From Anthoceros angustus (taxonomy: Eukaryota; Plantae; Anthocerotophyta), in contig MU008165.1 of assembly GCA_010909165.1 (NCBI GenBank), forward strand, positions 868,001 through 932,000: a stretch of 64,000 bases of DNA, read 5' to 3'. Under the pieces are notes generated by a model. That model saw only the letters and a list, made by a program, of their open reading frames with translations. It made no database searches and was not told the origin of the DNA. The position numbers and the translations under genes are program-made. Shown here piece by piece: positions 1-64,000 of this stretch; position 1 is the first letter of the stretch, and every line of letters begins with the position of its first letter.

Positions 1-860
1 ATCTTTTAATAATCGTGTGATCTATTGTTAAGGTATGTTCCATGAAGATTCATGTTCTCCTTTATAGAGGGATGGGTGTATGCATGTGTATTCCGCGTGT
101 TAACGAATTCATTCTTTCTACTTGTTCCCTGAGGTTTCCCTAGAGGGCACGTAAATTACCCAAAGGGCGAGACCTAAACCGAAAGATTTCCTCACCATGA
201 ACTTAAAAATCTCACATTCTTGCAAATATCTTTTAATAATCGTGTGATCTACGTTGTTAAGGTTTGTTCAATGAAGATTCATGTTCTCCTTTACGGAGGG
301 ATGAGTTTATGCATGTATGTTCCTATGTGTGCTAATTCATTCTCTCTACTTGTTCTCTGTTTCCTAGAGGGCACGTAAATTACCCAAAGGGCGAGACCTA
401 AACCGAAAGATTTCCTCCGCACCATGAACTTAAAAATCTCACATTCTTGCAAATATCTTTTAATAATCGTGTGATCTACTTGTTAAGGTATGTTCCATGA
501 AGATTCATGTTCTCCTTTATAGAGGGATGGGTGTATGCATGTGTATTCGTGTTAGAATTCATTCTTTCTACTTGTTCCCTGGGTTTCCCTAGAGCACGAA
601 TTACCCAAAGGCGAGACCTAAACCGAAAGATTTCCTCACCATGAACTTAAAAATCTCACATTCTTGCAAATATCTTTTAATAATCGTGTGATCTCTACGG
701 TTGTTAAGGTTTGTTCAATGAAGATTCATGTTCTCCTTTATAGAGGGATGAGTTTATGCATGTATGTTCTGTGTGTGCTAACGAATTCATTCTCTCTACT
801 TGTTCCTCAGTTTCCCTAGAGCACGTAAATTACCCAAAGGCGAGACCTAAACCGAAAGAA
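1..860 (+). repeat. ~230-bp intron+exon modules (>=4), unit 1
   Basis: TTGTTAAG|GT recurs about every 230 bp, alternating GTATGT and GTTTGT types. Confidence 0.9.
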
Positions 861-888
861 ATACTCCTATTTATCAATCTTTAAAATT

Positions 889-1705
889 ATGGAGTCCACA
901 ATGAAATTGAAGTGAGAATGTTTGAAGAAAGATACATATGTGGAAAATGTATCGGTGAAGGAGGTTTTTCCAAAGTCTATGAATGCTATGACAAATATAC
1001 GGAAAGATATTTGCCTGCAAAATTATGAAAAATCTAAAGACATAAATGATGCAATATGTAGAGAGATCAACACTCTTGATCTCTTCCAAAATATTCTCAT
1101 ATTATTAACACAAAAGTGTTCATGAGGATATTGAACATATTTATATTGTGATGGAGCTATGTACCAATGGTACACTAAAGGATGAACTAAAAAGGGGAGC
1201 TTATTGTGAAGAGGATGCAAAATACTTATGTTTAACCTAATGGAGGCAATCAATTTTGCCACGGGCATAATGTTATGCATCGCGATTTGAAACCGCTAAT
1301 ATACTATTACTTAGCCGTCTCAAAGTCATACTAGCGAGACTTTGGTTTATGCTCCATGTCTCCAAACGAACATGAATTATTATGCAGTGCAGAACCCCAT
1401 GTTACATGGCTCGGAGGTATTGGAGTCTCAAGACGATGTAAACATAAGCTATACTTCAAAAGCCGATATTTGGAGCGCAGGAGTCATTTTGTATGAAGTT
1501 TTAACGGAAATCGTCCTTATATAGGATATGAGTTCGACCGCGAAAAAGAAGAAGAATGGATAACTCAATTGGACCTAGATGAGTGGCCCAACATGTCACA
1601 CAAGTGAAGATCTACTACACTCAATGTTACATTTAGAACAAGAGTGTAGACCGGATGTGACAAGTTCTAAACCATTCTTGGTTTTGCTCGCTATCTTATA
1701 TATGA
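889..1705 (+). CDS. Ser/Thr protein kinase domain, CAMK group (CDPK/PPCK-like), unit 1; frameshifted as assembled
   Basis: The consensus across copies gives GEGGFSKV, FACK, HRDLKP, DFG, GTPCYMAPE and DIWSAGVILY. Confidence 0.9.
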
Positions 1706-2094
1706 AAGATAGTAATTTTATTACATAAGAACTTTTATTTGTATTATATATTTTTAATATAATGATTTTTATTTTAACTTTATTCATAATTTCATTAAAC
1801 CACTCTTGATTGCCTCTTTCTTGTGGAAAGTCTTCAAGCCATCTGGCGATCATGAAATTGATGTAGTGAAGCTAAGATTGGAGTATATCGCTATGTGTTT
1901 AGCTGAGTCTTGTTTTGGTCATTGTCATAGCATGGCATAATAGCATCGGACAATTTCTTCTTCTATAGCTACGCATATTATAGTTACTAAATCGCATGTT
2001 AGAATCTTGACGGGTTCGCAAACCCCGATTTCTGCTTGGCTCTAAGCGTGCTCAACGTGGGGCGACCACACCAAGGGTGTGCGAATGTTTTGAA

Positions 2095-3780
2095 TCATGA
2101 GCCGAGCAAGGCACGTGGCACGAGGCGGAGTGTGAAGATGGCGTGCGAGAAGGAAAATTGGCATTTAGGGGTGGGCTGTTGAAGTCCCACCTTGCGGCCA
2201 GTCACGGAGAGAACTCCTAGCAGGCAATGGACACCGTTGCTGAAAGAAGCCATCACACAAGAAAAGGGGCGGTGGTAGGCTTTAGCACAGCCTTGATGAA
2301 CTGGAGAAATCCTTGCCCATGGCCCCGTGAGTCTCGATGGCAAGGGGATGAAGGCGTGGCCCTTCTTGCATGGGCGAGTACTTGTGAGCGTTCGTTGTCG
2401 CGCATTTCTCCGCCACCCAACCTGGAGGGTTGATGATGACGTGCTTGCAGACGGTGTCCCGGGCAAGGTCTGCGGCCACATCCACAAGGTCCCCCTCGGA
2501 GAGAACATGGGCGTGGCGACGGCGTGATGCGTAATGCGCCGCCCGGGCTGAGAGCGAGGGGCTACGGCGGCAGGTCTAAACAGAGCAGGCCAAAGGTTAG
2601 ACCAAACCAAAGTGAACCTCATCGCGGTAGAAAAGAAGCCGGTGCGACTCAAATACCTTGATGCAAGGTCGGGCTAGAAGCCATGAACTGCTCCTTCCCG
2701 AGCAAGGCGGAGGCGAAGCTGGTCAAGGAATGGAGGAATCGAGGAGCAAAGCCAACGCGTGCCCATACAAGTTTCTTCTCATGGAGGAGGCCAAAAGCCG
2801 GCCCGTCCAGAGACGAGGGCGAATCGGCGACCGCCTAGCCTCGAGGATAGGACACCCTAGCCAATCTTAAGGACAAGCATGCAGGAAGGCGCCTCCTCGG
2901 CCGACGAAGGCCTTGAAGATGCGGTAATCCCAGATTAGGAAATGGGAGGCCTAGATGCGGGTTGAGAGGACCAAGCTCAAGCGTCGTGCGGATGCCTTGC
3001 GGCGCACTAAGGGCCGCTCTTGGCGAGCAATTGCATTCATGTGAGCACTTCCTCAGGACTGACAAGTCTAATATGCAAATACCAATTTGTAACTGGAGAA
3101 ATCCTTGCCCATGGCCCCGTGAGTCTCGATGGCAAGGGGATGAAGGCGTGGCCCTTCTTGCATGGGCGAGTACTTGTGAGCGTTCGTTGTCGCATCTCTC
3201 CGCCACCCAACGAGGGTTGATGATGGCGATGCTTGGGCGGTGTCCGGGCAAGGTGTACGGCCACATCCACAAACTCCCTCGTCGAGAACATGGCGTGTGA
3301 GCGTGATCGTAGCAATGCGCGCCGCCCGGTGGAGAGCGAGGGGCTACGGAGTCTAAAGAGAGCAAAGGTTGGACCAAACCGGGCGGAACCTCATCGGTAG
3401 AAAAGAAGCCGGTCAGAAATACCTTGATGCAAGGTCGGGCTAGAATGAACCTCCCTTCCAGCAAGGCGGAGGCGAGCTCGGTGGTCAAGGAATGGAGGAA
3501 TCGAGGAGCAAAGCCGTGCGTGCCCATACAAGTTTCTTCTCATGGAGGAGGCCAAAAGCCCACGGGTCCAGACGAGGCGAATGCGGCGATGACATTAGCC
3601 TCGGAGGATAGGACACCCTAGCCAATCTTAAGGACAAGCATGCAGGGGCGCCCTCCTCGGCCGAGGCGAAGGCCTTGAAGATGCGGTAATCCCAGGATTA
3701 GGGGAGGCCTAGATGCGGGTTGAGGACCAAGCTCAAGCGTCGTGCGGATGCCTTGCGGCGCACTCTAAGGCGCTCTTGTG
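2095..3780 (-). mobile_element. CRE-like non-LTR retrotransposon 3' fragment (RLE endonuclease region), with internal duplication ~3091-3860
   Basis: Merged frames read GAGSWLLARP..F..AMRFRLGL, GGRIATHHAVRDAMF, VDVAV, HKY, FIPLAIETHGAMG, RQRVSIALQ. No RT core is present. Confidence 0.75.
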
Positions 3781-4189
3781 AGGTAAGCAATTGCATTCAT
3801 GTGAGCACTTATCGGACAACCAAGCAAAACAAGTCTAATATGCAAATACCAATTTGTAACACTAGGAGAGTAGCAGACGTTGTGGTTTTCCTCCCACACT
3901 CTCCCCAGAACAACACGCAAATTCGCACGTGGCTCTGAGTGATAGCTTTGGCCTCCTCACAACTCTCTTATATGTGAGGAGTTATGATGTGAGCTTGTCC
4001 GGCTGTGAGTCTATATAGATATACTAGGCCTTGGCATGGCATATTCCTAAGATATCCTATTGGCGTGATATGGAAATATCCAAAGAATACACCATAATAT
4101 GCAGGAATATGCTAAAGCATATAACTGTTTATCCACTTAGTTATTGCTAACCGTGTTTAATTGCGATGTTGATGCTTAATTAACATAAC

Positions 4190-4440
4190 CACTTCATATT
4201 AATTAATTAATACTAATAACTTACTTAATGATAAGTCATTAGATTAATTAATGCTAGATATAAATGAATTTAACCACTATATTAATTAATTAATACTAAT
4301 AACTTACTTAATGATAGTCATTAGATTAATTAATTGCTAGATATAAATGAATTTAACCACTTATTAATTAATTAATACTAATTACTTACTTAATGATAAG
4401 TCATTAGATTAATTAATGCTAGATATAAATGAATTTAACA
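4190..4440 (+). promoter_or_regulatory. AT-rich ~84-bp repeat x3, putative promoter; also at ~7741-7993, 13311-13554, 17481-17724, 27682-27931, 32169-32401, 37493-37740 and 59281-59449 (x2)
   Basis: Each copy has TAATTAATTA, TAATGA-taag-TCATTA and TATAAAT. The last TATAAAT lies ~50 bp before the putative ATG at 4473. Promoter role is inferred. Confidence 0.6.
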
Positions 4441-4639
4441 TAAATCAGCAGCACTATCTCTTTCTAAAATAGATGCCAATATACCAATCGACACATGCTG
4501 AAAATTTACCAATTTACTAGTTGCCAATATGAAGCTGGTAGTTTCTCATGGGGTATAAATGGGCGACTTAAAATCAAAGGACTCGAACTTCAAATCTTGT
4601 TATCCATTCTTCTTGCATGTAACTTTTCATAATTCTATG

Positions 4640-5250
4640 ATCTACTTGTTAAGGTTTGTTCAATGAAGATTGATGTTCTCCTTACGGAGGGATGAGTTTA
4701 TGCATGTATATTCCTATGTGTGCTAACGAATTCATTCTCTCTACTTGTTCTCTCTGTGTTTCCCTAGAGGGCACGTAAATTACCCAAAGGCGAGACCTAA
4801 ACCGAAAGATTTCCTCCGCCATGAACTTAAAAATCTCACATTCTTGCAAATATCTTTTAATAATCGTGTGATCTACTTGTTAAGGTATGTTCCATGAAGA
4901 TTCATGTTCTCCTTTATAGAGGATGGTGTATGCATGTGTATTACGTGTTAATTCATTCTTTCTACTTGTTCCCTGAGGTTTCCCTAGAGGGCACGTAAAT
5001 TACCCAAAGGGACCTAAACCGAAAGATTTCCTCCGCCATGAACTTAAAAATCTCACATTCTTGCAAATATCTTTTAATAATCGTGTGATCTACTGTTGTT
5101 AAGGTTTGTTCAATGAAGATTCATGTTCTCCTTTAGAGGATGAGTTTATGCATGTATGTTCCTATGTGTGCTAACGAATTCATTCTCTACTTGTTCTCTC
5201 TGAGTTTCCTAGAGGCACGTAAATTACCCAAAGGCGGACCTAAACCGAAA
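4640..5250 (+). repeat. ~230-bp modules x3, unit 2
   Basis: A-B-A pattern. Confidence 0.9.
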
Positions 5251-5280
5251 GATACTCCTATTTATCAATCTTTTAAAATT

Positions 5281-6060
5281 ATGGAGTCCACAATGAAAAT
5301 TGAAGTGAGAATGTTTGAAGAAAGATACATATGTGGAAAATGTATCGGTGAAGGAGGTTTTCAAAGTCTATGAATGCTATGAATATCGGAAAGATATTTC
5401 GCAAAATTATGAAAAATCTAAAGACATAAATGATGCAATATGGAGAGAGATCAACACTCTTGATCTCTTAAAATATTCTCATATTATTAACACAAAAGTG
5501 TTCATGAGGATATTGAACATATTTATATTGTGATGGAGCTATGTACCAATGGTACACTAAAGGATGAACTAAAAAAGGGGAGCTTATTGTGAAGAGGATG
5601 CAAAAATACTTATGTTTAACCTAATGGAGGCAATCAATTTTGCCAGGCATAATGTTATGCATCGCGATTTGAAACCGCTAATATACTATTACTTAGTCTC
5701 AAAGTCATACTAGGACTTTGGTTTATCTTTCCATGTCTCCAAAACGAACATGAATTATTATACAAGAGGGAACCCCATGTTACATGGCTCGGAGGTATGT
5801 CAGGAGAGATGTAAACATAAGCTATCTTAGCCGATTTGGGCGCAGGAGTCATTTTGCCATGAAGTTTTAACCGGAAATCGTCCTTATATAGGATATGAGT
5901 TCGCAAAAAAGAATGGATAACTCAATTGGACCTAGATGAGTGGCCCAACATGTCACCAAGTGAAAGATCTACTACACTCAATGTTACATTTAGAACAAGA
6001 ATTAGAGGATCTTGACAAGTTCTAAACCATTCTTGGTTTTGCTCGCTATCTTATATATGA
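5281..6060 (+). CDS. Ser/Thr protein kinase domain, unit 2 (many indels)
   Basis: Copy of the kinase exon. ORF 5140-5373 runs from the last repeat module into MESTMKIEVRMFEERY. Confidence 0.85.
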
Positions 6061-6442
6061 AGATAGTAATTTTATTATATAAGAACTTTTATTTGTATTA
6101 TATATTTTAATATAATGATTTTTATTTTAACTTTATTCATAACTTCATTAAACCACTCTTCAGTGCCTCTTTGTTGTGAAAAAGTCTTCAAGCCATGCAA
6201 GCGGCAGTCATGAAATTGATGTAGTGAAGCTGAGATTGGAGTATATCGCTACGTGTTTAGCCTGTGAGTGCTGTTTTGGTCATTGTCATAGCATGGCATA
6301 ATAGCATCGGACAATTTCTTCTTCTATAGCTACGCATATTATAGTTACTAAATCGCATGTTAGAATCTTGTGGGTTCTACCACAGCTCTAAGTGCTCAAC
6401 GTGCTTGGGACGACCACACCAAGGGTGTGCGAATGTTTTGAA

Positions 6443-7345
6443 TCATGAGCGAGCAAGGTAACGTGGCACGAGGCGGGTGTGAAGATGGCGGCGCGAGAAG
6501 GAAAATTGGCATTTAGGGAAAGCACTATTGTTGAAGTCCCACCTGCGTACCGTCCAAGGAGAACTCCTAACTGCGGCAATGGACACCCGTGCTGAAAAAG
6601 CCATCACACAAGAAAAGGCGGGCTGGTAGGCTTTATACAGCCTTGATGAACTGGAGAAATCCTTGCCCATGGCCCCGTGAGTCTCGATGGCAAGGGGATG
6701 AAGGCGTGGCCCTTCTTGCATGGGCGAGTACTTGTGAACGCTTAGTTGTCGCGCTCCGCCACCCAACCGGAGGGTTGATGATGGCGTGCTTGCAGACGTG
6801 TCCGCAAGGTGCATGCGGCCACATCCACGTCCCCTCGCGTCGAGAACATGGCGTCGCGGACGGTGATCACGTCAATGCGCCCGCCTGGAGAGCGAGGGCT
6901 CCCAGTGTCTAAAGAGAGCGCCAAAGGTTGGACCAAACCAGGCGGAACCTCATCGTAGAAAAGAAGCCGGTGCGACTCGAATACCTTGATGCAAGGTCGG
7001 GCTAGAAGCCATGAACCCCTCCCTTCCCGAGCAAGAGCGGAGGCGAGCTCGGAGTCAAGGAATGGAGGAATCGAGGAGCAAAGCCGGCCGTGCCCATACA
7101 AGTTTCTTCTCATGGAGGCCAAAAGCCACCGGCCGTCCCAGAGAACGAGACGATGCGGCGAGCCCGCCTCGGAGGATAGGACACCCTAGCCAATCTTGGA
7201 CAAGCATGCAAGGAAGGCGCCTCCTCGCCCGAGACGGGCCTTGAAGATGCGTAATCCCTGTGGATTAGGAAATGGAGGCCTAGGCGGGTTGAGAGGATGC
7301 TCAAGCGTCGTGCGATGCCTTGCAGACTCTAAGGGCCGCTCTTGA
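6443..7345 (-). mobile_element. CRE-like RLE fragment, unit 2
   Basis: Same motifs as unit 1. Confidence 0.75.
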
Positions 7346-8189
7346 CGGGTAAGCAATTGCATTCATGTGAGCACTTCCTCAACGGACAACCAAGCAAAAC
7401 AAGTCTAATATGCAAATACCAATTTGTAACACTAGGAGTAGCTTCGGTTGTGGTTTTTCCTCCCACTCTGAACACAAATTCGGCATGGCTCGGGTGATAG
7501 CTTTGGCCTCCTCACAACTCTCTTGCATTGCATATGTAGAGGACAAGTTATGATGTGAGCGTCCTGTGAAAGGTCTATATGATATCTTGCCTTGGCATTG
7601 GTATTCCTAAGATATCCTATTGCCCTATGAATATCCAAAGAATACACCATAATATGCAAGGAATATGCTAAAGCATATAACTTGTGTTTATCCACTTAGT
7701 TATTGCTAACCGTGTTTAATCGATGCTTAATTAACATAACCACTTATATTAATTAATTAATACTAATAACTTACTTAATGATAAGTCATTAGATTAATTA
7801 ATGCTAGATATAAATGAATTTAACCACTTATATTAATTAATTAATACTAATAACTTACTTAATGATAAGTCATTAGATTAATTAATGCTAGATATAAATG
7901 AATTTAACCACTTCATATTAATTAATTAATACTAATTACTTACTTAATGATAAGTCATTAGATTAATTAATGCTAGATATAAATGAATTTAACATAAATC
8001 AGCAGCACTATCTCTTTCTAAAATAGATGCCAATATATGCACACATGTTGAAAATTTACCAATTTACTAGTTGCCAATATGAAGCCCGGTAGTTTCTCAT
8101 GGGTATAAATGAGACTTAAATCGAATCTCTGACTCGAACTTGAAATCTTGTTATCCATTCTTCTTGCATGTAACTTTTCATAATTCTAT

Positions 8190-8800
8190 GATCTACGGTT
8201 GTTAAGGTTTGTTCAATGAAGATTGATGTTCTCCTTTACGGAGGGATGAGTTTATGCATGTATATTCCTATGTGCTAATTCATTCTCTCTACTTGTTCTC
8301 TGGTTTCCCTAGAGGGCACGTAAATTACCCAAAGGAGACCTAAACCGAAAGATTTCCTCCGCCATGAACTTAAAAATCTCACATTCTTGCAAATATCTTT
8401 TAATAATCGTGTGATCTATTGTTAAGGTATGTTCCATGAAGATTCATGTTCTCCTTTATAGAGGGATGGGTGTATGCATGTGTATTCCGCGTTAACTAAT
8501 TCATTCTTTCTACTTGTTCCCTGTGTTTCCCTAGAGGGCACGAAATTACCCAAAGGGGACCTAAACCGAAAGATTTCCTCCGCCATGAACTTAAAAATCT
8601 CACATTCTTGCAAATATCTTTTAATAATCGTGTGATCTACGGTTGTTAAGGTTTGTTCAATGAAGATTCATGTTCTCCTTTGAGGGATGAGTTTATGCAT
8701 GTATGTTCCTATGTGTGCTAACGAATTCATTCTCTCTACTTGTTCTCTGAGTTTCCCTAGAGGGCACGTAAATTACCCAAAGGCGGACCTAAACCGAAGA
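8190..8800 (+). repeat. ~230-bp modules x3, unit 3
   Basis: A-B-A pattern. Confidence 0.9.
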
Positions 8801-8829
8801 AATACTCCCTTTATCAATCTTTTAAAATT

Positions 8830-9228
8830 ATGGAGTCCACAATGAAAATTGAAGTGAGAATGTTTGAAGAAAGATACATATGTGGAAAATGTATCGGTGA
8901 AGGAGGTTTTTCCAAAGTCTATGAATGCTATGACAAATACGGAAAGATATTTGCCTGCAAAATTATGAAAAATCTAAAGACATAAATGATGCAATATGTA
9001 GAGATCAACACTCTTGATCTCTTCCAAAATATTCTCATATTATTAACACAAAAGTGTTCATGAGGATATTGAACATATTTATATTGTGATGGAGCTATGT
9101 ACCAATGGTACACTAAAGGATGAACTAAAAAAGGGGAGCTTATTGTGAAGAGGATGCAAAATACTTATGTTTAACCTAATGGAGGCAATCAATTTTTGCC
9201 ACATAATGTTATGCATCGCGATTTGAAA
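8830..9228 (+). pseudogene. Truncated kinase copy (N-lobe to HRDLK), unit 3a
   Basis: Breaks at CGATTTGAAA|GATACATATG and restarts near the kinase 5' end, out of frame. Confidence 0.85.
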
Positions 9229-9960
9229 GATACATATGTGGAAAATGTATCGGTGAAGGAGGTTTTTCCAAAGTCTATGAATGCTATGACAAATATACGG
9301 ATATTTGCCTGCAAAATTATGAAAAATCTAAAGACATAAATGATGCAATATGTAGAGAGATCAACACTCTTCGATCTCTTCCAAAATATTCTCATATTAT
9401 TAACACAAAAGTGTTCATGAGGATATTGAACATATTTATATTGTGATGGAGCTATGTACCAATGGTACACTAAAGGATGAACTAAAAAAGGGGAGCTTAT
9501 TGTGAAGAGGATGCAAAATACTTATGTTTAACCTAATGGAGGCAATCAATTTTGCCACATATAATGTTATGCATCGCGATTTGAAACCAATATACTATTA
9601 CTTAGTAGCTCAAAGTCATACTAGCGGATTTGGTTTGTCATTCCATGTCTCCAAACGAACATGAATTATTATGCGGGGGCTGCAACATGTTACATGGCTC
9701 GGAGGTATTGAGTCAAGACGATGTAAACATAAGCTATACTTCAAAAGCCGATATTTGAGCAGAGTCATTTTGTATGAAGTTTTAACTGAAATCGCCCTTA
9801 TATAGGATATGAGTTGCGAGAAAAGAAGAATGGATAACTCAATTGGACCTAGATGAGTGGCCCAACATGTCACCGCGAAGTGAGATCTACTACACTCAAT
9901 GTTACATTTAGAACAAAATTAGAGGCAGGATCTTGTTCTAAACCATTCTTGGTTTTGCTA
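9225..9960 (+). pseudogene. Duplicated kinase copy 3b (lacks first ~14 codons)
   Basis: Kinase sequence ending TTGGTTTTGCTA, joined to TTTATCAATC upstream of the next copy. Confidence 0.8.
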
Positions 9961-9980
9961 TTTATCAATCTTTTAAAATT

Positions 9981-10758
9981 ATGGAGTCCACAATGAAAAT
10001 TGAAGTGAGAATGTTTGAAGAAAGATACATATGTGGAAAATGTATCGGTGAAGGAGGTTTTTCCAAAGTCTATGAATGCTATGACAAATATACGGATATT
10101 TGCCTGCAAAATTATGAAAAATCTAAAGACATAAATGATGCAATATGTAGAGAGATCAACACTCTTCGATCTCTTCCAAAATATTCTCATATTATTAACA
10201 CAAAAGTGTTCATGAGGATATTGAACATATTTATATTGTGATGGAGCTATGTACCAATGGTACACTAAAGGATGAACTAAAAAAGGGGAGCTTATTGTGA
10301 AGAGGATGCAAAATACTTATGTTTAACCTAATGGAGGCAATCAATTTTGCCACATATAATGTTATGCATCGCGATTTGAAACCAATATACTATTACTTAG
10401 TAGCTCAAAGTCATACTAGCGACTTTGGTTTGTCTTCCATGTCTCCAAAACGAACATGAATTATTATGCGGGGGCTGCAACATGTTACATGGCTCGGAGG
10501 TATTGAGTCAAGACGATGTAAACATAAGCTATACTTCAAAAGCCGATATTTGAGCGCAGAGTCATTTTGTATGAAGTTTTAACCGGAAATCGTCCTTATA
10601 TAGGATATGAGTTGCGAGAAAAGAAGAATGGATAACTCAATTGGACCTAGATGAGTGGCCCAACATGTCACCGCGAAGTGAGATCTACTACACTCAATGT
10701 TACATTTAGAACAAAATTAGAGGCAGGATCTTGTTCTAAACCATTCTTGGTTTTGCTA
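9981..10758 (+). CDS. Duplicated kinase copy 3c
   Basis: ORF 9981-10241 (MESTMK...GEGGFSKV); the rest of the domain follows with indels. Confidence 0.8.
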
Positions 10759-10777
10759 TTTATCAATCTTTAAAATT

Positions 10778-11572
10778 ATGGAGTCCACAATGAAATTGAA
10801 GTGAGAATGTTTGAAGAAAGATACATATGTGGAAAATGTATCGGTGAAGGAGGTTTTTCCAAAGTCTATGAATGCTATGACAAATATACGGATATTTGCC
10901 TGCAAAATTATGAAAAATCTAAAGACATAAATGATGCAATATGTAGAGAGATCAACACTCTTCGATCTCTTCCAAAATATTCTCATATTATTAACACAAA
11001 AGTGTTCATGAGGATATTGAACATATTTATATTGTGATGGAGCTATGTACCAATGGTACACTAAAGGATGAACTAAAAAAGGGGAGCTTATTGTGAAGAG
11101 GATGCAAAATACTTATGTTTAACCTAATGGAGGCAATCAATTTTGCCACATAATGTTATGCATCGCGATTTGAAACCAATATACTATTATTTAGCCGCCT
11201 CAAAGTCATACTAGCGACTTTGGTTTGTCTGCTCCATGTCTCCAAACGAACATGAATTGTGTGGGAGCTGCAGGGAACCCCATGTTACATGGCTCCGGAG
11301 GTATTGGAGTCAAGACGATGTAAACATAAGCTATACTTCAAAAGCCGATATTTGAGCGCAGAGTCATTTTGTATGAAGTTTTAACGAAATCGCCCTTATA
11401 TAGGATATGAGTTCATAAAAAAGAAGAATGGATAACTCAATTGGACCTAGATGAGTGGCCCAACATGTCACAGTGAAAGATCTACTACACTCAATGTTAC
11501 ATTTAGAACAAGAGTGTAGACCGATGACAAGTTCTAAACCATTCTTGGTTTTGCTCGCTATCTTATATATGA
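10778..11572 (+). CDS. Kinase copy 3d with normal 3' end
   Basis: Contains GAAGTPCYMAPEVL and the normal TCTTATATATGA stop. Confidence 0.85.
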
Positions 11573-11961
11573 AGATAGTAATTTTATTACATAAGAACTT
11601 TTATTTGTATTATATATTTTTAATATAATGATTTTTATTTTAACTTTATTCATAATTTCATTAAACCACTCTTGATTATCTTTCTTGTGGAAAAGTCTTC
11701 AAGCCATGCAAGCGGCATCTTGAAATTGATGTAGTGAAGCTAAGATTGAGTATATCGCTATGTGTTTAGCTGAGTCTGCTTTTGGTCATTGTCATAGCAT
11801 GGCATAATAGCATCGGACAATTTCTTCTTCTATAGCTACGCATATTATAGTTACTAAATCGCATGTTAGAATCTTGACGGGTTCATAACACGATTTCTGT
11901 GGCTCTAAGCGGGCTCAACGTGCTTAGGACGACCACACCAAGGGTGTGCGAATGTTTTGAA

Positions 11962-12878
11962 TCATGAGCCGAGCAAGAACGTGGCTGAGGCGAGTGTGAA
12001 GATGGCGGCGAGAAGGAAAATTGGCATTTAGGGGTGAACGGCTATTGTTGAAGTCCCACCTTGGCCGTCACGTGAGAGAACTCCTAGCTGCAGGGCAATG
12101 GACACCCGTTGCCCGAAGAAGCCATCACACAAGAAAAGGGCGTGGTAGGCTTTTACAGCCTTGATGAACTGGAGAAATCCTTGCCCATGGCCCCGTGAGT
12201 CTCGATGGCAAGGGGATGAAGGCGTGGCCCTTCTTGCATGGGCGAGTACTTGTGAACTCGTTGTCGCGCATCTCTCCGCCACCCAACCCGGAGGGTTGAT
12301 GGCGATGACAGACGGTGTCGCAAGGTGCTACGGCCACATCCACGAAACCGTCCCCCTCGGCCGAGAACATGGCGTCGCGGGCGGCGTGATGCGTAGCAAT
12401 GCGCCCGCCACCGGAGAGCGAGGGCTACGGGTCTAAAGAGAGCAGCCAAAGGTTGGACCAAACCCAGCGGAACCTCATCGCGGTAGAAAAAAGCCACGAC
12501 TGAAATACCTTGATGCAAGGTCGGGCTAGAAGCCATGAACTGCTCCTTCCCGAGCAAGAGCGGAGGCGAGCTCGAGGTCAAGGAATGGAGGAATCGAGGA
12601 GCAAAGCCGCGTGCCCATACAAGTTTCTTCTCATGGAGGGAGGCCAAAGCCCCCGGCCGTCCCGCAGAGCGACGAGACGTGGCGCCCTAGCCTCGAGGAT
12701 AGGACACCCCTAGCCAATCTTAAGGACAAGCATGCAGGAAGGCGCCTCCTCGACGCCCGAGGGCGAAGGCCTTGAAGATGCGGTAATCCCTGTGGATTAG
12801 GAAATGGGAGGCCTAGATGCGGGTTGAGAGGACCAAGCTGCGTGCGGATGCCAGGCGCCTCTAAGGGCCGCTCTTGAG
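11962..12878 (-). mobile_element. CRE-like RLE fragment, unit 3
   Basis: Same motifs as unit 1. Confidence 0.75.
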
Positions 12879-13754
12879 GTAAGCAATTGCATTCATGTGA
12901 GCACTTCCTCAACGGACAACCAAGCAAAACAAGTCTAATATGCAAATACCAATTTGTAACACTAGGAGAGGTAGAGCTTGTGGTTTTCCACACTCTCCCA
13001 CGAGAACAACACGCAAATTCGGCACATGGCTCCTGAGTGATAGCTTTGGCCTCCTCACAACTCTCTTGCATTGCATATGTAGAGGACAAGTTATGATGTG
13101 AGCTTGTCCTGTGAAAGGGTCTATATAGATATACTAGGCCTTGGCATTGGCATATTCCTAAGATATCCTATTGGCATCAGCATATGCCGGAAATATCCAA
13201 AGAGTACACCATAATATGCAAGGAATATGCTAAAGCATATAACTTGTGTTTATCCACTTAGTTATTGCTAACCGTGTTTAATTAATGAATCGATGCTTAA
13301 TTAACATAACCACTTTATTAATTAATTACTAATTACTTAATGATAAGTCATTAGATTAATTAATGCTAGATATAAATGAATTTAACCACTTCATATTAAT
13401 TAATTAATACTAATAACTTACTTAATGATAGTCATTAGATTAATTAATGCTAGATATAAATGAATTTAACCACTTATATTAATTAATTAATACTAATTAC
13501 TTACTTAATGATAAGTCATTAGATTAATTAATGCTAGATATAAATGAATTTAACATAAATCAAGCACTATCTCTTTCTAAAATAGATGCCAATATACCAA
13601 TCGACACAGTAGTTGAAAATTTACCAATTTACTAGTTGCCAATATGAAGCCTGTAGTTTCTCATGGGGTATAAATGGGAGACTTAAATCGAACTCCCGAC
13701 TGAACTTCAAATCTTGTTATCCATTCTTCTTGCATGTAACTTTTCATAATTCTA

Positions 13755-14840
13755 TGATCTACGGTTGTTAAGGTTTGTTCAATGAAGATTGATGTTCTCC
13801 TTTACGGAGGGATGAGTTTATGCATGTATATTCCTATGTGTGCTAACTAATTCATTCTCTCTACTTGTTCTCTCTGAGTTTCCCTAGAGGGCACGAATTA
13901 CCCAAAGGCGAGACCTAAACCGAAAGATTTCCTCCGCCATGAACTTAAAAATCTCACATTCTTGCAAATATCTTTTAATAATCGTGATCTACTTTGGGTA
14001 TGTTCCATGAAGATTCATGTTCTCCTTTATAGAGGGATGGGTGTATGCATGTGTATTCCAAGCGTGTTAATTCATTCTTTCTACTTGTTCCCCTGGTTTC
14101 CTAGAGGGCACGTAAATTACCCAAAGGGTAAACCGAAAGATTTCCTCCGCACCATGAACTTAAAAATCTCACATTCTTGCAAATATCTTTTAATAATCGT
14201 GTGATCTACGGTTGTTAAGGTTTGTTCAATGAAGATTCATGTTCTCCTTTACGGAGGGATGAGTTTATGCATGTATATTCCTATGTGTGCTAACGAATTC
14301 ATTCTCTCTACTTGTTCTCTACAGGTTTCCCTAGAGGGCACGTAAATTACCCAAAGGGCGAGACCTAAACCGAAAGATTCCCTCCGCACCATGAACTTAA
14401 AAATCTCACATTCTTGCAAATATCTTTTAATAATCGTGTGATCTACGGTTGTTAAGGTATGTTCCATGAAGATTCATGTTCTCCTTTATAGAGGGATGGG
14501 TGTATGCATGTGTATTCCGGCGCGTGTTAACGAATTCATTCTTTCTACTTGTTCCCTACAGGTTTCCCTAGAGGGCACGTAAATTACCCAAAGGGCGAGA
14601 CCTAAACCGAAAGATTTCCTCCGCACCATGAACTTAAAAATCTCACATTCTTGCAAATATCTTTTAATAATCGTGTGATCTACTTGTTAAGGTTTGTTCA
14701 ATGAAGATTCATGTTCTCCTTTATAGAGGGATGAGTTTATGCATGTATGTTCCTATGTGCTAACGAATTCATTCTCTCTACTTGTTCCTGCAGTTTCCCT
14801 AGAGGCACGTAAATTACCCAAAGGCGGACCTAAACCGAAG
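13755..14840 (+). repeat. ~230-bp modules x5, unit 4
   Basis: A-B-A-B-A; example intron 14457-14561, GTATGT...GTTAAC...CCCTACAG. Confidence 0.9.
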
Positions 14841-14870
14841 AAATACTCCTATTTATCAATCTTTAAAATT

Positions 14871-15683
14871 ATGGAGTCCACAATGAAATTGAAGTGAGAA
14901 TGTTTGAAGAAAGATACATATGTGGAAAATGTATCGGTGAAGGAGGTTTTTCCAAAGTCTATGAATGCTATGACAAATATACGGAAAGATATTTGCCTGC
15001 AAAATTATGAAAAATCTAAAGACATAAATGATGCAATATGTAGAGAGATCAACACTCTTGATCTCTTCCAAAATATTCTCATATTATTAACACAAAAGTG
15101 TTCATGAGGATATTGAACATATTTATATTGTGATGGAGCTATGTACCAATGGTACACTAAAGGATGAACTAAAAAAGGGGAGCTTATTGTGAAGAGGATG
15201 CAAAAATACTTATGTTTAACCTAATGGAGGCAATCAATTTTGCCATGCATAATGTTATGCATCGCGATTTGAAACCGCTAATATACTATTACTTAGCCGT
15301 CTCAAAGTCATACTAGCAGACTTTGGTTTGTGCTCCATGTCTCCAAACGAACATGAATTATTATGCAGGAGTCAGGAACCCCATGTTACATGGCTCGGAG
15401 GTATTGGAGTCAAGACGATGTAAACATAAGCTATACTTCAAAAGCCGATATTTGGAGCGCAGAGTCATTTTGTATGAAGTTTTAACCGAAATCGTCCTTA
15501 TATAGGATATGAGTTCGACGTAAAAAGAAGAATGGATAACTCAATTGGACCTAGATGAGTGGCCCAACATGTCACACGAAGTGAAAGATCTACTACACTC
15601 AATGTTACATTTAGAACAAGAGTGTAGACCTGGACAAGAAAGTTCTAAACCATTCTTGGTTTTGCTCGCTATCTTATATATGA
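14871..15683 (+). CDS. Ser/Thr protein kinase domain, unit 4
   Basis: Near-identical copy of the kinase exon. Confidence 0.9.
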
Positions 15684-16056
15684 AAGATAGTAATTTTATT
15701 ATATAAGAACTTTTATTTGTATTATATATTTTAATATAATGATTTTTATTTTAACTTTATTCATAATTTCATTAAACCACTCTTGATTACCTCTTTCTTG
15801 TGGAAAGTCTTCAAGCCATGCAAGCGTATGAAATTGATGTAGTGAAGCTAAGATTGGAGTATATCGCTATGTGTTTAGCTGAGTGCTTTTGGTCATTGTC
15901 ATAGCATGGCATAATAGCATCGGGACAATTTCTTCTTCTATAGCTACGCATATTATAGTTACTAAATCGCATGTTAGAATCTTGACGGGTTCGCAAACCC
16001 CGCGGCTCTCAACGTGCTTTGGGACGACCACACCAAGGGTGTGCGAATGTTTTGAA

Positions 16057-17040
16057 TCATGAGCCGAGCAAGGCGAACGTGGCCTCGAGGCGGAGTGTGA
16101 AGATGGCGGCGAGAAGGAAAATTGGCATTTAGGGCTGGAAACGGCTATTGTTGAAGTCCCACCTTGCAGCGCCGTCCACAGGAGAGAACTCCTAGCCTGC
16201 AGGGCAATGGACACCCGTTGCCTGAAAGAAGCCATCACACAAGAAAAGGGGGCGGCTGTGGTAGGCTTTAGCACAGGCCTTGATGAACCTGGAGAAATCC
16301 TTGCCCATGGCCCCGTGAGTCTCGATGGCAAGGGGGATGAAGGCGTGGCCTTTCTTCCATGGGCGAGTACTTGTGAACGCTTGTTGTCGCATCTCTCCGC
16401 CACCCAACCCGGAGGGTTGATGATGGCGTGCTTTGCGGTGTCCCGCAAGGTCCGTACGGCCACATCCACAACGGAAACCGGTCCCCCTCGGTGCCGAGAA
16501 CATGGCGTCGGACGGCGTGATGCGTGTGATGCGCCCGCCGGAGAGCGAGGGCTACGGCAGTCTAAAGAGAGCGAGCCAAAGGTTGGACCAAACCCAAAGT
16601 GAACCTCATCGTAGAAAAGAAGCCGGTGCGACTAAATACCTTGATGCAAGGTCGGGCTAGAAGCCATGAACCTGCTCCCTTTCCCGAGCAAGAGCGGAGG
16701 CGAGCTCGAGTTGGTCAAGGAATGGAGGAATCCAGGAGCAGAGCCAGCTGCGTGCCCATACTGCTTCTCATGGAGGGAGGCCAGAAGCCCACGCAGCCCG
16801 TCCGCAGAGAACGAGGACGAATGCGGCATGACCGCCCTAGCCTCAGAGGATAGGACACCCCTAGCCAATCTTAAGGACAAGCATGCAAGGGGAAGGCGCC
16901 CTCCTCGACGCCCGAGACGAAGGCCTTCAAGATGCGGTAATCCTCAGGGGATTAGGAAATGAGAGGCCTAGATGCGGGTTGAGAGGACCAAGCTCAAGCG
17001 TCGTGCCGGATGCCGGCGCTCTAAGGGCCGCTCTTCGAGG
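16057..17040 (-). mobile_element. CRE-like RLE fragment, unit 4
   Basis: ORF 16192-16503 has GHAFIPLAIETHGAMGKDFSRFIK. Confidence 0.78.
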
Positions 17041-17942
17041 TAAGCAATTGCATTCATGTGAGCACTTCCTCAACGGACAACCAAGCAAAACAAGTCTAAT
17101 ATGCAAATACCAATTTGTAACACTGGAGAGAGTAGCTTGCACGTTGTGGTTTTCCTCCCACACTCCCCACGAGAACAACACGCAAATGGCGCACATGGCT
17201 CGGAGTGATAGCTTTGGCCTCCTCACAACTCTCTTGCATTGCATATGTAGAGGACAAGGACAAGTTATGATGTGAGCTTGTCCTTTGTGAAAGGGTCTAT
17301 ATAGATATACTAGGCCTTGGCATTGGCATATTCCTAAGATATCCTATTGGCATCGGCATCGGAAATATCCAAAGAATACACCATAATATGCAAGGAATAT
17401 GCTAAAGCATATAACTTGTGTTTATCCACTTAGTTATTGCTAACCGTGTTTAATTAATGTCGATGCTTAATTAACATAACCACTATTAATTAATTAATAC
17501 TAATTACTTAATGATAAGTCATTAGATTAATTAATGCTAGATATAAATGAATTTAACCACTTATATTAATTAATTAATACTAATAACTTACTTAATGATA
17601 GGTCATTAGATTAATTAATGCTAGATATAAATGAATTTAACCACTTCATTAATTAATTAATACTAATTACTTACTTAATGATAAGTCATTAGATTAATTA
17701 ATGCTAGATATAAATGAATTTAACATAAATCAGCAGCACTATCTCTTTCTAAAATAGATGCCAATATACCAATCGACACACAGCCGTTGAAAATTTACCA
17801 ATTTACTAGTTGCCAATATGAAGCCTGGTAGTTTCTCATGGGGTATAAATGGGCGAGACTTAAATCGAAACTGCTGCTCCGGACTCTGAACTTCGAAATC
17901 TTGTTATCCATTCTTCTTGCATGTAACTTTTCATAATTCTAT

Positions 17943-18416
17943 GATCTACGGTTGTTAAGGTTTGTTCAATGAAGATTGATGTTCTCCTTTACGGAGGATG
18001 AGTTTATGCATGTATATTCCTATGTGTGTGCAACGAATTCATTCTCTACTTGTTCTCTCTGAGTTTCTAGAGACGTAAATTACCCAAAGGCGAGACCTAA
18101 ACCGAAAGATTTCCTCCGCATGAACTTAAAAATCTCACATTCTTGCAAATATCTTTTAATAATCGTGTGATCTACGGTTGTTAAGGTATGTTCCATGAAG
18201 ATTCATGTTCTCCTTTATAGAGGGATGGGTGTATGCATGTGTATTCCTGCGTTAACGAATTCATTCTTTCTACTTGTTCCCTCAGTTTCCTAGAGGGCAC
18301 GTAAATTACCCAAAGGGCGAGACCTAAACCGAAAGATTTCCTCCGCACCATGAACTTAAAAATCTCACATTCTTGCAAATATCTTTTAATAATCGTGTGA
18401 TCTACGGTTGTTAAGG
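17943..18416 (+). repeat. ~230-bp modules x2, unit 5 (cut by insertion)
   Basis: Ends at TTAAGG|TGTGGAAC. Confidence 0.9.
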
Positions 18417-20340
18417 TGTGGAACGAAGCATTTTGGTCACCCCAGACACGGCAGGGGAGACTGACGCGTAGATTGGGTAGTAGTTGTTCAGGCAGGTAGG
18501 TAGTAGGTAGGTCGATAGAAAGGTAGGAAGATGGTAGGACGTCCGAGGGGAGTTCGGGACTTAACTGAGTCGGCGTACCCGTAGGAGGTTCGATCCGGTA
18601 GGAAGTATGGGTAGATAGAAGCATATATAGGCATGATAGGCTCCAGAAAGTTCCTTGGACCATGGGAAGTAGGAATATTTGGGGATAAGAAGTTCCTTGG
18701 CCTTCGAATTATTTAGATTCCGCTTGGCTATATATGCCAAAAAGGGCTAGTTAAGTTGTAGATAGAAAATAGCTACAGGAGTTTTGAACCGGACACGTGG
18801 CAGCCATCAGGGAGGAGCACCATTAAGGCAGATTTGCATGTACCGCAAACTCGCTGTGGTTTTGAACGGGCGCCAGCGGCCCGCAGCGGGCGCCGAGGGA
18901 GTAAGTGGAGTTGCGTCAAGGAGGAAGGCAGAAGGAGCGGCGCCTTCGGGCCGACAGCGCGCGCAGTCGGAGGGAGCGCGAACTCAAGGCGGAGGGCGCA
19001 AGCGAGGAGCCGAGCGATAAGGAGCAGCGGCTGAGGGCGGCTGACCGAGCTCACTGGGCGTGAGCGCAGGAGAAACGCTGGAGAGGAGTTCTGAGGGGTT
19101 CGCACGGCGCGGCGAGTGAAGGTGCTCGAGCGAGGAGCAATTGTTGGAGAGGCGCTGGCGGGAAGAGCCGCCAGCGTGAGATCAAGTGGTAGCGAAACTG
19201 GAGGGAGATTGAAGGAGCCGAGGCCACCTCTTGGCGGTGGTGTGAGGCGACCTGAGGAGCAAAGTCTTCCTTGCGTTATCTCACCCAAACCACCACTTTT
19301 GTTTCACTACTCTCTTAGCCTGATAGATTACTCCAATCTCTCCAATTTTGCTATCCTTGTGTGTGCTGTGCGCAAGATGGTGAAGGTAGTAAGGACAGGA
19401 ACGGGGTACTCACGGGAGGAAACCTCCGCCACACCCACAAGGGAAAAGGTAAGAAACACCCAATTCCCCGAGTTCGAGTGTAGGCCGCCCAAATTTCACC
19501 TCGAGATTTGATGCGCCAGCTACGCTACCGAGATGAAGATGGAATGGTCATTTGGTACTGGCACTTTAGCAGCCCCGCCTTTGGTTCGGGGAGTGTGCGC
19601 GATTTAATGAGAGTGACCAAGGCGGACGGCCAATTTCCGGAGGATGCATAAATCAAGTCATCCCGGGATGTGGAAGGTACGGCATTTCCGTGGATACGAT
19701 TTGATACCAAGCCCACAAGGGAGGGATCATTCAGCTCAGCCTCCAAGAATCGATCCCTGAGGAGGTTATGAGCATGTTCTACGACCAAAGGAGGAAGTAT
19801 GGTCGCAAGGCAATGGTCGGAGGATCTCTTTGTTCAAGGAGCGGAGAAGTGGAATTTATTCGCCAAGATATGGCTGGGACCAACGCAGGAAGACGACTGG
19901 AAATTCCCATTTAATGATGATGTATGAGATGTCTGGAAGTTGGTGGATTGGGCCACCATTCAGTATGAACAAAGCGTTGCGCATCGAACCATTTGGTGAT
20001 GGAGGGAGCAGAATCGCTTTTGTCTCTACCTACCTCAGACACCTATATCAGGGAGGAGGTTCTTACACCGAGACTGGAAGAAGCCAAGATAGAAGCTACT
20101 CTGCAGGGCGGAGGGGAGCCATCTGCCCAGAGGATGAAGAGATGAGGCCCCGGCAAGAGACCGCCACGCCCGCGAACCAACATGAGGCCTCGTGATCGTG
20201 AACCCAACAAGAGAAAGGGAAAAAGGCTATAGAAGCACTCTCCACGGAGGAAGGAGGAAAGGATACGAGACCACCTACCAGCCGGGTTGAGGATTGGTAG
20301 GCCGACAACACCAAAGGGTAGGGAGGAACCCCTACCAGAG

Positions 20341-20594
20341 TGAAGGATCGTGGGGCAACCATGTCGGTGGAAGGAGGAGAGGAGAGGAGGAGGCAAGAGT
20401 AGCTCTCTCACATTGAGATGAGGCTTGAGGGTATTTATACCTCCAATAGGCTCCTAGGAAGCTCCACAAGAAGCTCCTAGAAGGAGCACAAGAAGCTTCC
20501 TAGTGATTAGCTTAAGCTAAACTAATGATACTTAATCGACACCTAACTTAGACTAAGTGTATTAGTCTAAGTATTGGGCTTTAATACCCTTACA
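20341..20594 (-). repeat. Copia 3' LTR
   Basis: Direct repeat of 25121-25360; adjacent to the PPT. Confidence 0.93.
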
Positions 20595-20633
20595 ACCTCC
20601 CACTTAAAGGCCAATTTACCTTAGGAGAATGGA

Positions 20634-23600
20634 CTATCTCATGCCCATCGTTGTCCGAGCTTGTGCAAATTGCTGTAGAGAGTCCCTTGGTAAGAATATC
20701 TAGGTTCGCCGGTGAACCTTGACAAGTTGTACCCTCTTGTCGTCCAACACCTCTCGAATGAAGTGATACTTCACATCCACATGTTTAGTCTTCGCATGAA
20801 ACACTGGATTCTTTGCCAATTGATAGCACTCTATCACAATGCAACACGCTCAACCTTGATCCCCAAGTCTCCCACTAAACGAGCAAGCCATATGGCTTCC
20901 TTGCAAGCCTCGCTGCAACATACTGGCCTCCGTGGTAGATAGCGAATGCACGATCGCAAACGAGATCGCCATGAGATCGCCTCCAAAGGCACGTGAAGAC
21001 ATAACTCGATGTGGACCTCTTTGTCCATATCCTCGTGATAATCGATCTGTACCCAACCACACATGCATCTTCACTACCAAAACATATGCACAAAGCTTTT
21101 GTACCATTCGATACCTCATAACTTTTTATCGCCTCCCAATGCTTCTTGCCGGTTTGACATAAACTCGCTAACCACTCCCACCGCAAAGGCAATGTCGACG
21201 TAGCAATCATTGCATACATCAAACTCCCTACATGATGAGTATGGGACCTTCTCCATTTCTTTGTCCTCCTCGTAGCTTGGGCAATCCGCTTGAAAGTTTC
21301 ACATATGGAGGCAATGGAGTACCCAATGGCTTCCCTTCTCCATGTTGAAACGTTGAAGCACCTCGTTAATGTATTCCGTCGAGACAAATAAAGCACGCTA
21401 TGTCTGCTCCGAAATACGCATGCCAAGTATATGGCTCGCCTCCCAAGTCTGCTATTTCAAAGTGAGCATTCAACTTTGACTTCAACAAATCTCATCAAGA
21501 TCGCTCCAAAGAATTAGCATATCATCCACATAGAGGATCAAAATGAGCAAGCTTTGATCCTTAGCTTTTTCAGATAGAGGCAATGATCCTCATCGCCACG
21601 CTTGTAGCCTTGAGAAAGCATAAATGAGTGGAACTTGTGATACCACCGGTGCCTGCTTCAAACCATAAAGGCTCTTCCTCAACCCGCACACCGATGCTCT
21701 TGCCCTTCTCAACAAAACCTTCCGTTGCATGTAGACGCCCTCTTGAAGGTCACCATGCAAGAATGCCGCCTTGACATCCATCCGCATAAGTTCCATATCA
21801 TCCTCGCAACCAAAGCAAGAACACATCGCAGTTGTCATTTTGACTCATCGGTGAGAAAATCTCATCAAAGTCAATGCCGTTGTTGCTTGAAACCCTTAGC
21901 AACAACATCGGGCCTTGTACTTTTTTGCCATCAAGCGGTATGACCTTCATCTTGTACACCCATTTGCACCAGAGTGCCTTCTTATCCTTAGGCAACGAAC
22001 CAACTCCCAAGTTTGGTTCTTTAATTCATTGCATGGCCTTCTCCCACTTGTTGCCGACATGAGCCTCTTTGTAAGAAGAGGGTTCCCACAACTCCGCAAG
22101 ATAACATAATCCAGATGGATCATACCGCCGAGGTCGTGTAATCCCGCCTCGACCTACGCACCTCTATAGGAGCTTGTTCGACTCTTGGTTCATCTCTTGG
22201 AGGAATGTGCTCGCACCACTATCAACTGCGATGATCATGTCCATCTTCTTGGAAGATCACCCTTCGCACCTCCACTTGGAGTAGGCTTCTGCATCTTGTT
22301 CTCATTGAAGAACACGTTAGTACGAACAACCTTTCTAGCCTCGGATCCCACAAACGGTATCCCATCTCACCAGAATCACCATAGCCAAGAAAAATACATT
22401 CTTGGACTTAGGTGCCAACTTGTCCCGAAACTCTTTTGGAACATGGCAAGATGCCTCATACCAAACACTCGCAGATGCTTGTAGGATGGTTTCTTTCCGA
22501 CCATAGCTCCTCCGAACTCGCTCATCAATTCCTTATTAGGAGATCTCATAATAAGATGAACTGAGACACCGCTCGCCCAAAACCCATTAGGCAATCCGAG
22601 TTTGACAACAAACCACGATCCTCTCCGAATGGTTCTGCTCATCCGCTCACCACACCATTTTGTGGAGGAGATACGCATAATTCTCTTTTGATTCCTTGGA
22701 ATCACGAATGACCGAAAGCTGAAACATACTCGCCACCATTATCTCTTAGACACTTCAATCGGTGGCGACCGATTCTCTAAGGGTGACAAATTTAAAAACA
22801 CCGTAACTTCATCCTTTTCCTCAAAGGATAAACCCACACCTTGCGAGAAATCATCTATGAAAGTGACAAAATAAGAGGCACCGCCTAATGATGCAGAGGC
22901 ATAGGTCCACATACATCAGTGAACCAACTCAAGAGGTTTACTTCTACTTTTACCTCGTGTTCGATGTGATGATTTTGTCTGCTTCCCATATAAACAAAGT
23001 GCTCACATCGAGAGATCGAGAAGTTAAGAACAGGATATAACCGTAACGAGATAAAACCTTCATTCCCTTCTCGAGACATATGTCCTAACCGCAATGCCAC
23101 AAGGAAACATTTGGCTGCTCACCACATGATCACATGATCTTTGATGTGTTTACTCAAGTGAGTACAAAGTGCCACACTCGATCCACGAGCTAACACAAGA
23201 GAACCTTTGGAGATCTTCCAAGAGTGATCCCCAAAACCAGAAGTGGTAAGATCATCCAACCGTCTCGCGCTAATCATGCTCTTTGTCAACTTCGAACATG
23301 CCTAACGCCCTTCAAAGATGAATGAAGATCCGTTGTCAAACTTGAGTTGCACATCACCTACGCCCGCGATCCGCATGCATAGTTATTTCCAAGCCTAACG
23401 CATCCTTTCCTTGTAGCATCATACGTGTTAAACCACTCTCTATGCGGAGTAACATGGAAAGATGCACCGAGTCAATTATCCAATTGCGTAATAAATGACT
23501 ATCCACTCCGTTAATTGTGCAAGATTCAAGTAAGAAGAGATAAGGACATCTCCCCTCAATGTAGTTTAACTCTTCCAACTCGATGCATTTAAGTCGCCTT

Positions 23601-24328
23601 GTCCGCTTCTTCTTTCCTTGGTCCTTTTGAACTTCTCTCTTTTGAAGTGACCCTTTGTGACAATAGTGACACTCCACATTCTTGTTACGACTACGAGATT
23701 TGCTACGAGAAAAGCTTCGTTGCTTCCCTTCGCAGGGACCTCCCTCTCACTATGAGGGCACCGGAACCTTTGGAAGGTTCCATGTTTTTCCTGCTCACCT
23801 CGCCAATGTGCTACCTTCTACATTTACAATGGTAAGACCACTAGTAATTACTCGAGTCGCATTTAAAGGTATCCCAACCTCCGTAATGTGACCAATGAAA
23901 CATAGCTCTCACTAACTGGGAACGTGATACCTTGAGATGAGAGTCGGCTGAAAATGGTATTGAAATCATTCGAATGATCGGACATCCTCGTCCCTTCCTT
24001 CATCTTCAAGTCCACCACCGTTTCAACCAATACACCGAGAAGCCGCACTTTGCTTCTCATACAGTCACATACCGCCACATCCGTAACTCGTGGTCTTATC
24101 TTTCACATTGAAGTACACTGTTTTTGACAATGTTAGCATGATAGTAGATCTAGCAAGCTCATCCAGTCCCGCCACTCATCCCGAGTCATACTATCCGGTT
24201 TGACGCCTAACAACTTTATGGGCTTGATCTTCGCACTAGAACATTATACACTTGTTCTTTCCGTAACGGAAGTTAGTACCATCTAACTTCTCGATATTGA
24301 ACATGACGCTCGACGATGAAGACATCAT
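20634..24328 (-). CDS. Copia gag-pol polyprotein (frameshifted as assembled)
   Basis: IEKLDGTNF gag start, CHYCHK knuckle, WIIDS protease, DVCGP integrase, MDVKAAFLHG and LYVDDML RT, KHVDVKYHFIRE RNase H end. Confidence 0.92.
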
Positions 24329-25120
24329 GACTCAAAAATCGATACAGATTAAACACTCAACTCGCCTTGTTAGAAAAGTCAAAGAAGAAAGCGCCACCGA
24401 GGCCCGTATTTTGCCGCTGACTATTCCACCGAGTAATCCGCCAATCGCTCGGCGAATTTTCGCCACCGCCCCGCTTGCACTCCGCGGCTGCCGCAGCCGC
24501 ACTCCCCGCCGCCGCCAGCACGCCCGCGCGCCGCGGCCAACGCGCCGCGCGCGCACACGCCGGCACCGCCACGCCGCCCGCGCCGGCCAGCTGCCCGGCC
24601 GCCTCAAGGCCGGCTCGCGCCGGGCCAAGGCCCGGCTGGCGCCGCTGGGCTCTGCGCTGGCGCCGGCGCGCGCCTGCGCCGGGGCGCTGGCCCCTGGCGG
24701 CCGGCCGCGGCGCGCGGCCAAGGCTGCGGGCGGGCGCTGGGCGCTGCGGCCGGCCGGGCGCTCGCCTGCGGCTCGGCGCTCGCCAAGGCCTGGCGCGCGC
24801 CTGGGCGGCCGGGGCGGCTGCGGGGCTCGGCGCGCGGGGGGCGCCTGGCGGCGCGGGGGGCTCAAGGCCGCGCCCGCGCTGGCGCCAAGGCTCGCCGGCC
24901 GGCCGCGCCAAGGCTGGCACGCCCGCGGCTCGCTGCTGCCTCGCGCCGCGGCCGCGCTGCCGCCCGCGGCCGCCTGCCGACGGCCTCCGCCTGCGCCGCC
25001 GCGCCAAGGTCGCGCTTTGCCTCCACGGCTCATCCGCCGCTCCGCGGGCGCTCGCAGCCGCGATCCGATCACCTGCATTTTAGCATCACAACACACACCA
25101 AACCATGGCTCGATACCGCT

Positions 25121-25360
25121 TGAAGGATCGGCCATGCCGGGTGGAAAGAGGAGAGGAGAGGAGGAGGCAAGAGTAGCTCTCTCACATTGAGATGAGGCTT
25201 GAGGGTATTTATACCTCCAATAGCTCTAGGAAGCTCCACAAGAAGCTCCTAGGAAGGAGCACAAGAAGCTTCCTAGTGATTAGCTTAAGCTAAGCTAATG
25301 ATACTTAATCGACACCTAACTTAGACTAAGTGTATTAGTCTAAGTATATTGGGCTTTACA
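25121..25360 (-). repeat. Copia 5' LTR
   Basis: Direct repeat; adjacent to the PBS. Confidence 0.9.
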
Positions 25361-26803
25361 CACCTGCTGTGTAGGACCTGTGAAGACGGAGGACCCACGG
25401 CAAGAGCTTTACTCCTACCAAAGAAGTAGTAACTTGTTAGCCCAATGGAGGCAGTGACGAGAAGAACGCCGAGGAACGCAGTGACCTACGACAGGAGGAG
25501 CAAGAGGAAGTGTTCTGAGAATGGCATCCTACAGGGTAGTTGCCGAGTCAAGGAAGTGGGCGCAGGATCTATGGACGCCCTAGTGGACCGTGGTCAGAGG
25601 TGGCCAAGTTCGGCCGAACTTCGAGACCTACCAAAGGAGCCGGAGGATGCCGAGAAGAAATTGAGAGGAGCTCAAAACCACCTCCGAGAAGCAACACTGC
25701 TAGATCCGCCAAAGAGCGACAGATGACCACCAAGTTGGTGAATGTGGGAAATGATTGACTGTGTCTTAGGACAGAGGCAAAATCAGCCAAGAGGGCCGAG
25801 GAGTTGGAAACCGCCAGAAGGAGGCAAGGAAAGTTGGAAGCTACCCAGCAAGGGTAGGACACATCGAACGCAGCAAGGAGGAGGCAAAGATTCATACTAG
25901 CAAGGCCTGACCTTGAAGACGAGAAGGACCTCCTACGAAGAAGTTAGTTGCCATGGAGCAACGGAAGGAGCATTACAAGGAAAATACGGCGCCTTGGTGA
26001 AGGAACGAAGGATGGGACAATGTGACTAAGGGTCACAAAGAGGAGCTCAGACACGAGAGAACTTTTGGAGCAAAGAACGAAGAAGGCCGACGACCTTACC
26101 CACGCCTTATGAAACGGAGGCAAGGAACCGCCGAAGGAGGTTTTGATGGCCCAACGATCTTTGGAGGGTCTTCGTCATTCGAGGGAGGCGGGCGGCGGCC
26201 ACGCCATAGTGAAAGCATGGCGATGGAAGCCATGGAGAAAGATAAGGAGATTGGGAGGCTTGCCACAGGTTGGAGGAGGCGGTAGTGGAGAAAGAGGCCG
26301 CATTGGTAGGAGTGACAAATCGGGCCGGGTGGGGCAGTCGTCATCCCACTAAGGGTCCGCATCATGGACGCACAAAGAAGGAGAGTGGTAGGGTGGCGAC
26401 CTACTACAACAACCTCCTAAGCGATTGAGGCGCTACGGTGAGGAAGAGGCGAAAGCAGACCTCACTTGTTACGCCAAGTGGAATGGCAACCACGGAGGTG
26501 AAACTTTGAGTTGGTACAAGGAAAGCGGTGGGTGGACATAGCCGAACGAGCGAGTCAAGAAGCACCTCTGGCGACGCCTGGGAACCTCCAGGGGCAGTGG
26601 AGCTATCAAGCGGGGAGGAAGAGGCGATGGTAGGATGGTACCTACCAAAGTTCCTACTCGGTAGGAGGCGGAAGAGGAGGAGGTGACCGGAAGGAAGGGT
26701 ACCTCCGGTCTCAACCAGTGTGAGGAAGGTACCCCATAGCAAGATCGAAGCAGGAGGTAGGAGGCACCGCCTACCAAGAAGGCGAGGAGTGGGGAGGAAC
26801 CTC

Positions 26804-27055
26804 GAGGATGAGCAGTAGGAGGAATGGAACCTCCTACCACGGTGGAAGACCTACAGTGAGGGGGCGGCGTGGCGGTGCTACCGGGAGTCACAGAGAAGAC
26901 TCCTGAGGTGGGCAAGGCTAAGCGACCCATCGAGGATGAACGAGTAGGAGGAATGGAACCTCCTACCACAGAGGAAGACCTACCACCGAGGGGCCGACGA
27001 GGCTACCCATAGTCCTCGAGAAGACTGAGGTGGGCAAGGCTAAGCGACCCATCAA
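26804..27055 (+). repeat. ~128-bp tandem duplication in the outer element
   Basis: AGTAGGAGGAATGGAACCTCCTACCAC and GAGGTGGGCAAGGCTAAGCGACCCATC each occur twice. Confidence 0.8.
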
Positions 27056-28134
27056 GGGGAAGACATTGAAGCTGCGGCCAAAAAGCGTGACGTGGGATGT
27101 CGGTGGGACCTTTTCGGTGGGCGTTTTGTCCCAAGTGGTGCACACCTTGGGAAGTGTGAGTATTTAAGAGTGGCGGGTATGAGCGGATAGGATATTCGGT
27201 CAAGGTGGTGAGGTGAGAGGACCAAGCTCAAGCGTGGCATGCCTTATGCACTCTAGCCTCGGAGCAATTGCATTCATGTGAGCACTTCCTCAACGGACAA
27301 CCAAGCAAAACAAGTCTAATATGCAAATACCAATTTGTAACACTAGGAGAGAGTAGCTTGCATCGCGGTTTTCCTCCCACACTCCCACGAACAACACGCA
27401 AATTCGCACATGGCTCTTGAATAGCTTTGGCCTCCTCACAACTCTCTTGCATTGCATATGTAGAGACAAGGACAAGTTATGATGTCTTTGTGAAAGGGTC
27501 TATATAGATATACTAGGCCTTGGCGCATTGGCATATTCCTAAGATATCCTATCGCGATCAAGATATAAATATCCAAAGAATACACCATAATATGCAATAT
27601 GCTAAAGCATATAACTTGTGTTTATCCACTTAGTTATTGCTAACGTGTTTAATTAATGAATCGATGCTTAATTAACATAACCACTTATATTAATTAATTA
27701 ATACTAATTACTTACTTAATGATAAGTCATTAGATTAATTAATGCTAGATATAAATGAATTTAACCATTTCATATTAATTAATTAATACTAATAACTTAC
27801 TTAATGATAGGTCATTAGATTAATTAATGCTAGATATAAATGAATTTAACCACTTATATTAATTAATTAATAATTACTTACTTAATGATAAGTCATTAGA
27901 TTAATTAATGCTAGATATAAATGAATTTAACATAAATCAGCAGCACTATCTCTTTCTAAAATAGATGCCAATATACCAATCGACACACGTAGTTGAAAAT
28001 TTACCAATTTACTAGTTGCCAATATGAAGCCCGGTAGTTTCTCATGGGGTATAAATGGAGACTTCGAAGCCGCTCGGACTCGAACTTGAAATCTTGTTAT
28101 CCATTCTTCTTGCATGTAACTTTTCATAATTCTA

Positions 28135-29220
28135 TGATCTACTATTGTTAAGGTTTGTTCAATGAAGATTGATGTTCTCCTTTACGGAGGGATGAGTTTA
28201 TGCATGTATATTCCTATGTGTGCTAACGAATTCATTCTCTCTACTTGTTCTCTGGGTTTCCCTAGAGGGCACGTAAATTACCCAAAGGCGAGACCTAAAC
28301 CGAAAGATTTCCTCCGCCATGAACTTAAAAATCTCACATTCTTGCAAATATCTTTTAATAATCGTGTGATCTACGGTTGTTAAGGTATGTTCCATGAAGA
28401 TTCATGTTCTCCTTTATAGAGGGATGGGTGTATGCATGTGTATTCCGGCGTGTTTCATTCTTTCTACTTGTTCCCTGGGTTTCCTAGAGGGCACGTAAAT
28501 TACCCAAAGGGCGAGACCTAAACCGAAAGATTTCCTCCGCACCATGAACTTAAAAATCTCACATTCTTGCAAATATCTTTTAATAATCGTGTGATCTACG
28601 GTTGTTAAGGTTTGTTCAATGAAGATTCATGTTCTCCTTTACGGAGGGATGAGTTTATGCATGTATGTTCCTATGTGTGCTAATCTAATTCATTCTCTCT
28701 ACTTGTTCTCATGGGTTTCCCTAGAGGGCACGAATTACCCAAAGGCGAGACCTAAACCGAAAGATTCCTCCGCACCATGAACTTAAAAATCTCACATTCT
28801 TGCAAATATCTTTTAATAATCGTGATCTACGGTTGTTAAGGTATGTTCCATGAAGATTCATGTTCTCCTTTATAGAGGGATGGGTGTATGCATGTGTATT
28901 CGTTAACGAATTCATTCTTTCTACTTGTTCCCTCAGTTTCCCTAGAGGGCACGTAAATTACCCAAAGGGCGAGACCTAAACCGAAAGATTTCCTCCGCAC
29001 CATGAACTTAAAAATCTCACATTCTTGCAAATATCTTTTAATAATTGTGTGATCTACGATTGTTAAGGTTTGTTCAATGAAGATTCATGTTCTCCTTTAT
29101 AGAGGGATGAGTTTATGCATGTATGTTCCTGTGTGTGCTAACGAATTCATTCTCTCTACTTGTTCTGCAGTTTCCCTAGAGGGCACGTAAATTACCCAAA
29201 GGCGGGACCTAAACCGAAAG
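28135..29220 (+). repeat. ~230-bp modules x5, unit 6
   Basis: A-B-A-B-A pattern. Confidence 0.9.
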
Positions 29221-29250
29221 AAATACTCCTATTTATCAATCTTTAAAATT

Positions 29251-30054
29251 ATGGAGTCCACAATGAAAATTGAAGTGAGAATGTTTGAAGAAAGATACAT
29301 ATGTGGAAAATGTATCGGTGAAGGTTTTTCCAAAGTCTATGAATGCTATGACAAATATACGGGAAAGATATTTGCCTGCAAAATTATGAAAAATCTAAAG
29401 ACATAAATGATGCAATATGTAGAGATCAACACTCTTCGATCTCTTCCAAAATATTCTCATATTATTAACACAAAAAGTGTTCATGAGGATATTGAACATA
29501 TTTATATTGTGATGGAGCTATGTACCAATGGTACACTAAAGGATGAACTAAAAAGGGGAGCTTATTGTGAAGAGGATGCAAAATACTTATGTTTAACCTA
29601 ATGGAGGCAATCAATTTTGCCAGCATAATGTTATGCATCGCGATTTGAAACCGCTAATATACTATTACTTAGCCGTCTCAAAGTCATACTAGAGACTTTG
29701 GTTTGTCATTCCATGTCTCCAAAACGAACATGAATTATTGTGGAGTCAGGAACCCCATGTTACATGGCTCGGAGGTATTGGAGTCAAGACGATGTAAACA
29801 TAAGCTATACTTCAAAAGCCGATATTTGGAGCGCAGAGTCATTTTGTATGAAGTTTTAACCGAAATCGTCCTTATATAGGATATGAGTTCACGAAAAGAA
29901 GAATGGATAACTCAATTGGACCTAGATGAGTGGCCCAACATGTCACACGAAGTGAAAGATCTACTACACTCAATGTTACATTTAGAACAAGAGTGTAGAC
30001 CTGGACAAGAAAGTTCTAAACCATTCTTGGTTTTGCTCGCTATCTTATATATGA
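29251..30054 (+). CDS. Ser/Thr protein kinase domain, unit 6
   Basis: Near-identical copy; ORFs 29407-29601 and 29883-30077 cover parts of it. Confidence 0.9.
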
Positions 30055-30430
30055 AAGATAGTAATTTTATTATATAAGAACTTTTATTTGTATTATATAT
30101 TTTAATATAATGATTTTTATTTTAACTTTATTCATAATTTCATTAAACCACTCTTCAAAGGCCTCTTTCTTGTGGAAAGTCTTCAAGCCATGCAAGCGGT
30201 CATGAAATTGATGTAGTGAAGCTAAGATTGGAGTATATCGCTATGTGTTTAGCTGAGTGCGTTTGGTCATTGTCATAGCATGGCATAATAGCATCGGGAC
30301 AATTTCTTCTTCTATAGCTCGCATATTATAGTTACTAAATCGCATGTTAGAATCTTGACGTTCGGACCCCGATTACGGCTCTAAGCTCCGCAATTGGACG
30401 ACCACACCAAGGGTGTGCGAATGTTTTGAA

Positions 30431-31750
30431 TCATGAGCGAGGCAATAACGTGGCGAGGCGGAGTGTGAAGATGGCGGCGCGAGAAGGAAAATTGGCATTT
30501 AATGGAAACGGCTATTGTTGAAGTCCCACCTTGCACAGTCATGAGAGAACTCCTGCCGGGCAATGGACACCACCGAAGCAGTTTACCACACAAGAAAAGG
30601 GGGCGCGTAGGCTTTAGCACAGCCTTGATGAACTGGAGAAATCCTTGCCCATGGCCCCGTGAGTCTCGATGGCAAGGGGATGAAGGCGTGGCCCTTCTTG
30701 CATGGGCGAGTACTTGTGAACGCGTCGCAAGATCTCTCCGCCACCCAACCCGGAGGGTTGATGATGACGTGCTTGCAGCATTTGTCCCAAGGTCTCCGGC
30801 CACATCCACAAACTGGTCCCCTCGCCGAGAACATGGCCATGGACGTGATGAGGCAATGCACGCCACCAAGAGAGATAATGGGACAGTCTAAAGAGAGCGG
30901 TGCCAAAGGTTGGACCAAAAGAAAGTGAACCTCATCGGTAGAAAAGAAGCCGACCCGAAATACCTTGATGCAAGGTCGGGCTAGAAGCCATGAACCCTCC
31001 CCCGCAAGAGCGGAGGCGAGCTCGAGCTGGTCAAGGAATGGAGGAATCGAGGAGCAAAGCCGGTGCGTGCCCATACAAGTTTCTTCTCATGGAGGAGGCC
31101 AAAGCCCCACGCATCGTGCAGAGAACGAGGACGAACGCGGCATGACCGCCTAGCCTCGGAGGATAGGACACCCCTAGCCAATCTTAAGGACAAGCATGCA
31201 GGGAAGGCGCCTCCTCGGCCGCCGAGAACATGGCGCCGCGACGGCGTGATGCGTAGCAATGCGCCGCCCGCCACCGAGAGCGAGGCTGGCGACAGTCTAA
31301 AGAGAGCAGCCAAAGGTTGGACCAAACCAGTGAACCTCATCGCAGAGAGAAAAGAAGCCGCGACTCGAAATACCTTGATGCAAGGTCCAGAAGCCATGAA
31401 CCCGCCTCCTTCCCAGCAAGAGCGGAGGCGAGCTCGAGCTGGTCAAGGAATGGAGGAATCGAGGAGCAAAGCCACCGACGTGCCCATACAAGTTTCTTCT
31501 CATGGAGGCCAAAGCCCCACGCACGTCCGCAGAGAACGAGGACGAACGCGCATGACCGCCTAGCCTCGAGGATAGGACACCCCAGCCAATCTTAAGGACA
31601 AGCATGCAAGGCGCCTCCTCGCCCGAGACGAAGGCCTTGAAGATGCGGTAATCCCTGTGGATTAGGAAATGGGAGGCCTAGATGCGGGTTGAGAGGACCA
31701 AGCCTGCCGCGCGATGGCCGGCGCACTCTGGGGCCGCCTCTACGAGCGAA
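30431..31750 (-). mobile_element. CRE-like RLE fragment, unit 6, with ~400-bp internal duplication
   Basis: Junction CCTCGGCC|GCCGAGAACATGG at ~31220. Confidence 0.75.
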
Positions 31751-32589
31751 GTAAGTGCATCTGAGCACTTCCTCAACGGACAACCAAGCAAAACAAGTCT
31801 AATATGCAAATACCAATTTGTAACACTAGGAGAGTAGCTTGCGTTGTGGTTTTCCTCCCACACTCTCACGAACAACACGCAAATTGTCGGCACACGGCTG
31901 AGTGATAGCTTTGGCCTCCTCACAACTCTCTTGCATTGCATATGTAGAGGACAAGTTATGATGTGAGCTTGTCCTGTGAAAGGGTCTATATAGATATCTA
32001 GGCCTTGGCATTGGCATATTCCTAAGATATCCTATCCAGATCGATACCGGAAATATCCAAAGAATACACCATAATATGCAAGGAATATGCTAAAGCATAT
32101 AACTTGTGTTTATCCACTTAGTTATTGCTAACTGTTTAATTAATGAATCGATGCTTAATTAACATAACCACTTATATTAATTAATTAATACTACTACTTA
32201 ATGATAAGTCATTAGATTAATGCTAGATATAAATGAATTTAACCACTTATATTAATTAATACTAATAACTTACTTAATGATAAGTCATTAGATTAATTAA
32301 CGCTAGATATAAATGAATTTAACCACATATTAATTAATTAATACTAATTACTTAATGATAAGTCATTAGATTAATTAATGCTAGATATAAATGAATTTAA
32401 CATAAATCAGCAGCACTATCTCTTTCTAAAATAGATGCCAATACTCAATCAATCCTGAAAATTTACCAATTTACTAGTTGCCAATATGAAGCCGTAGTTT
32501 CTCATGGGGTATAAATGGAGACTTAAAAATCTGCCGCTGGACCAACTCAAATCGCATCCATTCTTGCATGTAACTTTTCATAATTCTAT

Positions 32590-34870
32590 GATCTATTGTT
32601 AAGGTTTGTTCAATGAAGATTGATGTTCTCCTTACGAGGGATGAGTTTATGCATGTATATTCCTATGTGCTAACGAATTCATTCTTTCTACTTGTTCTCT
32701 GAGGTTTCCCTAGAGGGCACGAATTACCCAAAGGGCGAGACCTAAACCGAAAGATTTCTCCGCCATGAACTTAAAAATCTCACTTGCAAATATCTTTTAA
32801 TAATCGAGATCTACTTGTTAAGGTATGTTCCATGAAGATTCATGTTCTTTATAGAGGGATGGGTGTATGCATGTATATTCCTAAGCGTGTTAATTAATTC
32901 ATTCTTTCTACTTGTTCTCTGGTTTTCCCTAGAGGCACGAATTACCCAAAGGGCGAGACCTAAACCAAAGATTTCCTCCGCACCATGAACTTAAAAATCA
33001 CATTCTTGCAAATATCTTTTAATAATCGTGTGATCTACTTGTTAAGGTTTGTTCAATGAAGATTCATGTTCTCTACAGGGATGAGTTTATGCATGTATGT
33101 TCCTATTTGTGCTAACGAATTCATTCTCTCTACTTGTTCTCTGAGTTTCCCTAGAGGGCACGAATTACCCAAAGGCGAGACCTAAACCGAAAGATTCCTC
33201 CGCACCATGAACTTAAAAATCTCACATTCTTGCAAATATCTTTTAATAATCGTGATCTATTGTTAAGGTATGTTCCATGAAGATTCATGTTAAATCACTC
33301 CGGACTCGAACTCAAATCTTGTTATCCATTCTTCTTGCATGTAACTTTTCATAATTCTATGATCTACGTTGTTAAGGTTTGTTCAATGAAGATTGATGTT
33401 CTCCTTTACGGAGGGATGAGTTTATGCATGTATATTCCTATGTGTGCTAACGAATTCATTCTCTACTTGTTCTCTGTGTTTCCCTAGAGGGCACGAATTA
33501 CCCAAAGGCGAGACCTAAACCGAAAGATTCCTCCGCCATGAACTTAAAAATCTCACATTCTTGCAAATATCTTTTAATAATCGTGTGATCTACGTTGTTA
33601 AGGTATGTTCCATGAAGATTCATGTTCTCCTTTATAGAGGGATGGGTGTATGCATGTATTCCGTGTTAACGAATTCATTCTTTCTACTTGTTCTCAGGTT
33701 TCCCTAGAGGGCACGTAAATTACCCAAAGGGCGAGACCTAAACCGAAAGATTTCCTCCGCACCATGAACTTAAAAATCTCACATTCTTGCAAATATCTTT
33801 TAATAATCGTGTGATCTACTTGTTAAGGTTTGTTCAATGAAGATTCATGTTCTCCTTTATAGAGGGATGAGTTTATGCATGTATGTTCGTGTTAAGAATT
33901 CATTCTCTACTTGTTCCCTCTGAGGTTTCCCTAGAGGGCACGTAATTACCCAAAGGGCGAGACCTAAACCGAAAGAAATGAACTTAAAAATCTCACATTC
34001 TTGCAAATATCTTTTAATAATCGTGTGATCTACTGTTGTTAAGGTATGTTCCATGAAGATTCATGTTCTCCTTTATAGAGGGATGGGTGTATGCATGTGT
34101 ATTCTAGCGTGTTAACGAATTCATTCTTTCTACTTGTTCTCTGGTTTCCCTAGAGGGCACGTAATTACCCAAAGGGCGAGACCTAAACCGAAAGATTTCC
34201 TCCGCACCATGAACTTAAAAATCTCACATTCTTGCAAATATCTTTTAATAATCGTGTGATCTACGGTTGTTAAGGTTTGTTCAATGAAGATTCATGTTCT
34301 CCTTTACGAGGGATGAGTTTATGCATGTATGTTCCTATGTTAACTAATTCATTCTCTACTTGTTCTCTGTGTTTCCCTAGAGGGCACGAATTACCCAAAG
34401 GCGAGACCTAAACCGAAAGATTCCTCCGCCATGAACTTAAAAATCTCACATTCTTGCAAATATCTTTTAATAATCGTGTGATCTACGTTGTTAAGGTATG
34501 TTCCATGAAGATTCATGTTCTCCTTTATAGAGGGATGGGTGTATGCATGTATTCCGTGTTAACGAATTCATTCTTTCTACTTGTTCTCTGGTTTCCCTAG
34601 AGGGCACGTAAATTACCCAAAGGGCGAGACCTAAACCGAAAGATTTCCTCCGCACCATGAACTTAAAAATCTCACATTCTTGCAAATATCTTTTAATAAT
34701 CGTGTGATCTCTTTGTTAAGGTTTGTTCAATGAAGATTCATGTTCTCCTTTATAGAGGGATGAGTTTATGCATGTATGTTCTGTGTGCTAACGAATTCAT
34801 TCTCTCTACTTGTTCCTCGGGTTTCCCTAGAGGGCACGTAAATTACCCAAAGGCGGGACCTAAACCGAAA
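32590..34870 (+). repeat. ~230-bp modules, unit 7 (3 + truncated + 7)
   Basis: Restart junction at ~33290 back into the first exon. Confidence 0.9.
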
Positions 34871-34902
34871 GAAATACTCCTATTTATCAATCTTTTAAAA
34901 TT

Positions 34903-35721
34903 ATGGAGTCCACAATGAAAATTGAAGTGAGAATGTTTGAAGAAAGATACATATGTGGAAAATGTATCGGTGAAGGAGGTTTTTCCAAAGTCTATGAATG
35001 CTATGACAAATATACGGAAAGATATTTGCCTGCAAAATTATGAAAAATCTAAAGACATAAATGATGCAATATGTAGAGAGATCAACACTCTTGATCTCTT
35101 CCAAAATATTCTCATATTATTAACACAAAAGTGTTCATGAGGATATTGAACATATTTATATTGTGATGGAGCTATGTACCAATGGTACACTAAAGGATGA
35201 ACTAAAAAGGGGAGCTTATTGTGAAGAGGATGCAAAAATACTTATGTTTAACCTAATGGAGGCAATCAATTTTTGCCACAGGCATAATGTTATGCATCGC
35301 GATTTGAAACCGCTAATATACTATTACTTAGCCGTCTCAAAGTCATACTAGCAGACTTTGGTTTGTCTGCTCCATGTCTCCAAACGAACATGAATTATTG
35401 TGTGGGAGGCAGAACCCCATGTTACATGGCTCGGAGGTATTGGAGTCAAGACGATGTAAACATAAGCTATACTTCAAAAGCCGATATTTGGAGCGCAGGA
35501 GTCATTTTGTATGAAGTTTTAACCGAAATCGTCCTTATATAGGATATGAGTTCGACACGTAAAAAGAAGAATGGATAACTCAATTGGACCTAGATGAGTG
35601 GCCCAACATGTCACAGAAGTGAAAGATCTACTACACTCAATGTTACATTTAGAACAAGAGTGTAGACCGGATGCGACAAGTTCTAAACCATTCTTGGTTT
35701 TGCTCGCTATCTTATATATGA
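34903..35721 (+). CDS. Ser/Thr protein kinase domain, unit 7
   Basis: ORF 35163-35351 MELCTNG...HRDLKP. Confidence 0.9.
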
Positions 35722-36115
35722 AAGATAGTAATTTTATTACATAAGAACTTTTATTTGTATTATATATTTTAATATAATGATTTTTATTTTAACTTTTATT
35801 CATAATTTCATTAAACCACTCTTCGGCCTCTTTCTTGTGAGAAAGTCTTCAAGCCATGCAAGCGGTCATGAAATTGATGTAGTGAAGCTAAGATTGGAGT
35901 ATATCGCTATGTGTTTAGCCGTGAGTCGCTTTTGGTCATTGTCATAGCATGGCATAATAGCATCGGACAATTTCTTCTTCTATAGCTACGCATATTATAG
36001 TTACTAAATCGCATGTTAGAATCTTGACGGGTTCGCAAACCCCGATTCCGGCTCTAAGCGGGCTGCTCAACGTGCTTGTGGGACGACCACACCAAGGGTG
36101 TGCGAATGTTTTGAA

Positions 36116-37055
36116 TCATGAGCCGAAAGGCAACGTGGCTCGAGGCGGAGTGTGAAGATGGCGGCGTGCGAGAAGGAAAATTGGCATTTAGGGGTAAAGC
36201 AGTTGTTGAAGTCCCACCTTGCGGTAGTCACGAGAGAGAACTCCTAGCACGGGGCAATGGACACCGTGCTGAAAGAAGCCATCACACAAGAAAAGGGGGC
36301 GGCCGGGCTTTGCAGCCTTGATGAACTGGAGAAATCCTTGCCCATGGCCCCGTGAGTCTCGATGGCAAGGGGATGAAGGCGTGGCCCTTCTTGCATGGGC
36401 GAGTACTTGTGAACGCGTTGTGCATCTCTCCGCCACCCAACCCGGAGGGTTGATGATGGCGTGCTTGCGACGTGTCCCGCAAGGTGCACGGCCACATCCA
36501 CACAAACCCGGGTCCCCTCGCCGCCGAGAACATGGCGCCGACGGCGTGATGCGTGTAATGCGCTGCCCGCCACCGGAGAGCGAGGGCTACGGCGAGTCTA
36601 AAGAGAGCAGCCAAAGGTTGGACCAAACCAGTGAACCTCATCAGCGGTAGAAAAGAAGCCGTGCGACTCGAAATACCTTGATGCAAGGTCGGGCTAGAAG
36701 CCATGAACCCGCCTCCCTTCCCGAGCAAGAGCGGAGGCGAGCTCGAGTGGTCAAGGAATGGAGGAATCGAGGAGCAAAGCCACCGACGTGCCCATACAAG
36801 TTTCTTCTCATGGAGGGAGGCCAAAGCCCCACGCAGGTCCAGAGGCACGAATGCGGCATGACGCCCTAGCCTCGGAGGATAGGACACCCCTAGCCAATCT
36901 TAAGGACAAGCAGGGAAGGCGCCTCCCGACTCGAGACGAAGGCCTTGAAGATGCGGTAATCCCTGGGATTAGGAAATGGGAGGCCTAGATGCGGGTTGAG
37001 AGGACCAAGCTCAAGCGTCGTGCGGATGCCTTGCGGCGCACTCTAAGGGCGCTCG
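36116..37055 (-). mobile_element. CRE-like RLE fragment, unit 7
   Basis: Same motifs as unit 1. Confidence 0.75.
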
Positions 37056-37948
37056 TAAGTAAGCAATTGCATTCATGTGAGCACTTCCTCAACGGACAAC
37101 CAAGCAAAACAAGTCTAATATGCAAATACCAATTTGTAACACTAGGAGAGAGTAGCTTGCATCGCGGTTTTCCTCCCACACTCCCCACGAGAACAACACG
37201 CAAATTCGCACATGGCTCTTGAATAGCTTTGGCCTCCTCACAACTCTCTTGCATTGCATATGTAGAGACAAGGACAAGTTATGATGTGAGCTTGTCCTGT
37301 GAAAGGGTCTATATAGATATACTGGGCATGGCATTGGCATATTCCTAAGATATCCTATCGCGATCAAGATATAAATATCCAAAGAATACACCATAATATG
37401 CAAGGAATATGCTAAAGCATATAACTTGTGTTTATCCACTTAGTTATTGCTAACCGTGTTTAATTAATTAATCGATGCTTAATTAACATAACCACTTATT
37501 AATTAATTAATACTAATTACTTAATGATAAGTCATTAGATTAATTAATGCTAGATATAAATGAATTTAACCACTTCATATTAATTAATTAATACTAATAA
37601 CTTACTTAATGATAGGTCATTAGATTAATTAATGCTAGATATAAATGAATTTAACCACTTATATTAATTAATTAATACTAATTACTTACTTAATGATAAG
37701 TCATTAGATTAATTAATGCTAGATATAAATGAATTTAACATAAATCAAGCAGCACTATCTCTTTCTAAAATAGATGCCAATATACCAATCGACACACACC
37801 GCTGAAAATTTACCAATTTACTAGTTGCCAATATGAAGCCCGTAGTTTCTCATGGGGTATAAATGGCGAGACTTAAATCGAACTCTGTCTGACCGAACTT
37901 CAAATCTTGTTATCCATTCTTCTTGCATGTAACTTTTCATAATTCTAT

Positions 37949-38570
37949 GATCTACTATTGTTAAGGTTTGTTCAATGAAGATTGATGTTCTCCTTTACGG
38001 AGGGATGAGTTTATGCATGTATATTCCTATGTGTGCTAACGAATTCATTCTCTCTACTTGTTCTCTGTGTTTCCCTAGAGGGCACGTAAATTACCCAAAG
38101 GCGAGACCTAAACCGAAAGATTTCCTCCGCCATGAACTTAAAAATCTCACATTCTTGCAAATATCTTTTAATAATCGTGTGATCTACGGTTAAGGTATGT
38201 TCCATGAAGATTCATGTTCTCCTTTATAGAGGGATGGGTGTATGCATGTGTATTCCGTGTTAATCTAATTCATTCTTTCTACTTGTTCCCTGTTTCCCTA
38301 GAGGGCACGTAAATTACCCAAAGGCGAGACCTAAACCGAAAGATTTCCTCCGCACCATGAACTTAAAAATCTCACATTCTTGCAAATATCTTTTAATAAT
38401 CGTGTGATCTACGGTTGTTAAGGTTTGTTCAATGAAGATTCATGTTCTCCTTTATAGAGGATGAGTTTATGCATGTATGTTCTGTGTGCTAACGAATTCA
38501 TTCTCTCTACTTGTTCCTGCAGTTTCCTAGAGGGCACGTAAATTACCCAAAGGGGACCTAAACCGAAAGA
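37949..38570 (+). repeat. ~230-bp modules x3, unit 8
   Basis: A-B-A pattern. Confidence 0.9.
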
Positions 38571-38599
38571 AATACTCCTATTTATCAATCTTTAAAATT

Positions 38600-38814
38600 A
38601 TGGAGTCCACAATGAAAATTGAAGTGAGAATGTTTGAAGAAAGATACATATGTGGAAAATGTATCGGTGAAGGAGGTTTTTCCAAAGTCTATGAATGCTA
38701 TGACAAATATACGGAAAGATATTTGCCTGCAAAATTATGAAAAAATCTAAAGACATAAATGATGCAATATGTAGAGAGATCAACACTCTTCGATCTCTTC
38801 CAAAATATTCTCAT
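38600..38814 (+). pseudogene. Kinase unit 8, 5' part (disrupted by CACTA insertion)
   Basis: Ends ...CAAAATATTCTCAT immediately before CACTA. Confidence 0.92.
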
Positions 38815-41800
38815 CACTACTACAATGCATTAGGATTTGTATATTTAGAAATGGCGTCAACGATTTCCGTAAATCCGACATATCTGACACAAGCGGTAGT
38901 CGAGCGATTGATGCAGTAGGGATGAGTAATATGGCAGCGTCATTTTCGGCTGGTGCGGTCACATGTCCACTTGTGGGTGGTTTTGCCACCTTCCTTATGC
39001 GGCTAGTGCATTGAGCAACCTCACTCGCTTGTGCTCGGACATGCACGGACCAAGAGCGACACAGGTTTTTCCCAAATGTCATTTCCAAAGCGAGGCCTGG
39101 ATCTCGAGTGGAGCATGCATGAACCCCGGCTTGGGATGTACACGGAGGGACCATGCCGATCGCGATGAAGGGTTCACTTGTGGTCCGTGCATTCTCAAGC
39201 GTGAAAGCGATTGGACCATAGACATAGTCTCGGGTCTCGCGGGAGGTGAAGTGGCAACACTTTGTGCACTTCCCCTCAATAGGCGCGCGATTGAGTCTCA
39301 ATCACAGACTCCACAGGCTGTTGAACAAAATGCGGCCAGAATGACGATCGGAGTCCTTCAAAAGCGAACAACGGTCCGCAGGTTGGGCGCAACATCGATC
39401 TGGCAAAACAATCCGCTGATGCGGGCGGCAACAAGTTTGTGAGTTCGCGATTCTGCGAGGTCAGTTACGCGATTACTAATCCAACTCAATCAATGGGGCC
39501 ATGACAATGACTTGCTGCCGGCCCGGCGAGGCTGAAATTTGAAAGCATCGACTTGCCACAATGGCCCCCTTCCTCCCTCAATGCAATGGCAAGCGGACGA
39601 TCAAATTACGCCCCAAGCGAGCAGCTCCTTCTTCGTTGAATCGGAACTGGGTAGCACACCATATGCTTTCATATTGTAAACAAAGGCGGGCGCATTGCGT
39701 GGCCAGCGGATACATGATTGTCGAGATCCTTCTTCAATATTGAAATGTCCCCAACTTGCGGCAAGTTGCATATAGAACATCATCGGCCTCTCCGGTCTGT
39801 CCACAGGCTCGGCGTCTATCCCAAGGAGGCCCCATCATAAACTTGCACCGCCCATGTGAGTCGCGATGTACCTCGGTGCATATCGATTTCAACTCGGTCA
39901 GATCATCACCTCAGGTGCCCAGGGAGGTGGTCCCGATGTCCGCTCAAAAGCCGGTTCCGCTCTACAGAGAATGTCAAACTTGCTCCCAAGCGGTAAGGAC
40001 AAAGAAAGGCGAGTTGCGGTGTGCCTACCTCAACCTGGCCCGACAAATGCAGCGAGTCACGGTCCGCATTTCTTCAATGATATCGACGATGTAAGCACCC
40101 GGCTCTTGCGCGGGCCGGCATTGCATAGCCCAGCGTGCGGCACATACCACCAATTCGAGCGTCGGTGATGCATCTCACGGCGAAGTGGCGAGGCGGCGTC
40201 GTCCCGCCGAGCAATTACAAACTCCGTTCTAGGCCACTCAACATAGTCGCCTCACCTGGAGCACCCAATGACCATGCCGGGGTCCAAATTGCGGGGGTCC
40301 ACATCGACCGATATGCTTTGGCACACACATAATCCCGCAAGGGAGGTGCAGTGAATGCTCCGACTCGAGATAGGCTCGGTCCATGCGCAACAAGCTTCCT
40401 CTTCGTGCCACAGTCTCGCCACTTCAATTGTACAGTGTTTCTTGGTGTGAGCGCCCTCATGCAGTGAACCTCCCGGATGCAGACGGGAGCGAGGTTGGGC
40501 GGATCGGCGGCTCATCACCATCTCTCGTGGGCGACACGGCCAATTCATGCCTTGATTGCCAAGCTTGCCCCTCACTCATCACGGTGCCATTCCAAACCAC
40601 GAATCACGATGACAGAGATGATCGAAGGGCCTATCGCCAAGAAGGAGCAGATGGGGATTGGGCGGGAGCTTTCGCATTGGGGCGTGGGTCCTATGTACTC
40701 GGACACTAACTCGAGGCGTAAACCATGTCGGCGGGGTAGGAAGAAGCCGGTTCCACACACTGCGTAATCTACCGTCGATTGCGAAGATCGGTTTCGATGT
40801 GACCATTCACACTTGGGCGTAAGGACTAGGGAAGACATCCACGCTATCGCCACATCGGCTACCGTGCCACACATCACTCAAACATTTCGGTCCAGTTGCA
40901 CCTTGACAAAGTGCGCTTGAAATGGTAAGGCCGGCGAGGAATCGACAAATCCCAAAGATTCGATGTCCGTGTCGGTTGCCCTTCAACGCCTTTGTGCGAT
41001 TCGATATTGCGTTGAGGCATGCGACATCACAATCTCCACAGCATTGTACCATGGCGGTCCTCTCCATTTCAATCACCTCTAGATGACGTCGGTTCGTCAC
41101 ACGCAATTATGCGCCGAGAGCCTCGTTAGTGGTCACTTTCGCAGTCGCACCACGTCCGGCACTCAGCAGTGTCGCTGCAGTGCAAGCTTCGGAATGGTGA
41201 AGAGGCCCACGTTGACCCGGCGACAGGAAGATCGAGAAGATGACATCGCAAGGCGAAATGGATATTGCGGATGATGCTCATGAGCTGGAGGTAGAAGCTA
41301 TGCACAACCGTTCGGTCCTTGCGAGATGGCATGATGCCTTGCGTAAGAATCGGAGGCGTTATATGGCGTGCCACGAGTGACCAAAGCACCTTATCATCAA
41401 CCACGGCGCTCCTTCAAGTGCAAGAGTGTTACAATATCTCGAGACTACGCAATGTCCGAATTTTCAGTCATCGACATCTTTGTTGCCATCTCCAAACACT
41501 CTACGCAAGTCGGCAAGAGGCGAATAAACTATTGCTCCAAGTGTCACGATCACGTGTTCGGATCGCCTCTGTCCCAAAGGCGAGCATATCTTGGGGTGCA
41601 CATCAAGGCGCTAGTTTACGCCTTTCTTGCCTCACGCACCACGAGGTATTGGAAGGAGCTTGCGATTCGAGGAAAAGTTTTGGTACTTTCCATTAATTGG
41701 CTGGCGCATTTTGATGTCCCAAGCTACGGGACATGACATGGTGGGCTAGGAATCGCGAGGATGGGAAAATGAGGATCTTGGGGACACACCGGCACGAGAA

Positions 41801-44800
41801 CTTTGGACTCCGTTGGAGATTTTAGTGCGGATGACCGAAATGTGAGGCTTAGCATTTCCACCGATGGCATGAACCCTAGCAGACGGTCTAATTCCAAGTC
41901 TATCGGCGGTGATGCTTGTCATTGAGAATCTCCCACCACAGGTTTCGACAAAGAAACACCGCATTATCCTATCAACCATTATTCGGGGCCTGCCAAGTAC
42001 CAAATATGGACATCTACTGCGACCTCTAATCTCCTTGCGTGATTATGGGACGGTGTGCCTTGTGAGGATTTTTCCACAGGCGATGTACCGGATATTCAAT
42101 CTGCGGGCGGCATTGGTTGTGGCAACTTGCGACTACCCCGGATTGGGTTGCTGGCTTGCAAGTCTCAGGAAAATGCACATTGATTGTGGGCCCTAGGTGC
42201 AAGATGGTCTCAGAATTGGAGAAGTGCATCGAAGGTCGATGGTGCCCTTCTCCGAACGACCGCACGTAGGATGCATATTGAGGCATTCAACAATCGGGTT
42301 GAGCGGCGTCGGCCCGTACCCTAAATGGCGGATGTCATGGCGAGATGGAGTCATGAGCCTCGGCCGCCCATGGCGGGACCGCGGACATGGGCGATGAAGC
42401 GACACTCCCTCATTTTCGTTCATTGCCTTATCTCTACCCATAGTCATGGGCGCCTCGGCCGCCCATGAGCGGGCCCGACCAGACATGGGCGTTGCGACTC
42501 CCTCATTTCGTTCATTGCCTTATCTCACCATACCCATATGGGTCAAAGGCGTTATGCGTGGAGGCCAACAAGCGCAAAGCTATTTGGGGCACATTAAGTG
42601 GGTTAGGCGACACCATCCGCGGTTTGATATGGAAGAGGTAGTAAGCCATGGGTGTGGGTGGTTGAGGAGGAGAGATTCAACACCGCCATCGGCCCGTCGT
42701 CCTTTCACCACGGACTTCAGTAGTGAAGGATGAGATTTGCGACATGAAGCCGCCAACCGCCGGTGCAAATTTGAAAGGATGTTTTACCGGTCCCAAGGTT
42801 CGGCATGAAAAGTCACGATTGGCATTGTTTGATGCGTTACTACTTGCCCATAGCATTGCGAGGGAGGCTCCCACCAGGAGTTAAATGTCATCACCGATTG
42901 GCGGTTTATGAGATGGATATGTGGCAAAGAGATTTACATGTCCGATATCCGGCGAAAAAGGCGAGGTTATCGACATCTTCATCAAGCTAAGCGGTTCATG
43001 CCTTGACATTCGGAATGTTATGCAACACCTCATTATCCATCTTGTGGATGAAGTGGAAACACATGGCCCAGACACGCGGTGGATGTACCCGATGGGCGGT
43101 ACCTACTTGTGCTTAAGAAACATGTGGCACCAAACCCGAGGGTTCTATTGCAGCGGATGTCGGCCATGGAGGCTATGCACTATGCCTCGGGTTTATGGAT
43201 GGAAACAACCAAGGCCGAAGCACATGTGTCGAGGTAGTTCACAGTTTCGAGGAAGTAGACCACACCATCGGGCAAGGCAGAGTAAAGCTTGGGGTGGATG
43301 CTCAAGGCGTTTCTGGTATTTATTCTGATTCAAGTTTTATCGCCATTGAGGCGGAGCATGCATTACGACGACGGATGAGGACTTTCGACATGGTTGCGGG
43401 ATGGTGTGAGAAGGGGAAGTGGGCAATGGGTCCCATTCATTCGACATCCGTGCAGCGGCCTTCGGGCATGGGAAAAACAGAAGGCATATAGGGGCCGAAC
43501 ACGCGGTTATCACTTGAGCGTTGAGCCGATGAGAACAAAACTTATGACTTGGGTACATGGCGAATTTGACATGGTGGGCTCAATTGAGAAGGCGAATTCT
43601 TTGGAAGAATTATTGAGATCCGGGCGTAGAATGCGAGGAAGGCAATTTCAATTCATTGTCCTTAATGTGCATGCAGAATGCTCCTAACCAGGTTCCACAG
43701 TGGAGAGAGAGATTTTTGCGGGTTGGCGATCGACACGAGGCAGCCTCTTATGCCGCAATCACAAGATGGGGCCTTATACATTTCACGCACATGTCACGGT
43801 TTTCGCTCACGAGACGTCATGCCGAATCGTGAGCCACAGGTTGTGTGCACTGCATGCCGGTGGGATCGGTCTTCATTTGAGTCGGAGTAGTGCGATCTGC
43901 GATGGCATGTCACTGTTGCGTAACTGTCCCTCTCAAGAAGTACCATGCAAGAAGAAGGCCTATCCACGGACTTTATTTTGTGTAGGTACACAGATAGAAG
44001 GTAGCTACACTTGAGTTGTCCTCACGCTCGACGCCTAGTTCTTATGCTTCACCGCGGTGATTAATAAAGCAAGCATGCACGATGATATGCGATGCACGTG
44101 ATTGTCCATTGTCCGCGTTGAAGGTGGAGTCTACATTTCCATCTGCCTAATGAACGGAAGATGGGAGATGACCGCAAGGGGAGGGAGATGAATCACCCAA
44201 GGCTCGAGCACAGCGGCGGTCGCCTCCACCCAAGACGGTCGAGAGAAGCGTGCACGGGCTGCAGAGCTACGTCGGAGTTTAGAGGCCACTGTTACTCTCC
44301 TGCGGCCCGACTATGCTGCGACCAAACATGCGGATCTAAGCTCGTCGCCATGCATCGCGTGCGGCGCGTATCACCGTGGCGTTGTCGGCCATATGCGGAC
44401 AAGATGTCGATGGGTGCGGATCGACAACCCGGTCGTCATACCCGCCTATCACCATGCGGTACCGTCGCTCACGTGGCGGTGGTGGCGGAAAACCCACGAT
44501 GGGGTCGTGGCACGGTGGAGAGGAAGCAATGGGCTTGCGGAATGCAGGGCGTGTCAGAACCACGCCAGCGTGTCATCCCGATTAGTGTGCATGGAACGGC
44601 CGTGACGACCATAACCGGGCATTTGCGAATGGGGCATCGTTGGAGGGCGAGCAGGTAGCAGCGGCGGGCGCTACGAGGCAGCGTTGCGGAACCCGATACT
44701 TTCGAAACGTCTAGTACTTGCGTGCACGCATTTCGTGCTCAGACCCTACTCATGATCCTCCAATCTTGTTTCGCGGGGAAGAGTCTTGTGTTTTGGAAGG

Positions 44801-47229
44801 CGGGAGGAGAAGATGCCGTCGAGACATGAGGAGGAGTTGAAGGACTCCTAACTTGGGCGCAGAGTATGAAGGCAGTGAGGATGGTTCCCCTTACGAGGAG
44901 GCCTGACCGGGGTAGGTGGTGGGCGTGGGAGAGGAAGTCGGTGAGGAGGACCTAGAGGCCATCACTTGGAGGCGTTTTGAGGCTCGGAGGAAAAGTGCCC
45001 GAACCGAGCCTTGTGTGCAAGCTTTCTGAACATTATGCCAACTCTTACGGCGATGTCTTGAAGGCGTGATTAAGGTGCAGGAGTGACAAGTTCTTTTGGA
45101 GGCAACTTCAGGTAGGCGCCACCTTGTCAAGGCGCACATGCGGACGAGTGTGCAATTTTCGGCGTCCTCACCCGATCGACAAGTCGGGGTTCCACAAAAG
45201 GTTAATGAAATGGTTAGTCATTGTTGAAGCCATATCGGCATTCGATCTCGCCGTCTTTGAGATGGTGGATCTTTGTCTGAGAGGTCTTTCCACGGTCCTG
45301 TGATTTCATCCATCACAAGGTTGCATGCACTCGTACTTCCAAGTGAGAGTCAAGGTTCTGCGGTAAATGCGGAAAGGAGGGACCCATGATCGAGATTTGA
45401 GACTTGGGTCAGTGTAGGAGGCATGGACCAAAGTGCGTTGATTCGGAGTTCGAGGCGGACGCGGCAATGGTGTTTTGGCCTCGCCCTCAGCAGCCCGACA
45501 GCGGAGGCTCGGATGAAGAAGAGCGATGGTGGTGGGTGCAATCCATATGGCGGGGTGGCCACCGACCTCAAGGCCTTCAAGACCTTGGGGGTTCTTCCCA
45601 CAAAAGGTGAAGAGGCGGTGCGGCGTGTGTTGATGCCATCCAAGCTTATAGGGATCGCAATTGAAGACGCGGAAAACAATTTGGAGGCGTTTGTAGAACA
45701 CGTGCATTTCTAGCCATTTCAGTTCTTACAAGGGTTCTTCTCATTTCATGTGTGGATGACGCTCAACGGCAGGTGGTGGGTTCTCAGGTGACCCAAATCG
45801 TATTCGATCCGCATCCGAGCTTGGCCTGAGATGGCGGCCGAGGACGATGTGCCCATGTCGAACTGCGATGGTGAGCGCGGGAGGGCATTACAGGCCACAC
45901 CATCATTCACTTTGGCGGATAGTGAAAGCAGAGGATAACGACTCTTGCGAACTCGGTAATCCGGACTTGCGATAAATGCATGGACTCCGTTTACACTATC
46001 GTGAAACGAGTGAGGGTTTTCAGAGGACTAATCACCCCCATTTTTGATGTTGCGGGCCCAGGGCGACAGCAGTTATTCTAAGGTTAGTTTTGAGGTATTA
46101 GTGCGGTGAGTGAAAGAAAACCCAGCGGTGGATGCGGTGTCTTTGTTATAGGCTTGTATGACATAATGTTGTGGTGATTTTGGTGCTTATCGCAGCCAAA
46201 AGAAAGGCTCCCTAAAGCGAAGACTAGTCAATGGCCCCGACATCGAGTTGCTTGAGGAAGATAGAAGCAAGCGGAAGAAAACAAGGAGCCTCGATTTCCT
46301 CCTCTAGGTATGCGTCTGGAATGTGAGGCCGTTGGTTTGGAAGGTGGGGCACGACGCACCAAGTCGTCATGTGGCGAACATGGGGCTCATGATGTCGGTG
46401 CAATTAGGGGTAGCCCGTAAGTAAACTATAAATGGATGCGGATGAATTGTAAAAATTGCCACAAGCAACCTCGCGCGTTTGGCGTGGTTGGGAGTTGGCG
46501 ACCTAGACCGCCGTAATATGGTAACCATGGAGAGCAATTTTGTCAACCATGGTTAGCGTGTTTTAGTTATATTGTGGTGGTTTATGCTAACTCTTGATCA
46601 ACATCGTGGTTAGTTTGAATTGGCGAATTGATGGATAGTTGCATTTTCAAATTTAATCTTTGTGCTTTGGATTTTGCTCTCTCTACCTTCAATAGTAAAT
46701 TGGCATATCATGATTGCCAAGCGATTCTTGGCGTAACCGCAAATGGTCATGAGGGTCGGTCTGACAACATGTGGCCATACAGCCATGTGCGTCGCCTCGA
46801 AGATGGATATGCGGGCGACCCGCAGGGCGAGATCTTGACTCGCCGTTCGTCGAGCAGGTGCATTGCCGTCGATGGGACGGGGTTTGGAAAAGGCGGGACC
46901 CGTCTCCGTTACTGTCTGAGGCCCCGGTGGAATTGGCTTGGGGTTTTGATTCTGCTCATGGTTTGGTTAACTAGCAGGTTAAGGCCCGTCTAGTTAGTAG
47001 TGCGTGGGCGTCCCCAGAAACCCTCTAGCCCGAAGGGTTCTCCGGCTTGACCGCTTGTGGTGGACGCGTTATTTTTAAAGTATGGGAAGTTTGAGTGGCG
47101 TTATAAACAACGAAAAGGCAAGGTGGCCAGCGTTATAAACAACGAAAAGGCAAGGTGGCCAGCGTTATAAATCAACCCTCCACGTTGAGGCATCATTTTC
47201 GTCATAAATCACGATGCATTGTAGTAGTG
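38815..47229 (+). mobile_element. CACTA (En/Spm) DNA transposon
   Basis: Perfect 16-bp TIR CACTACTACAATGCAT / ATGCATTGTAGTAGTG; 3-bp TSD CAT (38812-38814, 47230-47232); 32-bp subterminal repeats at ~47098-47170. Confidence 0.97.
41200..43900 (+). CDS. CACTA TnpD/Tnp2-type transposase (frameshifted; ends approximate)
   Basis: RNVRLSISTDGMNP, MLVIENLPP, ATCDYPGLG, KSHDWHCLMRYYLPIALRG, HLIIHLVDEV..GP..RWMYP. Confidence 0.88.
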
Positions 47230-47839
47230 CATATTATTAACACAAAAGTGTTCATGAGGATATTGAACATATTTATATTGTGATGGAGCTATGTACCAAT
47301 GGTACACTAAAGGATGAACTAAAAAGGGGAGCTTATTGTGAAGAGGATGCAAAAATACTTATGTTTAACCTAATGGAGGCAATCAATTTTGCCACGATAA
47401 TGTTATGCATCGCGATTTGAAACCGGCTAATATACTATTACTTAGCCGTCTCAAAGTCATACTAGCGAGACTTTGGTTTGTCTTCCATGTCTCCAAAACG
47501 AACATGAATTATTGTGGGGCTGCGAGAACCCCATGTTACATGGCTCGGAGGTATTGGAGTCGGAAGACGATGTAAACATAAGCTATACTTCAAAAGCCGA
47601 TATTTGGAGCGCAGGAGTCATTTTGTATGAAGTTTTAACCGGAAATCGTCCTTATATAGGATATGAGTTCGACACAAAAAAAGAAGAATGGATAACTCAA
47701 TTGGACCTAGATGAGTGGCCCAACATGTCACACGAAGTGAAAGATCTACTACACTCAATGTTACATTTAGAACAAGAGTGTAGACCGGATCTGACAAGTT
47801 CTAAACCATTCTTGGTTTTGCTCGCTATCTTATATATGA
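47230..47839 (+). pseudogene. Kinase unit 8, 3' part
   Basis: Resumes CATATTATTAACAC exactly where it was interrupted; ORF 47473-47862. Confidence 0.92.
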
Positions 47840-49080
47840 AAGATAGTAATTTTATTATATAAGAACTTTTATTTGTATTATATATTTTTAATATAATGAT
47901 TTTTATTTTAACTTTTATTCATAATTTCATTAAACCACTCTTGATGCCTCTTTCTTGTGAGAAAGTCTTCAAGCCATGCTGCGATCATGAAATTGATGTA
48001 GTGTTGAGATTGGAGTATATCGCTATGTGTTTAGCCGTGAGTCTTTGTTTTGGTCATTGTCATAGCATGGCATAATAGCATCGGGACAATTTCTTCTTCT
48101 ATAGCTACGCATATTATAGTTACTAAATCGCATGTTAGAATCTTGACGGGTTCGCAAACAACACGCTAATATTTGAAGCGGCTCAATATACAAGAAGGGG
48201 CTTATAGGGTACATATACGGCGAAGGGGCTTCTCGATGGGCAGTGAAATGGGGTTTTGCACGTTATGGTAACGCCAATTTTTGGAAAAATAGGGTCTAAG
48301 ATACGACCCTAAGCGTATCCGGATGTGTTCTACTGTTCGGCGATGGTCATTGACTTCCATGGTCAAGTAGTTTTCCCAGAAATAATACCCATAATGAATG
48401 CCATTTGTACGGGTGATGGAAGGTAATATATGGATAAGTTTAGGGTATCAAATTTGAAACATAGGGAAGAGGGCCTCCCCGTGATTCGGAATACCATCCT
48501 TGAGGGTTTGCCATAGCTCCACTTCATTGAGCTTTATTGTGTCAAGGGGTGTGGGGAAGCTCGCAGTGCGGGCGAGGGGTAAGGGCGCCGGCATGCCGGC
48601 GCCCAACTCTTTAGTGTTCTTACGTACAAGCGTTCGAATCAAGGACAATGCCAACGCCTAATAACTAAACAGCGCACGGGTTTGGTTGAAACCCTTACTG
48701 GAAAATACTACGGCAGGCAAACGAGATTTGCATCCATGCAGATGGAGAAATTCAAGTTAAGAAATATAATAGATAGCTTATGTTCGAAGATAATAATGGC
48801 GCCGCATGTCGCCCATTGCCTATGCCACGATGATCAGATATGACCTTCACCGACTGACAATACCCCAATATGCCCACTATGTAAGAATCGTTACATGTGC
48901 ATACGCTAAAAACAATGCAAGTCCGGCATTGGAGTTCTTATTACGATCGGTTTATCACTCTTGCAGTCTAGACCTTCTCCATTTACCTCCTTCTCCTCGT
49001 TACAATCGTCATCGCTTTCATCTTGGGCATCGAGTGCATGGTTGCGAGATGGGGACGAAGGGCACTCGACTTCTCTCTAA

Positions 49081-52000
49081 TCACTTTCTTATCGATGCAT
49101 ATAGATGTTTCCTTGAGTTCAACTTGAACCCATAATAGACGATAACCGTTTTGCGAACGAAGATTGTCTGGATGTTTGGAGGTCTTGAGTTTTTTCCCCC
49201 TTTTCCTTTCGATGCTGGTGCTTGGTCGCCATTCGTTCTACAGACGTATTCTCCAACATACTTGCCCTCGTAAGCATCTGTGTGCTCTGTTCTCCACCAA
49301 TGCACACGTAAGAAAGGGTCTGCAGAGTTCAGGTGCACACTTACAACCTTTGCAACCCAAAATGCTCTATGAGTGTCTCCCTCGCAAGGAGTGACAATGA
49401 ACATGCCTTTCTGAATCTCCATGACATCCCCATTCATCCTTGCCACCTCCTCTTCGCGGCGTTGCAAGCTCTGGTGAGCTCCCAAATACATATCTCTCTG
49501 TGGTACTTCTCGGAGTAATGCTTCGTCAAGAATAGCCTCGTCGACGCAATGGGACACAAGTAGTCTCAAGTCCTCATACCATTTCCATTCTGCTCAAGAC
49601 TAGTCCAATGTTGTTGTCCACAATAGTTGCGATCTCACTCTGATCCTTCGAATTCAATCCACCACTCCTCTTCATCCGCATTCAAATATGTTGGCAGCTT
49701 GAGCAAGCCCTTCCGTAGGTAGTCTACGCCGCATGCGTGAGCCCACCTTCCCTTTTTGTCTTTTGCACGAAGGGCCATCAATGGTGCAGTCCAATAACCG
49801 GTTCGAACTGTTAAGAACTCCAAGCCATCTTGGTTTCCCACGTGGAGAAGTGGAAATCGCTTACTTTTATGATCAGAACTTTTCCGCTAATCTGTCTTCC
49901 CTTGTAATTTTGAATTGATGCTGGAACGAGAGGTTGTTCAACTGCTTAACCGCAGCTTTAAATTGGTGCCCCCTGGCTCCTTTCGCAACTGGCCACACAT
50001 ATGTTGAAGTCTGGCACTTCAGTGATAACCTTGACCTCTGGGTTTGGTGTGTATGCCGTTCTCAATATATCCTCCATAGCCGGGAGAGTACGAGCCTCCT
50101 TGTGCTTCAGATGCTTTGAAAAACATGAAAACATCTGATCCACTTGGTCATGCGTGTGTTCGACGAGAAGAAACCCCATCTTAACCTTTTTGAAAATCTG
50201 CAACTCTACTAGCATATTAAGTAAATAACAATTGATTCTTATTCTCCCCGCGTGTTGTCAAGCTGCAAATACAACACTGATGGAAGAAGCCCCTCGTAAG
50301 TGTGTATGACATCCTGTATGATCGAAATCGTCAGATTTGCGTCATTGTGAAGATTCGCATAGTGGAGATAAGCTCGGGCCTTGTGCGTATAATTATGGAT
50401 CATACAACCCACAACATGAACTGTGATCTTGTTGTCCTCCTTCAAGTCTTTAGGCCACCGTAATATGTGCGGGAGCGATGTTTTCTTCTGGTCCATGCCA
50501 TCAATTGATAATAATATGTATTTATGCGGCTCACTGTACCCTTTTGACCGATGCTTGACATTTTCTTCCTTTCGTTCATAAGACGGACTCTATGGGAGTC
50601 TAGTGCTTGGTAAACAAGGCCCACCACGGTAAGATTGATTAGAGCCAGCTTGGCGTACCATCGATTAATACGAACACTTTAGCGGCCAAAAGGGAACTAG
50701 AAATATGGAAGCCACTCCTGCAAAGACCCTTTGCTAGGAAGGCATACAACCTCATGCATGGGCGCCGGCATGCCGGCGCCCATGCGCCGTGTGGAAGGGC
50801 GCCGCCGGCATGGCTCGGCCATGCGCCGTGTGGAAGGGCCGGCATGCACGCCTACCGCGCGGGAAGGGGCGCCGGCATGCGCCGTGTGGAAGGGCGCCGG
50901 CATGCCGGCGTCCATGCGCCGTGTGGAAGGGCCGGCATGCGGCGCATGCCGGCGCGCGCCTCATGGAAAGGGGCCTTTGCGCGCCATGGAAGGGGCCGGC
51001 ATGCCGGCGTCCATGCGCCGTGTGGAAGGGCCGGCATGCGGCCATGCGCTCAGCGGCGCCGGCATGGCTCCCATGCGCTCAGCGGCGCCCACATGGCTGC
51101 GGCCATGCGCCGTGTGGAAGGGCCGGCATGCGGCGTCCATGCGCCGTGTGGAAGGGCCGGCATGCCGGCGCCGGCATGGCTCGGCCATGCCGGCGCCCGT
51201 ACACATTCCTCTATAACATGTACATGGCCGCTAAAGCAGTTCACACAAGCACATGCTACATGGACTGTGAAAGACAAACAGAAAACATAAACTTAAGAGT
51301 CCGACGTACCTTGCTCCAGTATTGCTTCTGTGTGTCGGATGTTATACTTCAGTCCAGCGCATAAGGAACATGTCGAGAACCTGTTTGACTTGGGAATTTT
51401 CACGCGCGGAAAATTCTGTTCCCATAACGAGGAAATGCATATGATATGTACATAAACTGTTTTGTCCATCCCCTTGTATTGTGACCAAACTTCATGTTTG
51501 GTAAAAGTATCAGGCAAGTTATAGACTTCAACATTCGGCAACCTCTCAGCGAGATGCAAGAAAGTCGCGTCCATCCACTCAATCGCACCAAGAGCGTGCG
51601 TGGATTTTTGACATGGGTTTGGCTTGTTCTCGTCCCAAGGAGCATTACTCAGGACTCTGGTCTTCAATTCTTCATACCTGGCAGACCCAATGCAATACAA
51701 GCGTCTGAAGGCTTTCAAACAGCATCTTATTGGTGCCCGGTGCATGAGAAATGTCTGCACCTTTCCCTTTGCACTAGCGCCTTTGTGCGGGCGAACAAGT
51801 GCCTCCAAGAACCTCTCCTGTTCTCCTCTTCCCAGATCCAAGAATCGTGACGCTCTTCTTGAAAGCGATTCTCTTGGCCTTAGGGAGGCATAGCCGGCAA
51901 GATGGTTTCCGGAATCTTCCACTGCATACGCCTCTTCCTCGGCGACACACCGGCTCTCCGCTTTTGCAACATACTTCCGGAGGGCACTGCTTGCATTGTC

Positions 52001-52347
52001 TCCGACAGTGGCTTTGGGTGAAACGTTGGTCTTGTACATGTAGCAAATCCTTCTCCTTCATTGTTATCCAGTGTTCCCGCTATTTCCCGTGATGAGTGAA
52101 GAGTCTGGAATACCTCGTCATCACCTCTGGCTTCACACTCAACTGCACATCTTCCGGCATTCCCCCGTGCGCGCGGTGAGCCGACTTCTGCTGAAGCAGA
52201 AGCACCCCCTTCACCCTGCCCATGAATGGTGAACAAGCCCCGTGCCGCGTGAGTTTTGCTTTCCAGCTGCCTATTGCGGCCTCCTGGTCGACCCCGCGGA
52301 CTTTTCTCCAATGCGCGATAGAGGTTCACGTTTCGAGTTCTTGGCAC
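49081..52347 (-). CDS. Sola-type DDD transposase, spliced (5' end uncertain)
   Basis: IDGMDQKK, LYLQLDNTRGE(NKN), FLLVEHTHDQVDQMFS and upstream FSTCSLC. Donor CAAG|GTACGT at 51309. Confidence 0.85.
50750..51200. repeat. GC-rich GGCATGC/GTGTGGAAGGG minisatellite in the transposase intron
   Basis: Repeated CATGCGCCGTGTGGAAGGGCCGGCATGC. Confidence 0.9.
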
Positions 52348-54249
52348 ATCGGCATCCGTTGTCTTGATCTCTTCTCCACCCGGACCGCGACAGAAAATGG
52401 ATGATCGCCCGGCAAGCCTTTTGATTAAGAAAGTAATGTCCTACCCGATCCCACCATCGTGAAGATTAGGACACCCAAGCACAAGACTACAAGACACAAA
52501 TCAAATAACACTCACTCAAAGGCAAGGCGGAGGAGTGGCGCCATGTTGACATTGCATGCATTGGGTTCATCGCCTTGCTTGTCCGGCTTCTCGCTTCTCA
52601 TGTCCATCGACCTACGAATTGAGGCTTAGAAACCTCACAATCGGCATCTTGCGGATCCCCGCCGAATGCAATTGTTTAGGAAGACTTAAGGAAGTAAGGA
52701 TAGTCCAGACGCCTGTCCACAAAACAGAGTGCAAACACCTCCGCTTCATCGGTGCTGTGCGTCGCAGTGAGCATCTTTGTCAGCGGCCCCTTCCAAAAGC
52801 ACAAGAAGAGAAAACACAAACTAGTTCTACAGACTGGCTGAAGATAGCAAACCACTATAAGGTAATGTCCACCTTTGTCCACGCCACTCGTTTGGCGCAC
52901 ATGAGACACCATGCACAGAGACTGGCGGCGGTGCCTTAACTACATATTCATTGGTGTACACCATCCTTTGTGATACGCAAACGCAGTCATAATCTCATTA
53001 CACCTAGGGTTTGCGGAGCCGCTATTGCTATTTTTAAATATTTAATGTTACCAAGAACGCGGATTTGTGCATTTCCACTAGATATGCCATGATGCGGACC
53101 TAATTAGGGTGCCAGCGTCGGCAAGCTCTTCTTCCCTCGGTGCGAGTGAGCGTAATACACACTCTCTGCGGCGCGCCCATTTCCTGCTGAAGGATTGGGT
53201 GGGCGGCAGTTGTGGAGCTCGAGCAAGCGCCAGCGCAGGATCACCATTGGAGGAGACGGTTGAACGCGAGGCATCGGATTGGACGCGACGCCGATCGCGG
53301 CAACGTTGCCATCTCTTGTGTGATTGCGGTTTGGCGTTTGATTGCGCTCTGACGACCATGTCTTTCTAGTTTCATTAGAACACACCATGGCCATGGCTAG
53401 TGGGAGGCAGCAAGAAGGACTGCAAGATGGGCCTCTGTTGGCCCCACCCGGTGGAAAAGCCGCGCAAGCATCGCAAGACAACAGGAAGAAGGCGACACTT
53501 TGCGCGAGAAGGTGGAGCGTGTGTCTGAACCGGAGGATCACTTGGAGGCAAACCGGTAATCGACCATGGTTCGGGAGGAGCCCAGTCTCGGGAAAGTCGG
53601 ATCGCTGGGTGCAGGGCAGCAAGCGGTGGCGGAGGGTGGGCTGGCCAAACCACCTAGGGCAAAAGCTCCAACCATTCCCTTCTCCTTACACATACGAGGA
53701 ATCATCATGATCCGCGCCACAAAAAGTAGAAGAAACTAATGCTGGACAGAGTGGTTTTAACTAACTGGGAGCGGCTGAACGAATCCGACTCCAATCAAGT
53801 TTGGATGTATGGACAGGAGCCTTGCGAATCGAGGGCAAAGGGTGGGTGGTATGGGCAACAATTGATATGGAGGAACAAGAGCCACCTCGAGATCCTATGC
53901 ATCGGAAGGCCATATGAATTCAACACTCTTCCAGAATAATGTAAGATTATAGTGTGTTTACGTGAGTCAGCCAACTTCAATGCCCGCAAGTGTGAGCCGC
54001 GAGCCTTGTCCTGAAATTTCGAGAAGCTAGTGAAGTGTGAGTGCTACCCATCACAACCTTTTTAGCATTGCTTGTTGTTTCAAATGGAGAAACGCTCACC
54101 TTGCCGCTATTTCTCTTGCGATCTGGTTTGGTCTGCTCAGTAAGAGAAGTGTCTGAAAACTATCGAAGCCATTACCTCCTCCATCAAAACTCACAGTAGA
54201 GGTTTCATATCGGACAACGCGCCAAGGACTTGGTGTGTTTGCAAGGGAA

Positions 54250-57200
54250 ATGGCATTTGTGGAGGATGAAGAGAATGAGTTTGGGCCATCGGATGAAGAA
54301 GATGGGCCCGGATGTTTTGGGACATTCGGATGATGAGGCTTGGGCATGGTGGAGAAGGTCTTGGTGGGGATGTCGTGTTGGACCTCCTAGGCGGCAATGG
54401 ATATCCTATCCCATATATCGGTGTTGAGGAAGTGGGAGGGAGGCGGCATGCGGCGCCTCACTGCATCCCATCTGGAGACACCCTAGCACGTTGGGTGGGT
54501 GAAGCCCGCCGAGGCTAGAGTGGGCATGAGAGCGGGGTGGGCGGCATGCGCCCGCTTGGCGAAGAAGGGAAGAGGGGCGCCGCAGCAAACATGGGAAGAA
54601 GGCGCCGGCATGCGGCGCCGCTGCGGACATGGAAGAAGGCGCCGGCATGCCGCGCCGCACTCGGGAAGGGCGCGGCATGCGCGCCCCCTCGTCGAGGAGG
54701 AAGAGGCGCGGCATGCGCCCGGCGGGGTGAGGGCGCGGCATGCGCCCTCGCTCGGGAAGAAGGGCGCGGCATGCGGCGCCGCGCGACGATGGTGAAGAAG
54801 GAGCCGCGGCATGCCGCGCCCACCCTTCCAAGGAGGGTCCATACTCCCGACTCCTCTCCACTTCACAAAAGACAAAAACAGGCAAAGGGATCGGCAGAGT
54901 ATGAGAACACAATCTCGAGGAGTCACGCAAGATGTGCAAGCGGCACCACCATCCGACAAAGAATGAGATTCAAACTCTTCATGTGGAAACCGGCGGTGGC
55001 GCTTGGCGGCGTCGCACATGGAGGAAGACTATCCGACAATGCGATACCGTGCATACTCCAAAAGGTTGTTCCAAAGCTTTTGGTAAAAGCGGAAAATTTG
55101 CGCCTTCATTCCCGACCCTCGATGCCCGGATCCGGAAAGTTGATGAGGCATGGGCCAATTATCTTGCTCGCGTCATTGCTAAGGGAGGATTGAAGAAGGA
55201 GTGCTTCCTCTTCTATGTATGATTGATCCTGCAGTGCGAGGACATTGAATTTTGATTGGAAAGGTTTAGGCGAAGAAGTATGTCATGGGCGTATTAGGTG
55301 GAAACCATACCCACGCAGCCATGAGGCACCTTGCGGATATCTCACCGGGAAGGCGTTTTCGTGGATCAAGCCCATGTGTATTGTGGCCTATCTCGAGATG
55401 AGGATTTTGGCTACCGATCACAACCAGATGGCGGACAAGCGAAAGAAGATGAATTTTATTGAGCAGGTTCAGTATCTCCGGGATGAGTTGCGATAGCTAA
55501 GCGGGATCATGTCATCATGTCCATGAACTGGAAATTCAATCTCTACAAGGTGCTTGGTTTGATTGAAGACGATGAAGGCCGAGAAGATGAGCAAGACAAG
55601 GTGGACAATGTAACCATATCATGCATTGCAAAACTAGAGGGCAAGGTCCGGGAGAATGTGGACAAAATTTTTTGAAGTGGGAAGCGGGTGAGCTACCCGA
55701 GCAAAGCGAAGCAGACAAGCAAAAGAGCAAAGGTAAGCGGAAGGCAAGCGAGGAGACAAAACAAGTTGATGGAGTTTTGTGAAGCCCAAAGAGATGCAGG
55801 GAAGCCGTGGCGAAGCTTTCAAGGAATCCCTTCGAGAGTCGGGACAACAGATGTTGATAAGTGCACGGAGAAATCTTGGGCCTCTTGGACTGAGCAGAAT
55901 GTCGAAGGAAGTTACACTCGGAAGAAATTTCACGTCATTCGTGGCAATGGCAAAACATCCGGATTGTGACTCATTCGAATTGGTGAGACAAGAATACCCT
56001 CAACACTCCTCGGACGAAGTTATTGCAAGATTTCAAACCGCATTTGAGGGCAAGGTAACCATATTTCCTTCCATATTCTGCAAGGCGATTGTGAGGGCGC
56101 CGGCAGGCCGGCGCCCTCTTCTGTAATGGCTTTCCAGTCCCTCACGCTAACTCCTGATGGTTGCCATTCCATGCAGCAAGTGAAAGATGTTGAGGACCTA
56201 AAGAAATTACCTGATGATTTTCAAGCCTTTATTCTCGAGGTCCATACATGGAAGGGACTTGAAAATGAGCAAAGAGCGCTAGCAGATATGGACATGGAGG
56301 AAGGGCTTCAATCGTTCACAGTGCCAAAAACAGAGGACATTGTCAAGTACCAGGTCATTTCTAGAGATGCAGCAGATATGAGGGGGTTTCTAAGGGTCCG
56401 CAAGTACACCCTGATGGTCATGGACGTACCCAGAGGATTCAACAGAGGTAAACATGATGTGAAGTTAGACCACTTTCAATTGGGAAAAATATTTCACTCG
56501 TTCCATGACATGACCAGCTGCCAGGAGATGAGAATGATAGTGATGCATGGTGTTGAAGAGCAGCATGTTGTGAGGGAGGCCATGCGAAAGTGGTGCAGGG
56601 AGGAGGGTTGGTGTCTTTTGTATGGGACAAAACGAACATGCACAACGACTTGGGTGGGTATGACACTATGGAGTACATCACTATAGGATGGGGGTTAACA
56701 TCGACAGTCAAAGGTCAAAAATCTGCATGATCCCTACTAACATCCATGGGTCTTTCAATAATGGGCGGGCAGTCATTGGCCACCCTACGTTGTGAAGAAG
56801 TTGTTGTACATCATTGGACAAGCCGGTGGTCCGGCTTACCAAAGGCCTTTGGCTTTGATGATGAAGCTCATCAAAAGTTTCTCGAAGGAGGGGTGGATTT
56901 TGGATGTTTCAGCCGGTAGGTCAACAACATTGGGAGCTTTGCTATGCGGGCAAGCGCATTGCAATCGAGGTGGACAAGAGGTGCGCAGAGTTCATTCCCC
57001 AGAGAATCCATGGGTACGAAGTTCTCCCAGACGCAGAAGAGGAGTTGAATCATGAGCCACATCGTCGAGGACCGACCCAGTTCTGGGCAAAAGAGGTTAG
57101 TTTGTCTGAGAAGGATGGGTCACAGTCGCAGGTTGTGCGTTTGGCCGCCAGCAGAATGAAGGAGAAGTCCGGCGACCTCCTAGACGTTGGGCAGCAGACA

Positions 57201-57317
57201 CTGGACGCTGTATGGCCGCAACACGACTCCAGCACTGGCGCTGGAGATGACCATGCCTCCGAAGACAATGCCATGGAGGAAATTGACAACTTTGAGGACA
57301 CGAGCACGCTCGACTGA
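54250..57317 (+). CDS. ParB-like domain + beta-class N6-adenine/N4-cytosine DNA methyltransferase-like protein (5' end uncertain)
   Basis: VLGGNHTHAAM at ~55291-55323. In-frame GT-AG intron 56055-56176. LMVMDVPRG (motif IV, 56411-56437), then PAYQRPLALMMKLIKSFSKEG-WILDVSAG-STT...IAIEVD (motifs X, I, II). Confidence 0.75.
54440..54830. repeat. GC-rich CGGCATGC minisatellite in the cargo gene region
   Basis: Repeated GAAGG(G)CGC(C)GGCATGC. Confidence 0.85.
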
Positions 57318-57849
57318 AAGGACTTGAAGTAGTCATGGATAGCGTGTCTGGACAATTTCCTCCGGAAACTCAAACCGGCATGGAAGACCTTTGTACTTAG
57401 GTTCCATCAATCCTGCTCCCTTTTGACATAGACATGTTTGGAACATTGTAATATGAGGGTAGTCGCATGCCTCCGCCTACTCTCTCCTTCTCGCATAAGA
57501 CATGAAAAAGCTGTTTTGGGGTTCTTCATATCACGTCGTAGTGAATGCACCGTTTGCCACAATGCAGGCGCCGGACGGCGCCCGCCCTTATCCACCATTA
57601 GCTGCGCTTAAAAACACGTAATCGATCATTCAACCAAGGCACTCGCCCTTACACGTTAGGACACACACTTATCGGCGGTTTGATTCTTGTTGAGATTTTC
57701 CGGAAGCGGCTTCTTTTCAGGTGGAAGCGGCTTTGTATATTGAGCCGCTTCAAATATTAGCGTGTTAAACCCTGATTTCTGCTGGCTCTAAGCGGGCTGC
57801 TCAACGTGCTTGTGGGACGACCACACCAAGGGTGTGCGAATGTTTTGAA

Positions 57850-58840
57850 TCATGAGCCGGAGCAAGGCTGAACGTGGCCTGAGGCGGAGTGTGAAGATGG
57901 CGGCGTGCGAGAAGGAAAATTGGCATTTAGGGCTGGAAACGGCTATTGTTGAAGTCCCACCTGCAGCCGTCACGAGAGAACTCCTACTGTGGCAATGGAC
58001 ACCGTTGCGAAAAGCCATCACACAAGAAAAGGGGGCGGCTGTGGTAGGCTTTAGCACAGGCCTTGATGAACCTGGAGAAATCCTTGCCCATGGCCCCGTG
58101 AGTCTCGATGGCAAGGGGGATGAAGGCGTGGCCCTTCTTGCATGGGCGAGTACTTGTGAACGTTCGTTGTCGCGCATCTCTCCGCCACCCAACCTGGAGG
58201 GTTGATGATGACGTGCTTGCAGACGGTGTCCCGGGCAAGGTCTGTTACGGCCACATCCTGCGACGGTCCCCCTCGGCCGAGAACATGGCGTCGCGGACGG
58301 GCGTGATGCGTAGCAATGCGCTGCCCGCCCGGTGGAGCGAGGGCTACGGCGAGTCTAAAGAGAGCAGGCCAAAGGTTGGACCAAACCCAGGCGGAACCTC
58401 ATCGCGGTAGAAAAAGAAGCCGGTGCGACTAGAAATACCTTGATGCAAGGTCGGGCTAGAAGCCATGAACCTGCTCCCTTCCCCGAGCAAGAGCGGAGGC
58501 GAGCTCGAGCTGGTCAAGGAATGGAGGAATCGAGGAGCAAAGCCAGCTGCACGTGCCCATACTTCTTCTCATGGAGGGAGGCCAAAAGCCCCACGCAGCC
58601 CGTCCATGAGAGCGAGGGCAGATGCGGCATGACCGCCTAGCCTCGGAGGATAGGACACCCCTAGCCAATCTTGGGACAAGCATGCAGGGAAGGCGCCTCC
58701 TCGGCCTTGGGGGCGAAGGCCTTGAAGATGCGGTAATCCCTGTGGATTAGGAAATGGGAGGCCTAGATGCGGGTTGAGAGGACCAAGCTCAAGCGTCGTG
58801 CGGATGCCTTGCAGGCGCACTCTAAGGGCCGCTCTTGGTA
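57850..58840 (-). mobile_element. CRE-like RLE fragment, unit 8
   Basis: ORF 57984-58238 has FIPLAIETHGAMG. Confidence 0.75.
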
Positions 58841-59656
58841 GGTAAGCAATTGCATTCATGTGAGCACTTCCTCAACGGACAACCAAGCAAAACAAGTCTA
58901 ATATGCAAATACCAATTTGTAACACTAGGAGAGAGTAGCTTGCGTTGTGGTTTTCCTCCCACACTCTCCCACGAGAACAACACGCAAATTGGCACATGGC
59001 TCTCGGAGTGATAGCTTTGGCCTCCTCACAACTCTCTTGCATTGCATATGTAGAGGACAAGTTATGATGTGAGCTTGTCCTTTGTGAAAGGGTCCATATA
59101 GATATACTAGCCCTTGGCATTGGCATATTCCTAAGATATCCTATTGGCAGACGTACAGGAAATATCCAAAGAATACACCATAATATGCAAGGAATATGCT
59201 AAAGCATATAACTTGTGTTTATCCACTTAGTTATTGCTAACCGTGTTTAATTAACGATGTCGATGCTTAATTAACATAACCACTTCATATTAATTAATTA
59301 ATACTAATTACTTACTTAATGATAAGTCATTAGATTAATTAATGCTAGATATAAATGAATTTAACCACTTATATTAATTAATTAATACTAATTACTTACT
59401 TAATGATAAGTCATTAGATTAATTAATGCTAGATATAAATGAATTTAACATAAATCAGCACTATCTCTTTCTAAAATAGATGCCAATATACCAATCGACA
59501 CAGTAGTTGAAAATTTACCAATTTACTAGTTGCCAATATGAAGCTCGTAGTTTCTCATGGGGTATAAATGGCGAGACTTAAATCGAAAGCTGCTCTCGGA
59601 CTCGAACTTGAAATCTTGTTATCCATTCTTCTTGCATGTAACTTTTCATAATTCTA

Positions 59657-61535
59657 TGATCTACGGTTGTTAAGGTTTGTTCAATGAAGATTGATGTTCT
59701 CCTTACGGAGGGATGAGTTTATGCATGTATATTCCTATGTGTGCTAACGAATTCATTCTCTCTACTTGTTCTCTGAGTTTCCTAGAGGGCACGTAAATTA
59801 CCCAAAGGCGAGACCTAAACCGAAAGATTTCCTCCGCCATGAACTTAAAAATCTCACATTCTTGCAAATATCTTTTAATAATCGTGTGATCTACTGATTT
59901 GTTAAGGTATGTTCCATGAAGATTCATGTTCTCCTTTATAGAGGATGGGTGTATGCATGTGTATTCGGCGCGTGTTAAAATTCATTCTTTCTACTTGTTC
60001 CCTGGTTTTCCCTAGAGGGCACGTAAATTACCCAAAGGCGAGACCTAAACCGAAAGATTTCCTCCGCACCATGAACTTAAAAATCTCACATTCTTGCAAA
60101 TATCTTTTAATAATCGTGTGATTTACGGTTGTTAAGGTTTGTTCAATGAAGATTCATGTTCTCCTTTACGGAGGGATGAGTTTATGCATGTATGTTCCTA
60201 TGTGTGCTAACGAACTCATTCTCTCTACTTGTTCTCTACAGGTTTCCCTAGAGGGCACGTAAATTACCCAAAGAGCGAGACCTAAACCGAAAGATTCCTC
60301 CGCCATGAACTTAAAAATCTCACATTCTTGCAAATATCTTTTAATAATCGTGTGATCTACTATTAAGGTATGTTCCATGAAGATTCATGTTCGAATCCCG
60401 ACCAACTTCAAATCTTGTTATCCATTCTTCTTGCATGTAACTTTTCATAATTCTATGATCTACGGTTGTTAAGGTTTGTTCAATGAAGATTGATGTTCTC
60501 CTTTACGAGGGATGAGTTTATGCATGTATATTCCTATGTGTGCTAACGAATTCATTCTCTCTACTTGTTCTCTGTTTCCTAGAGGGCACGTAAATTACCC
60601 AAAGGAGACCTAAACCGAAAGATTTCCTCCGCGCCATGAACTTAAAAATCTCACATTCTTGCAAATATCTTTTAATAATCGTGTGATCTACTGTTAAGGT
60701 ATGTTCCATGAAGATTCATGTTCTCCTTTATAGAGGGATGGGTGTATGCATGTGTATTCCTGTTAAGTCTAATTCATTCTTTCTACTTGTTCCCTCTGTT
60801 GTTCCCTAGAGGGCACGTAAATTACCCAAAGGCGAGACCTAAACCGAAAGATTTCCTCCGCACCATGAACTTAAAAATCTCACATTCTTGCAAATATCTT
60901 TTAATAATCGTGTGATCTACGGTTGTTAAGGTTTGTTCAATGAAGATTCATGTTCTCCTTTACGGAGGGATGAGTTTATGCATGTATGTTCTATGTGTGC
61001 TAACGAATTCATTCTCTACTTGTTCTCTGCAGTTTCCCTAGAGGGCACGTAAATTACCCAAAGGCGAGACCTAAACCGAAAGATTCCTCCGCACCATGAA
61101 CTTAAAAATCTCACATTCTTGCAAATATCTTTTAATAATCGTGATCTACTGTTGTTAAGGTATGTTCCATGAAGATTCATGTTCTCCTTTATAGAGGGAT
61201 GGGTGTATGCATGTGTATTCTGCGTGTTAACGAATTCATTCTTTCTACTTGTTCTCGGTTTCCCTAGAGGGCACGTAAATTACCCAAAGGCGAGACCTAA
61301 ACCGAAAGATTTCCTCCGCACCATGAACTTAAAAATCTCACATTCTTGCAAATATCTTTTAATAATCGTGTGATCTACTGTTAAGGTTTGTTCAATGAAG
61401 ATTCATGTTCTCCTTTATAGAGGGATGAGTTTATGCATGTATGTTCTATGTGTGCTAACGAATTCATTCTCTCTACTTGTTCCCTCAGTTTCCCTAGAGG
61501 GCACGAAATTACCCAAAGGCGGGACCTAAACCGAA
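59657..61535 (+). repeat. ~230-bp modules, unit 9 (3 + truncated + 5)
   Basis: Restart junction at ~60390. Confidence 0.9.
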
Positions 61536-61567
61536 AGAAATACTCCTATTTATCAATCTTTAAAATT

Positions 61568-62390
61568 ATGGAGTCCACAATGAAAATTGAAGTGAGAATG
61601 TTTGAAGAAAGATACATATGTGGAAAATGTATCTGAAGGAGGTTTTTCCAAAGTCTATGAATGCTATGACAAATATGGAAAGATATTTGCCTGCAAAATT
61701 ATGAAAAATCTAAAGACATAAATGATGCAATATGTAGAGATCAACACTCTTGATCTCTTCCAAAATATTCTCATATTATTAACACAAAAGTGTTCATGAG
61801 GATATTGAACATATTTATATTGTGATGGAGCTATGTACCAATGGTACACTAAAGGATGAACTAAAAAGGGGAGCTTATTGTGAAGAGGATGCAAAAATAC
61901 TTATGTTTAACCTAATGGAGGCAATCAATTTTGCCACGGGCATAATGTTATGCATCGCGATTTGAAACCGGCTAATATACTATTACTTAGCCGTCTCAAA
62001 GTCATACTAGCAGACTTTGGTTTGTCTGTTCCATGTCTCCAAAACGAACATGAATTATTGTACAGGGGAGCTGCAGGAACCCCATGTTACATGGCTCCGG
62101 AGGTATTGGAGTCGGAAGACGATGTAAACATAAGCTATACTTCAAAAGCCGATATTTGGAGCGCAGGAGTCATTTTGTATGAAGTTTTAACCGGAAATCG
62201 TCCTTATATAGGATATGAGTTCGACGCCGAAAAAGAAGAATGGATAACTCAATTGGACCTAGATGAGTGGCCCAACATCTCACACGAAGTGAAAGATCTA
62301 CTACACTCAATGTTACATTTAGAACAAGAGTGTAGACCGGATGCGCAAGTTCTAAACCATTCTTGGTTTTGCTCGCTATCTTATATATGA
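61568..62390 (+). CDS. Ser/Thr protein kinase domain, unit 9 (best-preserved C-lobe)
   Basis: ORF 61950-62390: HRDLKPANILL...LADFGLS...GTPCYMAPE...DIWSAGVILY...RP..QVLNHSWF. Confidence 0.95.
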
Positions 62391-62773
62391 AAGATAGTAA
62401 TTTTATTATATAAGAACTTTTATTTGTATTATATATTTTTAATATAATGATTTTTATTTTAACTTTATTCATAATTTCATTAAACCACTCTTGGCCTCTT
62501 TCTTGTGAGAAAGTCTTCAAGCCATGCAAGCGGCATGAAAATTGATGTAGTGAAGAGATTGGAGTATATCGCTATGTGTTTAGCCGTGAGTCTTTTGGTC
62601 ATTGTCATAGCATGGCATAATAGCATCGGACAATTTCTTCTTCTATAGCTACATATTATAGTTACTAAATCGCATGTTAGAATCTTGACGGGTTCGCAAA
62701 CCCCGATTCTGCGGCTCTAAGCGGGCTCAACGTGCTTGGGACGACCACACCAAGGGTGTGCGAATGTTTTGAA

Positions 62774-63710
62774 TCATGAGCCGAGCAAGGTAACGTGGCC
62801 GAGGCGGAGTGTGAAGATGGCGGCGTAGAAGGAAAATTGGCATTTATGGAAACGGCTATTGTTGAAGTCCCACCTTGCAGCCACGAGAGAACTCCTGCAC
62901 AGGCAATGGACACCCGTTACGAAAAGCCATCACACAAGAAAGGGGTGGTAGGCTTTAGCACAGCCTTGATGAACTGGAGAAATCCTTGCCCATGGCCCCG
63001 TGAGTCTCGATGGCAAGGGGATGAAGGCGTGGCCCTTCTTGCATGGGCGAGTACTTGTGAACGCTCGTTGTCGCGCATCTCTCCGCCACCCAACCCGGAG
63101 GGTTGATGATGGCGTGCTTGCGGTGTCCCGCAAGGTCATTGTAGCCACATCCACACCGAAACGGTCCCCTCGGCCGAGAACATGGCGTCGCGGACGGCGT
63201 GATGCGTAGCAATGCGCTGCCCGCCACCGGAGAGCGAGGGCTACGGCGAGTCTAAAGAGAGCGCCAAAGGTTGGACCAAACCAAAGTGAACCTCATCGGT
63301 AGAAAAGAAGCCGGTGCGACTAAAATACCTTGATGCAAGGTCGGGCTAGAAGCCATGAACTGCTCCTTCCCGAGCAAGAGCGGAGGCGAGCTCGAGTGGT
63401 CAAGGAATGGAGGAATCGAGGAGCAAAGCCCGCGTGCCCATACAAGTTTCTTCTCATGGAGGGAGGCCAAAGCCCCACGCCGTCCAGAGAACGAGGACGA
63501 ATGCGGCATGACCGCCTAGCCTCAGAGGATAGGACACCCCTAGCCAATCTTAAGGACAAGCATGCAGGAAGGCGCCTCCTCGGCCGAGACGAAGGCCTTG
63601 AAGATGCGGTAATCCCTGGGGATTAGGAAATGGGAGGCCTAGATGCGGGTTGAGAGGACCAAGCTCAAGCGTCAGGCCATGCTCAGGCGACTCTAAGGGC
63701 CGCTCTTGAG
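62774..63710 (-). mobile_element. CRE-like RLE fragment, unit 9
   Basis: Same motifs as unit 1. Confidence 0.75.
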
Positions 63711-64000
63711 GTAAGCAATTGCATTCATGTGAGCACTTCCTCAACGGACAACCAAGCAAAACAAGTCTAATATGCAAATACCAATTTGTAACACTAGGAG
63801 AGAGTAGCTTGCGTTGTGGTTTTCCTCCCACACTCTCCCCACGAACAACACGCAAATTCGCACATGGCTCTGAGTGATAGCTTTGGCCTCCTCACAACTC
63901 TCTTGCATTGCATATGTAGAGGACAAGTTATGATGTGAGCTTGTCCTTTGTGAAAGGGTCTATATATCTAGGCCTTGGCATTGGCATATTCCTAAGATAT

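Follow-up and report, generated by a model that had tools for sequence, protein, structure and literature searches.

Introner elements are many near-identical short introns inserted at unrelated sites. ORF162 and M2D3.5 of the Marchantia V (Y) chromosome are multicopy genes. Among plant kinases, PPCK (PEP-carboxylase kinase) represents the minimal type, with ~280 aa, no regulatory tail and an activity that is set by expression. In Ectocarpus, the repeat exons of ROCO/TPR-type genes are phase-0 and code for LRR or TPR units; they are backed by ESTs and show diversifying selection (PMC3341825). ORF162 and M2D3.5 of Marchantia are embedded in repeats (PMC9261002), and the P2 chromatin class of Anthoceros comprises short genes with CG and CHG methylation that often overlap transposons (PMC10952607).

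Here, we describe a tandem head-to-tail array of nine units of ~4.4 kb each in a window of 64,000 nt, the window being the whole stretch of DNA that was analysed (Table 1). Within a unit, three AT-rich hairpin repeats of 84 bp come before the first exon, which is followed by ~237-bp modules, the intronless kinase and a GC-rich remnant; the kinase is missing from unit 5, and three transposon insertions interrupt the array. Two hairpins are predicted per copy of the 84-bp repeat (27693-27777 folded; z = -4.5), and all 8/8 first exons contain a TATA-like TATAAAT (13669-13675 in the unit of Table 1). Database queries were made with unit copies outside 13586-15683, each piece apart. The GC-rich remnant had no match in Pfam, one whole unit had none in Rfam, and no description of this locus was found in the literature. 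The kinase copies are 0.3% apart at clean sites, so the array is young or has been homogenised; nine such similar units in head-to-tail order correspond to what is called a young gene array in the case of ampliconic genes of sex or accessory chromosomes. The reading we favour, at roughly even confidence, is that of a young tandem kinase array, probably silenced, with a copy-variable multi-intron leader. Each unit would be a copy of one transcription unit in which the TATA-like site is followed by a 5´ leader of several exons and by one coding exon, the latter encoding a 278-aa stand-alone CAMK-group kinase translated from its own start codon.

Table 1. Coordinates of the array and of the predicted features of one unit, given as positions in the window.
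Feature	Position	Strand	Remarks
Nine-unit array	1..64000	+	Kinase ATGs near 889, 5281, 8830, 14871, 29251, 34903, 38600, 61568
Three AT-rich 84-bp hairpin repeats	13317..13554	.	5´ of first exon
First exon region	13656..13772	+	Diverged copy of repeat exon
Intron, type A1	13773..13878	+	End approximate (error hot spot)
Repeat exon 1	13879..13997	+	Copy rich in deletions
Intron, type B	13998..14096	+	Exon side of donor degenerate as read; end approximate
Repeat exon 2	14097..14219	+	
Intron, type A	14220..14324	+	Best-read copy, 105 nt
Repeat exon 3	14325..14456	+	Full-length, 132 nt; stops in 3/3 frames
Upstream ORF in repeat exon 3	14391-14441	+	16 codons
Intron, type B	14457..14561	+	Best-read copy, 105 nt
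Repeat exon 4	14562..14691	+	
Upstream ORF in repeat exon 4	14628-14678	+	
Last intron, type A2	14692..14793	+	End approximate
Last exon, start	14794..14870	+	~55 nt of repeat exon fused to sequence preceding kinase ATG
CAMK-group kinase domain	14871..15683	+	Intronless; frame-broken as assembled in this copy
GC-rich remnant	16000..17100	-	One per unit

Several additional features of the array deserve mention. A CACTA transposon of 8.4 kb (38815-47229) lies inside the kinase of unit 8 and has CACTA termini, a 3-bp target duplication (CAT) and pieces of Transposase_21 and DUF4218. A 9.6-kb element (48160-57766) between kinase and GC-rich remnant is bounded by terminal inverted repeats of 34 bp that match perfectly and by what looks like a 4-bp target duplication (AAAC); inside it lie a DUF7869 piece and GC-rich repeats. 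The third insertion (18418-27213) starts precisely where unit 5 has its third donor, takes the place of the kinase and includes a Copia element with LTRs at 20359-20583 and 25132-25358 (96% identical) and an RVT_2 piece. Nested partial duplications of the kinase exon with three ATG starts are found in unit 3 (8810-11572) and are either real or an artefact of assembly. Finally, 16 nt of the first exon (13716-13731) match the 3´ part of the kinase (15525-15540) exactly in inverted orientation, and this recurs across units; the match was reached in 0/3000 Markov shuffles but has E = 0.015 in the whole-unit comparison. The CACTA and Copia elements, together with the CHG pattern described below, are in line with a land plant; this plant is probably a hornwort.

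A preliminary description of this DNA read the ~230-bp repeat as a cassette of one ~105-bp intron and one ~130-bp exon, a make-up for which the sequence signals argue strongly. The donor pattern has 44 matches compared to 0.13 expected by chance, or 45 copies with the degenerate one at 13998, and a recount per unit agreed with the numbers given earlier (at least 4, 3, 3, 5, 2 in the cut unit, 5, 11, 3 and 9). Best-read introns are 105 nt long and carry, besides the donor, a branch motif (CTAAC/TTAAC), a tract that is 84% pyrimidine and free of AG, and a CAG end; the full-length exon has 132 nt. These signals in combination arise in 0.15% of Markov shuffles. They are the signals of spliceosomal U2 introns (GT donor, branch point, pyrimidine tract, YAG acceptor) and are kept in both of the intron types, A and B, for which splicing is predicted. 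The acceptor base is read as AGG or GGG in 13 copies and as AG alone in 14, and the three best-read acceptors are CAG/G (slash at the junction).

The two intron types, which the preliminary description did not distinguish, alternate to form a higher-order unit of 458 bp, such that simple units carry 3 or 5 introns and differ by steps of two modules. Subtypes of introns occupy fixed positions within the unit. The units with 11 and 9 donors (units 7 and 9) have a rearrangement in common with its breakpoint 24 nt into a B intron; the breakpoint jumps back into the first exon, and these units consequently have one acceptor fewer than donors. The leader may have grown by tandem duplication of an intron+exon block, with the diverged first exon as the trace of an old duplication and the A and B introns as that of a more recent one. 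In-register unequal exchange or slippage would then add or remove A-exon-B-exon pairs (3 vs 5 introns), the 9- and 11-donor units would derive from one inherited rearrangement, and the whole unit would have been amplified recently, after the leader had grown. That noisy long-read assembly is instead the main source of the variation in module number, the true units being more uniform, appears very unlikely: the individual copies do carry 2-9% error, but module number changes in step with the A/B alternation, one breakpoint is shared by units 7 and 9, which lie 27 kb apart and differ downstream of it, the intron subtypes keep their positions and the insertions are flanked by clean target-site duplications.

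The kinase could be rebuilt from variants observed in its 8 copies as a stop-free ORF of 278 aa that begins with its own ATG and contains the Gly loop, catalytic Lys, helix C Glu, HRD, DFG and APE motifs. In 19/23 variable segments the frame-correct variant is the longest observed, and no lesion is common to all 8 copies. The protein belongs to the CAMK group (Pkinase E 1.5e-31 on one piece) and aligns with a generic kinase over 266 residues (E 7e-54). Its closest solved structures are the catalytic domains of CDPK and CaMKII, and its best single-domain match is P0139. Identity as a CDPK was considered and rejected, as the junction and EF-hand domain are absent 3´ of the kinase; the rebuilt kinase has no EF-hands, and the ORF ends directly after the catalytic domain, with a stop at this place in 8/8 complete copies. 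Word, large protein and metagenome searches returned no relatives much above 50% identity and only generic kinases at ~30-52%. The start codon of the kinase is flanked by A at -3 and G at +4. The presence of an in-frame stop just before it hinges on a T-run that is read as four in 4/10 copies.

Since its frame is known, the kinase can serve as a ruler of assembly error. Compared to a reference composed of variants chosen among the eight copies, there are 243 deletions, 47 substitutions and 17 insertions, a deletion/insertion ratio that is partly built in because the reference favoured long variants; at several sites, the length is fixed independently by conserved kinase motifs and the frame. 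Errors per base amount to 0.125 at CG, 0.204 at CHG, 0.077 in homopolymers, 0.011 elsewhere and 0.002 at GpC controls, i.e. the assembly has dropped bases at CG, CHG and homopolymer sites. Such errors are characteristic of nanopore reads base-called over methylated cytosines. The pattern suggests that the array carried transposon-like CG and CHG methylation in the sequenced tissue, as read indirectly from errors in a window that holds no unmethylated control. Expressed genes in Anthoceros are without CHG methylation, a mark of transposons and of short transposon-associated genes (PMC10952607), and the array was therefore probably silent in the tissue that was sequenced. The locus also serves as a caution: in long-read assemblies, deletions driven by methylation can disrupt genuine genes and can equally give rise to spurious peptides.

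The latter point bears on the repeat exons, which the preliminary description took to encode a continuous ~44-aa peptide present in variable number at the N terminus of the kinases. The 34 exons contain 170 deletions and 4 insertions, and none is longer than the 132-nt version, for which the true bases were inferred at four hot spots (the acceptor end and the GGCGAG, CCGCACC and TACGG stretches). The length of this best-supported exon is indeed a multiple of three, but stops occur in 3/3 frames, whether the acceptor is CAG/G, CAG/T or the TAG ten bases downstream, and with CAG/G no frame stays open across the spliced junction. In the frame originally proposed, the stops at stake are a TAA just before the donor and one after the GGCGAGACC stretch. 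The peptide is open in 1/34 exon copies, there is no excess of synonymous changes in six frames on both strands, and no relatives were found in Pfam, in Atlas or in a word search that covers only proteins of similar length and whose blank result is accordingly weak. A single-sequence model predicts one helix for the peptide and, at pTM 0.38, is uninformative. The proposed run of the last module into the kinase (ORF 5140-5373) results from a 2-nt deletion in 1/8 copies, and the frame upstream of this join is not that of the proposed repeat. The first exon aligns over the whole length of the repeat exon and is an older copy of it. This agrees with its earlier interpretation as a diverged repeat; the changes called conservative, in contrast, include 0 synonymous among 6 changed codons in the block concerned. 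In the longest first-exon copy, the 43-nt block has the same length as in the long version, with stops at homologous places. Two other frames were discarded: a 72-codon minus-strand ORF present in each module, because its length is reached in 31% of shuffles and it has no Pfam match, and a frame read through the intron, because it meets a stop early in the exon.

It is nonetheless conceivable, if improbable, that each exon contributes 42-44 aa and is spliced in frame to the kinase to give a variable number of N-terminal repeats. The exon length near a multiple of three, the better conservation of exons than introns and one copy, after the intron at 4654, that is open end to end are all in line with this, as are the ambiguity of the acceptor base and the existence of combinations of observed variants that put the last exon in the kinase frame. 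It would require, however, that the true sequence is shorter than both the commonest and the longest readings at two hot spots or that a variant seen in 0/40 copies is the correct one. The latter is a five-letter variant before the donor, and its complete absence has a probability of at most 0.015 at calibrated rates; comparable sites in the kinase are fully read in 17-40% of copies. Together with the single open copy and the lack of synonymous signal and of relatives, this argues that the repeat exons are probably non-coding, and the fallback offered by the preliminary description, a multi-intron 5´ UTR, is the best fit to the data.

As leader exons, the modules would be untranslated into kinase. 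Each repeat exon contains one 16-codon upstream ORF, located in an error-free stretch, and transcripts would thus be predicted to have 2 to ~9 upstream ORFs, each followed by exon junctions. Longer leaders are expected to lower kinase output and to expose the transcript to nonsense-mediated decay. One intriguing, though unlikely, possibility is that the array is expressed at some stage, e.g. in sexual organs or spores, and that leader-module number serves as a dial for kinase dose, under selection and quick to change. Each module would then contribute one upstream ORF and one structured intron; a smaller share of the weight that we give to this idea goes to a version with coding repeats.

Sequence comparison of the modules gives some hints of constraint. 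A and B introns differ at 9/94 clear sites, whereas the exons that follow them differ at 0 of 128-130 (Fisher p ~3e-4, if sites are independent), a contrast that a single intron-confined gene-conversion tract could also produce. A hairpin is predicted at intron positions 34-90 (~14253-14309 in the best-read A intron; z -3.7 and -3.1 vs base shuffles) and sets the branch motif beside an internal loop; the exon RNA is unstructured (z ~ +1). In the one A/B comparison on which conservation of the hairpin is judged, and which involves one hot spot in B, 7/9 affected pairs are kept, in one case because both partners have changed, and the similarity of the two structures exceeds that of 99.4% of random placements. 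An alignment fold gave five one-sided changes and zero two-sided ones. Exon identity in spite of ~10% intron difference and retention of the hairpin stay outside our favoured explanation.

These observations also weigh on the alternative that the array is a selfish or neutral macrosatellite that was never expressed, the modules being an intron-derived satellite and the kinase a cargo too young to have decayed. We regard this as possible, if on the doubtful side. It would account for methylation-type errors that extend across the coding exon, for transposons in three units, including one within a kinase, and for the partial kinase duplications in unit 3, and a leader with 2 to ~9 upstream ORFs would make a poor mRNA. 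Against this stand the intact motifs of the kinase and the lack of any fixed lesion, the invariance of the exons next to diverged introns, and splice signals and an intron hairpin that have outlasted the divergence of A and B. If the kinase array is expressed after all, it offers a natural series of near-identical genes, set apart solely by how many leader introns and upstream ORFs they have, and with it a direct test of how these elements set protein output. For the present, the locus is chiefly a clear example of how a tandem repeat can derive from a gene, and it adds a case of a gene-bearing, apparently methylated macrosatellite in a probable hornwort.

A limited literature search found no published copy-variable leader of this type. 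The many near-identical short introns with a hairpin are reminiscent of introner elements, but here they are copied with the flanking exon inside one gene; an introner element was rejected for the reason that every intron copy in the window has the same flanking exon. The kinase shares its catalytic domain with the CDPK/CaMK group, is unlike CDPK in having no EF-hands, and is similar to PPCK in its ~280 aa and missing regulatory tail, a likeness of architecture. As in the P2 class of Anthoceros, a short gene appears to carry both CG and CHG methylation, in our case deduced from sequencing errors. ORF162 and M2D3.5 of Marchantia are likewise bryophyte genes within repetitive DNA, but the cargo of the present array is a kinase with an internally repeated leader. 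Shared with the Ectocarpus genes (PMC3341825) are the repeated introns and exons beside a signalling domain and the tandem families whose members vary in exon number; unlike in Ectocarpus, the exons of the present array are nearly identical to one another, gave no domain match (Pfam, word search, Atlas) and most likely contain stops in every frame. The array thus resembles the repeat-exon genes of Ectocarpus in its layout and is, in its workings, more like an ampliconic bryophyte gene array.
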